Virus record (IMG/VR): IMGVR_UViG_3300010344_000600 | Span: 1 to 64,000 of that record | Length of the DNA: 64,000 bases | Source: a virus | Lineage: Duplodnaviria > Caudoviricetes | Direction: 5' to 3' (one strand) | Program-made: the position numbers and the translations under genes | In this document: positions 1 through 64,000 of the stretch, piece by piece | Layout: each line of letters opens with the position of its first letter | Numbering within the stretch: position 1 is the first letter of the stretch | Notes under the pieces: model-generated | Told to the model about the DNA's origin: nothing | Database searches by the model: none | Seen by the model: only the letters and a program-made list of their open reading frames with translations

Positions 1-1
1 T

Positions 2-226
2 CGCGCAAACGCTGTTGCTGCTTACCGCGCTCACTTTGCCGGCGTGCGGACATACCCCGGTCGCCGTGGAGTGCCCAGCGCTCCCGCCAGTCTCAAGCTG
101 GATGATGACCCCAAGCAAGAACTCGTTCTTGATCCAGCCTTCCTCGAAGACGCCGCAGAAGACGCTGCCAAGCTCGCCGCCTTCCAAGACTACTGCCGAT
201 ACAACGGCTGCCCAGTGACGCCATGA
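2..226 (+). CDS. Rz: i-spanin (Rz-like), 5'-truncated by the window edge
   Basis: Frame open from the left edge; C-terminus AAKLAAFQDYCRYNGC resembles Rz C-termini (LQxY..C); a lipoprotein ORF is embedded in the +1 frame. Confidence 0.7.
   Translation, partial: RANAVAAYRAHFAGVRTYPGRRGVPSAPASLKLDDDPKQELVLDPAFLEDAAEDAAKLAAFQDYCRYNGCPVTP
3..218 (+). CDS. Rz1: o-spanin lipoprotein (Rz1-like), 5'-truncated
   Basis: Hydrophobic LLLLTALTLPA-C lipobox followed by Pro-rich GHTPVAVECPALPPVSSWMMTP; nested in the Rz-like ORF. Confidence 0.75.
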   Translation, partial: AQTLLLLTALTLPACGHTPVAVECPALPPVSSWMMTPSKNSFLIQPSSKTPQKTLPSSPPSKTTADTTAAQ

Positions 227-405
227 GCCACTACAAGGACCGACTGATGCGAGCAATAGACGCGGAGCCTAAATCCTTCGTCACGTGCTCGCTCGGCCTC
301 GTTCCACGTTTTGGATCGCCGGCACGTAGGGAGAAGGACTGCAAACTCGACTGCCGGGATTACAACGCTTGCGAAAAGCAGCGGAAGGAGCGGGTTCGTG
401 GATGA
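223..405 (+). CDS. Hypothetical protein (60 aa)
   Basis: ATGA overlaps with both neighbours. Confidence 0.5.
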   Translation: MSHYKDRLMRAIDAEPKSFVTCSLGLVPRFGSPARREKDCKLDCRDYNACEKQRKERVRG

Positions 406-731
406 GCGCTCGGCGGTATCTGAACTGCTGGCTGGCGGCGATGTGGCTCTGGCTCGCAAACCGGGGGGTTCAGTACGCCTGGATACGCCGGTCGCATGCG
501 TTCAGGGGGCTGATACCGCACTTCGGGTATTCCGAGAGGTACGGCTTGCGTTCGTACCGTTCGATCGAGTACCGACCGCCCAAGGGCCAGCGCTGGACAC
601 GCCGAGACTTCGTGATCGGGTTCGACGGGTATTGGCTCGTAACCAGCTACCGGCTGGTCGACGTGCGCCGGTTTGCGACGAAAGAGGAAGCGATGCATCA
701 CTTTTACCAAGGGACGAGCACCAATGAATGA
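402..731 (+). CDS. Hypothetical phage protein (Trp/Arg/Tyr-rich)
   Basis: ATG 402 overlaps the upstream TGA; operon context. Confidence 0.6.
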   Translation: MSARRYLNCWLAAMWLWLANRGVQYAWIRRSHAFRGLIPHFGYSERYGLRSYRSIEYRPPKGQRWTRRDFVIGFDGYWLVTSYRLVDVRRFATKEEAMHHFYQGTSTNE

Positions 732-1137
732 ATATGAAATTCTGCGAAAGACGGACGGTGCACGAGTCGCTGTGTATTCCGCTGAAGGCGAGACAGAGCA
801 GAATGAATTTCCTTCGTCTGACTATGAGCACGTTCTGATTCCAGCGATCAGCGACGAAGGAAGCATTGCGGTGGTAGTCGGCAAGCGGAGACTGACAAAG
901 CTCGAATTCATCGAGAAACTCGGAGATGCCGCTTTTGTAGCCATTCTTCAGATGGCGAAGTCCAGCACGCAGATTGAAGCGTGGGTAGAAAAAATGAAAC
1001 TCACGACGCCTGATCCTGACGGCACCAGTGTCGATCTGGACGATGAGCGCACCCAGTTCGGTGTAGCGGCCATCGGTTCGGCTTTGGTTCAAATGGGTGT
1101 TGTCGAAGCGGGATGGGCTGACGGGGTACTGGCATGA
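724..1137 (+). CDS. Putative tail fibre assembly/chaperone-like protein
   Basis: RRLTKLEFIEKLG...AIL...VDLDDERTQFGV pattern typical of small tail-assembly proteins; coupled to the next gene. Confidence 0.5.
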   Translation: MNEYEILRKTDGARVAVYSAEGETEQNEFPSSDYEHVLIPAISDEGSIAVVVGKRRLTKLEFIEKLGDAAFVAILQMAKSSTQIEAWVEKMKLTTPDPDGTSVDLDDERTQFGVAAIGSALVQMGVVEAGWADGVLA

Positions 1138-3059
1138 CGGATTTCTACTGCGACATTTCTGCGGTCGGGAATGAATACCGCGCTTACGCCAGCAACAACA
1201 CTATTAGCAGTACGGATTGGGGCTACCCTCAAGATGGCAACGGCAAGGCCGGCCCTGGGCACTCTGCGGCGGTCGGGATAGCGACGATTGATTGCGCATC
1301 GGCATCAGCGTCGGGGGCCGGTGTATTGCAGATCATGGGGCAATCGACCGGAGCGCTGGCTACGCTGACTGGATCAACCTCAACACTGGCGAGTAATATC
1401 GTTACGGCGATCAACGGAAGCGCATTGGCGACGACAGCTACATATAGTTCACTACTGCTTCCAGTGAATAGGCTGGTGTGGGCACGTGTCCATCCGACGA
1501 TCAATACGACCGTGCAGATAATGATGCGTATCGCCGGGGCTGATTGGGCTTCTCTCCCGCCGACGACATCAGGTACTTGGGGCACGGCACCGACCATCAC
1601 AGGATTCACAGGTGGTGCAGATGGACCGTTCGCTTATAAGGCGAATAACTCAACAATCTTCGGAAAGACGCTGGGGAATTATGGTCTGTGGTTTGCGGCG
1701 GCAGCAGGGCCGACCGAGCCGTCAGTAACGACGGATGTGATTCATTGCCGCACCAAGCGGGGATCGAATCTTGGTTTCTCCTTGCAATCGTCATCGTCAC
1801 TGGGCCTTACGTGGAAGCAGCGTAACTACGTGTTTGATGACGGTACAACGTGGGCGGGGGAAGACGGGCGACTTACCGCAACTATCCAGAATACGTCAGG
1901 GAGTTCGGTTGCCTTTAATTTCATCTTCCCTAGCAGCGGTCTACTCTCATTCACCTCACGTAAACCAGGAGGGTTTGAAGCTAACGTATCCGTAACAACT
2001 ACGGCGGGAGCGTCCTTGTCCTTTGGCCATTGTCCGGGAGTAGGTAACGCGAAATTTGTATTTTCAAAATGCCGTTTTGTTGAATCTGCATCAAATATTT
2101 CACCAAGCATTTATCTATTCACGGACGGTAGCTCGTCTACAAGTGGCCTTGGTTGTGACGTAGTAGATTCACTGCTGCAATGTCAGGCAACAGCTAAGGA
2201 ACTGATTTACTACGGAGGGAGCACAACGTCTGCTTGGACTCGGTTGAATGGGTCTGTTTTTGAGGTCGTAGCGGCAAGCGGAACTATCGGAAAATTTATC
2301 CGGTATGCGGGATCGTCTAATGTCGGTCGAGTCGAATGGATTGGCGGGGAAGTGCGCGACACCAACGGGGTGTATCGCTGTCCGATGCCGCTCAATATCA
2401 ATACGGCGATTGTGCAGCTTGAGGCTGTTATTGACGGGGTAGTCGGCGTCACGGACGCGGTTATCGGGATTCCGCCTTCCGCTATCAACAACGTGCGGTT
2501 ATGGTGGAATGCCCCCGAAGGCGCAAATAAAGCCTTTCGTATGGAGACTCCGCAGTTCGTCGCTGACTGGAAAGGCGACGGCACCTTCCCACATTGCGGG
2601 GCCTTAAATCTGCAAGGGGCCGAGTGGGCGCACCGGGTAACGTGGAACTCGGCACCGACACGTCAAATCAGCGTAACCCCGCTGAAGTTGTCGTATTTCT
2701 TCCGAAATACCCCGGCGACCAAGACCTTCGATGTGGAACTATACGTGCCCAACGCGACGACTTTTTACGCCGATGAGTTGGAGTTGTCTGCTGCATACAT
2801 GGATAGCGGGGGTACGTGGCGCGTCGAAACCCTGTCTGCGTCACGAGGTCTGCAACTCGCAGCATCACGCTCAGCAATTGCGTCTAGCGGAAAGATATGG
2901 ACGCCCAACGGTGTGGCTAGTTTTTCAGCAAAAAAGCTTAGCCTGACCACTACGTATTCGGTAAAGCAGAACAGTGAAGTCATGCTGCGCTTGTCCCTGT
3001 GCGCCCCCCGCGCAGTGGCCTTAGTCTTCTATGTTTCCCCCGAGCCTACCGTATCATGA
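1134..3059 (+). CDS. Virion/tail structural protein (641 aa, Ser/Thr/Gly-rich, probably beta-rich)
   Basis: Long ORF in the tail cluster, ATGA coupling on both sides, composition typical of tail spikes/fibres. Confidence 0.6.
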   Translation: MTDFYCDISAVGNEYRAYASNNTISSTDWGYPQDGNGKAGPGHSAAVGIATIDCASASASGAGVLQIMGQSTGALATLTGSTSTLASNIVTAINGSALATTATYSSLLLPVNRLVWARVHPTINTTVQIMMRIAGADWASLPPTTSGTWGTAPTITGFTGGADGPFAYKANNSTIFGKTLGNYGLWFAAAAGPTEPSVTTDVIHCRTKRGSNLGFSLQSSSSLGLTWKQRNYVFDDGTTWAGEDGRLTATIQNTSGSSVAFNFIFPSSGLLSFTSRKPGGFEANVSVTTTAGASLSFGHCPGVGNAKFVFSKCRFVESASNISPSIYLFTDGSSSTSGLGCDVVDSLLQCQATAKELIYYGGSTTSAWTRLNGSVFEVVAASGTIGKFIRYAGSSNVGRVEWIGGEVRDTNGVYRCPMPLNINTAIVQLEAVIDGVVGVTDAVIGIPPSAINNVRLWWNAPEGANKAFRMETPQFVADWKGDGTFPHCGALNLQGAEWAHRVTWNSAPTRQISVTPLKLSYFFRNTPATKTFDVELYVPNATTFYADELELSAAYMDSGGTWRVETLSASRGLQLAASRSAIASSGKIWTPNGVASFSAKKLSLTTTYSVKQNSEVMLRLSLCAPRAVALVFYVSPEPTVS

Positions 3060-3451
3060 CCGTGGCGCTGTTCAACTTCCTGTCGCCCTATCCGGTATCA
3101 CGTCCGGTTGAACTTCCGGGAAACAATCAGGGGTTCTTGAATACAACGTTGTCCATACAGCGCCTGCCTACTGAACCGATTGGAACCTTCACCTTGACGC
3201 TGACCAATGTTGTCGTTGGTTCACGCGTCCACGTCGAAAAACAGAACGACGGTACGCAGTACTACGACGACGTTGCCGAGACTTCTACAGTAATCATCGC
3301 TCTATCGACCTACGGCCCTGGTAGTGATTACAACGATCTGCGTATCAAGGTGCGCAAAGGAAGTTCGGCCACGTATTACAAACCTTATGAAACCCTGACA
3401 ACCGCCGTCGTTGGCGCGCAGTCGATTTACGTTTCACAAATCCCCGATTGA
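3056..3451 (+). CDS. Small virion protein (Ig-like/beta-sandwich type)
   Basis: ATG 3056 overlaps the upstream stop; LTLTNVVVGSRVHVE...IKVRKGSSATYYKPYET beta pattern. Confidence 0.55.
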   Translation: MTVALFNFLSPYPVSRPVELPGNNQGFLNTTLSIQRLPTEPIGTFTLTLTNVVVGSRVHVEKQNDGTQYYDDVAETSTVIIALSTYGPGSDYNDLRIKVRKGSSATYYKPYETLTTAVVGAQSIYVSQIPD

Positions 3452-3461
3452 GGTAATCACC

Positions 3462-5153
3462 GTGACCATAGCTTCCGACTTCAGCATCCACACTACAACC
3501 AAGGTCATCTCTTACATAGGGGCCGCGCACGGGGTAAGCGGTGCAGGGTATTACACCGTTCTAGAGCTTCACCGTTGGCTGCAAGCCCTGGCTGCTGACG
3601 CGGGGGCAACCGGCGACGACTACATGGACATCAGCCGCGTCACGCCTTCTGATAAGCAGTTCGACACGATTATCACCTTGGTCAATGGCTACACAATTGA
3701 CGCGGCGGCGAGCGAGCATTTGTACTCCGGCTCGATAATCCAGGCAGGCGGAGATACGATATTCGACGGTATGCAGGTGATTGCCGGGGCGGGCGCACAT
3801 ATCCAGGTAATTCAGATTGGGGCAGTCCTCTCTAATGACTTCTGGAATTCTGTGCCCTACGGGACGGGCGTGAAAGGGTTGAACCCTGACGCCGCTAATG
3901 GAATCGCGTGCCGCTTCATGCTGAAGGTGCGTGATAGCGCGGCGGATATCGATGGCCGAAGGTTGTTGCTACAAACCCGAGAGTTCGGGTACAGCTATAC
4001 CGAGTTCAAACTGAACGGAACATCTCGCGGCATCAACGTCGCGGCCTTGACATACGCTTCCGACCTGAACAACCAGACGGCAAGCGGGACGGTAGCGGGA
4101 TGGAGCGATGTGGCCAATTTGACGGCTGGCTACAACGGGCTTGATGTAAACGCCGACTCGACGCTTGAGTATTACTATTCAAAGTGGGACAGGGGTTCGC
4201 GCTCAATAAATCAGTTCTATGAGCGAATGAAGTACCTCACGCGGCGCGGTGAAACTACCACGCTGTATGGGCTAGCGGGGCACCTGTTTAGAGGGATCAC
4301 GCACGAAGTCGCTGTTACTACGCCGCGCACCAGCACGATTGCAGAAGGTGTAGCAGCAAGTTGGTCAGGTGGAACAGGGCAAGTCCTGGCGCGGGATAGC
4401 GCGGGGACGGCGACGAAGGTATGGATTCAGTTGCTTACCGGGATCGCGCCGACTGCTGGGCAGACAATCACCGTCGGGGGTGGATCGGTCACGGCAGCGT
4501 CAGGAACGCCGAGTACAGAGCGAGCTTTGTCCTTCCCGTTCTGCGGGGTAAGTACGGGGTCTGCGATCATCGGCGCGTATGGTTTCGCTCTTGAGACGGC
4601 TGATTTGTCGGTCAACGATAAACTGTTCGACTTGACCAACACGCTACGCAACCCGCCGAACCTCGTCACATTCACGGTATCTGGGCTGGTTGTGTCCGAG
4701 GATTATCTTCTGGTCGGGCCGGGGAACAGCGGGGCGCTGGTCGAGAACCAGTTTACGTTGAACGGGGCGCTGACTGGCGCATCGGTAACCTCGGTGGTTG
4801 TCACCGGATCGATTCCTGCGGATACGCCGGCTACGGGAACAATTCGCATCAAACGGGCCAACGGCGCATTTTCGCGTCACCCTTATTCCGCTTGGACTGG
4901 ATCTACCTTTACGATCACGTCCCATGACTTTTCGAGCAATAACGCGGCCAACGGCAACAACGCGTTTATCAGTTACATCGACACTCTTGCCGGCGCGACG
5001 ACGGCGTCGTTCCAGGCCACCTACGTAACAGACCGAGAACTCTTTGTGCGCCGCCGAGACGGTGGAGCCACACCGACGAAGACGTTTGAAACAGCGGCAA
5101 CGCTCGGTGTCGCCGGCGGCAGCGTAGCCGTGCAGCGCCTGTCGGACGCCTAA
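3462..5153 (+). CDS. Conserved phage structural protein (~563 aa)
   Basis: GAGGT RBS before GTG 3462; N-terminus YTVLELHRWLQ..A.D....DD..DI...TPSD of a type recurrent in aquatic phage structural genes. Confidence 0.65.
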   Translation: MTIASDFSIHTTTKVISYIGAAHGVSGAGYYTVLELHRWLQALAADAGATGDDYMDISRVTPSDKQFDTIITLVNGYTIDAAASEHLYSGSIIQAGGDTIFDGMQVIAGAGAHIQVIQIGAVLSNDFWNSVPYGTGVKGLNPDAANGIACRFMLKVRDSAADIDGRRLLLQTREFGYSYTEFKLNGTSRGINVAALTYASDLNNQTASGTVAGWSDVANLTAGYNGLDVNADSTLEYYYSKWDRGSRSINQFYERMKYLTRRGETTTLYGLAGHLFRGITHEVAVTTPRTSTIAEGVAASWSGGTGQVLARDSAGTATKVWIQLLTGIAPTAGQTITVGGGSVTAASGTPSTERALSFPFCGVSTGSAIIGAYGFALETADLSVNDKLFDLTNTLRNPPNLVTFTVSGLVVSEDYLLVGPGNSGALVENQFTLNGALTGASVTSVVVTGSIPADTPATGTIRIKRANGAFSRHPYSAWTGSTFTITSHDFSSNNAANGNNAFISYIDTLAGATTASFQATYVTDRELFVRRRDGGATPTKTFETAATLGVAGGSVAVQRLSDA

Positions 5154-5157
5154 CCTC

Positions 5158-5643
5158 GTGTCTATTGCGATCAACTGGGCGACTAAGGTTATTAACGTCC
5201 CGCGGGCGGACCTGTTATTTGTCAGTACAGGCCTATACGAGTTGGACGTGGATGCCTTTCGCCTGGCGTTGAAGGACCTTGAGGACAGCGTCGACGGCGT
5301 GGCTTTCCCCGACACACACCGGCACAACACGGCTGTCATCCTGTCGGGAGTGACATATTCACGCACCTTTGAAATCATCAACGGTTACACCGTGCTGTTT
5401 GAAGACCTCGGCCCGTATACAGTGCGCTGTGTCGGGGCGAACCACAACATCGCAGATGTTAAGGTGGTAAACCAAGTCAGCATGCTGATCGGCAACAGCT
5501 CCGGCTTGATCACGGTGGCGACTGGTTCGGGACCAAGCGCCTCCAGTATTGCCGACGCCGTTTGGTCGCACATCAATCGTTCGACAACCCCAGCAGAGCG
5601 CCTTGAAATTGCCAATGCCGTGCTTAACGGAGTGACCTTCTGA
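5158..5643 (+). CDS. Conserved phage structural protein (161 aa)
   Basis: RLALKDLEDS..G..FPDTH.HNT.V.LSGVTY.R..EIINGYTV.FED motif; tight operon spacing. Confidence 0.65.
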   Translation: MSIAINWATKVINVPRADLLFVSTGLYELDVDAFRLALKDLEDSVDGVAFPDTHRHNTAVILSGVTYSRTFEIINGYTVLFEDLGPYTVRCVGANHNIADVKVVNQVSMLIGNSSGLITVATGSGPSASSIADAVWSHINRSTTPAERLEIANAVLNGVTF

Positions 5644-6002
5644 TGCCGACGCTCGCCGTCCAAGCCAAGACGCTGTCCGGACTTTCCTCGGGAACGCTGG
5701 CACAACACATGCTGGCGATTACCGCAGGCACCGGAACCGGAGCAACCATCTTCGTCGACCGACTGACCCTGTGCGCCGAGACGCCGACCATGACGCTGGT
5801 ACGCAAGTCGCGTGCCGACGTGCAGCAACCCGCCGCGCAGTCCGTCTCTCGTCCGGGGAAGAAGCGGATCAAACGACTCGACGTGCGGTTAGTACAGGAT
5901 CAGATGTGGATCGTCCAGCGCACCGAAACAACGGCAACGGCGATAGGTAACAAGAACAAAGTGGTCAGCACATCAAACCGCTTTGTCGGCGTGATCGGAT
6001 AA
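5643..6002 (+). CDS. Hypothetical virion-associated protein
   Basis: TGATG overlap with the upstream gene. Confidence 0.55.
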   Translation: MPTLAVQAKTLSGLSSGTLAQHMLAITAGTGTGATIFVDRLTLCAETPTMTLVRKSRADVQQPAAQSVSRPGKKRIKRLDVRLVQDQMWIVQRTETTATAIGNKNKVVSTSNRFVGVIG

Positions 6003-6004
6003 CC

Positions 6005-6106
6005 ATGCCAACCACCCCTTACGCAATGTACGTTCGTATCGTAGCGAAGAACATTTACGTGACGCTTCGACAGGCGACGATGACATTTCTCAAGAGGACT
6101 AAATAA
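6005..6106 (+). CDS. Small ORF, 33 aa (MPTTPYAMYVRIVAKNIYVTLRQATMTFLKRTK), not in the ORF track
   Basis: Fills the gap exactly; starts 2 nt after the upstream stop and its TAA overlaps the next ATG (TAATG). Confidence 0.5.
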   Translation: MPTTPYAMYVRIVAKNIYVTLRQATMTFLKRTK

Positions 6107-6963
6107 TGGCGGGAGATCCTTACTGGAACAGCGTGGTTGTTGCCATGCACATGAGCGACACGGGTCTGACAGACCTGAAAGGGCATACAGTTGCCCTTTT
6201 AGGCAACGCCGCCAGGGTCACTAATGCAAGCAGCTTCAGCGGCTACTCGGCTGGGTTTGATGGCGCGGGGGACTATTTAACCATTGCGCACGCAGCCAAC
6301 CTTGATTTAGGTAGCGGGGATTTCCACATCGGCTGCTTCTTCACGACTTCGGCATTGGGCGCGAACCAGACCATCCACACGAAACGGCTAACGAACGCGG
6401 TATACGCCCCTTGGCACCTTTACGTTGACGCCACGGGGCACATGGTACTAAGCATTTCCATTACCGGATCAAGCTCGGCCTTCGTTTCCACGTCAACGCT
6501 AACGTTAACCGCTGGCACCCGATATTACATAGAACTGATTCGGTCAGGGACGGCCTTTACCGCCTACGCGAACGGGACTTCCTTCTGCTCTGGAACAGCA
6601 TCGGGGGCGCTGATGACGAATACGTCGTATATCGTTGTCGGCGGCGATAACGGGGCTAACTACAGCACGGCAAAAATAGATGACCTTTTAGTAACCCGCG
6701 CTGCTCGGCCACAAGGCGTCCCTTCCGCTACGTTTGCTGAAGCAATGGTTGCTGTCTCAGGGACCGTGCGCGATGCTTCCAACACCCTTGTTGCTAAGCC
6801 GGTTCATGTCCACCGGGAGTCGGATGGCGCGCTGGCCGGAATAACGACCTCGACAGGAGGCGTGTTCTCTGTCGATGCGCTGGACGCCACCCCGCATTAT
6901 GCGACGTGCATTTTCGACAATACCACGGCGTCGCCAACCATCCACAACATCACCCCGTTTTAA
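6106..6963 (+). CDS. LamG/concanavalin-A-like lectin domain tail protein
   Basis: GDPYWNSVV..MH N-terminus; FDGAGDYL, GDF.IGCFF, YANG...IDDL.VT LamG pattern. Confidence 0.75.
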   Translation: MAGDPYWNSVVVAMHMSDTGLTDLKGHTVALLGNAARVTNASSFSGYSAGFDGAGDYLTIAHAANLDLGSGDFHIGCFFTTSALGANQTIHTKRLTNAVYAPWHLYVDATGHMVLSISITGSSSAFVSTSTLTLTAGTRYYIELIRSGTAFTAYANGTSFCSGTASGALMTNTSYIVVGGDNGANYSTAKIDDLLVTRAARPQGVPSATFAEAMVAVSGTVRDASNTLVAKPVHVHRESDGALAGITTSTGGVFSVDALDATPHYATCIFDNTTASPTIHNITPF

Positions 6964-6977
6964 CAAGGAGCATCACT

Positions 6978-7415
6978 ATGGCAATCGTTCGATTCAACCT
7001 CACGATACGCAACAACATCCTGTCGCAAGTGCAGAACGGAATCGACAGCGGTTCCGGGGCAGGGTACTTCGATGTATACACCGCTCCCATGCCTGCGAAA
7101 ATCACGGACGCCGAAACAGGGACGAAGCTTGGCCGACTGACGTTCTCGGATTCCTGCTCGGCAGGGCCTGCAGTTGATGGTACGGATGACACCAAGTCCA
7201 ACCTGATTTGCGCACCAGCGCCGGGGATTACACAGGATGCATCTGCTGACAATGACGGAGTGGCGGCCTGGGCCAGATGCTATAACTCGGCGGGCGTGGC
7301 GCAGTGCGATGTCGACGTGACGAATACGGGCGGCGGCGGAGCGCTGCAGCTCAATACGACGAACATCAAAGCGCTAGGCCCGATCATTGCGACGAGCTTC
7401 AAGTTCTACGTCTAA
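6978..7415 (+). CDS. Phage structural protein (145 aa)
   Basis: AAGGAG RBS; RNNILS....ID.G.G.G...VYT..P...A.D.SADN.G.A.WAR pattern common in phage tail regions. Confidence 0.65.
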   Translation: MAIVRFNLTIRNNILSQVQNGIDSGSGAGYFDVYTAPMPAKITDAETGTKLGRLTFSDSCSAGPAVDGTDDTKSNLICAPAPGITQDASADNDGVAAWARCYNSAGVAQCDVDVTNTGGGGALQLNTTNIKALGPIIATSFKFYV

Positions 7416-7418
7416 GCA

Positions 7419-8315
7419 ATGAGCTACGCCGCTCCTGCCGGTAACGCTGTACATTTCGTACAGTCTAGTGCGGCCTACACTGCACCGGCAGGTAATGCGG
7501 TTAACTTCACCTTCCCCCTGCTTGCCGAAGGGATTATCCCTGTTTCTGTAGGGTGCGCTGCGGCGGCGGTGCATGGCGTTGTCTCGACGGCGGCGGTACA
7601 GATACCGCTCGGCGTAACCGCAGCAGGAAGCGTGCCCTACCAGGCGCAGGGAAACGTCCCCGTACTTGTAGGCGTTTTTGCAGAACTTGAAGTCAAGCAG
7701 TCTATTTCCGGAAACATCCCGGTCCCTGTATCGTGTAGTGCGGCATTGCTTGGTCCGGTTTATTGCACAGGCGAAATACCGATTCCGCTGACGGCTTCCG
7801 GCACGGTGATGGCGGCAGTCAACATCGACGGAGCCGTGCCAATCGCTGTAAGGTGCATCGCTTCCGGGGGCGTTCCGTACTCCCTGTCAGGGGATTGCCC
7901 GGTTATCGTTTCTGTGCAAGGCGCGGGCTTCGCCGCGATAAACGTCAAAGGGGCGGTGGGGATACCCGTTTCTGCTGCTGGGCAGTTAAACGCGGGGGGT
8001 GCTATTTCGGGCGCTGTGCGGATTCCTGTCGGTGCCTCTGCTGCCTTGGCCCACGGCAGGGTGTTATCCGCAAGTGCTCCGATTCGCCTATCCTGCTCTG
8101 GGACCATGCGGCATGGCGTGTCTTTAACGGGGGCCATTCCCGTCGGCATCTCGATAGACGCAACCGGGACCGTGAGAAGCGTGGTAGGCATCACTGGGGC
8201 AACACCCGTCATCCTCGGCGTAACAGGGTATTTGTCCGTGGATGACGCAAGGGCAAGCACCGATCGGCGAATGTACGTAAGGACGAGGCAACCGCGAGTC
8301 GAGGTTTTACTGTGA
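7419..8315 (+). CDS. Repeat-containing fibre/shaft-like virion protein (about twelve 20-aa repeats)
   Basis: 20-residue periodicity G-x-[IV]-P-[VI]-x-V...; duplicated N-terminal YxAPAGNAVxF. Confidence 0.6.
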   Translation: MSYAAPAGNAVHFVQSSAAYTAPAGNAVNFTFPLLAEGIIPVSVGCAAAAVHGVVSTAAVQIPLGVTAAGSVPYQAQGNVPVLVGVFAELEVKQSISGNIPVPVSCSAALLGPVYCTGEIPIPLTASGTVMAAVNIDGAVPIAVRCIASGGVPYSLSGDCPVIVSVQGAGFAAINVKGAVGIPVSAAGQLNAGGAISGAVRIPVGASAALAHGRVLSASAPIRLSCSGTMRHGVSLTGAIPVGISIDATGTVRSVVGITGATPVILGVTGYLSVDDARASTDRRMYVRTRQPRVEVLL

Positions 8316-10519
8316 GTTTCTTCGACAAGAAATTTGGTGAACTTTTCCCGACGCGTACCGGGACGCCCATCGGCACAGCCAACGAACGCCAGATGCTTGA
8401 TGCCATCGGCGGATCAGATGGCTTCCGGACGCGCATTCAGAAGGACGCGGCAACAGGGCTGGAAACAATTCTGCGCACGAAGAACGGCATGCCACAGTTC
8501 TCCAACCTTCCTCAAGTTCAAATCGAAACCGACTTGCCGATCTTCATGGACTCCGGGGCCATTGACCTGAACGGCATGGGGACCGAAAGCCCGGAACGGT
8601 TCAATAACGGGATTCTGCATTACGGTACAAACCAGCGCCTCTATCAATCGCTCAAACAACTACTCGGCAAACTATGGCCCAAGAGCATGCGGTGCGAACC
8701 ACCGTCAGAGAACGCGACTGCTTTTTCGTTCGAGGTAAAGCCCGACACGTTCGGGGCAAGGGATCAGGACTTACTCGACGTTCTCTACGCCAAGAAGCTA
8801 GCCATCGCCTTCGCTGGACCAAGCATGTTTTGCGGCAAGGCTCGGCTCTACGCACAGGCCCAGTACGGGCGGGAGCTTCAGGCATGGGCTTGGCGGTTAT
8901 CGGCGGGGGGAACGTTCCAACTCGACTCAAAAGTGAGTGCCGCAAAGCTGACGACCAACAGTGGAATCTACCTTGATACAGAATTCCGGCACTGGCTACT
9001 CGACATCGACAATGCCGGCGTGAAGATCACCAAACTGAAACGCGACGCTCGGGTGACCCCTATCGTAAAGAAATGGTTGGAAACATCCCCGGGGCACGCC
9101 GACTACGACAAGCTAGAAGCCTACATCCTGGCGTACTCACTCCCTGACGCAAGCAACTCGTTCTGGATTGCCATCCCCGGAAATCCAGGGTGCGACATGT
9201 TTGGCTACGGGTGGAAGTTCAACTGGAGTGGGACGTCTGCTGACATTATTAGGACTGACGTTATACCCGCTGGAGGTATAACTTTTAAGTACAGATCGAC
9301 CCACTATCGCGTAAGTTTCAACCGGGATACGTCGACTTCCATAATGGATGAGAAGTCCAGGTGGTCGGCTGTCCTACAGACAGTTGAAGGGCCGGCAGAG
9401 TGGAAAAGCGACAAGTGGGCACAGGTAATTGCTTCTCCGTTGTGGGGGGAGAACGTCCTGGAGATATTCGGTGAGTTGTGGGGTCCAAGGTTCGGGGACG
9501 CTCCTGTGTACTGTTTCTACAAACGAGACTCTCTGGAGGTATTCAGGTACACCATGTCAGGAGGGCAAAGCGCTGTTGAGTATATGGTCGAACCGAACCC
9601 CGTGACTTGGGCTGGTCGGTATGACTGGGCGCTTTCAAAACCTGGCTACCTAAACATATACGGGTCGATCGGACTAGAAGACGCCAGCGCGGAGGAACGC
9701 GCAAGGACGAACCGGGCAATGGTCACAGGGTTCTACTCGGAATCCACCTCCTCGGTCATGCCTACGGAGGGGTATACCTACCGAAGAAGCGGCGTATCTA
9801 ATAAAACTTGGGGTGGAACAACCGACTGGTTTTCCGGGAACTCACAGCATTACACAGTTAATCTTGCTAACTCCATTGTTGGAGAAACACTTGTAGGCTA
9901 CCTAAACACGTACGGGGGTGGGACGACTCCCTATTATATCGGCGGGAGTTACCAGCCAGGAGCGGCAGTTGATCTAGGGAGTGTATCGTACAGAGTCACG
10001 CACGTTGGCACGATTTCGATGCGACGGTTTGACTACAACGGAACCCACAGCGAGACCGGGTATATCGCTCTGATTATCCCGTTCTTCGATGCAGAAGCGG
10101 CATATAGCTGGGGGCAAAAGGACACCTACAGGACAGAGACAGGCGCGCAGAGTTACGGCTCCGGGGACTCTACAGGGTTAACGTACGTTACCGATTACGA
10201 GTTAAACGGGGTAGCAATTACAGTATACGGTGGAGGGACAAGTAATCTCTCGCCTGCCGCTACTATGTACCCACACACCCCGGACCCAACCAACACATCT
10301 AGCATCATATGCAACAGTTTAGTTACCAGTACAGGGGCGCACCAGTTTTACCCGACGACATCGATGGCTCCGTTTTTTTCGGGGACGGATACATCCGTTG
10401 TGGAGCAGACCTGGACAACTCGGGTTAGCCTCGAAGGTGCGGTATTTGGGCAGGGGGTGCGCGTGCTGTTAGGCTTCGACAATTTTGTATCTCCACTACC
10501 CTTTGTAGGATGGGCATAA
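8312..10519 (+). CDS. Large virion/tail protein (735 aa)
   Basis: GTGA overlap with the upstream gene; N-terminal R.Q.....G.ETILRTKNGMP motif; Tyr/Gly/Thr-rich C-terminal half. Confidence 0.6.
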   Translation: MSFFDKKFGELFPTRTGTPIGTANERQMLDAIGGSDGFRTRIQKDAATGLETILRTKNGMPQFSNLPQVQIETDLPIFMDSGAIDLNGMGTESPERFNNGILHYGTNQRLYQSLKQLLGKLWPKSMRCEPPSENATAFSFEVKPDTFGARDQDLLDVLYAKKLAIAFAGPSMFCGKARLYAQAQYGRELQAWAWRLSAGGTFQLDSKVSAAKLTTNSGIYLDTEFRHWLLDIDNAGVKITKLKRDARVTPIVKKWLETSPGHADYDKLEAYILAYSLPDASNSFWIAIPGNPGCDMFGYGWKFNWSGTSADIIRTDVIPAGGITFKYRSTHYRVSFNRDTSTSIMDEKSRWSAVLQTVEGPAEWKSDKWAQVIASPLWGENVLEIFGELWGPRFGDAPVYCFYKRDSLEVFRYTMSGGQSAVEYMVEPNPVTWAGRYDWALSKPGYLNIYGSIGLEDASAEERARTNRAMVTGFYSESTSSVMPTEGYTYRRSGVSNKTWGGTTDWFSGNSQHYTVNLANSIVGETLVGYLNTYGGGTTPYYIGGSYQPGAAVDLGSVSYRVTHVGTISMRRFDYNGTHSETGYIALIIPFFDAEAAYSWGQKDTYRTETGAQSYGSGDSTGLTYVTDYELNGVAITVYGGGTSNLSPAATMYPHTPDPTNTSSIICNSLVTSTGAHQFYPTTSMAPFFSGTDTSVVEQTWTTRVSLEGAVFGQGVRVLLGFDNFVSPLPFVGWA

Positions 10520-12150
10520 TGAAAACAATCCCCCTTGGCCCGTTCCTCGGCCTCAATAACCGGATCCCACTATTCGCCCTGCACGTCGACAAGGTCGGAG
10601 ACTTCCTGAATCCAGCAGAGGACATCGACATCGACAACGCAGGCCGGGTGCGACGACGCCGCGCCATGAAGCTTATCCATGCCTTGTCTGGCGTGCACAG
10701 CCTCTACAAGACGAGCGACACGACCGGGTACTACGTGGTCGCCAACGTGCTCTACGCCTTCACCGTCGCTGGCGCAGTAGTCACGCAGGGCGCCGCGCTG
10801 AAGACGCTTACCAGCAACGCCGCGCTGACCTACGTGGCCTTCGGGGATGATCTGTTCTTCAGTAACGGCACAGACTCGGGTCGCATCACAGCGGGCGCGT
10901 GGCATCCGATGGCTCTGGCTACGCCGACCCTCGCACTAGGTACGGCGCTCTCGATCATCGGTGGTGGTCTGCTGGCTGGATGGTATCAAGTTGGTATCAG
11001 CTACGGCGACAACGCGACGGGGGAAGAGTCCGGGATCAGCGCGTCCGAGAACATTCACCTGACGACAACGGGCGGCATCCGGGTGACCCTGCCTACGGCA
11101 CCGACGGGCGCGACACACACGAACATCTACCTGTCCAGCGCCAACGGCGAGGTTCCGATGTGGCTGGCCCAAGTTCCAGCGGGGGCAACTACTTACGACT
11201 GCACCACACTGGCTGCCGGACGCGAGAGCAACGGGCGGTTTGAAAGCCCGCTACCTGCCGGTCGCCTATTCATGTCCAACGGGAGGCTGTGCTCTATCAC
11301 CGGAAACCGGGTCTATGTTGGCTCACCGTGGAAGATCGGGTACTACGTTCCCGTCAACGAAGACGGCACCAGTGCGGGGTACATTGACTTTCCCGCGCCG
11401 GTATCGGTGGCCATCGAGGCGCAGACTGGAACCTACATCGTGGCGGCTAAGACGCACTGGTTCCCTGGTGGTGATCTGGCGAACGTCGAGGCGATGGTGC
11501 GGGACGTTCTGCCGTATGGCGCGGTCCCTGGGACGGAATTTGCAGTACCGGACAAGCCTATTGTCGGATGGTTCGGGCCGATGGGCGTTGTGCTGGCCGA
11601 TACGATGGGGCAAGTGACTACGCCAATGAACGACAATGTGGACGTGACGGTTCCGGCTTCTGGAAACTCGATCATCCTGCAGACGGAAGGCTACATGCGC
11701 GTTGTCTCCTGCGGCTACTGCATGAATCTTGAGAACAATCGTGCCTCGACTTACACAGGATGGGACTTCACTTCGGACAGCGGTGATCTCGGCACGAAGG
11801 AGGACGGTATCTACCAAATCGCAGAAGGATTAGTAGACTCCGTTATCGGGCTGGGAAAGTTGGATTTTGGAACGGAAGAGCTTAAACACTTACCAGCATT
11901 TTATCTTGGCGTCGATTCAGAAGAGCCAATGAACATTACCGTCGGGAGCATTGATCAGCGCACGAAACAGTATGTTGAATATAGCTACGATACCCGTAGT
12001 TGCGGTAGTGGGATGCAGATTCAACGGGCCGATCCTGGGAAGGGGCTGTGCGCCAACTGGTTCGACATAACCATTCGCAACACAGGAGGCGCTGAATTCA
12101 AATTGTCAGTAGCCAGCCCCGCACCAATCAATTCAAAAAGGAAAATCTAA
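10519..12150 (+). CDS. Putative tail tubular/head-to-tail stabilisation protein (P22 gp10/T7 TTPB-like)
   Basis: TAATG coupling; N-terminal GLNNR...DIDN.G...RR; predicted beta-propeller-like composition; position just before the ejection genes. Confidence 0.5.
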   Translation: MKTIPLGPFLGLNNRIPLFALHVDKVGDFLNPAEDIDIDNAGRVRRRRAMKLIHALSGVHSLYKTSDTTGYYVVANVLYAFTVAGAVVTQGAALKTLTSNAALTYVAFGDDLFFSNGTDSGRITAGAWHPMALATPTLALGTALSIIGGGLLAGWYQVGISYGDNATGEESGISASENIHLTTTGGIRVTLPTAPTGATHTNIYLSSANGEVPMWLAQVPAGATTYDCTTLAAGRESNGRFESPLPAGRLFMSNGRLCSITGNRVYVGSPWKIGYYVPVNEDGTSAGYIDFPAPVSVAIEAQTGTYIVAAKTHWFPGGDLANVEAMVRDVLPYGAVPGTEFAVPDKPIVGWFGPMGVVLADTMGQVTTPMNDNVDVTVPASGNSIILQTEGYMRVVSCGYCMNLENNRASTYTGWDFTSDSGDLGTKEDGIYQIAEGLVDSVIGLGKLDFGTEELKHLPAFYLGVDSEEPMNITVGSIDQRTKQYVEYSYDTRSCGSGMQIQRADPGKGLCANWFDITIRNTGGAEFKLSVASPAPINSKRKI

Positions 12151-13197
12151 ATGAGCGGCCACGCCCCTTTCTACGTGCCTTCATCTATCGTTTCTGTTCC
12201 GGCAGGAACGTTTACCCCTGGCGCTCTAGCATCGCTGGAGTTTGCCGCTACACTGATAAATAAATCCTGGGACAAAGCCAACGAGAAAGCGTACTACTTC
12301 GAGCAGAAAATTGACGACATCGGCTTGTGGCTACCTACTGCCGGCGACCCGCACATCGGGTCAGTGAGTGACATCCCGGTCATCGCGGTCAACGAACCTG
12401 TCGTCAACATCCCGTCGAACGTCGATACGTCGATGATCATGACGGATTACGAAACCGAGTACGCAAAAGGGTTCGCGGATCTGACGGCCAAGGCGACATA
12501 TATCATCAGCACCTATTTCCCCAACGACCAGGCTAATTTCGACGCAGCCGAGCAGTGGCTAAGTGATGCGCTGGCGAGTACAACTGGGCTTCCTGCTGCG
12601 GTTGCTGCACAGATCGAGGCTGACGACCATGCCCGCATTACAAGGGAGTTCAACCGGGCGAGCGATACCGCAACGGCCAAGATGGCGGGTATGCGGTTTC
12701 CAATGCCTGCGGGGGCGATGGCGTCGTTCCAGTTGCAGCTTGCCCAGAAGAAGCAGGACGCAATGGCCGAGAGCAGCCGAAAGCTCACAATGATGTCGGT
12801 CGAGCAACTGAAGTGGGTAGTTGAAAAGGTTCTCAATCTGCGGCAGATGGCTATTGGTTCTGCGCTTGAATACGTGAAGTCCCTGATTCCTGCCATGTCC
12901 AATTCGGCTCAGGTTGTTGGGTTGGGTATAGATGCCAACAGCAAACTGATCAGTGCCGCCAGTAGTTTCTACAACGCGCGCACCGAGGCGCAGAAGGCCA
13001 TCTCGTCGTCGTACCAGTACAACACCGGCAAGACGCTGACGATTGCCGAGAAGAACCAGATGGTGGATCTGACGCTGATCAAGAATAAGCTTGAGGCCCT
13101 GATGGCCGAGTGCGCAGCCTTCGCACAAATGGCGACGAGCATGTTCAACAACTTGCACGCGGCAGCGGGCACGTCGTATGGCGTGAATGGAACCTGA
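12151..13197 (+). CDS. Putative internal virion (ejection) protein, helical
   Basis: Ala/Gln-rich helical composition; position between the tail tube gene and the large internal proteins. Confidence 0.45.
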   Translation: MSGHAPFYVPSSIVSVPAGTFTPGALASLEFAATLINKSWDKANEKAYYFEQKIDDIGLWLPTAGDPHIGSVSDIPVIAVNEPVVNIPSNVDTSMIMTDYETEYAKGFADLTAKATYIISTYFPNDQANFDAAEQWLSDALASTTGLPAAVAAQIEADDHARITREFNRASDTATAKMAGMRFPMPAGAMASFQLQLAQKKQDAMAESSRKLTMMSVEQLKWVVEKVLNLRQMAIGSALEYVKSLIPAMSNSAQVVGLGIDANSKLISAASSFYNARTEAQKAISSSYQYNTGKTLTIAEKNQMVDLTLIKNKLEALMAECAAFAQMATSMFNNLHAAAGTSYGVNGT

Positions 13198-13259
13198 TCC
13201 TCTGTAAAAACAAGCACCGCAAGAGCGCATGAACCGTTAAGATCACTGGGAGAAACAAC

Positions 13260-16200
13260 ATGGAACCGAACATGAATAATCAGTTGTTTGGCGTAACACG
13301 CACGGGCAATGCGTTCGGTCAGGTGGCCGGAGATAGCGGGCCAAGCACCGCGATTACCGGAGCGAAAGATGCTTACGGCAATAGCACAGCGCTGAATACG
13401 ACGCTGCAAGGAAGTTTGTTGGCGCCGCCAGAACCCGGCGTGCCGGCGACGGGGATTCCCATGCCTGGAATGTCAGACTTTGGAGGTGTAGGGACGGGAC
13501 CTAGCCCGGTCGCACCCGGCGTCCGCTCCCGCAGAGACTCCAGCCCGCTGGAAAAATTGGACCAGACGATCGCCATGGGAAACGCCATGGGCGAGATGTC
13601 CAACACGGAGCGCTACCAGATGAGCAACCCGACGAATGCGCCGGTTACGCTGGGCGGAAAAGGCGGAATAAGTAGCGTTTCTCCGGGGTCCTCGGCAGAT
13701 GCGTCGATGCTGCGCCAACAAACGGCCAATATGGAAACGCTGCGCGGAAAATTGGCGGAACAGCCGCTTTACGCCGGAACCGGCTATGCCGAAGGCGGCG
13801 AAGTCAAAGAGACGCCCGAACAGGTGATGGCGCGCATGAATGCCAAGTACGGTGGAACCGGGGCCGCGATTACCGAGAAGCCGGCTGCGCCCGCGCCCGC
13901 TCCGGCGCCCGCAACAACCCCGGCCCCGGCGCCCGAGCCCAAGAAGTTCAGCGGGCTGGGCGGCGTCTATAACCTGCTCAGCGGCGGGCGCAAGGCGCAG
14001 ATTGACAAAGCGGTAGATGGGTATGCCTGCGGCGGGAAGGTCAAAGGGCATGCGGAAGGCGGCGAAGTCGGTTTTGCCAACGGCGGTAGCCTCGACCCGA
14101 TCTACAATGAGCAGATCAACCAGGCGCGACTGGGCAATGCTGGAAACGACGTGCACGCGAACAACCCATTTCCGGCCGCCAAGGAAGCGCCGCGGCTGTC
14201 CTTCCCGCAGCCTGCTTATGAGCCCGTCGCTCCGCTGCAAGGCCCAGCCGGGCAGTTCGGCGTTCCCGAAGGCAGAACCTTGCCGCAAGTAGGGGTTGGC
14301 AAACAGGCTGCGGGAAGGACAGCCGCGGTTCCGACCAGTGCCCCGGCTCCCGCTCAGGCGACTCCCCTGCCGCCTACGCAATCCGCCGCGCCTGTTGTTG
14401 AGCCTGCGGTAACGAGCAAGCCTAGCAGTCCTATCATGGCTACCGAGCGCCCCAATGTGCGCATGGGTGGCGTGCCGAACTCGGATAGTACGCGCTGGTT
14501 CAGCCAGGGCGATGCCGGCCGCGCCGCAGGGCCAGGAATGGCTCCCGCAGAACCCAGCCTTCCGCCAACCGATCGCGCCAAGTTTGACGCAGAGGTTCGT
14601 TCGCGGATTCCGCCGAAGGGAAGCCCTCGCCCTGAAGTACGCCCGGCTCCAACCGCTCCAACCGCTCCGGCAGCGGCGCAGACAGCAGAAGTTGCTGCAC
14701 CGCTTGCGTCTAAACCGGGCCTGGTACGCCGCGTGATCGGCGGGGTGGGTAAGATCGCCAACATCGCGGTTCCGGCCATGGCGGCGGTTGACGCGCTTGG
14801 GGATAACGCCATCAAGGTGGCTGGATTGCGCGAAGATGAACCGGGGTACGAAGGGCCGGGTATCAACAAGGCGATCGGAGCGACCAAGGAAGTCGCCTTG
14901 CGCGCGGGGGACTGGGGAACGAAAGGGCTTGATCTGTTGGGTGGATGGGCTTTGCCCAAAGGAGAAAAGTCGTTCAATGACGCCTATCGTGAGGGAGTTG
15001 GCCAACTTCCCGGCGTCAGCGCCCCATTAAGCACTGAAACAGCGGCGGCGACGCCGGCAACAGTCCATGTTAAACCGCAGAATGCCAACGCCCCGCTGTC
15101 CGGTTCGCCCGTAACCCAGGAGACGCCAGCAGCAGCCCCCGCGCCATCCTTGGCCGATCCCCGTTTCATTCCCGACCCCGTACAGGCGCCCATGCGCAGC
15201 GGCGCTATCCGAGTCGGCCCGCAGGCGCAGACCATCCAGGGCACCAGTCCGGTCGATGCAACACAGTTGAAGGCGCCGGAGGGCGGCGGCTATATCACCG
15301 ACAAGAGCGGGCGAACGATCTTCCTTCCCGGTGGACAGCCTTCCGCGCAGCCGGCGCGTGATCCAAACGGCCATTACGACGCATACGGCAACAATATGGC
15401 GGCGACGGACCAGATGAAGGCCGAGATCCGCGGCATCCAGCGTGATCGCGCCCTGCGCAACAAGGACTATGCGGCACTGGCAGCATTGAACAGTGATCCT
15501 GAACTGGCGGCCGAAAACCTGGCCAAGAGCAATATGGCGTTGGAGCAGCAGCGCAGCAAGGATCGCCTGGCAGAGCACGAGGCCAGCAATCCGATGATGA
15601 GCGCGGCGGCCAAGGACTTGAACGAGCGGCTGGCGTCGATCACCGACCCGGAAAAGCGATCTCAGTTCATTCAGCAGTATCAGGCGAAACTCGGAGATCA
15701 GATCAAGATTATTCCGAATGAAGAAGTTGTCGATATAGGCGGGATTCCAACAAAGGTCAGTCGTCCATACATTATGGACGTAGCGACGAAAAAGATAGTT
15801 CCTGTTGGACAGCAAGCCGCCTCTGCTACCCTAACCCCCGATCATCTGAAGCAATTGCGCGCCAACCCATCAAAGGCTATGAAAATGGCTATAGATGAAC
15901 AATACGGTCCGGGCGCAGCCGATAAAGCGTTGGCTGGAAAGTTTGCCCATGGCGGGTGCGTCGGCGGCATTGGCAAGTTCGCCAAAGGCGGCTGCATTCC
16001 CGGAAAGGCAAAGATGGCCAGCGGCGGAGAAGTCATCAGCGGTCCTGGAAACGGTGTTTCTGATTCGATCCCGGCGCATGTGGAAGAAACCGGACAGCCG
16101 ATCAAGGTTTCGGCCGGCGAATATGAGCTTCCCCCTGCGGCCGTCGCCAAGGTCGGTGTCGATCGGCTTAACGAACTGCTGGCCAAGTATCACCAGGGCG

Positions 16201-16298
16201 AGTCGCGCCCGGTCAAGGAAGGCTCTTTCATCATTCCGGCCGATGTGGTTAAACGGCTCGGACGGGCGTACTTCGACCATATGGCCAAGCAAGTTTGA
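13260..16298 (+). CDS. Putative internal virion/ejection protein (1012 aa, Pro/Ala-rich, seven xAxGG motifs)
   Basis: GGAGA RBS; low-complexity PAPAP linkers; repeated [YFHM]AxGG motifs; C-terminal GPGNGVSDSIPA...VSAGEY.LP domain. Confidence 0.6.
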   Translation: MEPNMNNQLFGVTRTGNAFGQVAGDSGPSTAITGAKDAYGNSTALNTTLQGSLLAPPEPGVPATGIPMPGMSDFGGVGTGPSPVAPGVRSRRDSSPLEKLDQTIAMGNAMGEMSNTERYQMSNPTNAPVTLGGKGGISSVSPGSSADASMLRQQTANMETLRGKLAEQPLYAGTGYAEGGEVKETPEQVMARMNAKYGGTGAAITEKPAAPAPAPAPATTPAPAPEPKKFSGLGGVYNLLSGGRKAQIDKAVDGYACGGKVKGHAEGGEVGFANGGSLDPIYNEQINQARLGNAGNDVHANNPFPAAKEAPRLSFPQPAYEPVAPLQGPAGQFGVPEGRTLPQVGVGKQAAGRTAAVPTSAPAPAQATPLPPTQSAAPVVEPAVTSKPSSPIMATERPNVRMGGVPNSDSTRWFSQGDAGRAAGPGMAPAEPSLPPTDRAKFDAEVRSRIPPKGSPRPEVRPAPTAPTAPAAAQTAEVAAPLASKPGLVRRVIGGVGKIANIAVPAMAAVDALGDNAIKVAGLREDEPGYEGPGINKAIGATKEVALRAGDWGTKGLDLLGGWALPKGEKSFNDAYREGVGQLPGVSAPLSTETAAATPATVHVKPQNANAPLSGSPVTQETPAAAPAPSLADPRFIPDPVQAPMRSGAIRVGPQAQTIQGTSPVDATQLKAPEGGGYITDKSGRTIFLPGGQPSAQPARDPNGHYDAYGNNMAATDQMKAEIRGIQRDRALRNKDYAALAALNSDPELAAENLAKSNMALEQQRSKDRLAEHEASNPMMSAAAKDLNERLASITDPEKRSQFIQQYQAKLGDQIKIIPNEEVVDIGGIPTKVSRPYIMDVATKKIVPVGQQAASATLTPDHLKQLRANPSKAMKMAIDEQYGPGAADKALAGKFAHGGCVGGIGKFAKGGCIPGKAKMASGGEVISGPGNGVSDSIPAHVEETGQPIKVSAGEYELPPAAVAKVGVDRLNELLAKYHQGESRPVKEGSFIIPADVVKRLGRAYFDHMAKQV

Positions 16299-16357
16299 GC
16301 ACATAGCACGATTGAACCGCGATAATTGCAGCACATCTCTACTAGGGCGTTTATTCC

Positions 16358-19300
16358 ATGGCCAACACTAGCGTAACCGACATTGACCAAGACGAACTGA
16401 ACCAGGCGCGTAAAGCGCTTGGTACTTCAGAGGTCGACCCGAAAGAACTGGAGTTGGCGAGGAAGAAACTGGCGAATCCGGAAATGAATGATCCTGGGTT
16501 CGTTACCTCGATCAAGTCGGGCGTCGGTCAGCAAGCGTCAGCGTTAGCCAGGTCAGCCAAGGATATCCCGGTCATCGGCGGAATTGGCGCTTTTGATCGT
16601 CTTGGAAAGTGGGGCGATCGCGTTCAGGAAAATAACCCGATGGGGATTCAGAGCCTGTCGGACGTTATTGATAGTCCGGTAGAAACGCTCAAGGAAGGCG
16701 CCGGAAACGCGATCGCACAGATGCCGGCCAATGTTGCTAGCGGTGCAGCCGGCCGGGTACTTGGCGGTATTCTTGGTGCCCGTTTTGGTAATGCAGCGCT
16801 TGGACAGAAGATCGGCGCTTGGGCCGGAATGGGGCTACCGACTCTGGCACAAGAATATGGAGGAATACGTCAGACGCAGGACCAGGAAGTCGCCAACGGA
16901 AACCCGGAAGCCGATGATAAAGGCAGAGCCTTGGCAGGGGCCTTGCCAGCAGCCGCTGTTGAATTCGGAATGGGTCCGCAGCGCTTGCTCGGGCGCATGA
17001 TTGGCGAAGGGTTTGAGGGCAGCGCCAAGCAACTCGCCGCCAAGTTTGCCAAGGAGACAGCCGGAATGACTCCGGCCCAAGCCTCGCGCCATGTGATTAA
17101 AAGCGCCGGCAAGGATATCTTGCGTAATGGCGCCGAAGAAGGCGCCGAGGAACTGGTACAGAACCCACTCGAAGCCTGGGGTGCACATCAAGACCCGATG
17201 TCATCTGAAACAATCGACCAATCCCTGACCGGAGCCGCTTTAGGGTTCAGCGGCGGTCTTGCGCTTGGTTCTCCAATGACGGCTATGCAGCATGCCAAAG
17301 CCAAGTCGATGGCTGATAATGGCTTGGTGGCCGAGACTCCCGCCGCGCCTCCGTCTCCGCGTGGTCCGCTATCCGCCGCCGCCGCCGCAGGACAGGCCGC
17401 CATGCCGACCGCCGCACCGGTGGCGCCCGCCGACCCGCTGGCTGAACGCGTTGCCGCCATGGCCCCGACCATCGAGAGCAAGGATCTGATCCGCCAGATG
17501 CGCAGCGATCCTCGCTTCGGGCCTGAGACCATCACCGATGCGCTGCACGCTTGGGCAATCGGGCGAAACCCTGCCCTGCATCCTTCCGTGCGTGCGCAGG
17601 CGCTCGACAACCTGGAGCAACTATTCGGGCCGAGAAACTTCAACATGGGGCAGACGGCACCCTCTGCTGACGAAGGCGTCTTGCCGGGCGAGGCGCAACG
17701 CATCCCCAACGATCCAGGAACCGGACAACTTGCCGCACCGCCCACCTATCCGGCGCTGCCGGCGTCAGTTGACACTCCGGTTGACACTTCCGCCGCGCCG
17801 GTACCCGCGCCGCTCATTGATAGCATGCCGAGCGAGACTAGCAATCCTAGCCTTCCTGCTACGCCGAGCATTCCTTCTGTTGAAACATCGCCTAGCATTC
17901 CTTCTTCCACCGTTGTTCCGGACGACGACATGGAAGCCAAGACGCTGGAGGCTTTCAATAATGTGTTTGGCGAGGACCCCTCGGCTACGACGTCAGAAAC
18001 CAAGCCCGCCGAAGCGGCGCCCAGCGTGCCGGCCGCCCCTGATCCTATTGCCATTGCCGAAGCACAGACACAAGCCAGGGTCGATGCAGCCCGCGCCGAT
18101 GAACAGCGCACGGCCGCCCGCAACCTGATTCGTGATCGCGTAGCGCATGGCTACACGGAAATCAAGGATGGCGCCCTGCTCAACCCGAAAACCGGGGCGA
18201 CGCATCCGCTGAACAATCCGGCCGAATTCCTGGTGGCGCACAACGCACTGCGCAATCGCATCGATGAAGCGGCGCATACGGCGGCAACCAGCCATCAGAA
18301 CGACCTCACACAACCAAGCGACGCACAGAAAGAAGCGGGTAACTATGCCAAGGGTCATGTTGAATGGAACGGGCTGAACCTGGCGATCGAGAACCCAAAG
18401 GGCTCTGAACGTTCAGGAACCGACCCAAATGGGAAAGCCTGGTCGGTAACCATGCCCGGGCATTATGGCTACGTTAAGAAGACCCTTGGCGCCGATGGCG
18501 ATCAAGTGGATTTGTACCTGGGTAATGCGCCGCACAGCAAAAAGGTGTTTGTCGTCGACCAGATCGACGCTGATACCGGAAAGTTCGATGAGCACAAAGC
18601 AATCGGCAACGTGCGCGACGAGGCTGAAGCAACCAAACTCTACGATGCCGGATTCTCCGATGGCAAGGGGCCACAACGGCGCGGCGCCATTACCGAAATG
18701 AGCGTTGACCAGTTTAAGGACTGGGTGAAGAAAGGTGATACGACGAAGGCTCTGGCTTACAAAGTGCCAAATATGGCACCTTCGCCAAAGGAATCTGCAC
18801 GCAGTAAGCCACGCCTTGGCGAGTCTCCGCAAGAGGTCTGGGCCGCGATCAAGGCCGCCAACGGCGGAATAATCGTCAATGGCCGCACGGCGCGCCCAGC
18901 GATCCGCGTTCCCGGGCTCACCGGAACCTTCAGCCTGGCCAACGATTTCACGCTCGACAAGCTGGTCGCTGGCGGAAAAGGCTTGATCAAGGCAACCCGC
19001 GAAGAAAACAAGGCGGTCGATGCCGCTGTCGATCAGGACCGGGCTGAAGTCGTGGCCATGTCGCAATGGGGTCAGCACGCCGGCGACAAGAACGGAAACC
19101 AGAAGGTTATCCAGGTCCTGCACTCACCCTCCGGTAATTCCTATCAAACCCAACCCAACCCCACTCAACCCGAGGAAAACAATGCCACAATCCCGGAAGC
19201 CGCTCAAGCCATCGAAGCAGAAGCGCAAGGATCGGAACAACAACCCGCCGTTGAAAATGACGAAAGCCGGTTTGTTGCTGCCGCGGCTGAACTGGGCCTA

Positions 19301-22300
19301 AGCCCGTTCAACAATAACCCAAACATTCAGGCGCGGTACTTTGGCCCCTATAACCGAAGCGGTGAGTTGATTGAAAAAGAGACCGTCGTCTCGCTGAATC
19401 GCAACCCCGATGAGAGAGTATTTCCTTATCGGCTTATGCACGTCAATATGGTCAGCAAACCGCAGATATCGCTTGTCGATAAGCGTTTCAAGACACTTTC
19501 TGATGCGGTTGAAGCGACTCGTGAAGCCTTGGTTGTGGCTGAGAAGAACGCCCCTACTGAAAACAAGGACGCTGAAGTTAGCGCTGAATTCAACCAGGAG
19601 GCAACTGAATCCGCGCCTGGTGAAATAAATACAGATATTGCAGAGAATGCGCAAAATCCTGTTGCAAACGAGGATGATGCACAGAATACCGCTTCAGAAC
19701 TGCCCTTCGGTATCGAGATCAAGTCTTTCCAGCACACCAAAACCGGAGAAACCAAGTTCGCTGTCGTCGTTCCCGTCCGCACATCGAGCGAGGACTATCA
19801 GACACTCAACAAGACAGCGATCAAGCACCGCGGGCGCTACTCGTCGTTCAAGGGGTCCGGCGCGGTGCCGGGATTCCTGTTTGGCAGCAACGAGAATGCG
19901 GTTGCCTGGGCGAATGATCCGGCGGTCGCGGGGGTGTTGAAGGGGTATGAGAAGGCCGACGAAACAAAGAGCGAGGCGGCGACCCCGAAAAAGCCTGAAG
20001 AAAGCAACCAGGAGCGCAGCTTTCGTAAATGGGGGGAGAACTACAACACCGTCGTCAACACGGCTGATCTGTCGTCGGTATCCCTTGCCGACCTCGAACG
20101 CGCCGATAGTTGGGCGGACAGCTTCATTGCATCAGAGCGGAGGAAGGGATGGGACGGTGGCGCCGTCAATGAAACTATCATCAATGCCATGGCGCCCGAC
20201 GTGGCGGCGATCAAGGCCGAGTTATCTAAGCGCTATGCCGAGCGCGATGCGCGGTTGGAAAGTGCAAAGACCGGCGCTGTTCTGGCCAAAGCCGGAAGCA
20301 TTCTGCTGGACGAGTACGGCGAAAACGAATGGTCTCTTGATGCCGACTTAATTGACGATGTTGCAGCACGGAATTATGTAACGATCCGCCAGGGAATGAT
20401 GGGAGAACGAAAGCAGGCCGTTACTCCCTACGAAATCAAGAAGCGCATTGCTGAAGATGCGAAGTTCAGGGCCGAGCATCCGAACAAGTCGAAGGCAGAA
20501 GAAAACACCCCTTCGGCAAGTGATGCTGTTCCTACCGAAGCAACCCCCGCTTCGATACCCTATCAATACTTGCTCACTGGCGAACTATGGGACGCCATGA
20601 GCTACAGTCAGCACGAGGCGATTGCCAACGGCTATATTGGGGGCATGCGCGCTGTCGTACATCGTCTGTCAGGTTCCAAGTGGGCCGATATCGGACCGGG
20701 CGAACGGAAGTCGCTGCAGGAGTCCTACGACAAACTGGAACAACAGCGCGAGTCGAGCCGCAAGGCCGATGAATCGCAGGAAGTAGCCCGCGCCGCTGCC
20801 GAGGCCGAGGTTTTCGAGGCGATGCGCCAGGTTCCGGCCGTTATCAATGCGGCGACCAACAGCCCGCACAATTTAGATGTCGAGATCGAGCGCCAGGTAG
20901 CGCAGTGGCTTGGGGATCAAATACACGCGGCGGCGATTGCCGGCGATGGCGACCGGGCGCGGGCACTCTCCAGCCTACTGGCCGACAACAAGCCGGTACT
21001 GCCGCCATCCTTCTTCGAGGGGTTGAAAGAATCGCTCAAACAGGCTGAGGCGATCGACAAAGAGGATGCGCTGGCCGAAAAAGGACATGACCCGGCGAAT
21101 CTCGCCTACGTTAAAGCCGAGCTACAGGCTGATCAGAAGGACGCTTTCCTGCAGGGATGGGCGCATGCCCTGGCCGGCAAGACGAAGTCGACGCTCCCGG
21201 GCAATGCAGCAGCGGCCAAGGGATACGATACCGCACGCGAATGGCTGACGACGCCGGAAGGGCGCGCAGCGTTCTCCGGAAAGCGGGCGAAGAAGCTGGA
21301 AAACACCGGGGCCGACCTGCGCCGCTGGTTCGACAAACAGAAAGCCAAAATCCGCGATGATAGCGACAACGAAGCGGTGATTGCGGCGCTTGATCTGGCC
21401 ACCGGCCGCGCCGACCTGATGCGCGGCATGGTCGCCGATCTGGCAACTCCCGGAACGCTGCGCTGGATGGAGCAGATGCGCTACGGCGTGATGCCATTCA
21501 AGCAGTGGATTACCGAGCGCGGCATGCTACAGCGGTTATACGGCCGAGTTGGTAACACGGATACGGCCCGCATGAGCCTCTACCTGGAGGGCAAGGCCTA
21601 CCTGAAAGATGATCTGGAGAATCCGGACGCGCCGCGTTCGTTCTTTGATGAAATCAAACTGGCCAGCACTCGGGAACAACGGATTGCCAAGCTGCGTGAC
21701 GCCGCACAGGAATACGCGACGCTGATGAGCCTGCTGACCGACGGGGTAAGAGCCGCTGGTACCGTCGAGGAAGCGGCGCGCGCGCTGCAGTCCGTCCTGT
21801 GGGGCGACGAATCGCAGGAAATGACGTTCAACGTCTACGACCAGAAGAACTACAGCGATACCGGGAAACTGGTAGCAACGCTGCTGTCGCACCCCGACCG
21901 TACCGCCTGGAGATTCGCGTGGAACGGCAAGAACCTGAGAGACCAGACCTACAGCCTGCGCGGACTGATCGATAAGGAGAATGATGCACTGACGACGACC
22001 AAGAAGGCGGCGCTGGTACCGCCTAGGCTGGATCACGTCGAGCGTACCGGTGAAGACTATCGCGGCGGGTCCAATGTCAGTCCGGAGCAGTTCAAGCGAA
22101 AATTCAACTTTGCCGACGTCGGTTTCGGAAAGTGGGTTAATTCTCGGCAGGATCAGGATCACTTGAATTATGCCTACGATGCTTTCCTCGATCTGGCCAA
22201 GTTGCTGAATGTTCCGCCGGAGTCGATCGCGCTCGGCGGGAAACTGCATTTCACGATCGGCGCGCTCGGACAAGGCAAGTTCGCCGCGCACTACGCGCCG

Positions 22301-25300
22301 TCGCAGCCGCATCCAGACGGAGGAACGGTACCAGTAATCAATGTCACCAACACGCGCGGCGATGGCACGGTCGCCCACGAATGGGCGCATGCGATGGACC
22401 TGACCCCACAGGAGCGGCTGTCTGTCGAAGGGGATTATGCGCATCTGGCGCGGGCGATCTCGATAATCAAGGCCGATCTCAAGTACGCCTATCACTTTGA
22501 TGCAGTCAAAGCGGGCGTCATGCGCATGCTGGGCGGTGATGCATGGTGGAAAGGCGACAAGCGATCGGCACAAACCGATGCCGGGCGGCTGGAAAACGCA
22601 CGCCGGGCGATTGACTACTACAGCGGAGCCAGTCACCAGCTTTCGACGTACTACAAGGAGGCTATTAAGCTCGACGGCAACAAGACCAAAGACCCGTACT
22701 GGTCGAATGATCTGGAGTTGTTCGCCCGCGCCTTTGAAGGCTGGACTGGCGACGCGCTTAATGGCACGTCAACCTACCTCGTCAACCCGGAATGGTCCGG
22801 CGAGGGCATGGTGACGGACAAGACGCACCGAGGTACGCCGTATCCCTTGGGCGAAGAACGTGAACGCTTTGCCCAATGGTTCGACGCCCTCGCCAAGTCG
22901 ATGGTCTACGATGCAGAAATCAAAGCACTGCGCCTCGATGCGTTGAAATGGGCCGAGAATCGGCCGAAGCATGGAGATGAGTGGAAAACGGCGCTCGATG
23001 ATCTGCGCGCCTCGCTACCGGCTATTCTTAAACAGGTCAAGCAGGAGCAGGCCGAGAAAGAAGCGACAGAAAGCGCGGCGCGTGATGAGGCGCGGACGAT
23101 GGCCGTCGGGGATGTGATTCGCGCGCGGCGCATGAATAACGGGCTGTCCTCGCGTTTCCCTGATCCGTTAACGATCACCGCTGTCACTCCGACACCGGAC
23201 GGCCTCGGCGTGCCGCGGATCTCATTCATGGTTGATGACCCAGCCGGAGTAAAGCCGACCGAGCATACCTATACCGGCGAGTTCTTTGAGGTCATGGAGC
23301 GAGCAACTGATCGCGCGCTCAAGGAAGCCGCAGCAGCCAAGACCGAAGCAGAATCCAGTGCGCCAGCCATTGAGCCGACCGGAACACTGTCCGATACTGA
23401 CTATGAAAGGCTGTTCGATGAAGCGGCGGCCGAACTGAGCGAAGCGGCAGCCGAACAACCGGAATCACCGGTGACGGCCGCGTTGCCTGGTGGATGGACG
23501 GTTGAGGACGTCAAGGAGATTCAGGCACTCGTCAACGCCGGAAAGATCGTTTTGGTGGCCGATGAGAAACTCGGCATACCGACCATTCACGACTTTTCTG
23601 GACGGTCGGCGCATCTTGGGTTTGGCACCTTCCGTCTCAGTACGCCGGAATTTGAAGTGCTGTTCGACGGCGGCGCGGCGATGCACAATACGCCATCTGG
23701 AAAAGGCTATACAGTCGTCCTGGTGAATAGCGGAACGTTCCCCTACGATGAGGCGGGCGTCAAGGCAACGCTGCAAGGGTTGCTGTCTGGAACCGGTACT
23801 GCCGAGACAGCCATAGCCGCAGAAGACAAGGGAAGCATGCCGGAACCTGACGGCCAGCCGGACAAGAAAGACGAACAACCCAAGCCCGCCAAGAAGCCAC
23901 GGCCCGGAAAACTACCAAAACTGGACGATCAAGTTCAAAAGACCGCATCAGCATTGATCGCCGACGCGGCCAAGATGGGCGTCAAGGGCGTCGACGAGGC
24001 GCTGACCGGACTCGTCAAACTGTTCGGTGGCGGGGCCGGAAAGCTCATGTCGTTCCCGGCTGGCATGGACGAGGATACCTACAAGTCGGCTAAACCGCAC
24101 TTCGAGGCAGCGCTCAAGAGTTTCCAGGAAGCGGGCATGTCGCTGAAAGACCTGTTCAAATGGCTGATCGAGAAGTTTGGCCTCGGGATCAAGCCCTACG
24201 CGCTGCACTTTGCCAAGGAGAGCGCGCTGTCGACAGATCTCGGCGAGAAACCAAGCGCGCGCCTGGCAGTATCAGGCTTTGTGCAGAAGCAGATGGCCAA
24301 GAGCGAGGCATTTACCAGCCGGCAACTGTTCGACGAGGCCGATCGCGCCTTTGGTGGAACACAAGCTGAGGGCAAGTATTCGCCGAAGGATGCTTACGAC
24401 GCGATGGAATCCGGTGTGAACCAGTACCTCCTGGCAACCCCGTTCCCGATCGCTGTTGAGGCCGATAAGGCCGCCGATATCGCTTCGTTGCTTCAGGACA
24501 AGATTAGGATACTTCCGACGCAGACCCGGCGCGATGCGGAAATGGACGAGTTTCAGCAGTTCTCGACGCCGCCGGCGCTGTCCTATGTCGCTAACTGGGT
24601 AGCGGCGATCAAGCCAGGCGAGATCATGGCCGAGCCATCGGCCGGAACCGGCGATCTGGCGGTATGGGCGAAGAAAGCGGGCGCTGACCTGATCCTCAAT
24701 GAGCTCTCAAGCCGGCGCGTGTCCGGGTTGAAAGAGTTGTTCCCTGGCGCTCGGGTGTTTTCTGAAAACGCCGAGCAACTGCACAACGTCCTGCCGATCG
24801 ATGCGGTACCGACTGTCGTGGTGATGAACCCGCCGTTTTCTGCAACGGCTGGCCGCGCCGCGGGAACGCGCGATACGATGAATGGCGCCCGGCATATCGA
24901 ACAGGCATTGAAACGCCTGACGCCGAATGGCCGACTGGTAGCCATCGTCGGACAGGGGATGGCCGCCGATCGCCCGGCGTTCAAAGAGTGGTGGAAATCT
25001 ATTTCAGCGACCTATAATGTAAGAGCCAACATCGGGATTGACGGCTCGGAGTACGCGAAATACGGCACCACCTTCGACAATCAAATACTCGTTATTGACA
25101 AGGACGGACCGACGCAAGGCGTAGTGCTGACCGGAAAGGTAGCGAGAGTCGCCGAATTGCCGGCTTTACTGGAGAAAATCCGTGATACTCGACCGCAACC
25201 CACTCGACCCAATCGCCCGGGCGAATCAGATGCCGATCAACCGGGCGGCAGCGACCTTTCTGACCAAGACGGACTGGGGTATCAACCCGGCGGCGATCTG

Positions 25301-28300
25301 CGTCCTGACACTGATGCGCTGGGGTCTGGAAAACGGCCTAAAGGCAAAGGGAATAAACGAGGCGGGCGGCTGGATCAGCAGTCTGGCGGAACGCCGGGGG
25401 CCGCTGGGGATGACGCAACTGGTGACCGGGGAGCAGGAGGGGGAGGCCAATCTAACGGAAACGGACCTGATGACGGAAACGGATCCGCTGGGAGCAGCGG
25501 CGATGCTACTGGAAAGTCTGGTGCTGAACTACAAAGCGGGGTTGTAGGCCTCGAAGCCATTGACGCAAAGAAGAACACGGACGAAATATCCGATTCCGTT
25601 TTCGAGAACTACTATCCGCAGCGCCTCTCTGTTCCGGGGGCCAAACCACACCCCGGCCGGCTGGTACAGTCCGCGGCGATGGGCGCCGTCGAGCCGCCTG
25701 CTCCAACCTACGTGCCTAACCTGCCAAAGAAGGTGATCGATAAGGGGTTGTTGTCGATCGCGCAGATCGAGTCCGTTGTTTATGCCGGGCAGGCGCATAA
25801 CCAGATGCTACCGAATGGCGAACGGCGCGGCTTCTTCATCGGCGATGGAACCGGGGTCGGAAAAGGCCGTGAAATCTCCGGAATCATCCTCGATAACCTG
25901 CGGCAAGGGCGCGACAAGGCGGTATGGGTGTCGTTCAATGAAGGCCTGTTCACCGACGCCAAGCGCGACATGACCGGTATCGGGGCTGACCCGGAGCAAC
26001 TGTTCTGGCTGGGCAAGACAAAGGCCGACGCCGCTATCACCGCCAAGCGCGGCGTCCTGTTTACAACCTACAGCACGCTCGGGCGCGGAGGAAGCAAGAA
26101 GCAGGCAACAGCCGACGCGACGACCGGAAAGAGTAAGCCGGCCAAAACGCGCGGCGACCAGATCGTCGAATGGCTGGGCGAAGACTTTGATGGGGTCATC
26201 GTCTTCGATGAGGCGCACTCGATGGGAAATGCTATCGAGATGCGTGGACGACGCGGAAAGAAGAAGCCATCGGCGCAGGCGATCGCCGGAATTGATCTGC
26301 AGAAACGACTGCCCAAGGCGCGCATCGTCTATGTCTCGGCAACCGGAGCAACCGAGCTCTCCAACCTGTCCTACGCTTCGCGCTTAGGCTTGTGGGGCGA
26401 AGGAACGCCGTTTGCGACACCGATCAAGTTCATCAATGATGTTTCAGCAGGCGGGGTCGCAGCGATGGAGTTGATCGCGCGCGACATGAAGGCGCTCGGC
26501 ATGTATATCGCGCGCTCACTATCCTACGATGGCGTCACTTATGAGCGGCTTGACCATGAATTGACGCCGCTACAGACCGATATCTACAACGAACTTGCAA
26601 AGACCTGGCAGACGGTACTGCTGAATGTTAACGAGGCTCTTGGAATAACCGGACAGGACATGAGCGGCGACGCCAAGAGCGCGGCGCTATCGGCCTTCTG
26701 GAGCACGCATCAACGATTCTTCAATCAGGTCATCACGTCCATGCAGACGCCGACGGTGATCGAGAGCATGCGTCAGCAGATCGCCGCCGGTCATGCTGTC
26801 GTTATCCAACTGACTAATACCAACGAAGCCGAGCAGGAGCGCCAGGTCGCGCGTGCTCAGGCAACCGATACAGCCCTTGAGGAACTTGACTTTACGCCAC
26901 GTCAAGCGCTGATGGACTACGTGCGCAACGGGTTCCCAGTAGCGGCCTACGAGACGTATGTCGACGATAACGGGAATACACGCTCCCGGCCGGTCGTCGA
27001 TTCCGAAGGAAATCTTGTGCAGGACCAGGACGCCGTGGCCATGCGTGACCAACTGCTCGGAACGCTTGAGCAGATCCGGGTACCTGAGAATCCAATCGAC
27101 GCGATCATCAACGCCTTCGGCTCGGATAAGGTAGGCGAGGTCACTGGGCGAAAACGTCGCTTTGTGCAGACGCGCGACGAGGACGGAAACCTCAAGATCG
27201 TTGAGGAAAAGCGCGGATCACATGCGGCCAAGAACGATGCTGATTCCTTCCAGGACGATAAGAAGCCGATCCTGATCTTTTCTCAGGCAGGCGGTACCGG
27301 ATACTCGTTCCATGCCTCAAACGAGGTCAAGAACCAGCGGCGACGAATTCACTACATCCTGCAGCCGGGGTGGCGTGCTGACGTGGCGATCCAGGGAACC
27401 GGTCGGACGCACCGCACGAACCAGGCCAATGAGCCGCATTACGCGCTGCCGACGACGAATCTAAAGGCCCAGAAACGATTTGTCTCGACCATCGCCCGGC
27501 GCATGGACCAGATGGGTGCGCTAACCCGCGGGCAACGGCAGGCGGCCGGGCAAGGACTGTTCTCGGCGGCGGATAACCTTGAGAGCCAGTACGCGATTGA
27601 CGCGCTCGATATGTTCTTCAACGACCTGTATTCCGGGAAGACGCCACTCAATTTCAACGACATTACGCAGGCCATGGGGCTGACCGGACTGATCAATGAG
27701 GACACTGGGGGGCTGAATACCAGCAGGTTGCCGGAGATACCGCAATTCCTGAACCGCTTGTTGTCGTTGCAGACGCACGAGCAGGATGCCGTTTTTGATG
27801 AATTCTCGAAGCGGCTCGATGAAATCGTAGCCTACGCCGTGCAGAACGGAACATTCGATAACGGACTGCAGACGCTGCGCGCTGAATCGATCGTCAAGAA
27901 GCGTGACGAGGTTGCTTACGTAGACCCGAGGACGGGCGCTGAAACGCGCTATATCGAGGTCGACGTAACGAATCCTATCCGATACACAAAATGGAAGGAC
28001 GCCTCAGCAATCAAGGGGTTTCCTGACTTCAAGGGATGGTTTAAGGATCAGCATGGACGCCTATTCGGATTCCGCGATCTTGGGGATCGCGTCGATGCTG
28101 CCGGAAAGACTGTTCGCCGTGGCGCCAAGTACGACACGCGGGGACGGACGATCTACGTCGACAATGCGGCTGATGTCCTGCAGGGATACCGCTACATCCA
28201 CAAAGACGGGCTCTCGGTGAAAGAGACGATCGCTATCCCGATGAATATCGCCGACATGCCCGCCGCCTGGGCGGCCGAGATTGAGGTGGCACCGAAGAAA

Positions 28301-31300
28301 TCGACACAACTTAACCGACTGGTCGTCGGGGTTATCTTGCCGGTGTGGGATCGGGTGCGTGGTCGCTCGACAATCGTGCGGCTGCAGACCGACGATGGCG
28401 AACGGATGATCGGGCGCTTATTAACTACGAAGGATGCGGAGGCAACGCTAAAGAATCTTGGTCTCGGTTCATCCGTGTCGAAACTATCTACAGCGGAAGT
28501 GCTGTCGCGTATCCTCGCCGGGGAGAAGGCGATCCTCGGTAACGGATGGGAAATCAGCCGGGTCAAGGTATCAGGGGAAGATCGCCTAGAACTGAAATCG
28601 TCGTCTGGATACTTTGCCAACGGGGATCAGTCGATCCTCAAGTCGCAAGGCGTATTCTTTGAGCGCATCCAGTGGAACGAGCGCGCCTTCATTCCGATGG
28701 GGGAACAGGCGGAATCTGTCTTCAAGCGCGTCACTGAGTCGCGGCAGGTCGTAGATCTAATAGGTAGCAGCAAGAAAGCACAGGATGATGCGTCCGAGAC
28801 AGTTTTCTCCATGGGTAGCGGCGAAGTGCGCATCTCGACTGCCGACAAAGCCGTCTACGGCATGGCCAACGAAGGTCGCAGCGCCGCCGAGATCCTGGGT
28901 TTCATCCAGGCATCGTCGCGGAACCCCTTCTATCGCCAGTTGGCCAAGTTACTGCTCAAGACCGGGATCAACCCATCGGTAACAGTCGGTGACTCCAAGG
29001 GCTGGAAATTCAACGCCGGCCGGGACAACAAGTATTCGGCGGCCTACAACCCAAAGACGGATGCGATATCGCTGTTCCGTCCGGCATCGGCTGAGCGGCA
29101 TGCGTTACACGAGATGGTACACGCAGCAACCATCAAGGCATTACAGAAACAAGGGCTTTCCTCGCTCAAGATGCGCGCGCTATTCGCGCATGTGAAGAAG
29201 TCCGGCAAGCTCAAGGGCATGTACGGCATGACGGATATCGACGAATTCATGGCCGAAGCCTTCACAAATCCATTCTTCCAGGAGAAATTGCGCTCTGTGT
29301 CCGCGCCGAGTGGAATGAATGGACTCAAGAACGCATGGCACTGGTTCGTGCGCGTGGTGAGCAAGATCCTCGGGTTGGAACAAGGTGATGAAACTGCACT
29401 TTCTGCTGTGTTGAGTATTGGTGTTGGGGTGATGCGGGAGAACAAGCAAGCCAACAATAGCGAATCTACTCGTTCTGGCTATACTGAGAGCATGGCTAAA
29501 GACAACCTTGACCCAGACGACAAAGAAGCGGCCTTCGTTCAAAGCAATGTCGAAGGAAAATCACTGCTTGAGGTTGCGCAATGGATTGAATCAGCCGGGG
29601 CGCCTTCCGAGCGCCTGATCGCCAGCAAGGTTATCGATCGCTTGCAGATGTTGCAGCGGGCCGGCGTTGCTCTGAATTTCAAGGTAGCGCATGTGGGCGA
29701 CAAAATACCCGTCTCCCTGGCTAACGCACGTGGGATGGCCTCCTATAACTTCGGGAAGAACGATTCCAGAATTGATGTATGGGTCAATGGATCTGACGTA
29801 ACGGGCAAGGTCGGCATGAGTCCCTACATCGTGCTGCATGAGCTCGTCCATGCGGCAACAATGGGAGCAGTTCGCCTTGGAAACTATAAGGTAGCTGCGG
29901 GAACAAAGTTGGCGGCCGACGTCGCTGACCTGTACGCCGTCAGCAATGCAGTAAATACCCACATCAACCAGAGGATTAAAGCCGCGAAGCAGGGGAAAAC
30001 GAAACTTACGCCGTTTGAACAAGCGATGTTTGATGGCGACATCAACGCTTTCAGTACGCCGAACGAAACCCTGGCCTGGGCGCTGACGGATGCGAAGGCA
30101 CAAAGCTACCTTGAATCCATTCCCTATAAAGGAAAGTCGGCATGGACCGCCTTCGTTCAGGCGATCCGTAACCTGCTGGGTTTGAGCCCGTCTTCCGATA
30201 CGGCTTTGTCTGAAGTGCTGCGCGTAGCCGAAGCCTTGATGAGCGACAACATCAACGAAATGATACCGATCGCCAATGCGACGGGTACGGCCATGACGGT
30301 GCAGTCTTCGTCGGTGCAGGAGGTGGCGACGAATGATGACATCCGCTACTCCACTTCCGCCGACCCATCCGCCATCAACGGCACCCCCGATATCGAGCGC
30401 TGGCGCGACATCCTCAAGAGCCCAGATGTGCTGAAGTCGCTGCGTCAGCAAATCGCTGATCAGTTCCAGTCGCAAAAGACCTTCAACTGGTGGCACCGTA
30501 CCATTGGGTCGCAGTACCACAAGGCCAAGGTCGACGCCGATTTCGCCAAGGTCTATGAACGCGCTCAGCAGTATCTCGACGATACGAGCCGGCTGGCCAA
30601 CGAAGCGGCCGACCTCGCCCCCGGTCTCCTACCCAAAACCAACAACATGGCCGATGCGGCGCGCGGCATCTACCATATGTTCGGTGACAAGAAGGATGCG
30701 CAGGCCATTGCCGGCCCGGTCTTCCATGGCACGATGCTGGAAAAGACCTTCACCGATGACGAGTTGCGCAATCCGCCCGAGGATATTTTCGGGAAACCGC
30801 AGTTCGCGCCCCTGACAGACAAGCAGATCAAGCTGTACCGGCAGTACCGGGCGACGATCGACAAGAGCCTCGACGACCTAGCCATCTCAGAAATGGCCCG
30901 CTTGTCGCGGACCTCAAAGATGCTGCAAGCGCCGCAGGGGCTTTCCTTGCGTGCGACGGTGGCCTTCTATCGGGAACAGTACGAAGCGGCCCTGGAGAAC
31001 GCGCAAACCGCCTTGGCGGACGTGAAACAGCAGCACGCCGACGATATGGCCATGCTCGAATCCGCGGCACAGGATCAAGCCAGCAATGCCGACGAGCGGA
31101 AAAAGTACGCCGGTCTGCGCGAAGCCATGAAAACACGCCAGGCCGCCGAGCTATCCGCCGCCCAGCGCACCGTCGACAACCTGGAAGAGCTGGACAAAGG
31201 AATCGTCGGACGCGCCGGGATCATCGAGAAGTTGAAGGGCGAGGGCTACTCGCCCCTGATGCGCTTCGGCCAATACACGGTCGACGTGTTCTATGAGGAC

Positions 31301-33235
31301 GAGAACGGAAAGCCGATGAAGGATACCGACGGCAACGAAATGCGGCCGTTCTTCGGCATGTACGAGTCCGAGGCGATGGCCAACAAGGTCGCCCGTGCGC
31401 TGACCGCCGAGTACCCGGATGCGACGGTCAAGAAAGGAATCATGTCACAGCGTGATTTCTCGCTGTTCAAGGGCGTTACACCCGAGACGCTGGAAATCTT
31501 TGGTAAGTTGATGGGCGCTGAGCAGGATGAAGCCTTCCAGAGTTACCTGAAACTGGCGGTCAACAACCGATCGGCCATGAAGCGTCTAGTGCATCGCATG
31601 GGGGTCGCTGGTTTCAACGATGATCCGACGCGCGTACTGGCGTCGTTCATCACCAGTAACGCGCGGGCGGCGGCCGGCAATTATCACCTGGGCGAGATGC
31701 TGCGCGAGACCTCGGCCATCCCCAAGGGCAAGGGCGACGTCAAGGACGAAGCGGTCAAGCTCCTACAATACCTGCAAAACCCATCGAGTGAAGGCGCTTG
31801 GTTGCGTTCGCTGCTGTTTGCCAACTTCCTGGGGGGCTCGGTCGCGTCAGCACTGGTCAATCTGACGCAGACGTTCATTACGACGGTTCCCTTCCTGCAT
31901 CAGTTCGGTGGCAATACGACCGGCAATGTCCTCTCCGCAATGAAACTGGCGGCCGGGCGCATGGGCACCAAGAAGAAGACGACCGGCGACGCGGTCCTCG
32001 ACCAATCTTTGAAGCGGGCCGAAGAAGAAGGCGTTGTTTCCCCGCACGAGATTCACATGCTGCAAGGCGAGTCCATGCGCTCCGGGGTCCTCACCGGAAA
32101 CCGCTTCACGCGCAATCTGATGAAGGGTTGGGGTTCGTTCTTCTCCGTGGCCGAGCAGTACAACCGGGAAGTAGCCTTCATTGCCGCCTACAAGGTGGCG
32201 CAAACCAAGGGCATGAGCGGAGAACAGGCGTATCAGTTTGCCGTCGATGCGGTCAATCAGACGCAGTTCCAATACTCGAAGGCATCACGCTCGAACTGGG
32301 GGCGCGGGCCGGTAGGGGCAAGTCTGATGATATTTAAGACGTTCACCCTGAGCTACCTGGAGTTTGTCAAACGGCTACCGCCCAAGGAGCGGGCTCTGGC
32401 CATGGCCGTCCTGTTTGTCGCGGCCGGCGCGCAAGGTTTGCCGTTTGCCGACGATCTGGATGATTTGCTCGACACCATCATGCAATCGCTTGGATTCGCA
32501 TGGAATACCAAACAGGAGAAACGCGCGGCCATCGCCAAGGTGCTTGGCGCGGACGCAGCGGGCTTTATTCAGTACGGGGTGAGTTACGGCCTTCCGATCG
32601 ACCTATCGGGCCGCCTTGGCCTTGGAAACCTGATTCCCGGCTCTGCTGCCTTCAAGCCATCGGAAACCAATAAGACGCGCGACGTGGCTGAATTCTTCGG
32701 CGCGGCGGGCGGATTGTTGCAGCAGGCCATGAAAGGCTTTGAGAAAGTGCAGTCCGGTGATGTGCTCGGCGCGGCCAAGGCGCTGGCGCCGAAAGCAGCG
32801 GCCGACGCCATTAAAGGTCTCGACATGGCGAACAAGGGCTACTACACCGATACAACGGGCCGCCGAGTCGCAGACGTATCGGGATTGGATGCGCTGGTCA
32901 AGGGAATAGGATTCCAGCCTGAAGTCATTGCCGAGGATGCCCGCGCCCGCTCGATCGTGCAGGACCAAATTACCCTGGATCGTTCGGTGCAGGGTCATAT
33001 CCAGTCGATGTGGTCACAAGGGTTGATCGAGAATGACCCGGAGAAGGTGTCCAACGCACAAGCCGCTTTGCGTGACTGGAATGAAAAGAACCCGGAGAGT
33101 AAGATTGTCATCAGCCGAGCGGCCATCTTGCGCCTCGTGCAGCAGGCCCGATTGACGTCCGATCAACGGATGGTGAATACGATGCCCAAACAGATGAAGG
33201 CGCAGTTGCGACAGACGCTGGAAGGCAACTATTGA
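16358..33235 (+). CDS. Giant polyvalent protein (5625 aa), DarB-like in logic: InPase-like + LPD1-like zincin + N6-adenine MTase + Strawberry-notch helicase + two HExxH peptidases + PLxRFG + C-terminal helical region
   Basis: Motifs IENPKGSERSG..YGY..GADGDQVD; FGKWV..HEWAH..ELFARAFE; FSTPP/EPSAGTG/NPPF; GDGTGVGKGR/DEAH/QGTGRTHRTNQ; HEMVH; HELVH; YSPLMRFG. Confidence 0.9.
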   Translation: MANTSVTDIDQDELNQARKALGTSEVDPKELELARKKLANPEMNDPGFVTSIKSGVGQQASALARSAKDIPVIGGIGAFDRLGKWGDRVQENNPMGIQSLSDVIDSPVETLKEGAGNAIAQMPANVASGAAGRVLGGILGARFGNAALGQKIGAWAGMGLPTLAQEYGGIRQTQDQEVANGNPEADDKGRALAGALPAAAVEFGMGPQRLLGRMIGEGFEGSAKQLAAKFAKETAGMTPAQASRHVIKSAGKDILRNGAEEGAEELVQNPLEAWGAHQDPMSSETIDQSLTGAALGFSGGLALGSPMTAMQHAKAKSMADNGLVAETPAAPPSPRGPLSAAAAAGQAAMPTAAPVAPADPLAERVAAMAPTIESKDLIRQMRSDPRFGPETITDALHAWAIGRNPALHPSVRAQALDNLEQLFGPRNFNMGQTAPSADEGVLPGEAQRIPNDPGTGQLAAPPTYPALPASVDTPVDTSAAPVPAPLIDSMPSETSNPSLPATPSIPSVETSPSIPSSTVVPDDDMEAKTLEAFNNVFGEDPSATTSETKPAEAAPSVPAAPDPIAIAEAQTQARVDAARADEQRTAARNLIRDRVAHGYTEIKDGALLNPKTGATHPLNNPAEFLVAHNALRNRIDEAAHTAATSHQNDLTQPSDAQKEAGNYAKGHVEWNGLNLAIENPKGSERSGTDPNGKAWSVTMPGHYGYVKKTLGADGDQVDLYLGNAPHSKKVFVVDQIDADTGKFDEHKAIGNVRDEAEATKLYDAGFSDGKGPQRRGAITEMSVDQFKDWVKKGDTTKALAYKVPNMAPSPKESARSKPRLGESPQEVWAAIKAANGGIIVNGRTARPAIRVPGLTGTFSLANDFTLDKLVAGGKGLIKATREENKAVDAAVDQDRAEVVAMSQWGQHAGDKNGNQKVIQVLHSPSGNSYQTQPNPTQPEENNATIPEAAQAIEAEAQGSEQQPAVENDESRFVAAAAELGLSPFNNNPNIQARYFGPYNRSGELIEKETVVSLNRNPDERVFPYRLMHVNMVSKPQISLVDKRFKTLSDAVEATREALVVAEKNAPTENKDAEVSAEFNQEATESAPGEINTDIAENAQNPVANEDDAQNTASELPFGIEIKSFQHTKTGETKFAVVVPVRTSSEDYQTLNKTAIKHRGRYSSFKGSGAVPGFLFGSNENAVAWANDPAVAGVLKGYEKADETKSEAATPKKPEESNQERSFRKWGENYNTVVNTADLSSVSLADLERADSWADSFIASERRKGWDGGAVNETIINAMAPDVAAIKAELSKRYAERDARLESAKTGAVLAKAGSILLDEYGENEWSLDADLIDDVAARNYVTIRQGMMGERKQAVTPYEIKKRIAEDAKFRAEHPNKSKAEENTPSASDAVPTEATPASIPYQYLLTGELWDAMSYSQHEAIANGYIGGMRAVVHRLSGSKWADIGPGERKSLQESYDKLEQQRESSRKADESQEVARAAAEAEVFEAMRQVPAVINAATNSPHNLDVEIERQVAQWLGDQIHAAAIAGDGDRARALSSLLADNKPVLPPSFFEGLKESLKQAEAIDKEDALAEKGHDPANLAYVKAELQADQKDAFLQGWAHALAGKTKSTLPGNAAAAKGYDTAREWLTTPEGRAAFSGKRAKKLENTGADLRRWFDKQKAKIRDDSDNEAVIAALDLATGRADLMRGMVADLATPGTLRWMEQMRYGVMPFKQWITERGMLQRLYGRVGNTDTARMSLYLEGKAYLKDDLENPDAPRSFFDEIKLASTREQRIAKLRDAAQEYATLMSLLTDGVRAAGTVEEAARALQSVLWGDESQEMTFNVYDQKNYSDTGKLVATLLSHPDRTAWRFAWNGKNLRDQTYSLRGLIDKENDALTTTKKAALVPPRLDHVERTGEDYRGGSNVSPEQFKRKFNFADVGFGKWVNSRQDQDHLNYAYDAFLDLAKLLNVPPESIALGGKLHFTIGALGQGKFAAHYAPSQPHPDGGTVPVINVTNTRGDGTVAHEWAHAMDLTPQERLSVEGDYAHLARAISIIKADLKYAYHFDAVKAGVMRMLGGDAWWKGDKRSAQTDAGRLENARRAIDYYSGASHQLSTYYKEAIKLDGNKTKDPYWSNDLELFARAFEGWTGDALNGTSTYLVNPEWSGEGMVTDKTHRGTPYPLGEERERFAQWFDALAKSMVYDAEIKALRLDALKWAENRPKHGDEWKTALDDLRASLPAILKQVKQEQAEKEATESAARDEARTMAVGDVIRARRMNNGLSSRFPDPLTITAVTPTPDGLGVPRISFMVDDPAGVKPTEHTYTGEFFEVMERATDRALKEAAAAKTEAESSAPAIEPTGTLSDTDYERLFDEAAAELSEAAAEQPESPVTAALPGGWTVEDVKEIQALVNAGKIVLVADEKLGIPTIHDFSGRSAHLGFGTFRLSTPEFEVLFDGGAAMHNTPSGKGYTVVLVNSGTFPYDEAGVKATLQGLLSGTGTAETAIAAEDKGSMPEPDGQPDKKDEQPKPAKKPRPGKLPKLDDQVQKTASALIADAAKMGVKGVDEALTGLVKLFGGGAGKLMSFPAGMDEDTYKSAKPHFEAALKSFQEAGMSLKDLFKWLIEKFGLGIKPYALHFAKESALSTDLGEKPSARLAVSGFVQKQMAKSEAFTSRQLFDEADRAFGGTQAEGKYSPKDAYDAMESGVNQYLLATPFPIAVEADKAADIASLLQDKIRILPTQTRRDAEMDEFQQFSTPPALSYVANWVAAIKPGEIMAEPSAGTGDLAVWAKKAGADLILNELSSRRVSGLKELFPGARVFSENAEQLHNVLPIDAVPTVVVMNPPFSATAGRAAGTRDTMNGARHIEQALKRLTPNGRLVAIVGQGMAADRPAFKEWWKSISATYNVRANIGIDGSEYAKYGTTFDNQILVIDKDGPTQGVVLTGKVARVAELPALLEKIRDTRPQPTRPNRPGESDADQPGGSDLSDQDGLGYQPGGDLRPDTDALGSGKRPKGKGNKRGGRLDQQSGGTPGAAGDDATGDRGAGGGGQSNGNGPDDGNGSAGSSGDATGKSGAELQSGVVGLEAIDAKKNTDEISDSVFENYYPQRLSVPGAKPHPGRLVQSAAMGAVEPPAPTYVPNLPKKVIDKGLLSIAQIESVVYAGQAHNQMLPNGERRGFFIGDGTGVGKGREISGIILDNLRQGRDKAVWVSFNEGLFTDAKRDMTGIGADPEQLFWLGKTKADAAITAKRGVLFTTYSTLGRGGSKKQATADATTGKSKPAKTRGDQIVEWLGEDFDGVIVFDEAHSMGNAIEMRGRRGKKKPSAQAIAGIDLQKRLPKARIVYVSATGATELSNLSYASRLGLWGEGTPFATPIKFINDVSAGGVAAMELIARDMKALGMYIARSLSYDGVTYERLDHELTPLQTDIYNELAKTWQTVLLNVNEALGITGQDMSGDAKSAALSAFWSTHQRFFNQVITSMQTPTVIESMRQQIAAGHAVVIQLTNTNEAEQERQVARAQATDTALEELDFTPRQALMDYVRNGFPVAAYETYVDDNGNTRSRPVVDSEGNLVQDQDAVAMRDQLLGTLEQIRVPENPIDAIINAFGSDKVGEVTGRKRRFVQTRDEDGNLKIVEEKRGSHAAKNDADSFQDDKKPILIFSQAGGTGYSFHASNEVKNQRRRIHYILQPGWRADVAIQGTGRTHRTNQANEPHYALPTTNLKAQKRFVSTIARRMDQMGALTRGQRQAAGQGLFSAADNLESQYAIDALDMFFNDLYSGKTPLNFNDITQAMGLTGLINEDTGGLNTSRLPEIPQFLNRLLSLQTHEQDAVFDEFSKRLDEIVAYAVQNGTFDNGLQTLRAESIVKKRDEVAYVDPRTGAETRYIEVDVTNPIRYTKWKDASAIKGFPDFKGWFKDQHGRLFGFRDLGDRVDAAGKTVRRGAKYDTRGRTIYVDNAADVLQGYRYIHKDGLSVKETIAIPMNIADMPAAWAAEIEVAPKKSTQLNRLVVGVILPVWDRVRGRSTIVRLQTDDGERMIGRLLTTKDAEATLKNLGLGSSVSKLSTAEVLSRILAGEKAILGNGWEISRVKVSGEDRLELKSSSGYFANGDQSILKSQGVFFERIQWNERAFIPMGEQAESVFKRVTESRQVVDLIGSSKKAQDDASETVFSMGSGEVRISTADKAVYGMANEGRSAAEILGFIQASSRNPFYRQLAKLLLKTGINPSVTVGDSKGWKFNAGRDNKYSAAYNPKTDAISLFRPASAERHALHEMVHAATIKALQKQGLSSLKMRALFAHVKKSGKLKGMYGMTDIDEFMAEAFTNPFFQEKLRSVSAPSGMNGLKNAWHWFVRVVSKILGLEQGDETALSAVLSIGVGVMRENKQANNSESTRSGYTESMAKDNLDPDDKEAAFVQSNVEGKSLLEVAQWIESAGAPSERLIASKVIDRLQMLQRAGVALNFKVAHVGDKIPVSLANARGMASYNFGKNDSRIDVWVNGSDVTGKVGMSPYIVLHELVHAATMGAVRLGNYKVAAGTKLAADVADLYAVSNAVNTHINQRIKAAKQGKTKLTPFEQAMFDGDINAFSTPNETLAWALTDAKAQSYLESIPYKGKSAWTAFVQAIRNLLGLSPSSDTALSEVLRVAEALMSDNINEMIPIANATGTAMTVQSSSVQEVATNDDIRYSTSADPSAINGTPDIERWRDILKSPDVLKSLRQQIADQFQSQKTFNWWHRTIGSQYHKAKVDADFAKVYERAQQYLDDTSRLANEAADLAPGLLPKTNNMADAARGIYHMFGDKKDAQAIAGPVFHGTMLEKTFTDDELRNPPEDIFGKPQFAPLTDKQIKLYRQYRATIDKSLDDLAISEMARLSRTSKMLQAPQGLSLRATVAFYREQYEAALENAQTALADVKQQHADDMAMLESAAQDQASNADERKKYAGLREAMKTRQAAELSAAQRTVDNLEELDKGIVGRAGIIEKLKGEGYSPLMRFGQYTVDVFYEDENGKPMKDTDGNEMRPFFGMYESEAMANKVARALTAEYPDATVKKGIMSQRDFSLFKGVTPETLEIFGKLMGAEQDEAFQSYLKLAVNNRSAMKRLVHRMGVAGFNDDPTRVLASFITSNARAAAGNYHLGEMLRETSAIPKGKGDVKDEAVKLLQYLQNPSSEGAWLRSLLFANFLGGSVASALVNLTQTFITTVPFLHQFGGNTTGNVLSAMKLAAGRMGTKKKTTGDAVLDQSLKRAEEEGVVSPHEIHMLQGESMRSGVLTGNRFTRNLMKGWGSFFSVAEQYNREVAFIAAYKVAQTKGMSGEQAYQFAVDAVNQTQFQYSKASRSNWGRGPVGASLMIFKTFTLSYLEFVKRLPPKERALAMAVLFVAAGAQGLPFADDLDDLLDTIMQSLGFAWNTKQEKRAAIAKVLGADAAGFIQYGVSYGLPIDLSGRLGLGNLIPGSAAFKPSETNKTRDVAEFFGAAGGLLQQAMKGFEKVQSGDVLGAAKALAPKAAADAIKGLDMANKGYYTDTTGRRVADVSGLDALVKGIGFQPEVIAEDARARSIVQDQITLDRSVQGHIQSMWSQGLIENDPEKVSNAQAALRDWNEKNPESKIVISRAAILRLVQQARLTSDQRMVNTMPKQMKAQLRQTLEGNY
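18300..18740 (+). other. Inorganic-pyrophosphatase-like (InPase) domain of the giant protein
   Basis: AQKEAGNYAKGH...IENPKGSERSG...HYGY...GADGDQVDLYLG...DEHK...SVDQFKDWV. Confidence 0.8.
22080..22900 (+). other. LPD1-like zincin metallopeptidase domain of the giant protein
   Basis: F.F..V.FGKWV..Q..LN.AYDA..DLA; HEWAH at 22376-22390; YWS...ELFARAFE; YP.GEER. Confidence 0.7.
24500..25170 (+). other. N6-adenine DNA methyltransferase domain of the giant protein
   Basis: QQFSTPP (motif X), EPSAGTG (motif I), NPPF (motif IV) in gamma order. Confidence 0.85.
25590..28760 (+). other. Strawberry-notch-type SF2 helicase (P-loop + helicase C) of the giant protein
   Basis: FFIGDGTGVGKGR, DEAH, YVSATGA, QPGWRAD.AIQ..GRTHRTNQ. 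Confidence 0.85.
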
Positions 33236-33369
33236 AAACGCTCGGGAATATCGTGGCGGTGATGATGGTGGCTGGAACAGTGGCCTCCATTATCGATCAG
33301 CCGCTGATCCTGGTTTACTTTGCGGTGGTCTTCCTGCTGTTCAGTGGGCTGAACTGGAACGATCGCTAG
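33232..33369 (+). CDS. Small two-helix membrane protein, 45 aa (MKTLGNIVAVMMVAGTVASIIDQPLILVYFAVVFLLFSGLNWNDR), not in the ORF track
   Basis: TTGA overlap with the giant gene stop; GAAGG RBS; two hydrophobic segments. Confidence 0.6.
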   Translation: MKTLGNIVAVMMVAGTVASIIDQPLILVYFAVVFLLFSGLNWNDR

Positions 33370-33568
33370 GGCGCGCTGCATCGGCACGTATCTGTGCCGC
33401 CATGTTCTCCAGCAGATCGGCCAGGACGGATGCGGATAGCTCGCTGGTAGCTTGCACAGAAAATCCGCTTCCCTGAGCGCCGTTCAGGATGATGACCAGC
33501 ACGCCTTGCGCGTGCGTCAATTCGCGTACCTGCGTGGCCACGTCATCGTACTTTCCAGGTCCGTGCAT
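33341..33568 (-). CDS. Hypothetical protein (75 aa)
   Basis: AAGGA RBS; plausible helical composition; converges on the late operon. Confidence 0.6.
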   Translation of the reverse strand: MHGPGKYDDVATQVRELTHAQGVLVIILNGAQGSGFSVQATSELSASVLADLLENMAAQIRADAARPSDRSSSAH

Positions 33569-33719
33569 TTGCTTTTCCTTTTATCTCAAACTGAAGCACG
33601 CTGATTAAGCGCCTGGCGATGGTTCCCTAATCATCAGGCCGGGCCCCGAGCAGTTGCCCGCAGGGCAAGGGTCGGGCTGGCAGTCCAAGCGAAGCGCGGC
33701 AGGGAAGCGGAGAGATGAG

Positions 33720-33728
33720 TTATCCACA
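33720..33728 (+). promoter_or_regulatory. DnaA box (TTATCCACA, perfect consensus)
   Basis: Exact match next to an AT-rich tract and repeats downstream of rep. Confidence 0.75.
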
Positions 33729-33769
33729 GGCCGCTTCCTATAGTTCTTTAATATACAAAATATAGTTAT

Positions 33770-33850
33770 GGTCCCTCCATGGACCGTATTAAATCGCATT
33801 TAGTACGGTCCACCCATGGACCGTACTGCTGGTCCTCCAATGGACCGTAC
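33770..33850. repeat. Three palindromic iteron-like repeats GGTCC-N6-GGACC-GTA
   Basis: Units start at 33770, 33807, 33831; the middle one extends to the perfect IR GTACGGTCCA-ccca-TGGACCGTAC (33803-33826). Confidence 0.85.
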
Positions 33851-33854
33851 ACGC

Positions 33855-34487
33855 TTATTTGCTAGGCAGAAGTTTTGACAGGCTCGGCGCGATGCGGGCG
33901 AATAGTTCAGCGCCAAGTTGTTGGTGGTATGCATCGCTCTCGGCCGACGAACTCATTGGCAGTGACGATGCCTTGATTGATGATTTCAGCGTTTTTGACT
34001 TTTCATCCCAAACAAAGCCCGGTCCTGGAATAATCTCCACTTCCGCCCATGCCTCGTCGTCGTGCTCTCCAGTCTTGAGCGATTGATTCAGGCGATTGAG
34101 TTGAACGCGTAACTTGTTCGGCACGTAGTCAATCACCACAAAACATATCACCCGGCCGCCCAGCCGCACCGCCAATCGTTCTCTGGCAATGTAAGTCTGC
34201 CCTTTGCGCTTGAACTTCGATTCTTCAATAACGCGCAGCATATGTGCGTCGATCAGAATCTTAACGGCACGCACCACGGTTTGATGCGATACGCCGATCT
34301 TCTTTCCGATCTCGCGCATGCCAGGGAACGCCTCGCCGGTCGTAAAGTCGGCATAGCACTTGATAACCGACCACACCGCATAGGCGTTGACCCCGATCTC
34401 GGCAACGATACCGGACGCGAACATATCCCGTTGCTGGGTTTGAAATGTGCTGTCTATCTCGCCTTCCATTCCTCGCCTATCGCTCAA
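33855..34487 (-). CDS. Winged-HTH plasmid-type replication initiator (Rep-like)
   Basis: AYAVW..IK.YAD..TG.AFPGMREI.K.IGVS..TV.RA.K.L pattern of HTH Rep proteins; last gene of the par operon, directly followed by the origin; start may be ATG 34469. Confidence 0.65.
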   Translation of the reverse strand: MSDRRGMEGEIDSTFQTQQRDMFASGIVAEIGVNAYAVWSVIKCYADFTTGEAFPGMREIGKKIGVSHQTVVRAVKILIDAHMLRVIEESKFKRKGQTYIARERLAVRLGGRVICFVVIDYVPNKLRVQLNRLNQSLKTGEHDDEAWAEVEIIPGPGFVWDEKSKTLKSSIKASSLPMSSSAESDAYHQQLGAELFARIAPSLSKLLPSK

Positions 34488-34722
34488 TGTTGGTCGCTGC
34501 GCGACGTATCTTCACCTCGACATAATGGCGCTTCCTGCGCCGCTGGTCGATCGCCTCGATCGCCTTGAGCCCATCCCCCCACGTTGGCACCGCCAGCGTG
34601 TTCAACTGCCCAAGACGATTGTACTTGCCGCCATTGGCGCTCATGAGTACCACATCCCCGAGCAGATCCAGGTGCAGGCTGACCATGTAGTAGCGGGTGG
34701 GTGTTTCCCAGCGGCGGATCAT
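34477..34722 (-). CDS. WGR-like domain protein (the WGR triplet appears as NGG)
   Basis: RYY.V.L..DLLG...L....GG....G......A...RR.R.Y pattern. Confidence 0.6.
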   Translation of the reverse strand: MIRRWETPTRYYMVSLHLDLLGDVVLMSANGGKYNRLGQLNTLAVPTWGDGLKAIEAIDQRRRKRHYVEVKIRRAATNIER

Positions 34723-34728
34723 GGCGCG

Positions 34729-35052
34729 TCAGTCAGTTCCTATACCTTTGGCTTTGAGCAGCCGCTTGGCCTCGACCTCCAGCGCTTCAATGACGATCTT
34801 GCGCATGCTGCTTCCCCAGGTCATGCCGCCAATCCATTTCAGCTTGCAATGCAACTTGGCGGGCAAAGCGACGACATAGGTTTGCGTGGCTTCCTCGGGG
34901 ATATCTTCCCAAGGGTGTTTCTCTGGCTTGGTCTCGACCGGCCTGGAAACGGCCCGGAGTTGTTTCGCCGGCTTCTTGGAGTCGATTGGGGCAGCGTCTT
35001 TGGTCGGCGGCGTGACGATCGGCAGCACATAGGACTCGTTCTTAGCGACCAT
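34729..35052 (-). CDS. Small ParG-like ribbon-helix-helix partition protein
   Basis: Disordered N-terminus plus C-terminal TYVVALPAKLHCKLK...SMRKIVIEALE (strand-helix-helix); overlaps the parA stop. Confidence 0.65.
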   Translation of the reverse strand: MVAKNESYVLPIVTPPTKDAAPIDSKKPAKQLRAVSRPVETKPEKHPWEDIPEEATQTYVVALPAKLHCKLKWIGGMTWGSSMRKIVIEALEVEAKRLLKAKGIGTD

Positions 35053-35698
35053 GTTTAATGACCTCTCTGGTAATGGAATGCAGTTCGGCAATTGCCTTTT
35101 TGTTGACCGGTTTGTGTTCCATAACGGCTTTCCCGTGGGGAATGGCATCGCTGAAGGCGCCGCGCTGATGGGCCATGGAGGACAGGACTTTGAATTCCTT
35201 GAACGGGGCGACCGAGTTGCGCATGGTCGTTGCATCGCGGGCTCGGCTATGGGTGGACATGCCATTGAGCAGCAGCAAGGAGCGCAACTGTGGATTGCTG
35301 GTTCGGCGGATTTCGCCCAGCAGCGGATTGAGCATCGACAAGGCGTGAAAATCGAAGTATCCCGAGCGGGCCGGTGTCACCAGCACATCAGAAACGTCGA
35401 GCGCCGAGTGCAACTCGACTGAGTTGTAGCCGGCCACGTCGATCACCACGTCCTTGTAGTCGACGGACAGATCGCGGATCTGGTTGCCGACATTTCGGCC
35501 GTCCAGGATAGCCAGCGGTATCGCCGGCAGGATTCCCGCTTCTGCCCGCAAATGGCACCAGACAGAGGCCGACCCTTGCTGGTCGGTATCCACGAGCAGA
35601 ACCTTGCGGCCCATGCGCGCCAGGCTGACCGCAAAATTCACGGACAAGGTGGATTTTCCAGTGCCGCCTTTGGTGCCTCCAAAAATATAGATAGCCAT
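35042..35698 (-). CDS. parA: ParA partition ATPase, type Ib (short, no N-terminal HTH)
   Basis: Deviant Walker A GGTKGGTGKST, LLVDTDQQGS, VVIDVAG; GGGGA RBS before ATG 35698. Confidence 0.9.
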   Translation of the reverse strand: MAIYIFGGTKGGTGKSTLSVNFAVSLARMGRKVLLVDTDQQGSASVWCHLRAEAGILPAIPLAILDGRNVGNQIRDLSVDYKDVVIDVAGYNSVELHSALDVSDVLVTPARSGYFDFHALSMLNPLLGEIRRTSNPQLRSLLLLNGMSTHSRARDATTMRNSVAPFKEFKVLSSMAHQRGAFSDAIPHGKAVMEHKPVNKKAIAELHSITREVIKHGR

Positions 35699-35724
35699 GC
35701 TTTCCCCGCGATCATCACCCATCC

Positions 35725-35752
35725 ACCATAGCATAATTTGCAAGTTACGCAA
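35725..35752 (-). promoter_or_regulatory. Putative sigma70 promoter of the par-rep operon
   Basis: TTGCGT-N16-TATGGT on the minus strand, enclosed by a 12-bp IR with one mismatch (35699-35710 / 35757-35768). Confidence 0.45.
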
Positions 35753-35772
35753 ATAGCGCGGGGAGAGCTAGG

Positions 35773-36000
35773 CTAGGTATTCTTGGCGAGTCGCTGGACA
35801 AAATACCGGCGCTTGTTTCTCGTTCGCTGCAGGAGGGGCCGGCGCTCTTGGGCTCTGTGGGGCAGTCGTTCAAATAATGGAATAACGAACAGGGCCTTTG
35901 TCTCTGGCCAAGACCTGAATATGTCGAACCATCGCCAATTTTTTGGGGCCAGTACGGGGCTGGATACGGAGCGTAGGTAGAGAACGATGAGGGCGTTCAT
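35773..36000 (-). CDS. Hypothetical protein (75 aa)
   Basis: ATGA overlap with the upstream gene. Confidence 0.4.
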   Translation of the reverse strand: MNALIVLYLRSVSSPVLAPKNWRWFDIFRSWPETKALFVIPLFERLPHRAQERRPLLQRTRNKRRYFVQRLAKNT

Positions 36001-36419
36001 GGCGTTTCCCCAGTCACAATCGGCCCAGTCGCCACATTGATGCAATGCAGAAGTCTCCGGGTGCGGGCATTAAGCAGGCTTTGCAGCACTTGGCGCTCAC
36101 CGGGCAGCAAATAGGTCCAGGACTGCTGCTCGTCGTAAGCATCGAAGAGCTTCTTCTCCAACGAGGAAATGCGCTCGATCAGCGCGCGCCGGTCACTGTC
36201 CTCGGTACGCTCGGCTTTGGGTTGGTCCGAGAACGCGGCAATGCGCTGGCCGAGAACCTCGGAAAGTTGGTGCATCAGTTCGGCTTGTTCGATCAGGCGA
36301 TGGCGCTCCGGGCCGGGAAGAACCTCAAAAGGCGCGGTCCACAAGAAATCGGCCAACTTGCACAAGCGCTCGTCGAGTTCGCTCTTTTCTTTCACTACAC
36401 GTTCTTGATAGGCTTCCAT
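35997..36419 (-). CDS. crAss001_48-related protein with a C-terminal extension
   Basis: YQERVVKEKSELDERL.KL..FL...F..L...E...L..Q...M...S.VL..RIAAF. Confidence 0.7.
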   Translation of the reverse strand: MEAYQERVVKEKSELDERLCKLADFLWTAPFEVLPGPERHRLIEQAELMHQLSEVLGQRIAAFSDQPKAERTEDSDRRALIERISSLEKKLFDAYDEQQSWTYLLPGERQVLQSLLNARTRRLLHCINVATGPIVTGETP

Positions 36420-36493
36420 TTGGCTCTCTCCGTAAGAGTGACGCCCGGCGCTTGCTATCCTGGCATCACAAAGGGTTACGCGCTCGCTTTGGC

Positions 36494-36856
36494 TTACGCC
36501 TTCGCTTTGGTTGTTTTATTGCCAGAGGCGGCCGTGGCCGGCTTGGTTACGGGGTCAGAAGACAGAATATTTGGGCCTTCCTCAACTTGCGCTTGCGCTG
36601 CGGCCTGCTTGATCTGGTAGGGCATCCACTCAGCGTAGTGGTCATGCTCTGGAGGGGCTTCGCCTTCCTGTATCAGCGCAATATTCTGGCGGGAGAAGTG
36701 GTCGCCGTGGGCATCAAAACCGCCGACGTTGATGTTTCCGTTATCATGGACGCGGCAGACCAGCGCCGGTACCGGCTGCTCGTCATGGGTCTTGATAAAA
36801 GAGTCTGATTGGGCCGGATGGAACAATACGACGCGGCCGATAGTAGGTTTGATCAT
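36494..36856 (-). CDS. Conserved phage hypothetical protein
   Basis: MIKPTIGRVV.F N-terminus and WMPYQ motif; AGGAAG RBS. Confidence 0.7.
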   Translation of the reverse strand: MIKPTIGRVVLFHPAQSDSFIKTHDEQPVPALVCRVHDNGNINVGGFDAHGDHFSRQNIALIQEGEAPPEHDHYAEWMPYQIKQAAAQAQVEEGPNILSSDPVTKPATAASGNKTTKAKA

Positions 36857-36912
36857 GGGGCTTCCTTTCTAAAATGCTCGCGCTAGGTTACGTGCGCGCG
36901 GGCGATCACGGT

Positions 36913-37221
36913 TCAAAATCCGTTGCGCTTGAATCCGTCTTCGTAGGCTTTCATTGGATTGAATGGTAAGCATTGGTTGAATGGATGGCTAGCGTTGCTA
37001 GCTAGGCCCGCAGGTAAGGCTTTCAATGCGATCTGCTCATGCGATTGCGCTTCCTGCAACGATACGCACTGGCCGGCCAGGTGCAGGATAGCCAACTGGA
37101 TCCCTTCCGACCGGTGGCCGACCTCCTTATGCTTCTTCCACAGCGCGCAGAGGTCGGCCATTTCGTCAATCACTTCTGCTATCGGGTCGTTGGCCGGAAC
37201 AGGTTTCGTGCCATCTTCCAT
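36913..37221 (-). CDS. Hypothetical protein
   Basis: TAATG coupling with the upstream gene. Confidence 0.55.
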   Translation of the reverse strand: MEDGTKPVPANDPIAEVIDEMADLCALWKKHKEVGHRSEGIQLAILHLAGQCVSLQEAQSHEQIALKALPAGLASNASHPFNQCLPFNPMKAYEDGFKRNGF

Positions 37222-37481
37222 TACTTTGCTCCCGAATAAAGTGCTCTCTGCAGTCCATTACACGCCATTTCATAAAGCGTCACGCTCTGGCGCAGCCACC
37301 AGTCCCGATAGATGCCAACAAACTCCCGCATCATCTGCAACTCGGGGCCGGTGGCGCCGATCTTGTCGGTGCGGCTATGCCTTTCCCGAATGGCCTGCAG
37401 CGGGATGGACATCGATTCGCACAAGGCAACAATCTTCGCATCATCCTTGTGCGCTGCCGCGATGAGCAGGACGTTGCGCAT
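37221..37481 (-). CDS. Hypothetical protein
   Basis: Operon position; starts 1 nt after the stop of the DUF5131 remnant. Confidence 0.55.
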   Translation of the reverse strand: MRNVLLIAAAHKDDAKIVALCESMSIPLQAIRERHSRTDKIGATGPELQMMREFVGIYRDWWLRQSVTLYEMACNGLQRALYSGAK

Positions 37482-37482
37482 A

Positions 37483-37570
37483 TCAGTTATCGTAGCCTCC
37501 TTGTCGATCGTTTTGTTTCGCAGTCCATTGCGGCCATACGCGCCGAGCGTCTATCCGCTCTGGAAATCCG
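37483..37570 (-). pseudogene. 3' remnant of the IS-disrupted DUF5131 gene
   Basis: Removing the IS and one TSD rejoins the frame: ...DVDGFGFPERIDARRVWPQWTAKQNDRQGGYDN*. Confidence 0.8.
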
Positions 37571-37595
37571 GGCTATCCGGATTTGATGGTGGAAA
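37571..37595 (+). repeat. Terminal inverted repeat (transposase-distal end)
   Basis: GGCTATCCGGATTTGATGGTGGAAA; extra subterminal TGGTGGAA at 37621. Confidence 0.9.
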
Positions 37596-37636
37596 CGACC
37601 GATGAGAGATAAATCATCTTTGGTGGAATCTTCCAT

Positions 37637-39004
37637 TCAAACCTCCGGGAAAGCGGTGAATCTGGCATGACAGATTTTGCAGATATGAAAGACCATATCC
37701 GGTCCGGAAACATCTTCACCTGCATACGGGACAACATGGTCAACAGTGAAAATCTCAGAGTCTGGATAAAGCCCGGTGCAGTTGGAGCACCGAGTCAGCG
37801 CAGCCTCAGAAGCGGCCCGGCGCGCTCTCAGCGTTCGCTTGTTGGTCGGGCTATTGGCGAACAGCAAGCGAGAACGAATCACTTCAAAGCTGTACCCACG
37901 GCCAGCGCGGTTAATCATCTTGGCTATCCCGTTCATGCTTTCCGTGTAGGCGTTGGTTGTCGGGAAGTCGAAATAGTTGAGGATTTCCGTTCTCCAGTTC
38001 TGCATGGCTCGCGTCAGTTCGTGGAACTCCTTGGTCATCGACGCCGGGATAGTGGCTGCAAAGGCGTCAAATGCGGCGATAGCCTTGGCTTTCGGAAGGT
38101 CGTAGATTCCGAACAGAGCCTCTTTGATGTTGTACGCAGCATCAATCTCCGGCTCGTTGTTCCGCCATCCGCTCAAGTTGAAGCGCTGTTTATCGCTCAG
38201 GTTGTGCTCTCTGGTCAGCAACTGGTGCTTGCTCTGCTTCCACGAGAGGCGCATCTTCTTATCTTTCCCCTTCTGGACGCGGATACGAACCTTGTCGATT
38301 GCCGAGTTAGCCATCTTGACGACATGGAACTTATCAATCACCACAGCGGCATTCGGAAGCATTTCTCTCGAAACGTCGCGGTAAGCCTGCCACATGTCGA
38401 TAGTCACAACGCGCACTTTGGACCGGTCTCGGAACTGGCTAAACCACCGGGAAACCATAGGCTTGTTCCTGCCAGACAGCATGTCAACAACACGCCGATT
38501 CTCAACGTCAGTGATGATTGCCCGGAATATCTTGTTCAAATGGTTCTCGTCCAGACCAAGCCACTCTGGAAGGTATGGGCGGTATTCGCCATCGGTAACG
38601 GCAATGTAGTCGGCAGCGATGTTCCGAATGGTCTTTTCATCGCAGCCGAGATGCTCGGAGAGGTGCTGGAAGGTGTCACGAAGGCATTGCTGCTCGATGT
38701 AGCGAAGACATCGCTCAGTCATGCGCCTGACTGCATCAACGCCACTCAACGGCTGCGGGAACGTCCCGCCGCACGCCCTGCACTTGTAGCGCTGGACCTT
38801 AGCAACGATTCGCGTAGGAGTTCCACGAATAGGGCTATCGAGGATAGTCACAGACCTTGGCCCATGCTTGTAAAGTTCTCCAACGACGCCACAGAGAAGG
38901 CAGAACTCAGGCTGCTTGGCGTATTCGGCACTGATGATTGTCTGGTCTTGCTGCTCTTCTATGCCGAGAACGGCCCAGTCTTTGAGTTGAAGGATGTCAG
39001 TCAT
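37637..39004 (-). CDS. ISL3-family DDE transposase with a C-terminal HNH-like zinc module
   Basis: N-terminal CxxC..CxxC zinc finger, LGLDE, TIDMW..Y, DKFHVV, TNA.TES.N..K...R..RGY.SF; tail CSNC..DHVVP..CKICH. Confidence 0.9.
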   Translation of the reverse strand: MTDILQLKDWAVLGIEEQQDQTIISAEYAKQPEFCLLCGVVGELYKHGPRSVTILDSPIRGTPTRIVAKVQRYKCRACGGTFPQPLSGVDAVRRMTERCLRYIEQQCLRDTFQHLSEHLGCDEKTIRNIAADYIAVTDGEYRPYLPEWLGLDENHLNKIFRAIITDVENRRVVDMLSGRNKPMVSRWFSQFRDRSKVRVVTIDMWQAYRDVSREMLPNAAVVIDKFHVVKMANSAIDKVRIRVQKGKDKKMRLSWKQSKHQLLTREHNLSDKQRFNLSGWRNNEPEIDAAYNIKEALFGIYDLPKAKAIAAFDAFAATIPASMTKEFHELTRAMQNWRTEILNYFDFPTTNAYTESMNGIAKMINRAGRGYSFEVIRSRLLFANSPTNKRTLRARRAASEAALTRCSNCTGLYPDSEIFTVDHVVPYAGEDVSGPDMVFHICKICHARFTAFPEV

Positions 39005-39760
39005 TTAGGCGGCCATATCAATTTTTGCCAAATGGCAGAAGATACCGCATTGCACCTCGGGTTCCGATTGATAATCGCCAGTCCCCGGCTGAAGCTCGTC
39101 AAGGAATGCGCGCTTCTCGTCAATTCGAATAATGCGGACGCCAAGCCGCCGCGACTCGGTAGCCATGCGCTGAAACTGAGCAGGGAAGTCCTGCCGAATC
39201 TTGTTCCAGTAGCCCATTCCTTGGGCTTTGCAGCATCCAATGCAGTTGTTATGGTGGTATCCAAGACCGTACATGACCGGCAGCGCGATTCCTGCATCCT
39301 TGACGATGGACAGGCAATCCTTGTGCTCCAAGCCACGTTCCATCAGCGGAGATTCGCAGGCGATGTTGTTGGCGGCGAGAAAGTCGTCCCATCTATCGGC
39401 CTCTTCGGCGCAATATCCAAAGACGTGAAAGTCGGTCGGAAGCTCGAATCTCTCCCTAACCTGCTTCTTGAGCAGCCGAGTGCAGGGAGCGCCACGCACG
39501 CCGGAAATGTACGACTCCTTTCGAAAGACTTCGTAGATAGAGCCGTCGTACTTATCGTTGATGAGGTTGGCAATCGGCACGCCAAACCACTTCTCGCAGT
39601 CGGCTGCGAAGCGGTCGTTATCCGGATGCTCTTCACGAACAATACAGCGAGCTACAACCAACGGAAGACGGCCAGCATTAGCCACAATCGCCAGTTTCGT
39701 TGCAACCGCACTAGCCGCCCCACAGCTAAACCAGCAAATTATTCTGGAAGGTTCAATCAT
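39005..39760 (-). CDS. PAPS-reductase-like/adenine-nucleotide alpha hydrolase (PP-loop) protein, IS cargo
   Basis: WFSCGAASAVA PP-loop, EEHPDN.RF, APCT..LKK, GY.HNNCIGC.K, C-terminal CG.FC; lies inside the TIRs. Confidence 0.75.
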   Translation of the reverse strand: MIEPSRIICWFSCGAASAVATKLAIVANAGRLPLVVARCIVREEHPDNDRFAADCEKWFGVPIANLINDKYDGSIYEVFRKESYISGVRGAPCTRLLKKQVRERFELPTDFHVFGYCAEEADRWDDFLAANNIACESPLMERGLEHKDCLSIVKDAGIALPVMYGLGYHHNNCIGCCKAQGMGYWNKIRQDFPAQFQRMATESRRLGVRIIRIDEKRAFLDELQPGTGDYQSEPEVQCGIFCHLAKIDMAA

Positions 39761-39808
39761 GATATTCCACCAGTTATTCCGGATTTACAGAGTATCATAT
39801 CTACAGTC

Positions 39809-39833
39809 TTTCCACCACTTATTCCGGATAGCC
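39809..39833 (-). repeat. Terminal inverted repeat (5' end)
   Basis: GGCTATCCGGAATAAGTGGTGGAAA on the minus strand; second subterminal copy TCCGGAATAACTGGTGGAA just inside. Confidence 0.9.
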
Positions 39834-40227
39834 GAAATCCGAAGCCGTCGACATCTTCTGCCAACCAGTCAAAGAACGAGCGCATCCTCGCCGGCCGCTT
39901 GGTCAGCACCTGATAGGTATGGCGCGTGGTAATAGACATGACCGCGAAGACGTCGGCAATGAATTCAAACGGAACATCCTCATGAAACAGGTCGGACATT
40001 GAATTGACGAAAATTCGGCGCGGACGTGCCCAGCGCAGTGGCTGGTCAAGGCGGTCAGGGTGGCAGGCCACGTCAGTGAACGCGCGCCCAGCGTAGGCCG
40101 GAACACGCACCATGCGAACCCAGTTGCGCTCGGCATAACAATGCTTGCACCCGGAGCTGACCTTGGTGCACCCGGTCGTCGGATTCCAAGTGGCATGTGT
40201 CCAGACAATTCCTGTTTTGGCGCTCAT
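39834..40227 (-). pseudogene. Phage Gp37/Gp68 (DUF5131) gene, 5' part, disrupted by the IS
   Basis: W..ATWNP.TGCTKVS.GCKHCYAE, RRIFVNSMSDLFHE, HTYQVLTKRP.RM. Confidence 0.85.
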
Positions 40228-41072
40228 GACTCTCTCCATTCCGCGCCCGGAACCGCCTCTCCAACGACAGTTAGGGCCAATACCTTGGCGTGTTTTCTTT
40301 CTTTGCGGGCGCACGACATGGCGCGCTCCTTGGCGGTTTCCTCTTTTCTGAAGCGGATCAGAACTTTGGCCGGTCGCTGGAGAGCGTAGCCGATGACTTC
40401 GCCGTCGCTGGGCCTGGATGCTGCCAACCATTCGGCGTCGACTCTGCTGATGCGGTCTGCGATCTGCTCCGGGGTGTCGCAATTGAAGACGTTGGCCATC
40501 GATAGCCACGCGAGAAGTTTGTGATGTGCGTGTTCGAGAGATGATTTCAGTTGCTTGAGTTCTTCGCTTTTTTCGGCCAGGGTATCGCGCTGCCGCTTGA
40601 TTCCCGCAATGGCCTCGGCTACTTTTTGCGGGGTATGCTCACCGACCGCCTGCATCATGGACGATTCCCATTCGTTGATCGACTTCTTGTTGAGCGCGCC
40701 CATAGATAGGAGTTGGTGCAGATTGTCGCCTTCAGGAACGGCCGTCTTTAGGCTTGGTGTAATGACGTCGTTTCCTGCCTTGGACTCGTCTTTCGGCTCG
40801 GCACGCACATCGCTTTCATGATCCTCCAGGTATTTGCGCCCCGCCTGCGTGATCTGATAGGCGGGAAAATGCGTTACGTCGTCGCGCATGCGGGTTGCCA
40901 GCGCGAGTTTTACGATGTGGATCAGGTTGTCCTGGAGTTTCTTGCGCGATTCCCCGAGTTGCGTTTGCAGGTCGTCGAGCGTCGTAATTCCATTCTTTGC
41001 TAGCGCAGCAAGGATAGCTAGGCGCGGCGACTTGGCGGCAAGGTTAAGTTTTACACGATCAAAGGCATTCAT
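40224..41072 (-). CDS. Winged-helix DNA-binding protein with a coiled-coil C-terminus
   Basis: RLAILAAL...ITTL.DL..L........YQITQAGRKYL wHTH pattern; ATGA couplings. Confidence 0.55.
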   Translation of the reverse strand: MNAFDRVKLNLAAKSPRLAILAALAKNGITTLDDLQTQLGESRKKLQDNLIHIVKLALATRMRDDVTHFPAYQITQAGRKYLEDHESDVRAEPKDESKAGNDVITPSLKTAVPEGDNLHQLLSMGALNKKSINEWESSMMQAVGEHTPQKVAEAIAGIKRQRDTLAEKSEELKQLKSSLEHAHHKLLAWLSMANVFNCDTPEQIADRISRVDAEWLAASRPSDGEVIGYALQRPAKVLIRFRKEETAKERAMSCARKERKHAKVLALTVVGEAVPGAEWRES

Positions 41073-42073
41073 GCTGCTTTTTCCTCTACGTAGATTTTGG
41101 TGAGCTCGTCGCGCAGGCTGGGCATTCCGCCTTTCACGATGGTTACATTGCCGCCTGCTGCGACGGCGGTGTCGTAATGCATGTGTGAGCAGAAGTCAGC
41201 CATGAAAAGGACTCGATCGCCAGAGTGGATCGAGTCGCGCATCTTGGCGCGCTGGTCGGGGGTGAACAGGTAAAGCTCCAGCACATCCCGAAACTCCCGC
41301 TTGATGAGTTCCTGCTTGTTGTTGTGCAGGCCAATAATCTTGACCTTGGGTTTTCGGGCGGCGGCTTCGGGCGTCGTGGCCGGCGCGGCGATTCCCTCCT
41401 GGGGTGCCTTGTCCCGGTGCACCAGGCGCGTTGACCGCTTGTCGTGCGGCACAAAGTCTCCAACGGGCGCCGTAAACCCAACGAGGGCGGCTTGCTTTGG
41501 TTCCTGTGCGAGAGGCGCCGAAGGTACGGAATAGACGCGCGGCGGGGCGACAGGCGCGGGGGTGGATTCCGGGGCCGCTGTCTCGACACGGTACAGTGGG
41601 CGCTGATAGATGCGCTCCATGATCCGGGTCTGTACCGTCGCCAACTCGGCCGCGACTTCACGGTCGATGAGCGCGGTCATTTCTTCGTGCAACTGGCCAA
41701 CCACCTGTTTAGCGATCACATCAAACAAGGCGCTGATCGCCGCAGAAAGCTCGTTCCTCGCCGTAGGTTGCGCGGCGATGGCGTGCACGACATGGAGCGC
41801 GGCGTCTTTCTCCGGGTCGGTCGTGAAGCGGGTGCCGACGAGCGTTTCCGGGTTCGGTATATCAATCGCTATGCGGTAGCGCACCAATGGGCCGGTCTCG
41901 TTATGAATCAGTGTTGTCTCGATCAGTCCAGGGTGCCGCTTATTGTTGTTGCTGATCGAACCACGAACGGCCTCAATGGGGCGATCAATACCCTCGGAAA
42001 TTTCAGATTCCGTGCATCCGGGATGGGCCGCAATAAAGGCGATGAGTTTCTTGCTAATAGGGGTGCGGGTCAT
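41069..42073 (-). CDS. wHTH + C-terminal DUF2325-like domain protein
   Basis: N-terminal FIAAHPGCT.SEIS.G; C-terminal KV.IIGL...D.VLFM.DFCSH......KGG..SL..L; ATG 42073 overlaps the upstream stop. Confidence 0.55.
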   Translation of the reverse strand: MTRTPISKKLIAFIAAHPGCTESEISEGIDRPIEAVRGSISNNNKRHPGLIETTLIHNETGPLVRYRIAIDIPNPETLVGTRFTTDPEKDAALHVVHAIAAQPTARNELSAAISALFDVIAKQVVGQLHEEMTALIDREVAAELATVQTRIMERIYQRPLYRVETAAPESTPAPVAPPRVYSVPSAPLAQEPKQAALVGFTAPVGDFVPHDKRSTRLVHRDKAPQEGIAAPATTPEAAARKPKVKIIGLHNNKQELIKREFRDVLELYLFTPDQRAKMRDSIHSGDRVLFMADFCSHMHYDTAVAAGGNVTIVKGGMPSLRDELTKIYVEEKAA

Positions 42074-42732
42074 TGTACGACCTCTGGCGCGGGAAGGTCT
42101 GCAACATTCTTGGCCGCTGCTGCAGCGGTCGCCGCCTTCATTTCGTCGTAAAACCCAATACCCCAGACCAGTGCGTAGCAGCACCAGATGAAACGATAGG
42201 TGTACTCTGTGCAATCGACTTCCCAGAAGTCTTGAAAGCAAAACCCTTCATGCTCGAAATCGACGGCCGCCGAGAACGCCGCATGCTCTCCTTCGTCAAT
42301 CTTGGAAAGAACCTGTTCTTGCACTGCTTGGCGAACGGAATCCGTAGCGCCGGACTCGTCCAACCATTCCGCAATCACGGCGCGGAATCTGTCGGCGCTG
42401 AATTCCTCGAATCCGTCTGTCTTATCGACCGCCTGCAGTTTTTCTGCCCAGTAGGAAGGATTTATTACCAGTGTCTCACCTTCGCCCAGCGTCCATTCCG
42501 GATCCTGGCGGAAGAAGGTGAACATGTCGTTCAAGCGCGAGAACACATAGGTTCCCATGTCTCCGGTGTAGCACAGGTGGCCGGGCCAGGTGATCAGGTC
42601 AAAGGCGCAAATGCCGGTGTTCGGCTGCGTAAAGCGTAGATGGCGGTGCATGGGGGTGTCGAGGACGACCATCATCTGGTGTTTTTCGACGGAAGCCAAA
42701 AACTCAGCTTCGGGAACCGGTGGGTATTTCAT
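42070..42732 (-). CDS. Conserved phage hypothetical protein
   Basis: FDLITWPGHL..TGDMG.YVF.R..DMF.FFR...INP.YW.EKL motif; AAAGGA RBS. Confidence 0.7.
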   Translation of the reverse strand: MKYPPVPEAEFLASVEKHQMMVVLDTPMHRHLRFTQPNTGICAFDLITWPGHLCYTGDMGTYVFSRLNDMFTFFRQDPEWTLGEGETLVINPSYWAEKLQAVDKTDGFEEFSADRFRAVIAEWLDESGATDSVRQAVQEQVLSKIDEGEHAAFSAAVDFEHEGFCFQDFWEVDCTEYTYRFIWCCYALVWGIGFYDEMKAATAAAAAKNVADLPAPEVVQ

Positions 42733-42787
42733 AATGGGCGTTCCTTTGTTTTAGAGGGTTGGCAGGATTGGTGCAGGTGCTCAGTGC

Positions 42788-43114
42788 TCATCGCTTCAAC
42801 TCCGGGAATTTCTCCAGCAGGGCCGCCTGTACCGCGACGATGATTCTGACCAGATAGCTGTCATGGTTCTTGGAGCGCTTGAGCCCTGAAGCGCAGCCCA
42901 GGTTTCCAGACAGGTACTCGGCCCCTGATCTCGTAAAAAACTCAGTGATCGAACATCCCATCGCACCCCAGTAGCCGACCCAGGCCGCGTCGTAGCAGCT
43001 GATGGTGATACGCCCTTTGCCGGGGGCATAGTCTTCGAGATAGACGCGGATCGGATCAAGCCGGGGAAGGTCCGTTATTTCGAGCTTGAGCACGGTGCTT
43101 TCGACGATGTTCAT
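42788..43114 (-). CDS. Conserved phage hypothetical protein
   Basis: LDPI.V.LED..PG.G.ITI.CY..AW..YWG.MG motif. Confidence 0.7.
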   Translation of the reverse strand: MNIVESTVLKLEITDLPRLDPIRVYLEDYAPGKGRITISCYDAAWVGYWGAMGCSITEFFTRSGAEYLSGNLGCASGLKRSKNHDSYLVRIIVAVQAALLEKFPELKR

Positions 43115-44328
43115 GCCGGCACCAGCACAGTACGATTCCCGGCCTTGTCCGGAACCGAGACAACGCCTTTCGTTTCCATGGCCTCGATCAAGCGCGCCGC
43201 GCGGTTGTAGCCAATCTCCATGTGCCGCTGCACCAGACTGATCGAAGCCCGCTGATGAGTGATCACGATGGCCTTGGCTTCGTCGTACAGGTGGTCGTGA
43301 TGGCCGAAGGTGGCCAGCACTTCCCCGTTATGGCCGGAGATCGTTGCCGTTACTCCGTCCTCGTTGCACAGGGAAGAAAGGCGGTCAGCCGCAGCATTGA
43401 CCTCGGATTGATCGCTCATGGCCTGGCTGACGAGATCCGGCTCCGGAACAACCTCGCCGCCCAGCGCTTCAACTAGGTCATCCAGCAGGCGCGCTACTTC
43501 GCCGGTCATCAGCGCGAAGTCGAGATCGAAACGTTCTTCTTCGTTTTCGGCCTGTCCATCCGATTGTTCCTTGAGAATGTCAAGGAAGGCCAGGCGCTTG
43601 ATACGCAGATCGTCAGTCAGGACAAAAGAGATACGGTCGTTCCAGGTCATGGCCAGTTGGGTAGCAACCTTTCCCTCGGCAATCATCTGACGAACGCCTT
43701 CACCTTCTAGGGAGTGTTTGACGTAGCGCACCTTGGCGTGCTCGGCGCTCTCCAGACTCAAGTCCTGGTCGATGGTGAAGCCTTTGGGCGCTTCCCCGGC
43801 CGCAACCCACCCGGTCATGGCGGCGGCCGGAGAGCGGTTCGCTCGCAGCAACTTGAGCGGAATGTTGTTGGTAGCGCGCAGCAGACCGAGGAACTCATCA
43901 GCCTTGCTGGATGTGGCCGAGTCGATAATCAGCCAGCCGTTAACCGGATCAATCCAGCCAAAGGTTGTGCGGCGGCGCGTAAAGCGCGGCAGCAACTCGA
44001 TCGTGACGCTTTCCCGGATTTCCCGGGTTTCCTTGCGCCCGACCCGGCGCCCTTCGTTTTCTTCGGTCTCCTTGATCTTGTCAGCCGCAAACTGATTGAT
44101 GACTTCATTGGGCAATAGCTTCTGGTGCGCGCCAAAGGCCAGCAAGACCTGTTGATTGACAACGTGCACGAACTGATCATTGCCGCGCGGAGAAACCCAT
44201 CCGGTGCTCTGCGCATCGATGGCGCCGGGCAGCGTGAGCGGAAGTTTGGCCAGATCCGCCGACAAGTCTTCCGCCGATAGCGGCCACGGACGGGGAAGCC
44301 GGTAGATGCTGAGATTCTTGAACCACAT
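43111..44328 (-). CDS. rdgC: Recombination-associated protein RdgC fused to a C-terminal FtsK-gamma winged helix
   Basis: MWFKNL.IYRL, KLLP..VI, W.D.ISFVL..DL.IKRL.F, FD.DFALM.GE; tail D.LYDEA...V....ASISLVQR...IGYNRAARLIE.ME..GVVS. Confidence 0.9.
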   Translation of the reverse strand: MWFKNLSIYRLPRPWPLSAEDLSADLAKLPLTLPGAIDAQSTGWVSPRGNDQFVHVVNQQVLLAFGAHQKLLPNEVINQFAADKIKETEENEGRRVGRKETREIRESVTIELLPRFTRRRTTFGWIDPVNGWLIIDSATSSKADEFLGLLRATNNIPLKLLRANRSPAAAMTGWVAAGEAPKGFTIDQDLSLESAEHAKVRYVKHSLEGEGVRQMIAEGKVATQLAMTWNDRISFVLTDDLRIKRLAFLDILKEQSDGQAENEEERFDLDFALMTGEVARLLDDLVEALGGEVVPEPDLVSQAMSDQSEVNAAADRLSSLCNEDGVTATISGHNGEVLATFGHHDHLYDEAKAIVITHQRASISLVQRHMEIGYNRAARLIEAMETKGVVSVPDKAGNRTVLVPA

Positions 44329-44356
44329 GATTAGTATCCTGTTGAATGGTTTGGGT

Positions 44357-44458
44357 GGGGCGGCCGGCGCTGATCTCCGGCTTCCGATTTGGTGTCAGCT
44401 TGGTTTTTGGCCCATTCCGGACGGCCAGCCCGCGTGCATCAGCCTGCACATTCGCCCC
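44357..44458 (-). ncRNA. C4 antisense RNA-like structured RNA
   Basis: Closing stem GGGGCG/CGCCCC, hairpins GUGCA-GGCUGA-UGCAC and GCCGG-AGAUCAGCG-CCGGC, matching my recollection of the C4 motif (GAAUGCGCAGGCUGAUGCGC...GCCGGAGAUCAGCACCGG). Confidence 0.65.
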
Positions 44459-44466
44459 ATTGATCT

Positions 44467-44718
44467 TTAATCGGATTCCCGCAGGTCATCCAGAGTAACC
44501 TCGCGCAACTTGGCCAGCTTCGTCAGCGGTTTCTTGCCGTAGATCAGTTCGAACAGCAGAACTATGGGCTTTGGGATGCGGCGGCCGGACTCGTAGCGGG
44601 ACCCGCCGCTTTGCGTGACGCCGAGGCGCGACCAGAACACGGACTGATTCTCGTTGCGCTTATGGCGGGTCTTGACGACAAGTTCGGTCATGTTGACGGG
44701 TTTTTTCGGTGCGGCCAT
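44467..44718 (-). CDS. RsaL-like XRE HTH regulator
   Basis: ENQSVFWSRLGVTQSGGSRYESG..IP.PI.LL resembles P. aeruginosa RsaL (ESQETFWSRFGISQSCGSRFENG); AGGAGT RBS. Confidence 0.75.
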   Translation of the reverse strand: MAAPKKPVNMTELVVKTRHKRNENQSVFWSRLGVTQSGGSRYESGRRIPKPIVLLFELIYGKKPLTKLAKLREVTLDDLRESD

Positions 44719-44773
44719 GGTGGTACTCCTGTGATTAAAAATGGTTGATTGCGTAGGTTTGATGCGCGATAGA

Positions 44774-46396
44774 TCAGTCCCAGCGGTCCAAACAGTAGTC
44801 AATGCTGTTTCCCGCCGACCAAACGCGGACCATGGCCGACCATTCGCCGCCGCCTTTTTGCAGCATCACGCCGGCTGCATGCGGTTCATTCATTCCGGCG
44901 ATGCTGGCTCTGCGGGAATAGGCCTCGATTACGGAGCGGATGCCGTGAAACTCTGCACGCAGTATTTCAGGGAAAAGTGCTGCCCCTGGCTGTCTCGACT
45001 CGCGCGCCCCGGACAGGACGAATAGCACGCCGAGTCCTTGGTGATCGTTTCCACCTTCCCATAAGGAAGGCTTGAGGGTAATGGCGTCCACCGGGTAAAA
45101 CTTTCCAGACTTCAGCCCAAAGGACTCAGCCGACGATCCGCCATTCCAGAAGTACCACGACACTGGATTGCGCTTGTCTTCATGGTCCCATTGAAGGATC
45201 GGCGGGGCATCAGCATTCACCGCTGTTACGAGCGCGGTATAGCTGCCCACGGCCGGAGCGCGGAATGCGATGCGCTCAGCGGCAGGAAGAACGGTTCGCT
45301 GAAACTTCTCCCAGGTCATTTTATGGGCCGGTATCGCCATGCTTAACCCGGATTCCTTGCTCGTGGGTTTCAGGTGGCCGAACACACCTTCGGCGGCCGG
45401 AGCCTCCTTTATTGGCGCAGGCTTCCACAGCGCCTTAACCTCATCAAGACGGGCGAAGCGACGATCCAGTGATCCAGCGGCACCTAGTTGCTGAATTATT
45501 TTTTCTGCCGCGGCAATGGCTCCTTCCGAGGGGGCCGCTTGCGGACGCTGGTAGGAAAGCGGGTGCATCTTGTCAGCGAACCGGCGCGATACATCGCTAA
45601 AATCCATTCCCGCCGCAATATCTTCCAGCAAGGTTCCGATCATTGAACTGCGCGGGTGGCAGAATCCAGCGGGCGCCGAAGCAATGGCGCGCCATACCAC
45701 GTTCGACTTCGCGGTTTTGTGAGCGACGTCGAGCGCAAGGTGCAGGTTATACAGCCATTCGGCTTGGCCAAGCACCTTCTCGCTGCGATACAGAGAGTCG
45801 GTCTTGAGCAGCGTCAGCGCCAGTTCAAGGTGCGGCTTCGTGAACTCCGTCAAGGCGCGCATAACGGTATTGAAGCCCTCGCGCTTCTCGGCCATGGCCT
45901 GGCCTGCGGTCAGCGTCGAGCGCTTATACAAAATGCAAGACGGCGGGGTGACGGAAAGGTGGTGCCAAACGCCGGTTTCTGGCGTTCCCCAGACGCGATC
46001 GGAGGACAGGAATACGCCCGTTACTTTCGCCGTGCGAACTATCCTGGCCATGGCAGCAATAGCCGGACGATAGATTTCTGGTGCATCGTACTCGTGCCAC
46101 AGGGCTGGTGTAGTGACCCCTGTGCTGTCGATAACAACCAGACCACCAAAGCGCTCGATAAACTGTCGACAGGCATGGCATGTATGGTTCTGGCGCTGCG
46201 GAACCGCTGCTTCACCAGGGGCCGGCATGGGACCAAAAGCGTCAAGGTAGGCGTCCCACAATCCGATCGCATCAGTTTCAAACAGATGGGCGGCGCCGTT
46301 CAGGATGTTTCCAATGAACCGCTCCTGAAGGTGGGCCAAGAAACCGTCATAAACGGAGTCGCTACTGTTTCCAACGGCAGATATTTGGGTATTCAT
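44774..46396 (-). CDS. Conserved phage protein of unknown function (~540 aa)
   Basis: LF.TDA..LWDAYLD.F...RQ.H.CHACR.FI.RFGG, GFCHPRSSMIGTLLEDI, LQWD....RNPVSWY motifs; GAGG RBS. Confidence 0.75.
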   Translation of the reverse strand: MNTQISAVGNSSDSVYDGFLAHLQERFIGNILNGAAHLFETDAIGLWDAYLDAFGPMPAPGEAAVPQRQNHTCHACRQFIERFGGLVVIDSTGVTTPALWHEYDAPEIYRPAIAAMARIVRTAKVTGVFLSSDRVWGTPETGVWHHLSVTPPSCILYKRSTLTAGQAMAEKREGFNTVMRALTEFTKPHLELALTLLKTDSLYRSEKVLGQAEWLYNLHLALDVAHKTAKSNVVWRAIASAPAGFCHPRSSMIGTLLEDIAAGMDFSDVSRRFADKMHPLSYQRPQAAPSEGAIAAAEKIIQQLGAAGSLDRRFARLDEVKALWKPAPIKEAPAAEGVFGHLKPTSKESGLSMAIPAHKMTWEKFQRTVLPAAERIAFRAPAVGSYTALVTAVNADAPPILQWDHEDKRNPVSWYFWNGGSSAESFGLKSGKFYPVDAITLKPSLWEGGNDHQGLGVLFVLSGARESRQPGAALFPEILRAEFHGIRSVIEAYSRRASIAGMNEPHAAGVMLQKGGGEWSAMVRVWSAGNSIDYCLDRWD

Positions 46397-46425
46397 TGAT
46401 TCCTCTTGTGGTATTGGTGAAATGG

Positions 46426-48243
46426 TTAAGCCGCCTGCTGTTGCTGAACGGTGTCGTACAGAACTCCGTTTTCCAGCCAGTGCAGCGACCACGTATCCGG
46501 GAATCCCTGCGGAAGTTCTTTCAGCGTGGCGCAGATGAGCACCGTATCGAGCATGCCGTCCGCGACCAGCGTATCGATCCACTCCATGAAGGTGCCGCGG
46601 TTGGACAGGCTGAGTACGTCCATGCGGTCGATGATGAGTATCTTGGTGCCGGACAAATGACTGATGGCTTCTGCAATGGCGGCGTCGGCTTTCCAGCGGG
46701 CGGTCTCGCTGCCGAGGGCATAGTCTCTGCCGTCCATCCAGATTCCCATGTCGTCGGTAATGGAGGTTTGCTTCCAGCCGGTGGCCATCGCTGTTTCGCG
46801 CAGCCGACCGTTGAACGGGCGCAGGGCATCCCGCAATAGTTCACAAGGGATTCCGTCCGGGGCCAGATCGTCGGCCAATGCTTCCCACGTCTTGACGTCA
46901 GCGTGATGACCGCGGGCCTTCTCGATATGCGCTTCACGACTGGCAACACCGCGTTCAAGCATTTCCAGGCGGGCGACATCCTTGCGCACCATCTCCTGAC
47001 TGGCGCGCGCGATCGCCAGATCCGCTTCGGGCGAGGTCGGTACCGGCGTTTCTTCGGTAGTTGTCAGTTCCGCCAGTTCCTTGGCCGCCAGCTCAGCCGC
47101 CGTCAGATAGCGCTGATCGTTGGCGACAGAGTTTTTCATCAGGGTATAAGCGGCCTCCCGGTCAGCGACCTTGGATGCGAGTTCGCGGGTCTCGGCATCG
47201 GGCTCGACGCTGGCGCCGTAATGCTTCTGATACTCGTCCAGCGCATTCTGGATGCTGACGATCAGGGCTCCGTCCCAGGGAATGAACTCACCGCTCAAGG
47301 TGCTGACCAGTTGTGTCGTGCTGACGGTGGCCATGACCTGTCGCGCAATCGCAACGAAGGCCATCAGGTCAGCGGGCGCCGATTTCTTCGGCAGCAAGCC
47401 GGCTGCAACGCGCGATTCTTCGAGTTTGAGCGCGGCCTCTGAGAGCCCTGCTTCATCGGTCGCCAGTTTGTTGACCATCCGGGCATGATGCGAGGCGGTT
47501 TCGCGCAGCCCGGCAATACGCCGCTCCCGGGCCGCTGCCTGTTCCTTATGGACCCGGTACGCGCCTTGCGCTTGCGTCAGGGTGGAGACCGTCAGGTCGA
47601 CGCCGGCCAGGGTCTCGCGGGCGGTGTCCAGAGCCGCCGCGTCAAACGCCACTTCAGCCGGCGCCCAGCTTTCCGCCTTGACCTCGCCGTAGACTTCGTT
47701 GGTAATGGCTTTCCAGGCGGCGCGCGCTTCGGACGCCTTGCCCTTGGCGGTTTTATGGGCGGCCGGCGCACCGGAGGGTAACTCGCAAGCGACGACCTTA
47801 TCCAGCGCATGCCCTTTTTCCAGAAGGCGGCGGGAAAGTTCTTCGGCTCCGATCTTGGCGTCGAGCAACCCGAACAGGAAGGTGCGCCGGGCGTCGGGCG
47901 TCAGGCTGGAAAAGCGGCCTGCCTGCAGCACGTACTCGATCGCGGCAGGCATTGCTCCTTCGCTCAAGTGCGAACCGGAGGGGAGATTGACGCGCGCCCT
48001 GCCGTCTTCCCACTCGACGGATACTTGCCCCTTCTTGGCGCCGTCAAGGACCAGTTGGCCGTAATCCTTTTTTGCGCCGACGCGCGTTGCACGTCCGGTG
48101 AAAGCCAGGATCAGGGCGTCGACAAGCGAGGTCTTGCCCTGCTCGTTGTCGGCCGCGATCAGGGTAATCGGACGGGAGCCGAGGTTCAGGTTGATGTCCC
48201 GCAGTATCTGGAAGTTGTTGGCCGTGAGATTGTGCAGTTTCAT
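46426..48243 (-). CDS. SMC/Rad50(SbcC)-like AAA ATPase with coiled coil
   Basis: N-terminal P-loop AADNEQGKTS, long helical middle, C-terminal signature/Walker B LGSETARW..IIDRMDVL. Confidence 0.8.
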   Translation of the reverse strand: MKLHNLTANNFQILRDINLNLGSRPITLIAADNEQGKTSLVDALILAFTGRATRVGAKKDYGQLVLDGAKKGQVSVEWEDGRARVNLPSGSHLSEGAMPAAIEYVLQAGRFSSLTPDARRTFLFGLLDAKIGAEELSRRLLEKGHALDKVVACELPSGAPAAHKTAKGKASEARAAWKAITNEVYGEVKAESWAPAEVAFDAAALDTARETLAGVDLTVSTLTQAQGAYRVHKEQAAARERRIAGLRETASHHARMVNKLATDEAGLSEAALKLEESRVAAGLLPKKSAPADLMAFVAIARQVMATVSTTQLVSTLSGEFIPWDGALIVSIQNALDEYQKHYGASVEPDAETRELASKVADREAAYTLMKNSVANDQRYLTAAELAAKELAELTTTEETPVPTSPEADLAIARASQEMVRKDVARLEMLERGVASREAHIEKARGHHADVKTWEALADDLAPDGIPCELLRDALRPFNGRLRETAMATGWKQTSITDDMGIWMDGRDYALGSETARWKADAAIAEAISHLSGTKILIIDRMDVLSLSNRGTFMEWIDTLVADGMLDTVLICATLKELPQGFPDTWSLHWLENGVLYDTVQQQQAA

Positions 48244-48248
48244 GAGGC

Positions 48249-49454
48249 TTACTCCACGTTGCGGAAACGGCCACCGGATTGCGTGGCGGCCGGCTTGCTG
48301 CGGACCTTGATGGCGCGTTCAACGGCGTCGATGGCTTCGCCGCCGAGGCGATTGGCGATGTCCTGGGCCATTTCGTAGTCGTCGCGCGTGACGTAGGCCA
48401 GGGCATCCTCCAGCGTCGGGCCGTCGTCGAGCGGCATTGCGGCGCTATCAGGGGTTTCTTGGGTAGCTTGCCTAGCTTGCGCAGCCGGTTTTTTTTCCTG
48501 CCGGTCGACGTGGATGGTTTCAGCCTTTGGAATGGACTGCTGAACGATTTCCGGCGTCATGTGCTCAAGCGCGGGCGGCTCTGCCCCGTCATCAACCACT
48601 GAGCGCACCACGTCGACGTCGTTCATGGCGCGCAGGTCGATCGTTGCGCCTTCGCTGCGGTCGTCAAGCTGTGCGGCGGCGCTCATCGAATCACCATCCG
48701 TCAGCGGCAATTGCTTGGCATGCTTCTTGATCGCTGACTTGGCAGCCATGTCGTCCTGCCACATGACCCACGGCGTTTCGTCGTACTTCTTTTGCGCCGA
48801 AGCCTTGTCCTTGGCAGTTTCCGCGCTTTCCAGATTGCGCGTCAGGGCGTTGAAGGTCTCTGAGCGGGCGCGGATCTTGTAGATTTCATCAAGCGGCAGG
48901 ACGGTCGCCAGTTCGATACCGGAAGACAGGCGCGTATGACAGAAGGCGCCGATCAACTCGCCGCGATCCTTCAGCGCCTTGCGATAGCGCAGGAAGGATT
49001 CAGACCCCATCATGTGATCGAACAGATCGCCCTCATGAATGGCTTGCGCCTGGATGCTGTCGATGTGCGGCGATCGGTGCGCCAGGGTGACGAACCCGCG
49101 ATAGCCGACCTGGAACTGACAGTCGTAAGCATCAATCCACTTTCCGCCGACATTGACGCGCTTTTTGTAGGGGATAAGGAAGGCTTGTTGCTGCACGGTA
49201 TTGGGTTCCAGCCCGAGCGCCGCTGATGCCATGAAGGCGCCGAGCACGGACTCCGGGTCGCACTGGGCCAGCAGCGGGGTTTTCTTGATCGAGTTAATGG
49301 CCAGGCGCAGGAAGCGCTCGGGCGTGAAAAACTTGGCGGCAACAGCGCCGATCGCCTTGGCGAAGCGGGGGTTGTCCAACTTGTGGAAGATGGTCGGCAC
49401 GCTGGAGTTTTCCGCGCGGACTTGTTGCAGTTCATTGATAGAGGCGGTTGCCAT
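48249..49454 (-). CDS. recT: RecT-family single-strand annealing protein
   Basis: TPERF.R.A...I.K.P.LA.C.PES.LGA.M..A.LGLEP, Q.GYRG..LA.RS, W....DMA.K..IK...K.LP. Confidence 0.9.
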   Translation of the reverse strand: MATASINELQQVRAENSSVPTIFHKLDNPRFAKAIGAVAAKFFTPERFLRLAINSIKKTPLLAQCDPESVLGAFMASAALGLEPNTVQQQAFLIPYKKRVNVGGKWIDAYDCQFQVGYRGFVTLAHRSPHIDSIQAQAIHEGDLFDHMMGSESFLRYRKALKDRGELIGAFCHTRLSSGIELATVLPLDEIYKIRARSETFNALTRNLESAETAKDKASAQKKYDETPWVMWQDDMAAKSAIKKHAKQLPLTDGDSMSAAAQLDDRSEGATIDLRAMNDVDVVRSVVDDGAEPPALEHMTPEIVQQSIPKAETIHVDRQEKKPAAQARQATQETPDSAAMPLDDGPTLEDALAYVTRDDYEMAQDIANRLGGEAIDAVERAIKVRSKPAATQSGGRFRNVE

Positions 49455-49486
49455 GTGATATCTCCTATGGGGGAAAAGTAATCCGG

Positions 49487-50401
49487 TTACTCGTAACCGC
49501 GCGTCAGGTAGCCGGGGAGAGAGACAACTTCAATGCCGTCGCTGTACCCCGGCCACAGGTTGGTGCGCCGGCAGCGGGCGTATACGTCGAGCAGATCTCG
49601 GTATTGGTCGCGGCCAATGGTGATCCCCGTCGGGTCGAGCATGCTGGCGCAGGCGGCATATGGGTATGCGGTTTCGACGGCGACAAATACAAATCCGTGC
49701 ACCGTCTTCTCCGAGGCAATCTCGTAGCCGTCGCTGTAGAACGAGGACTGAATGTGATACCCCTTGCGACCGATCTGGCGCGCAAATTCTTCTGGGCTGG
49801 CGTCGGAGTATGTCTTGACGTCGAGAATAATCACGCCGGTTTCCGTCGTCGGGTTTTCCCAGTCAGGCCGGCAGCGGCACAGTTCGCCGGTCACCGGGTC
49901 GTTCCAGAACGCCGAGACTTCTGGCCGCCCTTTGTCGAGCAGCGCCCGGATGTCGGGCAGGGCGCGCATGGAGTCGGCTTGACGCATGGCGGTTTCGTAC
50001 TGATCTGCAGTGATCACCCGCTTGTTTCCGTTCTCCCTTGCGAATTTATCCCAGTATTCGATTGAAATCAAAGTTTCTGCGCTCGGCTTCTTTGCTTCGC
50101 GTTGCGCTGATGACGGACGGCGCGGAGCGTCATCAGGAGTGACGACGTATCTCTTATTGAACTGATCTGGCTCCAGAACGGCGCAATGGGCGAGAGAACC
50201 TTCGAGTTGTCCGGCTCGCTCCTTGGGCGCTGGCCGGTTCGGAGCGAGGTACTTGGCGTAGTAGTGCGCTGGTGATCGGGCGATTTCGGACAAGCCGGAC
50301 TTGGACACGCCCGGGCCTTGGTGATATGCGTTAATGTCCAGATCGACAATCAACCCTTGCGGAACGATGGCGCTCTGCGGGAATTGGATAACAGCACTCA
50401 T
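49487..50401 (-). CDS. RecE/exodeoxyribonuclease VIII-like PD-(D/E)XK exonuclease
   Basis: YH..PG.SKS.L....SPA.Y, G...H..VLEP..F, CRCRPD...DVKT...Y..Q..FY.DG; adjacent to recT. Confidence 0.85.
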   Translation of the reverse strand: MSAVIQFPQSAIVPQGLIVDLDINAYHQGPGVSKSGLSEIARSPAHYYAKYLAPNRPAPKERAGQLEGSLAHCAVLEPDQFNKRYVVTPDDAPRRPSSAQREAKKPSAETLISIEYWDKFARENGNKRVITADQYETAMRQADSMRALPDIRALLDKGRPEVSAFWNDPVTGELCRCRPDWENPTTETGVIILDVKTYSDASPEEFARQIGRKGYHIQSSFYSDGYEIASEKTVHGFVFVAVETAYPYAACASMLDPTGITIGRDQYRDLLDVYARCRRTNLWPGYSDGIEVVSLPGYLTRGYE

Positions 50402-50601
50402 GATGTACTCCTTGGTAAAACAATCGGCAGGCCCAGCCAGTGCGGGCCAAGGTGTTCAACAGACGCCATCCACTTGATGCGATGGCGCTTGACATCTTCC
50501 CGGTTGGAAAACTCGGTTCTCGGGAAAGCCTTGACCGCTTTACGGGCCAGGCTGATGCGGCTTTGATTCGCGGTTGCTGCGGTGGATTCAGCAAGTTTCA
50601 T
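50398..50601 (-). CDS. Hypothetical protein (67 aa)
   Basis: ATGA overlaps on both sides. Confidence 0.55.
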   Translation of the reverse strand: MKLAESTAATANQSRISLARKAVKAFPRTEFSNREDVKRHRIKWMASVEHLGPHWLGLPIVLPRSTS

Positions 50602-50885
50602 TTCTTCCCTTTCTTCTTCTTGAGAGCGCTCAACTGTTTCTGGCGGATCGTCTGAAGCTCGGCACAATGAATGCACCGAGATCCAATGTGGCCATCGCGG
50701 CAACGGTGCATTCCAGAAGCCTGAAAATCGTGGCCACAGCACGCGCAGTGATGCTCTATCCCTTCGTCCGTCTCGTCGTGCCCATCCTTGATCAAATGGA
50801 CTCGGCCAGCGCCCGGTGGAATGGGGTGTGGATCGGAGATACGCAGTCCCATCAACTCCACGATCACGAAGGAAACTCCATGCAC
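50598..50885 (-). CDS. Small Cys/His-rich (putative zinc-binding) protein
   Basis: CxxC..C..CxxC; coupled to the downstream gene; start uncertain. Confidence 0.4.
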   Translation of the reverse strand: MHGVSFVIVELMGLRISDPHPIPPGAGRVHLIKDGHDETDEGIEHHCACCGHDFQASGMHRCRDGHIGSRCIHCAELQTIRQKQLSALKKKKGKK

Positions 50886-51043
50886 ACCGACGACCGGTCG
50901 ACTTGTTCATAAGCGTCCAGAGTGGATTCTTTCCTGGCCCTTTCTTTATTCAAACGTTTTTCTTCCTGGCGATGCTTTTCAGCAACTTCCATCGCTCTCG
51001 CATACGCCTTGATCGAACTTCCAAGTTGGTCGAAGGTGAGCAT
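50864..51043 (-). CDS. First gene of the leftward early operon, hypothetical
   Basis: AGGGGAAAAG RBS; charged helical peptide. Confidence 0.5.
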   Translation of the reverse strand: MLTFDQLGSSIKAYARAMEVAEKHRQEEKRLNKERARKESTLDAYEQVDRSSVCMEFPS

Positions 51044-51139
51044 TTCTTTTCCCCTTTGAAAGCGCTCCACGCTTGAACAAGGTTGGGAGCATTACCCTTT
51101 TCATCCTGACGGGAGAGTATCGCCGCCCGTTTGATTAGT

Positions 51140-51168
51140 ATCCTACGCAGCATTGTGGAGTGCGTCAA
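51140..51168 (-). promoter_or_regulatory. Putative leftward early promoter (PL-like)
   Basis: TTGACG-N17-TAGGAT on the minus strand upstream of the recombination operon. Confidence 0.65.
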
Positions 51169-51524
51169 GTACATAATCAAAATAAATTTATGGATTATGC
51201 CGCCAGAAATAGGTAATATTTACGTCCTGCTTTGCGCGAATGTGTATGGCAAACTTGCCGGCAAGAAACAGCAAGGCGATGGCCAGGCAGAGGGGAGGGG
51301 TTTTTGTTTCAGCGAACAAATGGAGCTACGCTGCACATCCGTTGTTCTGGCAACGGAAGGTTTTGATCTGATGTATGACTAAAGGCGCAGTGAAATAAGT
51401 CACACGCACAACCCGGCAAGCCGGTATAGTTAGTTCGACCGCGACACTAATTAGCTGAAAAAGTTCTTCAGTGTCGATATATAAAAATGGTCAGGGGGGG
51501 TAATGGAACCGTGTCGAAATAATG

Positions 51525-51800
51525 TCAGTTGCTGGGCTCTGGTGTCGTCGTTTGGGCGCGAGGATCCTGCCGGCACGCCGCCGACAGATCATCACTCAAC
51601 AGCCTCAGTCCTCCCAGCGTGTGAGCTGCGTATCGTCCCGCCGAACCGGCAATATCACGCAGATGGCCTTGATGGTCCCGCGTTAAACATACACAGGCTA
51701 TACCATCGATAGCGCCAGCCTCTGCGTCTTGCAGCAGGGCCTGCAGGAGATTGATCGTTTCCTGGATGTCGGAGTTTAGGCGGTTCTTCGAGGTCATCAT
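51525..51800 (-). CDS. Hypothetical protein co-transcribed with cI
   Basis: GGAGAG RBS, ATGA overlap with the cI stop; LQ.A.AG.I.GIA.V pattern. Confidence 0.6.
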   Translation of the reverse strand: MMTSKNRLNSDIQETINLLQALLQDAEAGAIDGIACVCLTRDHQGHLRDIAGSAGRYAAHTLGGLRLLSDDLSAACRQDPRAQTTTPEPSN

Positions 51801-52228
51801 TTCTCTCCAATGGCGATCGGCTGATAAGCCAGGCGCAGGCGATGAACGGTAGCGAGTTGCGGGGTTGGTGGATAGCGCTTGATGCGCGTAACCTCGGCGG
51901 GCGCTTCGATCACAGCAGCTGTTTCCTTGATTTCCGGCTTTCCGGCCATGCGCAGAAAAACATTTCGTTCTGCGATTCCCAGGGTCGACCACAGTTGCAG
52001 GACCAATCTCTCGTCTGCCGACAGAAATAAATCGTGCTCCGGCACGTCGAGCGCCAGGGCAATCGCCTTCAAAGCGGGCTCGCTCCAGCGAATTCTCCCG
52101 CGTTCCAGTTTGGAAAGATTACCCGCGTCGTAGCCGGAGGCCAAAGCGACCTGTTGCAAGGTCATCCCTTTGGATTCGCGGATCTCGCGCAAGTTGCGCC
52201 CTAAATTTTCCATCGTTTTTACCTCCAT
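51797..52228 (-). CDS. cI: CI-like XRE HTH repressor (no S24 peptidase domain)
   Basis: LREIRESKGMTLQQVA..SGYDAGNLSKLERG; divergent from the Cro-like gene. Confidence 0.8.
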   Translation of the reverse strand: MEVKTMENLGRNLREIRESKGMTLQQVALASGYDAGNLSKLERGRIRWSEPALKAIALALDVPEHDLFLSADERLVLQLWSTLGIAERNVFLRMAGKPEIKETAAVIEAPAEVTRIKRYPPTPQLATVHRLRLAYQPIAIGEK

Positions 52229-52345
52229 GGCATTGATGGGCGAATCATCTTACTTTTTTGTTTTCAATGCAAATTAACAAAAACTTGCATGTTTGACTTA
52301 CAATGTGTATTCAGTGCACGTTGATACTATAGGAGTGGTTACTCA

Positions 52346-52603
52346 ATGGGTAAAGGAAAAAGAGCGATGCAGCCGCGCAGCAAGCTACGCATGGCGCGCG
52401 AGGCGCGTGGCCTGACGCTGGTGCAGGTCGCCGAGATCGTCGGTTACGACGCGGGAAATCTGTCGAAGTTGGAGCGTTTTGAAATCCGCTCGATTGATAT
52501 AGCCCTGAAACTGGTTGATTTTTTCGGCAAGAAAATCATCTCGATGGAAGATATTTTGCGGGCACCGAAGGATTGGCCAGTGTCTGAATCTGCGGAAATT
52601 TGA
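52346..52603 (+). CDS. cro: Cro-like XRE HTH regulator
   Basis: LRMAREARGLTL.QVA..VGYDAGNLSKLER; first gene of the rightward operon; start could be ATG 52367. Confidence 0.8.
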   Translation: MGKGKRAMQPRSKLRMAREARGLTLVQVAEIVGYDAGNLSKLERFEIRSIDIALKLVDFFGKKIISMEDILRAPKDWPVSESAEI

Positions 52604-52604
52604 C

Positions 52605-53153
52605 ATGGATCGCACTCCGGTGTCAAAGAAAAAACGCTTCGACGTATTCAAGCGAGATTCTTTCACTTGCCAATATTGCGGAGCAACTCCACCCAGTGTC
52701 GTTCTTGAAGTCGACCATATAAACCCTGTGTCACTCGGGGGGAAAAACTCCATCGACAACCTGATTACAGCTTGTTTTAGCTGTAATAGAGGAAAGTCGG
52801 CCGGCCTTTTGTCGGACATACCGCAAACCCTGAAGGATCGCGCAGAAGAAGTTAAAGAGCGCGAGTCACAGATCAAGGGATACAACGCGGTTCTAACAGA
52901 AAGAGCGACCCGCCTAACCAATGAAGCATGGGTTGTTGCTGCGGCTATTGAGGGAGAAGATTGGTTTGACGAGTTCAGCAAGGATGATTTGCAAAGCATA
53001 AAAAAATTCCTTGAAAAGCTTCCTGCTCAAGAAGTTATCGAAGCCGCAGAGAGCGCCAACAGAAAGGTATTTGGCAATGTAGAAAGGCGGTTTCGTTATT
53101 TCTGCGGAATTTGCTGGAGCAAGATAATGGAGGCGGGAAATGGCTCGCGCTAG
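52605..53153 (+). CDS. HNH endonuclease
   Basis: RFDVFKRD.FTCQYCG..EVDHI.PVS.GG.N..DNL.TAC..CN.GK. Confidence 0.9.
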   Translation: MDRTPVSKKKRFDVFKRDSFTCQYCGATPPSVVLEVDHINPVSLGGKNSIDNLITACFSCNRGKSAGLLSDIPQTLKDRAEEVKERESQIKGYNAVLTERATRLTNEAWVVAAAIEGEDWFDEFSKDDLQSIKKFLEKLPAQEVIEAAESANRKVFGNVERRFRYFCGICWSKIMEAGNGSR

Positions 53154-54303
53154 AAATATCAAGCCAAGCTTTTTCATGAACGAAATTCTTGGAGAGGCAG
53201 ACCCCGTAATAGGGCTTTTGTTTATCGGGTTGTGGTGCCTAGCAGATAGGGAAGGCCGGCTAGAAGATCGCCCAAGGAAGATAAAGGCAGAGCTACTTCC
53301 TTATCGTGATGGTTTGAACGTTGACGAGATGCTCTCATTTCTTGCTCATCATGAGCTCATCATGAGGTACGAAATAGAAGGAATTAAGTACATTCAGATC
53401 AGCAAATTCTCAAAACATCAAACACCGCACCATCTGGAAGTTCCGAGTGTCATCCCGCCCCCAGAAGGCGAGGAAAACAAACTGAATCACACGCCAATCG
53501 GTGTTCCGCAGCGCAGAAGAATTTATGAACGCGACGGATATAAATGTGTTCTTTGCGGGGCTGTTGACAACCTGTCTATAGACCACATAAAGCCCGTGTC
53601 TAAAGGCGGTGACAGCAGTGATGAGAACTTGAGAACGTTATGCAAACCATGTAATTCAAGCAAAGGAAACAGGGAAAAAGCAAGTAAAAAACATGAGCAC
53701 AAGATGAGATCATCTAAAGCTCATGATGGCCAGAGCGGTTCTTATCCCACTGATTCCGGATACCTGATACCTGATTCACTGATACCTGATTCACTGATTC
53801 CGAGGTTTACCCCTACGCCGGAGCTTTCGACTCCAGAGACAAAACCCCTACCGGCCGGCTCGCCGTCCGGACTGGAAAACCTGCCTGCGGTGATCGAACC
53901 ACCCCCGCCTCCAGCCACTCTCCCCGAAGATACCGAGTTGCAAGCCGCCTGCAAGCGAACCTGGGCGGCCTACTCCCAAGCCTATACCAAACGCCACGGC
54001 GCAGAGCCCCTCAAGAACGCGACAGTGCGCAGCCAGATCAAGCAGTTCGTGCAACGAGTCGGGCAAGCAGAGGCGCCGATGATTGCCGCCTTCTACGTCG
54101 GCCACAACTCGCGCAACTATGTCGCCAAGAAACACGCGGTTGGCCTGTTGTTGGCTAATGCCGAGACGCTGCACACCGAATGGGTGACCAACAACCCCGG
54201 CACGCAGGCACAGGCGACACAAGCCGACCGCACGCAAGCGAACTTCAACGCCGCCGAAGAGGCAAAACTGATTCTGGGAAGGATGCTCAGCAATGAGCCA
54301 TAA
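53140..54303 (+). CDS. Phage replication initiator (O-like) with an internal HNH domain
   Basis: MARARNIKPSFF.NE..LFIGLW.LADREGRL.D N-terminus; HNH at ~53500-53673; internal LIPDS repeats; C-terminal helical domain. Confidence 0.8.
   Translation: MARARNIKPSFFMNEILGEADPVIGLLFIGLWCLADREGRLEDRPRKIKAELLPYRDGLNVDEMLSFLAHHELIMRYEIEGIKYIQISKFSKHQTPHHLEVPSVIPPPEGEENKLNHTPIGVPQRRRIYERDGYKCVLCGAVDNLSIDHIKPVSKGGDSSDENLRTLCKPCNSSKGNREKASKKHEHKMRSSKAHDGQSGSYPTDSGYLIPDSLIPDSLIPRFTPTPELSTPETKPLPAGSPSGLENLPAVIEPPPPPATLPEDTELQAACKRTWAAYSQAYTKRHGAEPLKNATVRSQIKQFVQRVGQAEAPMIAAFYVGHNSRNYVAKKHAVGLLLANAETLHTEWVTNNPGTQAQATQADRTQANFNAAEEAKLILGRMLSNEP
53749..53802 (+). repeat. Tandem repeats inside the O-like gene (candidate lytic-origin iterons)
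   Basis: TACCTGA, then TACCTGATTCACTGA x2, flanked by ACTGATTCCG copies. Confidence 0.6.
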
Positions 54304-54982
54304 GTCGCCCTCTGCGCAGGACGAGGTGATCGCGGCAATTGCCGTCGCTGCGGAGTTGACGCAAACGACCATGAGCGCGGTGGCCATGGCGGTGCTGGCG
54401 CGCGACCTGATCCGCTTCTATCCGGTGTCGCGCATCCTGGCGGCGCTCGATCGCTGCCGGCGCGAACTGAAGTATCCGATGCGTCAGTCCGATGTCGAGC
54501 AGTTCATCCATACCGACGACGGACGGCCAGGGCCTGACGAAGCATGGGGTATCGTGACGGCTGCCTTTGACGAAGCGGTAACGGTGGTGACCAACGGCGA
54601 GATACAGGAGGCCATGGCCACCGCGAAGCCGGTCATGGACGGCGGCGACAAGATCGGCGCGCGGCGCACGTTCATCGAAACCTATTCGCGGATCATCAAG
54701 CACGCCCGCGATAACCGCTTTCAGCCGCCCAAGTGGTTTGTTTCGCTAGGGGATGACAAGTCGGGCCGTGCTGAACCGGTGCGCAAGGCGGTAGAGCAAG
54801 GGCTGTTGAGCCGGGAGCAGGCGGCGGTCTACCTGCCGTCGCCAGTGATCGACGAGGATGCGCGGTGCGGCGCGGCGATCGCTGGATTGCTGACGGGAAA
54901 GGTCGTTGAGTTTCCCAAGGACCCGGCGATCCGTGCGCGGCTGGCCAAGATGGCGGATGTGCTGAAGGCGGGGAAGCGATGA
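54293..54982 (+). CDS. Putative helicase loader/replication protein (P-like)
   Basis: Follows the O-like gene; AL.RCRREL...DGRPGPDEAW motif typical of this position. Confidence 0.55.
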   Translation: MSHKSPSAQDEVIAAIAVAAELTQTTMSAVAMAVLARDLIRFYPVSRILAALDRCRRELKYPMRQSDVEQFIHTDDGRPGPDEAWGIVTAAFDEAVTVVTNGEIQEAMATAKPVMDGGDKIGARRTFIETYSRIIKHARDNRFQPPKWFVSLGDDKSGRAEPVRKAVEQGLLSREQAAVYLPSPVIDEDARCGAAIAGLLTGKVVEFPKDPAIRARLAKMADVLKAGKR

Positions 54983-56790
54983 ACTACCTCAGCGTCTGCT
55001 CTGGAATCGAAGCCGCGACGTGCGCATGGCGTCCGCTTGGGTGGAAGCCGTTCGCCTTTTCGGAGATCGAACCCTTCCCCAGTCTGGTTCTCGATCACCA
55101 CTACCCAGACGTGCCGAATCTGGGCGACATGACAAAGTTCAAGGAGTGGCCTGATGCAACTATCGATGTTCTCGTTGGAGGAACTCCATGTCAGTCATTT
55201 AGCATCGCCGGAATGCGAAAAGGACTGGATGACCCGCGTGGCAACCTCATGCTTACCTACGGTGCCATTGCTGCAAAGTATCGGCCCCGATGGCTGGTAT
55301 GGGAGAACGTCCCCGGCGTCCTGTCGAGTAACAGAGGGCGAGATTTTGGAACCTTCCTCGGGATGCTGGTGAACCTCGGGTATGGGTTCGCCTACCGGGT
55401 TCTTGACGCTCAATACGCCGGCCTGGCACAGCGACGCCGCCGTGTGTTCGTTGTCGGACATCTTGGAGACTGGCGACGTGCCGCAGCGGTACTTTTTGAG
55501 CGCCACAGCCTGTCGGGGAATCCTGCGCCGAGCCGAGAAAAGGGGAAAGGAGCTTCCGGAAGCGCTGATGGATGCATTGTTGGCAGTATCTGCGCAGATA
55601 GCCACCCCGGATCATACAGCGGACAAGATGCATACACCGGACGCTTTATCTGCCATTCGCTTCGTGGCGAAGGTTTCGACGCCAGCGAAGACGGGACCGG
55701 CCGCGGAACTCCTTTGATTGCCATTCAAGGCTCGATGATCGGTCGATCTGAGCTATCTGGACCGGCCGGTCCAGGATGGTCTGACGATGGCGTGAGTTTT
55801 ACCCTTACCAAGACTGACCAGCACGCTGTCGCCTTCGCGCAAAACCAGCGAGACGAAGTGCGGTTGATGGACGTGGCTGGATCTCTGGCCGCTGAACCGG
55901 GGGCGAAGCAGCAAACCTACGTAAAGGGAGGAATGAAGGTGCGCCGGCTGACGCCAAAAGAGTGTGAAAGATTGCAGGGCTTTAATCCGGTTCTGGATAT
56001 TGTGAGGATCGAAGGATGTTTCGACCATCAAAAGAAAAATGCGACTGTGGAAATACAAAGTCACAGGTTGCAAAGCAGTGCTTGGAATGCCGCCGAAAGC
56101 GATTATCTGAAATTTGCCAATACTGCGGCAAAGAATTCTATTACGCGCCAAGCCGGAAAAGGGTTACATGTAGCCCTGTATGCGCATCAATGCTTCGAGG
56201 CAAATCCTCTGGTGTTACTCAGATCAGACGGCGCGTTGAAATCAAGTGCGAGCAGTGCGGAAAAACGCAATTGGTCCCGAAGTCTTATCAAGGAAGAAGA
56301 TTTTGCAGCGTCAATTGCTCTGCATTGGGAAAGTCTGGTGAAAAAAACCACTCATGGAAAGGCGGAATTACAGCAAAGCATCAGTCTTTCTTTTCTGGAC
56401 GAGAGTGGAAAAGCAAGTGCAGAGAAGTATGGAGAAGGGAGCGAGGCAAGTGCCAGCGCTGCGGATATCGATGTGATAAGGGAGAGGTTCATCACGTCGC
56501 ATCTTGGGCGCGTAACGCCGACTTGCGACTCACCGAAAGCAACCTCGCTCTGCTCTGTTATCCGTGCCATAAGTTTGTTCATTCCAAACGAAACATCAGC
56601 CGAGAGTTTCTGCTTCGACCTCGTTCTTGAGCGCGACTACACAAACATCCTCGTTCGCGGAAAGCCTGCTGCCGATGGGCCGAGATACAAGGCTTTGGGG
56701 AATAGTTTTGCGGTCCCTGTGGTTCGGTGGATAGGTCAAAGAATCCAACAAGTGGAGGATGCATGTTCATCTGCAAAAGCTGCGGTATAG
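54979..56790 (+). CDS. C5-cytosine DNA methyltransferase with a ~216-codon in-frame insert
   Basis: Motif I SVCSGIEA, IV GGTPCQSFS, VI WENVPG, VIII QRRRRVF, IX RRLTPKECERLQGF, X RYKALGNS.AVPV. Confidence 0.9.
   Translation: MNYLSVCSGIEAATCAWRPLGWKPFAFSEIEPFPSLVLDHHYPDVPNLGDMTKFKEWPDATIDVLVGGTPCQSFSIAGMRKGLDDPRGNLMLTYGAIAAKYRPRWLVWENVPGVLSSNRGRDFGTFLGMLVNLGYGFAYRVLDAQYAGLAQRRRRVFVVGHLGDWRRAAAVLFERHSLSGNPAPSREKGKGASGSADGCIVGSICADSHPGSYSGQDAYTGRFICHSLRGEGFDASEDGTGRGTPLIAIQGSMIGRSELSGPAGPGWSDDGVSFTLTKTDQHAVAFAQNQRDEVRLMDVAGSLAAEPGAKQQTYVKGGMKVRRLTPKECERLQGFNPVLDIVRIEGCFDHQKKNATVEIQSHRLQSSAWNAAESDYLKFANTAAKNSITRQAGKGLHVALYAHQCFEANPLVLLRSDGALKSSASSAEKRNWSRSLIKEEDFAASIALHWESLVKKTTHGKAELQQSISLSFLDESGKASAEKYGEGSEASASAADIDVIRERFITSHLGRVTPTCDSPKATSLCSVIRAISLFIPNETSAESFCFDLVLERDYTNILVRGKPAADGPRYKALGNSFAVPVVRWIGQRIQQVEDACSSAKAAV
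55154..55717 (+). CDS. Overprinted +1-frame ORF resembling M.EcoHK31I polypeptide beta; internal TGA at 55370-55372, possible restart at ATG 55382
   Basis: W*TSGMG..., CSLSDILET..FLS..ACRGILRRAEKRGKELPEAL matches the recalled beta pattern (WSNSGM..CTLSQVLET..RAKERGQMLPEPL). Confidence 0.55.
56016..56630 (+). CDS. HNH homing endonuclease overprinted (+2 frame) inside the C5-MTase gene
   Basis: TGAGGA RBS; Cys repeats C..CGKEF..PS..CS..C; GEKNHSWKGG; C..CG..EVHH..NLALLC..CH..H. Confidence 0.85.
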   Translation: MFRPSKEKCDCGNTKSQVAKQCLECRRKRLSEICQYCGKEFYYAPSRKRVTCSPVCASMLRGKSSGVTQIRRRVEIKCEQCGKTQLVPKSYQGRRFCSVNCSALGKSGEKNHSWKGGITAKHQSFFSGREWKSKCREVWRRERGKCQRCGYRCDKGEVHHVASWARNADLRLTESNLALLCYPCHKFVHSKRNISREFLLRPRS

Positions 56791-57356
56791 AAAAACCGTG
56801 CTCTGACTACCGTATCCACAAAAAAGGCTATCGAATCGGCAAGTGCCGCGAGTGTGAGCGCGCATATCAGAGGGAATTTTCACGGCGCGACCCAGAGAAA
56901 TATAGGGAGCGTAAGCGCCAGTCAATGGCAAAGATACGGGCCGCAGACCCGGAGGCTGCGCGCGCTTATAGTCGTGAATACCATCACGCAAACCGCGAAC
57001 ATCAACTAGCGAAGATGCGCGAGTACCAATCAAGGCGGTTCTTCTGGTCGCGCGCTAAGAAGTGCCTAGGCGCTACGGTACATGCAGCAGAATTATCCAA
57101 ACTTTGGAAGATACAGCGCGGACGCTGCGCTCTAACTGGACGGAGGCTTGATAGAACGGCGCAAGTTGATCACAAAATTCCGCGCGCTAAAGGTGGGAAG
57201 GACGAAATTGAAAATCTTCGATGGGTTTGCGCTGAAATAAATTATGCGAAGCGCGACATGTCAGACGATGAATTGCTTGATATGTGCTTGGATTGCATGT
57301 CTTGGATAGGCCGCAGGATTGCGATGGTTGATGCGCGGAAGGATGAAAAGTCATGA
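56763..57356 (+). CDS. HNH endonuclease
   Basis: GGAGG RBS; N-terminal C..C..C..C, LW..Q.GRCALTG..VDH.IPR.KGG...NLRWVC..IN.AK. Confidence 0.85.
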   Translation: MFICKSCGIEKPCSDYRIHKKGYRIGKCRECERAYQREFSRRDPEKYRERKRQSMAKIRAADPEAARAYSREYHHANREHQLAKMREYQSRRFFWSRAKKCLGATVHAAELSKLWKIQRGRCALTGRRLDRTAQVDHKIPRAKGGKDEIENLRWVCAEINYAKRDMSDDELLDMCLDCMSWIGRRIAMVDARKDEKS

Positions 57357-57892
57357 GCCGCATAACCCTTGTTCGCAGTGCCGACCCAATGCCCGGGGAG
57401 CCCATCCTCGTGGCGGTGCGCGGATTCCTGTTCGGCTTGTTCGATGGCTGGAACAAGGACGACAAGATCGGCTGGCGAAAATTATGGGCGCGCTTGTTGG
57501 CGCTGGCGCCGGGGGAGTTTGCGGTTGTTGAGTTTGTAATTCCCAGAAATGCAAAGTTTCACCGAAAGTTTTTCTCAATGCTGAACTTCGCTTTCGATTC
57601 ATGGGAGCCAAAGCGGACGCGGAAAACCTACAAGGGAAAAGAGGTAGTCAAGAACTTCGAGCGATTCCGCAAAGACGTTTTGATTATGGCCGGGTTCTAT
57701 GACCAGACGTTCGATCTGCGGGGAAACATGAAGCTTGAGGCGCACAGCATTAGTTTTTCAAGCATGGATGACGCGGAGTTTGAGCAGGTCTATTCCGCTG
57801 TTGCAACGGTGATTATTGAGCATGTTCTGACGGGCTACTCCGGCCGCGAAGAGTTTGATCGTGTTGTCGAGAAGATGATGGGGTATCTATGA
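57353..57892 (+). CDS. DUF1367/NinB-region family protein
   Basis: PRN.KFHRKFF.ML.FAFD.WEP, FRK...I.AGFY, SISF..MDD.EF..VY.AV. Confidence 0.75.
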   Translation: MSRITLVRSADPMPGEPILVAVRGFLFGLFDGWNKDDKIGWRKLWARLLALAPGEFAVVEFVIPRNAKFHRKFFSMLNFAFDSWEPKRTRKTYKGKEVVKNFERFRKDVLIMAGFYDQTFDLRGNMKLEAHSISFSSMDDAEFEQVYSAVATVIIEHVLTGYSGREEFDRVVEKMMGYL

Positions 57893-58524
57893 AGTTGGAA
57901 GACTTTTCTGGACAGCGTTTTGGCAGGCTTTCTGTGATTTCAAGAACTGAGAAAGGAGGGAAGTATGTTCGCTGGTCTTGTGTGTGCGATTGCGGGAACT
58001 TCGCCACTGTTTCATCGACGCATCTGAAAACTGGCCATACCAAAAGCTGCGGCTGTGTTCGCAACGAGATTGCTTCCGACCGAGCAAGATCAATGGCCAA
58101 GCATGGCATGTGGAATACGCCAGAGTGGAATTGCTGGAAGGCAATGAAAGACAGATGCCTTCGGAAAACTCACAGCAAATACCATCTTTACGGAGGGCGA
58201 GGGATAACGGTTTGCCAAGTGTGGATTGATTCATTTGATATGTTTTTTGCTCACATAGGCCATCGTCCAGGTCCGTCTCATTCAATCGACAGGATCGACT
58301 CAAGCAATGGATATGAACCAGGAAATGTTCGATGGGCAGACAATTTCCAACAAAACAACAACAAGCGAAACAACGTAACAATTGAGGTTGACGGTGTTTC
58401 GATGACTGCCGCCGAGTTGTCTCGGCGCTTTGGGATAACTCACCGCGCGGCTGTTTACAGGATTCGGAATGGCTTGCCGATTGGGGGAGAAAATGAGAAT
58501 CGACCAACCTCCGACCGCGTGTGA
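57889..58524 (+). CDS. HNH-type homing endonuclease (GQRFGRL/CDCG/YGGRGI family)
   Basis: G.RFGRL.V..W.C.CDCG..KSCGC, W..MK.RC..YGGRGITVC..SIDRID...YEPGN.RWA..Q.NNKRNN. Confidence 0.85.
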   Translation: MKLEDFSGQRFGRLSVISRTEKGGKYVRWSCVCDCGNFATVSSTHLKTGHTKSCGCVRNEIASDRARSMAKHGMWNTPEWNCWKAMKDRCLRKTHSKYHLYGGRGITVCQVWIDSFDMFFAHIGHRPGPSHSIDRIDSSNGYEPGNVRWADNFQQNNNKRNNVTIEVDGVSMTAAELSRRFGITHRAAVYRIRNGLPIGGENENRPTSDRV

Positions 58525-58621
58525 TGCCTATCACGCGCATGCTGCGCCGTATTTGTGGCGGCACTTGGGCGACGGGTCGCACGAAATGATCAACCAGATT
58601 CTTGAGGGGTTCAACGAATGA
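58493..58621 (+). CDS. Small ORF, 42 aa, not in the ORF track
   Basis: GGGAG RBS; ATGA overlap with the next gene. Confidence 0.4.
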   Translation: MRIDQPPTACDAYHAHAAPYLWRHLGDGSHEMINQILEGFNE

Positions 58622-58905
58622 GCAGCTTGTGGATGGGCTTGATCGCCCAAGTCCCTTGTGTCGTCTGTGCGCAGATGGGGGTGGAGTCGCCATCAGTGGT
58701 GCATCACATGCGCGACGGAAACCTCGGCAAGCGAGAGTCAGACCACCTGACGATAGCGCTTTGCCCGGAGCACCACGTTGGCGACTACTCGATCCACAAA
58801 GACCGAGACCGCTTCGAGCGCCAATTTGGGCGCGAAATTCTGCTGCTGGCCGAGACGGTCAAGGGTGTTGAGCGCATCCTGAAGCGCCAGGGAGTGCGGG
58901 CATGA
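58618..58905 (+). CDS. Ref/DUF968-like HNH-fold nuclease
   Basis: PCVVC...HH.R..G.R..D.LT..LC.EHH.G. Confidence 0.65.
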   Translation: MSSLWMGLIAQVPCVVCAQMGVESPSVVHHMRDGNLGKRESDHLTIALCPEHHVGDYSIHKDRDRFERQFGREILLLAETVKGVERILKRQGVRA

Positions 58906-59246
58906 CGCGCGCCATGTATGCTCTAGGCCGGCTTAAACAAGGCCAGATGAACAAGACAGAAATGGCTTATGCGAATCATCTTGAGTTGTTAAAGCAATCT
59001 GGACACGTCGCCTGGTTCAAGTTCGAGGGAATAAAACTACGCTTGGCAGACAACACTTTCTATTCACCTGATTTTGCAGTGATGTTAGTGAGCGGTGTTT
59101 TGCAGATGCACGAAGTAAAAGGGTTTTGGCAAGATGATGCAAAAGTGAAGATAAAGGTAGCTGCAGATATCTACCCAATCGAATTTATTGCTGTTAAAGC
59201 CAAAGCAAAGAAAGATGGCGGCGGATGGGATGTTGAGTTGTTTTAA
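58902..59246 (+). CDS. DUF1064-like PD-(D/E)XK nuclease
   Basis: MNKTE..Y..L..LRLADNTFY.PDF.V..HEVKGFW.DDA.VKIKVAA. Confidence 0.75.
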   Translation: MTRAMYALGRLKQGQMNKTEMAYANHLELLKQSGHVAWFKFEGIKLRLADNTFYSPDFAVMLVSGVLQMHEVKGFWQDDAKVKIKVAADIYPIEFIAVKAKAKKDGGGWDVELF

Positions 59247-59260
59247 GTCGGGAATAAATC

Positions 59261-60340
59261 ATGGAAAGAAAACCAAAAGAACCGAATTGTGTTTGCAAAA
59301 CTTGCAGCAAGCCATTCCGAGTTCCTCCATCACAGATAAGAGCAGGAAGAAAGTATTGCTCGGTATCGTGCGTGCCATCATCCGGAGAGAATAACCACAA
59401 TTGGAAGGGTGGTATGGCGGACCGCACTTGCGAATGGTGTGGAGTTAGGTTTGAAACCAAGCAAAATACTGTTCGGCGCGGACACGGAAAGTTTTGTTCA
59501 AAGAAATGTACTCTTAAAGCAACTGGCCAGAATATTTCTGATAGCGCTAGAAATAAGCGGGTAATTAGAAATTGCGAGGTGTGTCGAAAAGAAATAAGTA
59601 TTAAGCCCAGTCACGCAGGATTTGAAGGTAAATATTGCTCACGTTCATGTATGGCCGTCGCCTACAAATATCGGTTTACGGGAGTCGATAATCCAAACCA
59701 TAGGCACGGAAGATCAGGAGAAAAGCGCCTGCTGCGCGGCATGTACATGGACAAGGATATTGTCAGGCTGTGGGTTCGGCAGCGCGGGGGTTGTGCTATG
59801 TGCGACGCATCTCTTGATCGTGACGGAATGCACCGTGACCACATCATACCGATAGCACGCGGAGGAAGTAACTTTATTGGGAATATTCAGTTGCTGTGCG
59901 CTCAGTGCAATCTACGTAAGGGGTCGCTGCTTCCAGTCGAGTATCGATACAGGTCAGGAGTTCGTAGCAAGGAGTTTGAATTGTCAAAACTTCTGTCTTG
60001 GGTTCAAGTGCTAGATGTTGAAATACCAGAGTTGCGGATGATGCGCCGCATGTCTTTTTCTGGAAATATCCAACAACAAGCTTTTTCCAAACAATCCACC
60101 ATTGGATTAAGCGCTGGAGTTCCTGATTTGAACTTGCCGACCGCGCGGGCCGGGTTCCATGGTCTGTATCTGGAAATGAAGGTCGGGCGCAACAAGCCGA
60201 GCGAAGCGCAAATCGAGTGGATCAATGATCTGGAAAACGCCGGCTATGCCTGCTATGTGTGCTATGGCTGGATGGCAGCGGCGAGGGTGATCAAGGATTA
60301 TCTGGAGGGTAGGCCGGTGGCGGGAAGGACACAGCGATGA
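59261..60340 (+). CDS. HNH endonuclease fused to a C-terminal VRR-NUC domain
   Basis: Three C..C..F..CS..C repeats, C..C..DHIIP..GG.N..N.QLLC..CN..K, then GVPDL..GLYLEMK..Q.EW..L..GY. Confidence 0.8.
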   Translation: MERKPKEPNCVCKTCSKPFRVPPSQIRAGRKYCSVSCVPSSGENNHNWKGGMADRTCEWCGVRFETKQNTVRRGHGKFCSKKCTLKATGQNISDSARNKRVIRNCEVCRKEISIKPSHAGFEGKYCSRSCMAVAYKYRFTGVDNPNHRHGRSGEKRLLRGMYMDKDIVRLWVRQRGGCAMCDASLDRDGMHRDHIIPIARGGSNFIGNIQLLCAQCNLRKGSLLPVEYRYRSGVRSKEFELSKLLSWVQVLDVEIPELRMMRRMSFSGNIQQQAFSKQSTIGLSAGVPDLNLPTARAGFHGLYLEMKVGRNKPSEAQIEWINDLENAGYACYVCYGWMAAARVIKDYLEGRPVAGRTQR

Positions 60341-60741
60341 AAACGGCTACGGAAAGCAGGGACTTATCCGTCCGTCCCGAAGAAAGCCTCATGGGAACGC
60401 TGCCAAACGAGTGGGTGCGCAGTCACTTTGCGCAGTGCGTGATGGAATGGGCACGCACTCAGATCGCCCTTCCCGAACTATCTGCGGGTCTGCTGTATGG
60501 TCCGGGTGGCGATGGCCCTGACCTGATCCTGTTCGCGCACGGATGTGGGTTGTTCGTCTATTTCACAACCCGTGAGGCAAACGATCTTCCCGAGCCGGTG
60601 CACTGCTGGGTGAATCGCTGGGCGGCGGCCGGCGCACCGAGAGCCGCGACCTTTGCAACCAGTTCCGTATTCGGCGCGTGTTCGCTGCTCGTCGATCACC
60701 TGCAGCCGCATCTGCTGGACATCGAAGGGTGGGCACACTGA
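60337..60741 (+). CDS. Degenerate VRR-NUC-like protein
   Basis: EWA...PEL...PDL.L..GLF.YF pattern with the E-x-K residues missing. Confidence 0.4.
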   Translation: MKTATESRDLSVRPEESLMGTLPNEWVRSHFAQCVMEWARTQIALPELSAGLLYGPGGDGPDLILFAHGCGLFVYFTTREANDLPEPVHCWVNRWAAAGAPRAATFATSSVFGACSLLVDHLQPHLLDIEGWAH

Positions 60742-61028
60742 TGCGCTGCCCATCCTGCAATGGACAATCCATGGTGCTGGAGCGTCGTGGCCAGCGTCGG
60801 CGGCGGCAATGCCTGAAGTGCGGTAGGCGCTGGACGACGATGGAATCCTTGGTCGGCATCAAGCCGGTCTCGCTTCCGCCCGTGCTAGCCAAGCTAAGCA
60901 CGCAATCCAAGCCAGTCAGGCGTTTAATACGGCAGGAATCCAAGCCGATCGACGATGCCCCTGACGATCCGAGCGACGTCGACGAATACCTGCATAGCAA
61001 CTTACCGGAGCTTTTCAATGGACGCTGA
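60741..61028 (+). CDS. NrdR-like zinc-ribbon protein
   Basis: MRCPSC..S.V.E.R..RRRRQC.KCG.R.TT.E; TGATG coupling. Confidence 0.7.
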   Translation: MRCPSCNGQSMVLERRGQRRRRQCLKCGRRWTTMESLVGIKPVSLPPVLAKLSTQSKPVRRLIRQESKPIDDAPDDPSDVDEYLHSNLPELFNGR

Positions 61029-61533
61029 TTACGTACCGCCCTCTGCCGTCGAGCGCCTGGCCGTCGCCCGGTGGACGGACGACCTGACGGTCAAGAAATG
61101 CCGTTGTGACGTGGACGTGCTGATTGCGGCTGGCTTTGCGGCGCTGCGCACCAATCTCGGCGCGGCGGCGCTGGTCAATCTGCGGTTTTCGCTGACGCCC
61201 GGTGACTGGGCGCTGGCGCTGGACCGGGCAACGGAACTGGCGCAGCGCATCAGCCATGCCGAGAAATGGCACTTCGAGGATCGGCAGATCCTGGCGCTGG
61301 CCAGAGCCGCGCTCAAGCATTTTCTGGTACCGGTGTGCCCGGAATGCCGCGGGCAGCGCTTCGAGGAAATCCCCGGCACGCGCCGGCTGGGTAAAACCAC
61401 CTGCAAGGCGTGCCATGGGACCGGTGAGCGCCCGTTACCAAGGGAGTCGTCGCGCCAGATGCGCGCCATTCTCTCGTTGATGGAGCAGGATCAGGCGAAT
61501 GTGAATTCGGCGTTGAAGGGGGTGTTGCGGTGA
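61018..61533 (+). CDS. Antitermination protein Q-like (lambda-type zinc finger)
   Basis: CPECRG...C.AC.GTG near the C-terminus; position after the nin-like genes. Confidence 0.65.
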   Translation: MDADYVPPSAVERLAVARWTDDLTVKKCRCDVDVLIAAGFAALRTNLGAAALVNLRFSLTPGDWALALDRATELAQRISHAEKWHFEDRQILALARAALKHFLVPVCPECRGQRFEEIPGTRRLGKTTCKACHGTGERPLPRESSRQMRAILSLMEQDQANVNSALKGVLR

Positions 61534-63101
61534 GCAAACTTTCCTATCAGTTGCATCGCGGGGATTGCCTTGAGTTTGTAAAGACTATTCCGGACAACAG
61601 CATCGATTCGATTGTGACAGATCCCCCGTATCACCTGACAACGGGAAAGAAAGGCGGAACAGGGTCTGCCTCTATAAATCTCAACTCGCCAGCGGGACGG
61701 TCTTTGATATCGACAGGGTTCATGGGGATGTCCTGGGACGGCGGCGACATTGCGTTCAGCGTTGAGTTGTGGTCGGAGTGCCTGCGGGTGTTAAAGCCAG
61801 GGGGGCACTTGTTGGCTTTCTCAGGATCTCGAACCTATCACCGCATGGCATGCGCGATCGAGGATTCTGGGTTTGAGATTCGAGACAATATTGCCAGGTT
61901 CTATACAGGCGATGAGGATATATCCGATTTCCTAGATAGCCTAACGCACGTGCAACGGGAGAAGTTTCTTGACGCGTTCGGGCGCCCTGCAATTGTTGAA
62001 TGGGTTTACGGCTCAGGATTCCCGAAAAGCCTAGATGTGTCGAAGGCGATTGATAAATCGGCGGGAGCTGACCGCGAAGTTCTTGGGGTTATTGATTCTC
62101 GTGTAAAATTCGACGGGCGAGACAGGGCATCATCGGCCATGAACAATAAATGGAGGGCGGCAGAAGGACGATCTGATATTCGAGATTTTAGTAAAAAAGA
62201 ACTTTCAACCCCTTCGACCAACGAAGCCAAGCAGTGGGAAGGTTGGGGAACTGCCCTTAAACCCGCTCATGAACCGATCTGCTTGGCCAGAAAGCCGATC
62301 TCCGAGAACACTGTCGCAGCCAACGTCTTGGAGCATGGGGTAGGCGCTGTGAATATTGATGGGTGCCGCGTCGAGCCAACAGGAGAAAGGCTTGGTGGAG
62401 GCGATGAAAGTGGCAAAGTAAGCAAGCCGGAGGGATGGGCGAGGCCGTGGATGGATGATGCTGAGCACGTTGCGACTCATAGCGCAAAGGTCACAGCAAA
62501 TGTAGAAAAAGCGACCAAGCTCGGGCGCTGGCCGGCAAACTTAATTCACGACGGAAGCGATGAGGTTGTCGCGTTGTTTCCAGAAGCCAACAGTGCGCGC
62601 GCAAGTGGAAATCCAAACAACCCAAAACACGGAAGAAAATGCGATCCAACCTCGTATAACTGGAATCCAGAGAGAGTGTCTCATGACTTCCGAGATACCG
62701 GAAGCGCAGCCCGCTTCTTCTACTGCGCAAAGGCGTCGCGTTCCGACCGTAACGAAGGTCTTGATGGACCAGGCCCGCAGTTTAAGCATGGCGCAACGCT
62801 GAGACAGGTAGAAAACACAGAAACAAAAGGGAATAACCACCCGACCGTTAAGCCAACTGCGTTGATGCGGCATCTCGTGCGTCTGATTACGCCACCTGGA
62901 GGCGTCGTTCTTGATCCATTCATGGGTAGCGGATCAACAGGAAAAGCGGCCATCCTCGAAGGATTCAGGTTTATCGGGGTCGACAAGGATGACGACGGAG
63001 AAGGAAATCCACTTGGCTATATCGACATTGCCGAGGCTCGTATCAAGCATGCCGTCAATCAAAAGATGGAAGAAACAGCCCAGAAATCACTTGACCTGTA
63101 G
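61530..63101 (+). CDS. Beta-class N6-adenine/N4-cytosine DNA methyltransferase
   Basis: VTDPPY (motif IV) N-terminal, W.YGSGFPKS, LKPA.EPI.LARKP, HPTVKP, VLDPFMGSGSTG (motif I) C-terminal. Confidence 0.92.
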   Translation: MSKLSYQLHRGDCLEFVKTIPDNSIDSIVTDPPYHLTTGKKGGTGSASINLNSPAGRSLISTGFMGMSWDGGDIAFSVELWSECLRVLKPGGHLLAFSGSRTYHRMACAIEDSGFEIRDNIARFYTGDEDISDFLDSLTHVQREKFLDAFGRPAIVEWVYGSGFPKSLDVSKAIDKSAGADREVLGVIDSRVKFDGRDRASSAMNNKWRAAEGRSDIRDFSKKELSTPSTNEAKQWEGWGTALKPAHEPICLARKPISENTVAANVLEHGVGAVNIDGCRVEPTGERLGGGDESGKVSKPEGWARPWMDDAEHVATHSAKVTANVEKATKLGRWPANLIHDGSDEVVALFPEANSARASGNPNNPKHGRKCDPTSYNWNPERVSHDFRDTGSAARFFYCAKASRSDRNEGLDGPGPQFKHGATLRQVENTETKGNNHPTVKPTALMRHLVRLITPPGGVVLDPFMGSGSTGKAAILEGFRFIGVDKDDDGEGNPLGYIDIAEARIKHAVNQKMEETAQKSLDL

Positions 63102-63106
63102 ACCGG

Positions 63107-63355
63107 ATGACCATGAAACCAAGACACATCCCCCGCAAACAACCCCGGAACATCACGCTTTCCACGCTCGGTAACGTTGTCGCCGGGCCGCGTGCGGTGA
63201 TCGAAACTGAGCGCGTCGTTAACCGCGCGATTGCAATGCGCGATGACCAGGCAATGCTGGTCTCCGCACAGGAGAAACGTGAGCGCAAGGCGGCCAAGGC
63301 GGCGGCGCTGGTCCGGCGTAACAACCAAAAAAGAAAGGACTGCAATGGTCTCTAA
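63107..63355 (+). CDS. Hypothetical basic protein
   Basis: Operon position. Confidence 0.5.
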   Translation: MTMKPRHIPRKQPRNITLSTLGNVVAGPRAVIETERVVNRAIAMRDDQAMLVSAQEKRERKAAKAAALVRRNNQKRKDCNGL

Positions 63356-63572
63356 GCTAGCAACGATAGATTGCCTACCCGGACAGCAATGGAGTGCGCC
63401 GGCCGCCCTTGGCGACGCCATGGCTTCGGTGGATGACTCGACCAAGATAGTCATCCTGTTCCTTGATGAAAACAACCACCTACGCATGCGATCGGCCAAT
63501 GTCAGCTATGCCGAAGCTCACCTGATGCTGCTGCAGGAAGCAAAAATTGTCCTTGATGAGTCGATGGAATGA
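63345..63572 (+). CDS. Hypothetical protein
   Basis: AAAGGA RBS; ATGA overlap with the next gene. Confidence 0.55.
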   Translation: MVSKLATIDCLPGQQWSAPAALGDAMASVDDSTKIVILFLDENNHLRMRSANVSYAEAHLMLLQEAKIVLDESME

Positions 63573-63874
63573 GCAGAACAGAGGTCCTGGAGAAAAAAGG
63601 GGGTCCGGCGTTCCCGACCCCTTTATCGCGCGACGCTTGTGGGCGGATGGTAAGCCCTCTTCAGTATGATCTTGGTGGCCTGACGGCACGAGACTACTTC
63701 GCGGCCCATGCGCCTGATGTTCCTGATTTCTTTCCGTCGCAATCAACCCTTCGCGTTGTTGATATTGGCAATGGAATGGTAGGCCCAAGGGATATCAAGG
63801 AAACCGCGATGGAGCGTTTTATTCGGTGGAAGTTCGTCTACGCCGACGCCATGCTAGCCGAGCGTACCAAATGA
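63569..63874 (+). CDS. Conserved phage protein (GGPAFP...RDYFAA family)
   Basis: GGPAFP, G.T.RDYFAA.A, Y.YADAMLAER motifs. Confidence 0.75.
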   Translation: MSRTEVLEKKGGPAFPTPLSRDACGRMVSPLQYDLGGLTARDYFAAHAPDVPDFFPSQSTLRVVDIGNGMVGPRDIKETAMERFIRWKFVYADAMLAERTK

Positions 63875-64000
63875 ACAAGACTAACCAATGGACGCATGAT
63901 GGTCTGCAGTCGGACCTGGCTGAACACTTGGCTTCGACCCGTGATCGCATCATTTGGGAGGATATGCAGATTGGCCCCTCGGGATCGCCGCGTCCGGACG
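63871..64000 (+). CDS. Putative MmcB-like PD-(D/E)XK nuclease, 3'-truncated by the window edge
   Basis: THD.L..DLA.HL...W.DMQ.GP.GSPRPD. Confidence 0.5.
   Translation, partial: MNKTNQWTHDGLQSDLAEHLASTRDRIIWEDMQIGPSGSPRPD

Follow-up and report, generated by a model that had tools for sequence, protein, structure and literature searches.

Introduction

P1 is a temperate phage that does not integrate; its prophage is a plasmid with RepA/oriR and the ParA-ParB-parS partition system, and it has a separate lytic replicon. P1 is a myovirus. Its ParA is of type Ia, its ParB is large and has an HTH, direct iterons of 19 bp lie on either side of repA, and dimers are resolved by Cre/lox. Phage-plasmids as a kind are established, though they are known mostly from enterobacterial models. 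In type Ib partition systems, the usual position of the centromere and operator is upstream of parA. Phage-plasmids were defined by core phage functions, plasmid replication and/or partition functions and extrachromosomal lysogeny (Pfeifer et al. 2021, PMC7969092), and the same reference survey states as a limitation that phage-plasmids whose replicases fall outside profile libraries are missed.

We analysed a phage (Duplodnaviria; Caudoviricetes) from activated sludge, IMG/VR record IMGVR_UViG_3300010344_000600, which is 82,038 bp long in full; the window, i.e. the whole stretch of DNA that was analysed, comprises its positions 1 to 64,000. The locus shares with P1 the plan of a plasmid-type initiator at an origin of repeats, AT-rich region and DnaA boxes, with ParA-based partition adjacent and a second initiator for lytic growth. 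Unlike P1, this phage has a short ParA, a ribbon-helix-helix (RHH) partner, palindromes 3′ of rep, a Rep outside the curated families and no recombinase. Its partition genes are like those of TP228 (ParF-ParG-parH), pSM19035 (delta-omega) and pCXC100 (ParA-ParB), in that ParA is short and has no N-terminal HTH and the next gene encodes a small protein with a flexible tail and a C-terminal RHH; repeat arrays 5′ of parA, a further feature of type Ib systems, were seen in related cassettes, and no sequence-level membership of the RHH partner in the ParG and omega families was found. In the iteron theta replicons (pPS10 RepA, F RepE, R6K pi, pSC101 RepA), too, the initiator is a winged-helix protein, and the origin combines a cluster of cognate sites with a DnaA box and an AT-rich tract for unwinding. 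The locus differs from them in a Rep that is short (204 aa), has no Rep-family match and is a generic winged helix, and from classical iteron plasmids, with their direct repeats 5′ of rep, in its dimer-type palindromes 3′ of rep and its lack of upstream half-sites for autoregulation.

The phage genome

The preliminary description had proposed a check for circularity, and the genome indeed closes on itself. Its last 126 bases are the same as bases 10-135, and a Logan contig of 10,150 bp spans the junction from base 81912 to base 10; the Logan runs that span the genome ends may be the source samples themselves. Host flanks are absent from the self-closing genome, which is a circle or a concatemer. 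A circular assembly is equally expected from a circularly permuted, headful-packaged phage, be it virulent or integrating. The phage was found on at least 14 contigs from at least five samples and several assemblers, every time in phage context and with an identical arrangement of the cassette.

The core phage genes are present, namely those for TerS, TerL, a portal or adaptor, the major head protein, structural proteins and an endolysin, and the capsid is of the N4-gp56 type. By reading the translations, we spotted divergent CI-like and Cro-like HTH genes, a pair that appears to mark a temperate switch. An O-like initiator gene, the second initiator gene of the genome, adjoins the Cro-like gene, in agreement with the lambdoid replication proposed earlier. 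Packaging, virion, lysis and a lysogeny switch are thus all represented, as the definition of phage-plasmids asks (PMC7969092), and the plasmid replication and/or partition functions of the same definition are represented by ParA and, on the grounds of comparative anatomy, by Rep and its origin. The phage also encodes an ISL3 transposase, identified with Pfam. An open reading frame at 52385-52999 matched no family in Pfam or NCBIfam and is probably a shadow frame.

The partition genes

Four minus-strand genes run from 35698 to 33855 in the order parA, RHH partner, WGR-like gene and winged-helix rep (Table 1). They abut or overlap, and all frames are intact. The start codon of parA is an ATG with a GGGGAA ribosome-binding site. 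ParA matched AAA_31 (5e-16), MipZ and CbiA in Pfam and phrog_164 'ParA-like partition protein' (2.7e-37); the match to NCBIfam ParA_partition (1.2e-35) extended over model positions 7-203 of 203 and scored 122.9 bits, below the curated cut-off of 180. The protein has a deviant Walker A motif, KGG-x-GKS, close to the N-terminus and no N-terminal HTH, and together with its length of 218 aa this fits type Ib, the type that had been assigned to it before. At least 24 related loci encode a ParA homologue 0.3-1.2 kb 5′ of Rep.

Table 1. Features of the par-rep cassette and its surroundings, in positions of the window.
Feature	Position	Strand	Description
Intergenic region 5′ of parA	35699..35996	-	298 bp; presumed promoter/operator, possible centromere
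parA	35042..35698	-	218 aa; first gene of the operon; Walker-type partition ATPase, type Ib size
parB-like gene (RHH partner)	34729..35052	-	107 aa; overlaps the end of parA; disordered N-terminal tail and predicted C-terminal ribbon-helix-helix
WGR-like gene	34477..34722	-	81 aa; accessory gene, confined to the cassette of this phage
rep	33855..34469	-	204-aa winged-helix protein; candidate dimeric replication initiator
Three 22-bp palindromic units	33767-33788, 33804-33825, 33828-33849		Core GGTCC-N6-GGACC; predicted Rep-binding
AT-rich tract	33740..33769		87% A+T; probable DNA-unwinding element
Perfect DnaA box TTATCCACA	33720..33728	+	12 bp from the AT-rich 30-mer
Terminator-like hairpin	33598..33612	-	3′ of the origin; consensus scan only
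75-aa ORF	33341..33568	-	Between the origin and the giant virion gene

The RHH partner had no match in Pfam or NCBIfam. Its AlphaFold model, computed from an alignment of 14 cassette homologues, consists of a disordered tail and then strand-helix-helix, with a pLDDT of 88-94 over residues 50-100. Essentially all of its top 50 structural neighbours were RHH proteins, including omega, pCXC100 ParB, ParG and SegB, with Z-scores of 5-6.6 and an rmsd of 1-2 Å across 44-50 residues, which bears out the fold named in the preliminary description. The small RHH partner directly downstream of parA that is typical of type Ib was therefore seen at the level of the fold only, and the modelled 107-aa protein is the probable centromere-binding partner of ParA.

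The product of the third gene had also been recognised as resembling WGR proteins, and its nearest WGR clusters in the ESM Atlas had feature scores of 0.90-0.91 and a structure TM of 0.87; Pfam did not match the WGR domain PF05406 to it at E ≤ 0.1. Since the likeness is one of language-model features and predicted structure with no Pfam match, we call this 81-aa protein WGR-like and not a member of the WGR family. The gene was absent from all related cassettes when searched for with tblastn. Searches of PDB sequences with phmmer returned chance-level rows only, for both the RHH and the WGR-like proteins.

The Rep protein

Rep had no match in any curated replication-initiator family of Pfam (including Rep_3) or NCBIfam. 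Only sub-threshold HTH_36, GntR, DnaD_N and RepL were obtained in Pfam, and Rep did not fall into an iteron-type Rep family. A scan of IMG/VR with the single Rep sequence gave nothing; its relatives, at least 598 in number, emerged from an alignment-based scan. Eighteen of 20 relatives matched phrog_8102 'replication initiation protein' and 15 of the 20 matched the O-like initiator family. When Rep was used in tblastn, nothing was found in the phage collection and a distant Polaromonas match alone in the plasmid collection, and blastn of positions 33200-36500 against both collections gave no match.

The profile search with Rep against PDB sequences yielded weak regulator matches only, and the matches that Foldseek and VIA listed for the Rep model were generic winged-helix regulators and did not include a solved Rep. 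Residues 15-97 are a generic winged helix (Z about 10) whose fold is closest to MarR, Fur and CRP-type regulators, and the C-terminal half was barely covered by the structure search. The model of a symmetric Rep homodimer scored 0.75, and the best of three controls scored 0.01; the runs agreed in at least 89% of contacts and the pLDDT of the partner was at least 74. In the calibration, 20 of the 30 proteins with a solved pair structure and one of the 23 solved as single chains attained this score of 0.75, counts that are only rough because our own alignment was used. The model supports self-binding of Rep without showing that Rep dimerises, and, judged by sequence and model together, the protein is a probable dimeric replication initiator.

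Probable origin elements

The preliminary description had Rep followed by an origin, and this stood and was extended by the comparison of related loci described below. All four exact copies of the half-site TACGGTCCA in the 64 kb lie within the repeats at 33767-33849. The AT-rich tract is the 30-mer with the highest A+T content in the 82-kb genome, and its sequence is conserved among the closest Rep lineages. The DnaA box at 33720 is the sole perfect one in the 64-kb window, where 0.22 would be expected, and also in the whole genome. The locus thus has the clustered putative cognate repeats, AT-rich tract and DnaA box of an iteron-type theta origin. Direct repeats with inverted half-sites at the rep promoter, which also belong to that type, were not found: the palindromes lie 3′ of rep and there is no half-site elsewhere in 64 kb. 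The AT-rich tract was also considered as a dif-like Xer site (TGTATA core), a candidate that was dropped by eye as the flanking arms are unlike dif.

Related Rep loci

About 45 related loci were compared, with Rep proteins 42-80% identical. Immediately 3′ of the Rep gene they have 3-5 repeats, in many cases with a period of about 21 or 32 bp, and the repeat sequences differ by lineage. In most of the loci, across many repeat lineages, one or two perfect DnaA boxes were found no more than about 130 bp from the Rep stop codon, against a chance expectation of about 0.003 per segment; an AT-rich tract was prominent mainly in the closer Rep lineages. It was found that the repeat sequence covaries with the recognition helix of Rep: the helix SHQTVVRAV pairs with the repeat GGACCGTA, SQPTVTRAV with CGATTCAC, SLGAVHKAV with TGAACGCA and SQTTVTASL with TAACGCTA.

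Rep and its origin are kept in chromosome-linked loci that have no ParA (e.g. L003 and L005), which points to the pair being Rep plus oriV and not a centromere. These island copies have an AlpA-like gene upstream and defence genes close by. The same ParA-RHH-Rep-ori cassette was also found in unrelated phages of the siphovirus type, which have genes for an RNA polymerase of their own and for an exonuclease subunit of DNA polymerase. A small tyrosine recombinase is present in three of the five complete or near-complete records of these phages, so the cassette alone does not exclude integration.

A distant version is carried by the 104-kb Polaromonas sp. plasmid pA29BJ2 (NZ_MN657148.1), in a gene trio whose annotation does not go beyond AAA ATPase, hypothetical protein and HTH protein. 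In this trio, ParA is followed by a 110-aa protein that is 38% identical to the C-terminus of the RHH partner and by an HTH protein with a homologous winged-helix domain; after these come palindromic repeats and three DnaA boxes, of which two are perfect. It differs from the phage cassette in its distant Rep (46% identity over 59 residues).

Absence of an integrase and relatives of the phage

The preliminary description had noted no integrase or protelomerase in 64 kb. In the whole 82,038-bp record, zero matches to PF00589, PF00239, PF16684 and PF00665 were obtained; the phage has no tyrosine or serine recombinase, protelomerase or rve-type (retroviral-integrase-fold) transposase. No multimer-resolution recombinase was found in the genome either. 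The phage may have an integrase of an unrecognised type.

Two kinds of relatives have the giant virion protein in common with the phage, proviruses with an integrase and circular elements with ParA, the latter including an 87-kb Massilia "plasmid". Two of the proviruses, from isolate genomes, carry a tyrosine integrase, and on the circular map it sits at the provirus end next to the 3′ terminus of the giant gene, which agrees with the earlier placement of the cassette where an integrase would be. Neither this Rep nor this ParA was found in the structural relatives G001 and G004-G009, and in the closest structural relative, L055, Pfam gave a GDSL lipase only among the genes 3′ of the giant gene.

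The Massilia element is 'plasmid unnamed' of the cultured isolate Massilia violaceinigra B2 (NZ_CP024609.1), circular and 87,120 bp long. Its N4-gp56-family capsid protein is 41% identical to that of the phage, its virion genes are followed by a PLxRFG giant gene of 16.7 kb, and it also carries a divergent CI/Cro-like HTH pair, a replication gene of the HTH kind and a ParA system. Unlike the phage, it has a ParA and a ParB of type Ia size as well as two site-specific integrases and several IS elements, and its PLSDB gene table contains no ParA-small gene-HTH cassette of this kind. Since its build is shared, phages of such a build do exist as plasmids in a cultured isolate. In the literature searched, to which the supplementary tables of PMC7969092 did not belong, NZ_CP024609.1 was not treated as a phage-plasmid.

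Probable plasmid maintenance and alternative readings

The region 33720-35698 is very probably a self-contained plasmid-maintenance module in an integrase-less temperate phage. With a partition and replication cassette with its origin at the integrase position and no integrase, the phage is most likely a plasmid in its host. From the sequence we infer autonomous replication, stable inheritance and lysogeny as a plasmid. The complete phage genes, the self-closure, the lack of a recombinase and the par operon with Rep and ori all support the earlier reading of the 82-kb phage as a phage-plasmid, which we regard as highly likely.

The cassette could instead serve partition and regulation only, the winged-helix protein and the palindromes forming a centromere-binding or operon-repressor complex, as in three-component partition systems, and the prophage plasmid replicating from the O-type lambdoid origin. 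In favour of this, rep is transcribed together with parA, the sites are palindromes like those of most operators, this copy shows no other centromere, and the fold of Rep, as stated above, is closest to transcriptional regulators of the MarR, Fur and CRP type. We nevertheless consider this quite improbable, because Rep, repeats, DnaA box and AT-rich tract are retained in loci without ParA, perfect DnaA boxes are a feature of most loci, from many repeat lineages, a separate array 5′ of parA in related cassettes suits the RHH partner, and the remote matches of the Rep family are replication initiators. That the cassette is an inactive remnant or an assembly chimera, functionless now, is extremely improbable: four intact, tightly spaced frames, the identical arrangement on at least 14 contigs from several samples and assemblers, and the integrity of the three sites, the AT-rich tract and the DnaA box speak against it, whereas the extra WGR gene and the lack of an obvious promoter or centromere would agree with it.

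It is also unlikely that the replicon is real and the phage is not a stably inherited plasmid, the cassette serving a transient carrier state, early or lytic replication or incompatibility against competitors, or the phage using an unrecognised integration route. The occurrence of the cassette in siphovirus-type phages with an RNA polymerase and a DNA polymerase exonuclease subunit, a typical virulent gene set, the tyrosine recombinase in some of them and the ISL3 transposase in this genome would be consistent with such uses. However, ISL3 is an insertion sequence with its own ends, the divergent CI-like/Cro-like pair looks like a temperate switch, a dedicated partition ATPase is useful mainly for stable inheritance at low copy number, and the record of a structural relative from a cultured Massilia isolate is that of a circular plasmid.

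If the phage is maintained as a plasmid, ParA and the RHH partner would, going by their families, segregate copies of the circular prophage. Comparative anatomy suggests that a Rep dimer binds the three GGTCC-N6-GGACC palindromes just 3′ of rep; host DnaA at the adjacent box would open the AT-rich tract together with Rep, and theta-type replication would then start with the host helicase and polymerase. The O-like initiator beside the Cro-like gene would drive lytic replication; in P1, too, the plasmid and lytic replicons are separate. The module was presumably swapped in, given its presence in unrelated siphovirus-type phages and the distant version on the Polaromonas plasmid, and its absence from the structural relatives of this phage, which use integrases or a different ParAB pair.

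In the literature and databases searched, no description of this phage lineage or of its Rep/ori type was found, phage-plasmids as such being known, and this type of element was not described in the literature on Polaromonas and Massilia plasmids, PLxRFG phage-plasmids and activated-sludge phage-plasmids. We tentatively suggest, as a possibility somewhat short of even, that Rep defines a large replicon class of environmental Betaproteobacteria that is unrecognised in curated libraries, with a dimeric initiator, palindromes 3′ of its gene and an adjoining conserved unwinding tract and DnaA box, and that the cassette moves among unrelated phages, plasmids and small chromosome-linked islands, its replacement of int/att turning integrating phages into plasmid prophages. 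If so, the island copies would be replicative satellites or excisable elements sharing the initiator. With at least 598 relatives and a predicted binding code between helix and repeat, Rep/ori pairs of this family are directly testable. In addition, three forms of one lineage can be compared, the integrase-bearing proviruses, the ParAB-bearing plasmids and the Rep/ParA form, which bears on the switch between integration and plasmid lysogeny. The signature rep, repeats, AT-rich tract and TTATCCACA, in this order, could be used to search wastewater and soil metagenomes for hidden phage-plasmids and plasmids.

Sequences flanking the cassette

A promoter in front of parA was the one sequence element of the preliminary description that was not confirmed: the sigma-70 scan gave no minus-strand promoter 5′ of the gene, and a weak TTGCGT-16-TATGGT was the sole promoter-like sequence found by eye. 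An imperfect inverted repeat (35687-35710 / 35757-35780) flanks the parA start on both sides. We looked for a convincing centromere or repeat array around parA in this copy and found none; related cassettes have clear short repeat arrays 5′ of parA, distinct from those 3′ of rep, and such an upstream array would fit the RHH partner. Position 35768, which had been given as the end of the feature, falls in the intergenic region 5′ of parA.

On the other side, the terminator-like hairpin is possibly the end of the par-rep transcription unit, which is weakly indicated by the consensus scan. The 75-aa open reading frame is missing from L050, a variant of this phage, and has a 48%-identical counterpart 3′ of rep/ori in the unrelated phage locus L008.

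Organisation of the proposed replicon and its sites

The IMG/VR record, whose bases 1-64000 form the window, is 82,038 bp long and 100% complete according to CheckV. A compact operon of parA, a gene for its RHH (ribbon-helix-helix) partner, a WGR-like gene and rep, followed by a group of putative origin sites, occupies the minus strand between the stop codon of the giant virion-module gene and the leftward early genes. The listed parA ORF begins at TTG 35752, and public gene calls start near the ATG at 35698. Within the 298 bp that separate parA from its upstream neighbour, the promoter reported in the preliminary description was not identified. That neighbouring gene (35997-36419) matched Pfam crAss001_48 at 5.8e-16 and appears as Sequestin in public gene calls.

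All four copies of the exact half-site TACGGTCCA in the 64 kb lie inside 70 bp. Just one perfect DnaA box is present in the window, where 0.22 are expected, and there is no other in the whole 82 kb; of all 30-mers in the genome (82 kb scanned), the AT-rich tract has the highest A+T content.

Features of the proposed replicon and of the genes considered with it
Feature	Coordinates	Strand	Remarks
Giant virion-module gene	16358-33235	+	5,625 aa
Perfect DnaA box	33720-33728		TTATCCACA
AT-rich tract	33740-33769		30 bp, 87% A+T
22-bp units (three)	33767-33788, 33804-33825, 33828-33849		core GGTCC-N6-GGACC; nearest one (33828-33849) starts five bases past rep stop
rep	34469 to 33855	-	204 aa
WGR-like gene	34722 to 34477	-	81 aa
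RHH partner gene	35052 to 34729	-	107 aa; overlaps end of parA
parA	35698 to 35042	-	218 aa; ATG with good ribosome-binding site
CI-like gene	52228 to 51797	-	divergent to Cro-like gene
Cro-like gene	52346-52603		facing CI-like gene
O-like replication initiator	53140-54303	rightward	HNH domain inserted at about residues 120-195 (Pfam HNH, 4e-12)

Probable partition proteins

ParA matched Pfam AAA_31, MipZ and CbiA and phrog_164 (2.7e-37), and it spanned the NCBIfam ParA_partition model from end to end with a score under the curated cut-off. By these matches its identity as a partition ATPase is secure, and its predicted format (218 aa, a deviant Walker A motif, no N-terminal HTH) is that of type Ib, in agreement with the original assignment.

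The 107-aa partner had no match in the libraries searched. A small gene with the same C-terminal strand-helix-helix pattern occupies the same place in every related cassette, and a model built from an alignment of 14 cassette sequences was confident over residues 50-100. Its structural neighbours were almost exclusively ribbon-helix-helix proteins, including the partition proteins omega, pCXC100 ParB, ParG and SegB (Z 5-6.6, rmsd 1-2 Å over 44-50 residues). The Z values are modest, in line with what a domain of 45 residues would give, and it is the uniformity of the neighbour list that carries weight for the modelled RHH fold, the one previously suggested. The WGR-like character claimed for the 81-aa protein was recovered by language-model features and predicted structure only, and not by Pfam, where the protein has no match; it is absent from related cassettes and is treated here as accessory.

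Rep and the probable replication origin

The modelled N-terminal winged helix of Rep is structurally generic, and no curated family in Pfam or NCBIfam contains the protein. Of 20 relatives, 18 matched phrog_8102 ('replication initiation protein') and 15 an O-like initiator family. At least 598 relatives were found, mainly in betaproteobacterial metagenomes; the nearest named one among the matches listed, with 80% identity, is from Dechloromonas. The homodimer prediction scored 0.75, against 0.01 for the highest of three controls, and the runs shared at least 89% of contacts with a partner pLDDT of at least 74. In calibration, 20 of 30 proteins solved as pairs reached the mark, as did 1 of 23 solved as single chains; these counts are approximate because our own alignment was used. 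The prediction supports, without proving, a symmetric Rep dimer, which would suit palindromes with half-sites one helical turn apart. On a 9.3-kb Logan contig (L004), an AlpA-like gene and Rep form a pair directly downstream of a 792-aa AEP primase-DEAD/ResIII helicase fusion, which ties the Rep family to another replication module.

About 45 loci were compared (33 IMG/VR contigs, 6 genome contigs, individual protein contexts and one Polaromonas plasmid). In nearly all of them the DNA right after the rep stop carries three to five repeats, often spaced by about 21 or 32 bp, and in most of them perfect TTATCCACA boxes lie inside about 130 bp of this stop. A prominent AT-rich tract is found mainly in the closer Rep lineages; in these the tract and the spacing between it and the box show sequence conservation, whereas the repeats do not. 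The repeats vary together with the recognition helix: identical helices are accompanied by identical repeats, similar helices by similar repeats and different helices by different ones, which is the pattern expected if Rep binds these sites.

Rep, the repeats, the AT-rich tract and the DnaA box are also kept where ParA is absent; at one such locus (L005) the unit adjoins rpoD and has an AlpA-like gene ahead of it. In addition, related ParA-bearing cassettes have a distinct repeat array upstream of parA, the usual position of a type Ib centromere/operator. Since the unit persists without ParA and a separate array lies upstream of parA, the sites downstream of rep are not the centromere. Together with the DnaA box and the unwinding tract, they are best read from these comparisons as the replication origin, with Rep as its initiator, as had been proposed.

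Chromosome-linked copies of Rep, palindromes, AT-rich tract and DnaA box, all lacking ParA, were seen on two metagenome contigs by rpoD (L005 and L006) and on a Chromobacterium violaceum contig (L003). They have a small AlpA/excisionase-like gene ahead and an OLD-family nuclease or Mob_Pre relaxase nearby, and may be small replicative islands or satellites. At four loci (L026, L027, L030 and L031) the origin contains its own repeats and one palindrome of the TGAACGCA type, the repeat of a different Rep lineage (L009-L012); this palindrome may stem from origin recombination or point to cross-regulation between replicon types.

Genome topology and gene content

Bases 10-135 of the record are identical to its final 126 bases. 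In Logan contigs from two activated-sludge runs, which may be the source samples, bases 81883-81912 run straight into window base 10, and one 10,150-bp contig crosses the end-to-end junction. The terminal overlap and the junction contigs thus give a unit of about 81.9 kb, either circular or concatemeric, that lacks host flanks; a circularly permuted virion genome would give the same circular assembly. Bases 1-9 lie off the circle and are probably an assembly end artefact, and this mismatch explains the linear class in IMG/VR. At least 5 samples yielded the same phage, on at least 14 contigs in all, with constant neighbours.

In the final 18 kb there are genes for TerS, a GIY-YIG homing endonuclease, TerL, a portal or adaptor protein, an N4-gp56-family major head protein, structural proteins and an endolysin. 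Further virion genes lie in the window, as does that of the giant polyvalent protein, in which public gene calls place InPase, LPD1 and helicase domains. The leftward early genes include an exonuclease, a RecT-like and an SbcC-like gene; NinB, RusA-like genes and methyltransferases are encoded rightward. The lambdoid regulation and replication proposed earlier are supported by the CI-like/Cro-like pair and the O-like initiator, whose N- and C-terminal parts match phage replication-initiator families. In its linker, a repeat region at 53748-53802, with tandem 15-bp repeats at 53764-53793 flanked by an 11-bp repeat at 53748 and 53792, may constitute an internal lambda-type origin.

No tyrosine recombinase, serine recombinase, protelomerase or rve-type (retroviral-integrase-fold) transposase was found by profiles in six frames of the whole record, which extends to all 82,038 bp the initial remark that integrase and protelomerase are missing. 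The tyrosine-, serine- and rve-family profiles matched in most of 14 named control genomes; the protelomerase negative has the weakest control, because its profile passed the cut-off in only 1 of the 14. The sole transposase belongs to an ISL3 insertion sequence.

The ISL3-family transposase gene (37637-39004; Pfam 2e-59), whose product carries an HNH-like extension at its C-terminus, is the next gene downstream of a PAPS-reductase-like one (39005-39760); all sampled copies of the phage have the insertion. Homing-type nucleases are unusually many (52515-53153, 56727-57356 and 59261-60340 in the window; 69286-69885 in the genome, or 6286-6885 of the rest-of-genome piece L001) and comprise free-standing HNH genes, an HNH-RusA-like resolvase fusion and a GIY-YIG gene that separates the small from the large terminase gene.

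Proposed maintenance as a plasmid

The analysis shows the gene order, the family of ParA, the RHH and winged-helix folds at the level of models, the layout of the sites with their conservation and covariation, the lack of the four recombinase or transposase families sought, and a circular assembly; the mode of action is inferred. We propose that the operon would be transcribed from its own promoter in the gap upstream of parA, and that ParA and the RHH protein would segregate the plasmid copies. Rep dimers would bind the palindromes and act with host DnaA, bound at the neighbouring box, to melt the AT-rich tract; theta replication by the host helicase and polymerase would follow, and lytic replication would be the job of the O-like initiator. 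Phage P1 is alike in function, as it combines a plasmid replicon with partition and uses a separate replicon for lytic growth, although here different parts are carried on a different virion chassis. The partition half of the cassette resembles type Ib systems, and the replication half would work like iteron-type theta replicons, from which it differs in the symmetry and placement of its sites and in that Rep fell outside the curated Rep families of Pfam and NCBIfam. Phage-plasmids are a well-known and numerous kind (PMC7969092). New here, against the literature searched, are the phage lineage and the recognition of a widespread Rep/ori type unnamed in curated libraries.

Relatives and the integrase position

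With the C-terminus of the giant protein, 11 related viral records were found. Two are proviruses in isolate genomes with a tyrosine integrase at one end, which after circularisation abuts the 3' side of the giant gene, in keeping with the suggestion that the replicon stands in place of an integrase. A complete record that ends in terminal repeats encodes a ParA-like protein along with two integrases, and another complete one has neither. The window's ParA was absent from all seven records of such structural relatives searched for it, and Rep from all five. A capsid search led to an 87-kb circular 'plasmid' of Massilia violaceinigra B2 of the same build, with an N4-gp56 capsid, a 16.7-kb PLxRFG gene, an HTH pair, an HTH replication gene and ParA/ParB of type Ia size. 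The proviruses and this plasmid show that the lineage has integrating and plasmid-borne members and that the module at this position is exchangeable.

The same cassette also occurs in an unrelated phage type with lambda-J-like tail genes, a single-subunit RNA polymerase and a DNA polymerase exonuclease subunit, and a small tyrosine recombinase was present in three of the five such records checked. This type is represented by a 47.9-kb IMG/VR contig (L036) and by L008-L040 generally, in which the cassette often has an endolysin gene 1-2 kb away.

Follow-up and report, generated by a model that had tools for sequence, protein, structure and literature searches.

The sludge phage genome analyzed here, over a stretch of 64,000 nt (the window), carries an intact ISL3-family element of 2,263 bp (window positions 37571-39833). 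With a probability of roughly three in four, it is a transporter IS (tIS) of a phage-borne Burkholderiales subgroup carrying exchangeable nucleic-acid-modification cargo, in this case an enzyme of the PAPS-reductase superfamily. The element and its insertion site comprise the following features:

37485-37562, minus strand: short 3' continuation of the interrupted phage frame, seen with the element removed in silico
37563-37570: target-site duplication, transposase-side copy, GAAATCCG, same as 39834-39841
37571-37595: terminal inverted repeat, transposase end, GGCTATCCGGATTTGATGGTGGAAA, 84% complementary to 39809-39833
37622-37629: subterminal copy of TGGTGGAA, transposase end
37637-39004, minus strand: ISL3-family transposase, 455 aa (PF14690, PF13542, PF01610)
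39005-39760, minus strand: cargo, a PAPS-reductase-superfamily (PP-loop fold) protein of 251 aa whose stop abuts the transposase ATG
39765-39784: subterminal direct copy of the repeat core, 95% identical to 39810-39829
39809-39833: terminal inverted repeat, cargo end, paired with 37571-37595
39834-39841: target-site duplication, cargo-side copy, GAAATCCG
39842-40227, minus strand: interrupted phage gene, N-terminal half of a DUF5131 (Gp37/Gp68) protein (PF07505, E 1.2e-44)

Members of the ISL3 family have terminal inverted repeats of about 15-40 bp that start with GG, and they generate an 8-bp target duplication. The ends of this element follow the same pattern: both 25-nt repeats open with GGCTATCCGG (beginning GGCTATCC) and are flanked by a perfect 8-bp duplication, an exact 8-mer at both termini being expected by chance at about 1.5e-5. 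The core of the repeat recurs 45 bp inside the cargo-side end, where it finishes 4 nt short of the cargo ATG. The transposase itself matches Zn_ribbon_ISL3, HTH_Tnp_ISL3 and DDE_Tnp_ISL3 in Pfam, all above cut-off, as well as NF033550 (286 bits against a cut-off of 180; positions 2-369 of 370) and PHROG 5749 (E 1.6e-127). Its residues 387-448 give a weak HNH match (phrog_338), and a tail alignment shows a C-terminal CxxC...CxxC with the HNH-like 'DH' kept. The transposase ATG lies in frame with the cargo, directly 3' of the cargo TAA (39007-39005). A preliminary description of this DNA had proposed an ISL3 transposon with a perfect 8-bp duplication, 25-bp inverted repeats, subterminal repeats at both ends and, upstream of the transposase and in its frame across a TAA-ATG junction, a PAPS-reductase-like passenger gene with a PP-loop and Cys cluster. 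Each of these features is borne out by the coordinates above, by the full set of cargo motifs in the ORF at 39760-39005, and by the Pfam, NF033550 and PHROG 424 matches. The cargo (39005-39760) thus lies between the repeats of the element (37571-39833), as it does in the relatives described below, which is the arrangement of a tIS.

The whole element moved by transposition into a phage DUF5131 gene, making the 8-bp duplication. The insertion is recent, and the element looks intact. The interrupted gene is the sole DUF5131 match in the whole virus record; it spans only positions 1-122 of the 243 in the PF07505 profile and shares its orientation with the element and the surrounding operon. In the reconstructed empty site, the frame stays open for about 28 codons from the target duplication to the stop, yet lacks the C-terminal half of DUF5131. 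The exact 27-nt junction of the empty site had no match in viral contigs. Of the further copies and empty sites for which the preliminary description had called, only copies of the cargo-plus-ISL3 unit were recovered (in L003, L004, L060 and L018; loci are cited by our own numbers). The locus is present in three activated-sludge sequencing runs. In one wastewater contig, to which we attach no weight, the repeat arms are joined and 2,212 nt are skipped, with just 25 nt on one side. The element occurs once in the 82-kb virus record, and this single copy, together with the lack of a recovered empty site, counts against our main reading. The same two observations would suit a scenario of chance repeats and a chance 8-bp duplication, or one in which these bracket nothing more than an IS inserted next to a phage gene already in place. 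This scenario has almost no probability left: >10 independent elements show the same pair of repeats, the subterminal copy at 45 bp and a cargo enclosed by the ends, and the scenario is contradicted by a unit that remains intact in different flanks.

That unit is the cargo-plus-ISL3 pair at L003 and L004, where identity reaches 99.9% beginning 4 nt into the repeat and the flanks are unrelated. Co-movement of cargo and transposase, as expected of a tIS, is therefore seen for this sister element, the window copy itself being single. A third element with window-type cargo, L060, has the same ends and arrangement, and L018 is a decayed remnant of such a unit; since all of these hold the cargo, the possibility raised in the preliminary description that other copies lack it does not apply. 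Among isolated phages, the only DNA-level relative is a 386-nt transposase stretch in Burkholderia phage Bcep22.

Cargo and transposase have not always travelled together. The cargo genes of the window and L003 share 91% nucleotide identity (dS 0.40), whereas the adjacent transposases share 58% (dS about 1.7), and the step in identity falls exactly on the limits of the cargo ORF. An identity block that stops exactly at ORF limits indicates a recent cassette exchange. Conversely, L010 and L011 have transposases that are 93% identical and different cargo. The content of the slot is thus exchangeable between divergent ISL3 backbones. In a tree of the cargo family (MAFFT alignment, FastTree), the phage-resident homologue P0002, which has no transposase, is sister to the pair formed by the window and L003 (support 0.989). 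A single capture of the cargo was unsupported in this tree, where a clade of all IS-borne copies received only 0.39.

The cargo was drawn from the ordinary phage gene pool. Its family has over 7,400 database matches, most of them ordinary phage genes without an IS, and 41 of 42 viral loci with a cargo homologue have no ISL3 gene nearby. Members share four invariant cysteines (C93, C173, C176 and C242) and a nearly invariant SCGAAS loop; in the window protein the motifs read WFSCGAASAV, NNCIGCC and QCGIFC. This loop departs from the canonical SGGxDS of PP-loop ATP pyrophosphatases. It seems to have more in common with the degenerate loop found in true PAPS reductases than with that of DndC, an observation that counts against our main reading. 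The AF2 model of the cargo (pLDDT 83.8) is predicted to fold like Fe-S PP-loop sulfurtransferases and APS/PAPS reductases: Foldseek returned LarE, TtuA and NcsA alongside the APS/PAPS reductases 2goy, 4bwv, 7rge and 6vpu (E 2e-4 to 1.5e-3, TM about 0.5). Together with a match to PHROG 424 ("PAPS reductase"; E 1.4e-39), this places the cargo in the APS/PAPS-reductase-like adenine-nucleotide alpha-hydrolase fold.

These same matches could be read as those of a true PAPS/APS reductase of assimilatory metabolism: an auxiliary metabolic gene, simply picked up by the IS, would then raise host sulfur assimilation during infection. The PHROG 424 label and the reductases' Foldseek TM-scores, the best obtained, point in this direction, as do the SCGAAS loop and the C-terminal QCGIF, which resemble the loop of CysH-type enzymes and their ECGLH tail. 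We nevertheless regard a metabolic role as improbable. The cargo has no Pfam match, including PF01507, at E values up to 5, and no NCBIfam match, including the CysH models; in its nearest Atlas clusters, PF01507 is found in only 10-29% of members. Furthermore, its phage-resident homologues lie in early, replication and recombination modules, none with sulfur genes, and its slot in the IS is shared with DNA methyltransferases.

A second alternative is that the cargo acts on RNA or a small molecule, either as a tRNA-thiolase-like enzyme or as a sulfurtransferase for nucleotides or cofactors, and that the IS spreads a beneficial passenger; the benefit could be, for example, protection of tRNA from anticodon nucleases or altered nucleotide pools. 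The best Foldseek matches (E about 1e-4) are [4Fe-4S] sulfurtransferases whose substrate is tRNA (TtuA, NcsA) or the precursor of a cofactor (LarE), and the element encodes cargo and transposase only, lacking the Dnd or Ssp partner genes on which DNA phosphorothioation depends. The missing partner genes also count against our main reading. However, the TM-scores of these matches are low (0.38-0.50), so they show fold class only. The defense-library match, by contrast, is to a DNA-modification enzyme: SspD in PADLOC (E 5.7e-8, 30.8 bits, positions 36-195 of 277; PADLOC sets no curated cut-off). DNA methyltransferases also dominate the slot in sister elements, and an RNA or small-molecule target seems unlikely to us, though less so than a role in sulfur assimilation.

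Our main reading, that of a tIS with nucleic-acid-modification cargo, draws on the sister elements. Related transposases in Burkholderiales phages and prophages share these ends as well as the abutting slot upstream of the gene. This subgroup is marked by ends of the form GGNTNTCCGGAWTA-N4-TGGTGGAA, a second transposase-binding core lying 45 bp in from the cargo-side end, a transposase with an MTDIL start and a zinc-ribbon/HNH-like tail, and a slot of one gene, sometimes two, bounded by the left end and the transposase gene. The transposase-end repeat motif also marks the ends of L007-L016 and L071-L073, all with cargo within the repeats; the 45-bp core spacing is common to L007-L010, L014, L016 and L071-L073, and L011 has a perfect target-site duplication, TTAATAAA. 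In 17 elements the transposase begins at a conserved ATGAC(N)GACAT, which adjoins or overlaps the stop codon of the ORF upstream.

What fills this slot varies: DNA methyltransferases of five or more kinds, PAPS-reductase-like proteins of three unrelated types, or small phage genes. The methyltransferases dominate among the closest relatives and include:

C5 methylase, PF00145 (L007, L017)
PHROG 757 methyltransferase (L014)
N6_N4 methyltransferase (L066)
D12/Dam-type methyltransferase (Vibrio phage K256)
PHROG 954 methyltransferase (L076)
class I SAM methyltransferase beside ISRso21 (L064)

The PAPS-like types (that of the window, that of L015/L016, and that of L072, which passes PF01507) are mutually unalignable. 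Since several sister slots hold genes with no assigned function, "DNA modification" fails to cover all cargo, which counts against our main reading. The fixed position of the upstream gene, its stop abutting the transposase start across many elements, might suggest an accessory factor that assists transposition, for example by regulation or targeting, and is no passenger. This is very improbable given that unrelated enzymes fill the same position, that the upstream gene is missing altogether from many ISL3 members, and that nearly all viral homologues of the cargo reside away from any ISL3 gene.

Transporter ISs of the ISPst2/ISPpu12 type are among the closest described parallels, with an ISL3 transposase, an 8-bp duplication and passengers inside the repeats. 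The published repeats of ISPst2, GGGTATCCGGAATTTCTGGTTGAT, are closely like the ends of the window element, GGCTATCCGGAATAAGTGGTGGAA (PMC6305408). ISPst2 is an element of bacterial plasmids and chromosomes whose passengers are an ArsR regulator and a permease, whereas the window element resides in a phage and carries a single phage-type enzyme that abuts the transposase start. The nearest annotated name is ISRso21 of Ralstonia solanacearum (a GenBank name), whose transposase is 46% identical to the window's and has an MTDILDL start. Its slot has the same architecture, with a methyltransferase ORF overlapping the transposase start by one base, but this ORF encodes a class I SAM methyltransferase of 165 aa and lies on a bacterial megaplasmid. 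The preliminary description knew of no ISL3 element with this type of cargo. That ISL3 passengers including a methyltransferase already exist makes the element type less unprecedented than it implied, while a PAPS-like cargo in this arrangement is undescribed in the literature found. Our searches, which covered subscription journals thinly and are weak negatives accordingly, returned no description of ISL3 methyltransferase passengers or of IS cargo of this arrangement in phage genomes, no paper on ISRso21, and nothing relevant on PptA in the context of phages, phosphorothioate or PptB. The preprint of Silas et al. does not mention PAPS reductases.

Three comparisons bear on the function of the cargo. 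It resembles SspD and DndC in its PP-loop fold and Cys cluster, and the SspD HMM match extends over about 160 residues; unlike these enzymes, it lacks the SGGxDS loop and is encoded without SspABC or DndABDE partners. It also falls short of DndC in length and carries a conserved C-terminal QCGIFC motif of its own. PptA (PDB 21fy, chain C; the name is the depositors') is a full-length homologue (E 2.2e-75, PptA residues 25-266 of 270, profile positions 3-246) in which every cargo Cys motif is present. Lastly, experimental replacement of the blue-type-specific genes of a Vibrio phage by the two red-type-specific genes, one of which encodes the PAPS-domain-Dam fusion of Vibrio crassostreae phages, led to an anti-Dnd phenotype (Piel et al., bioRxiv 10.1101/2021.05.05.442762). 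As here, a PAPS-reductase-type domain is exchanged between phages, there in an anti-defense module. The Vibrio protein is a 479-aa methylase fusion with no reported transposon location, and is likened to the window cargo by domain type.

Because the slot in its closest relatives usually holds DNA methyltransferases, the element looks, from sequence comparison, like a vehicle moving anti-restriction genes between phages. The geometry of the abutting stop and start codons suggests that translation of the transposase may be coupled to that of the cargo, and both genes probably rely on read-through from the phage operon for transcription; a consensus scan, which can miss promoters, found no sigma-70-like site on the minus (coding) strand of the element. 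Like the methyltransferases of the sister slots, the cargo would modify phage nucleic acid, most likely with a DndC/SspD-like sulfur mark or another adenylate-dependent DNA mark, and the modified phage could then escape modification-dependent restriction, e.g., by Dnd or Ssp. With such a gene on board, the IS would benefit the phage and not be a pure parasite. The anti-restriction role put forward in the preliminary description gains comparative support from the methyltransferases in sister slots, the SspD match and the anti-Dnd precedent of a phage PAPS domain, and the role itself is one that we infer.

A more far-reaching version, which we hold only tentatively and consider less probable than not, is that phage ISL3 elements form a cassette-swapping delivery system for anti-restriction genes. 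The conserved left end and the conserved transposase start would serve as recombination anchors, through which methyltransferases and PAPS-like enzymes might be swapped between backbones and with resident phage genes. The PAPS-like cargo would then be a single-protein DNA modifier mimicking Dnd/Ssp self-marks, with a phosphorothioate-type or other sulfur mark. Bacterial cousins in the same clade have defense and toxin genes in the slot, so a single IS architecture may serve both the phage and the host side of the conflict.

Because a capsid can hold only so much DNA, insertion sequences in phage genomes are usually regarded as rare and harmful. The subgroup described here appears to pay its way with one phage-useful gene. 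Its slot has been refilled repeatedly with DNA-modifying enzymes, including a recent swap between backbones that are only 58% identical in DNA, and the subgroup thereby offers a concrete mechanism for moving orphan methyltransferases and uncharacterized phage "PAPS reductases" between unrelated phages. Guilt by association within the slot also provides a practical handle on the large cargo family, for which it predicts a role in restriction evasion.

The element is a real feature of this genome, an intact DDE transposon that carries a passenger gene, and the preliminary description of it was confirmed in every detail. An exact 8-bp target duplication stands at both termini, the 25-bp inverted repeats and subterminal repeats described there are present at both ends, and the minus strand between the repeats carries two ORFs, the TAA of the cargo leading directly, in frame, to the ATG of the transposase. 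The transposase belongs to ISL3, as had been proposed, and is full-length (PF14690, PF13542 and PF01610; NF033550 at 286 bits, positions 2-369 of 370).

Features of the window
37563-37570 and 39834-39841: target duplication GAAATCCG, identical 8-mers
37571-37595 and 39809-39833: 25-nt inverted repeats, 84% complementary, each starting GGCTATCCGG, directly inside the duplications
39765-39784: 20-nt subterminal copy of the repeat core, 45 bp inward at the cargo-side end, 95% identical
37622-37629: subterminal TGGTGGAA copy, transposase-side end
39760..39005, minus strand: cargo ORF, 251 aa, between the repeats
39004..37637, minus strand: transposase ORF, 455 aa, between the repeats
39842-40227 and 37485-37562, minus strand: interrupted DUF5131 gene, profile positions 1-122 of 243 only
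16358-33235, plus strand: single ORF, 5,625 aa

The insertion lies within a DUF5131 (Gp37/Gp68) gene that starts at 40227, and element and gene have the same orientation. When the element and one duplication copy are removed in silico, the reading frame continues for just ~28 codons, and nothing in the 82-kb record matches the profile's C-terminal half, so the target was probably a gene already shortened beforehand. This missing half contrasts with the perfect target duplication. Neighboring genes on both sides also lie on the minus strand, and a search of that strand within the element gave no consensus promoter; cargo and transposase would be expressed by read-through from the phage operon, and their abutting stop and start codons may couple their translation.

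The element is single-copy in the 82-kb record, and window DNA occurs in three activated-sludge runs. In run X4, one wastewater contig of another study joins the repeat arms at window 37596/39809, skipping 2,212 nt, with 25 nt on one side; in the source-like run X3, assembly stops exactly at the transposase-side repeat (37578-37592). A miniature derivative made up of the repeats alone, or presence/absence variation, may underlie these patterns in assembled contigs.

The search for other copies suggested at the outset found the same pairing of cargo and ISL3 transposase at three further loci. In two metagenome contigs, L003 and L004, a 94% identical cargo (P0001) precedes an ISL3 transposase. 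The contigs are 99.9% identical from 4 nt within the repeat onward and have unrelated flanks; cargo and transposase of this sister element have therefore moved together. The L003 element lacks a matching 8-bp duplication (187-194, AAAAATTT; 2481-2488, GCAATAAG) and two of four terminal bases differ in L004 (1895-1903), which hints at recombination between copies or terminal damage. The third locus, L060, has the same ends, an 80% identical cargo and a frameshifted transposase, whose two ORFs at 3571-5018, one of 94 aa (zinc ribbon) and one of 388 aa (DDE), overlap by 4 nt; the split is due either to mutation or to programmed frameshifting.

Relatives of the transposase, 42-59% identical, are found in viral contigs, in Massilia, Paraburkholderia, Polaromonas and Accumulibacter genomes, on Ralstonia replicons and in Burkholderia phage Bcep22. 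They share a [CT]CCGGAWTA-N-TGGTGGAA-like end motif, present twice at the left end, 45 bp apart, and once at the right, and one of these relatives (L011) has a perfect target duplication, TTAATAAA. Transposases of this subgroup begin MTDIL, and in nearly all the stop of an upstream ORF abuts or overlaps the ATG. This slot is a recurrent feature, and the identity of the ORF within it varies between elements.

Passengers in the slot
L007, L017: C5 methylase
L014: PHROG 757 methyltransferase
L066, two copies on one plasmid: N6_N4 methylase
Vibrio phage K256 and ~20 sister phages: Dam-type methylase (transposase more distant, 33% identical)
L076: PHROG 954 methyltransferase
L064: class I SAM methyltransferase adjoining "ISRso21"
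L015, L016: second PAPS-like type
L072: third PAPS-like type, passes PF01507
L011, L013, L079: PHROG 12600
L008-L010, L074, L077, Bcep22 gp33/34: other small phage proteins

By BLASTP, the three PAPS-like types align with one another over no more than a stretch of 83 residues (25% identity); the PAPS-like superfamily was therefore recruited to the slot at least three times. Transposase residues about 387-455 (37637-37840, minus strand) form a C-terminal CxxC...CxxC extension past the ISL3 model, in which the window element, L007, L008 and L009 keep an HNH-like (D/E)H...CxxC(H/N)xRF pattern; other members have lost the His, and in Escherichia phage Fraca the annotation of an ISL3 homologue reads HNH-domain protein. 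More distant ISL3 transposases of bacterial chromosomes (35-38% identical, N-terminus MPANILNLP; L087, L089, L095, L099, L108-L110, L113, L136) likewise have an adjoining ORF, a candidate passenger, ending at the start codon: PIN-like DUF5615, Fic/DOC, HEPN, zeta-toxin-like kinase, BsuBI/PstI restriction endonuclease or YhcG nuclease.

A recent swap is recorded in the window element and L003. Their cargos have 91% DNA identity (dS 0.40) and their transposases 58% (dS about 1.7; 48% at the amino acid level), with element ends as diverged as the transposase. In a 40-nt sliding comparison, identity rises from ~0.5 to ~0.9 at the cargo start and returns to ~0.5 at the stop/ATG junction. The window transposase shares more identity with transposases from methylase-carrying elements (L007, 58%) than with the L003 transposase (49%), and L010 and L011 have 93% identical transposases with different cargo. 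FastTree analysis of the cargo family groups the window cargo with that of L003 (support 0.97) and places a phage-resident gene without transposase as their sister (0.989). The node joining all IS-borne copies has support of only 0.39; genes thus move into and out of the slot.

ISL3 passengers are already known: ISPst2 carries two passenger genes (PMC6305408) and has repeats very similar to those of the window element, "transporter IS" is in established use (PMC9330008), and ISRso21, named in GenBank annotation, adjoins a methyltransferase in a layout like the slot of the sister elements. The present combination is new to the literature searched, which yielded no PAPS-like cargo on an ISL3 element, no phage-associated ISL3 subgroup whose exchangeable slot is rich in modification enzymes, and no sharp cargo-swap boundaries.

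For the most part, the cargo family consists of ordinary phage genes. Homologues with 76-79% identity lie in early, replication and recombination modules that contain no transposase, ISL3 sequence adjoins the homologue at only 1 of 42 viral loci, and genes with 39-51% identity and a PAPS reductase annotation occur in isolated phages of Verrucomicrobia, Vibrio, Pseudomonas, Pseudoalteromonas, Rhizobium and others. At L018 (3497-4535) a homologue is followed by only the first 93 transposase codons, with no left end; this is a decayed remnant, and such decay may be a route by which an IS-borne cargo becomes a fixed phage gene.

The PAPS-reductase-like identity first proposed for the cargo held up: it matches PHROG 424 (labeled PAPS reductase; E 1.4e-39), with no match in Pfam or NCBIfam even at E 5. 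Database searching returned >7,400 relatives of about 250 aa; the best 120 (70-94% identity) have no precomputed Pfam domain. Atlas clusters are mainly viral. Profile A1, built from 24 members, matches one solved protein over its full length (PDB 21fy chain C, named PptA; E 2.2e-75), on which the literature search found no publication. The AlphaFold model (mean pLDDT 83.8, C-terminal tail disordered) resembles [4Fe-4S] PP-loop sulfurtransferases (LarE, TtuA, NcsA) and APS/PAPS reductases at TM 0.4-0.5, a predicted likeness at the level of fold class only. Alternatively to a role in nucleic-acid modification, the cargo might act on tRNA or small molecules, or serve genuine sulfate assimilation. 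Its PP-loop reads SCGAAS instead of SGGxDS, and since C93, C173, C176 and C242 are invariant even among 24%-identical relatives, the four residues suggest a putative Fe-S cluster.

Because it combines InPase, LPD1, LPD5 and AAA_34/Helicase_C_4 (Strawberry-notch type) helicase domains, the 5,625-aa product is a "large polyvalent protein"; such proteins are linked to injected anti-restriction functions. In another phage, the neighborhood of a cargo homologue encodes a protein of 4,602 aa that has ddrB-ParB and helicase domains.

SspD is a PAPS-reductase-like enzyme of the Ssp phosphorothioation system, and the cargo matches the SspD model of the PADLOC library (E 5.7e-8). We give a nucleic-acid-modification role slightly better than even odds because of this match, because the slot is shared with DNA methyltransferases, and because of an anti-Dnd result in a gene swap: a Vibrio phage given two genes, one of them a PAPS-domain-Dam fusion, infected a Dnd-carrying host (bioRxiv 10.1101/2021.05.05.442762). 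Through such modification, the cargo would benefit the phage.
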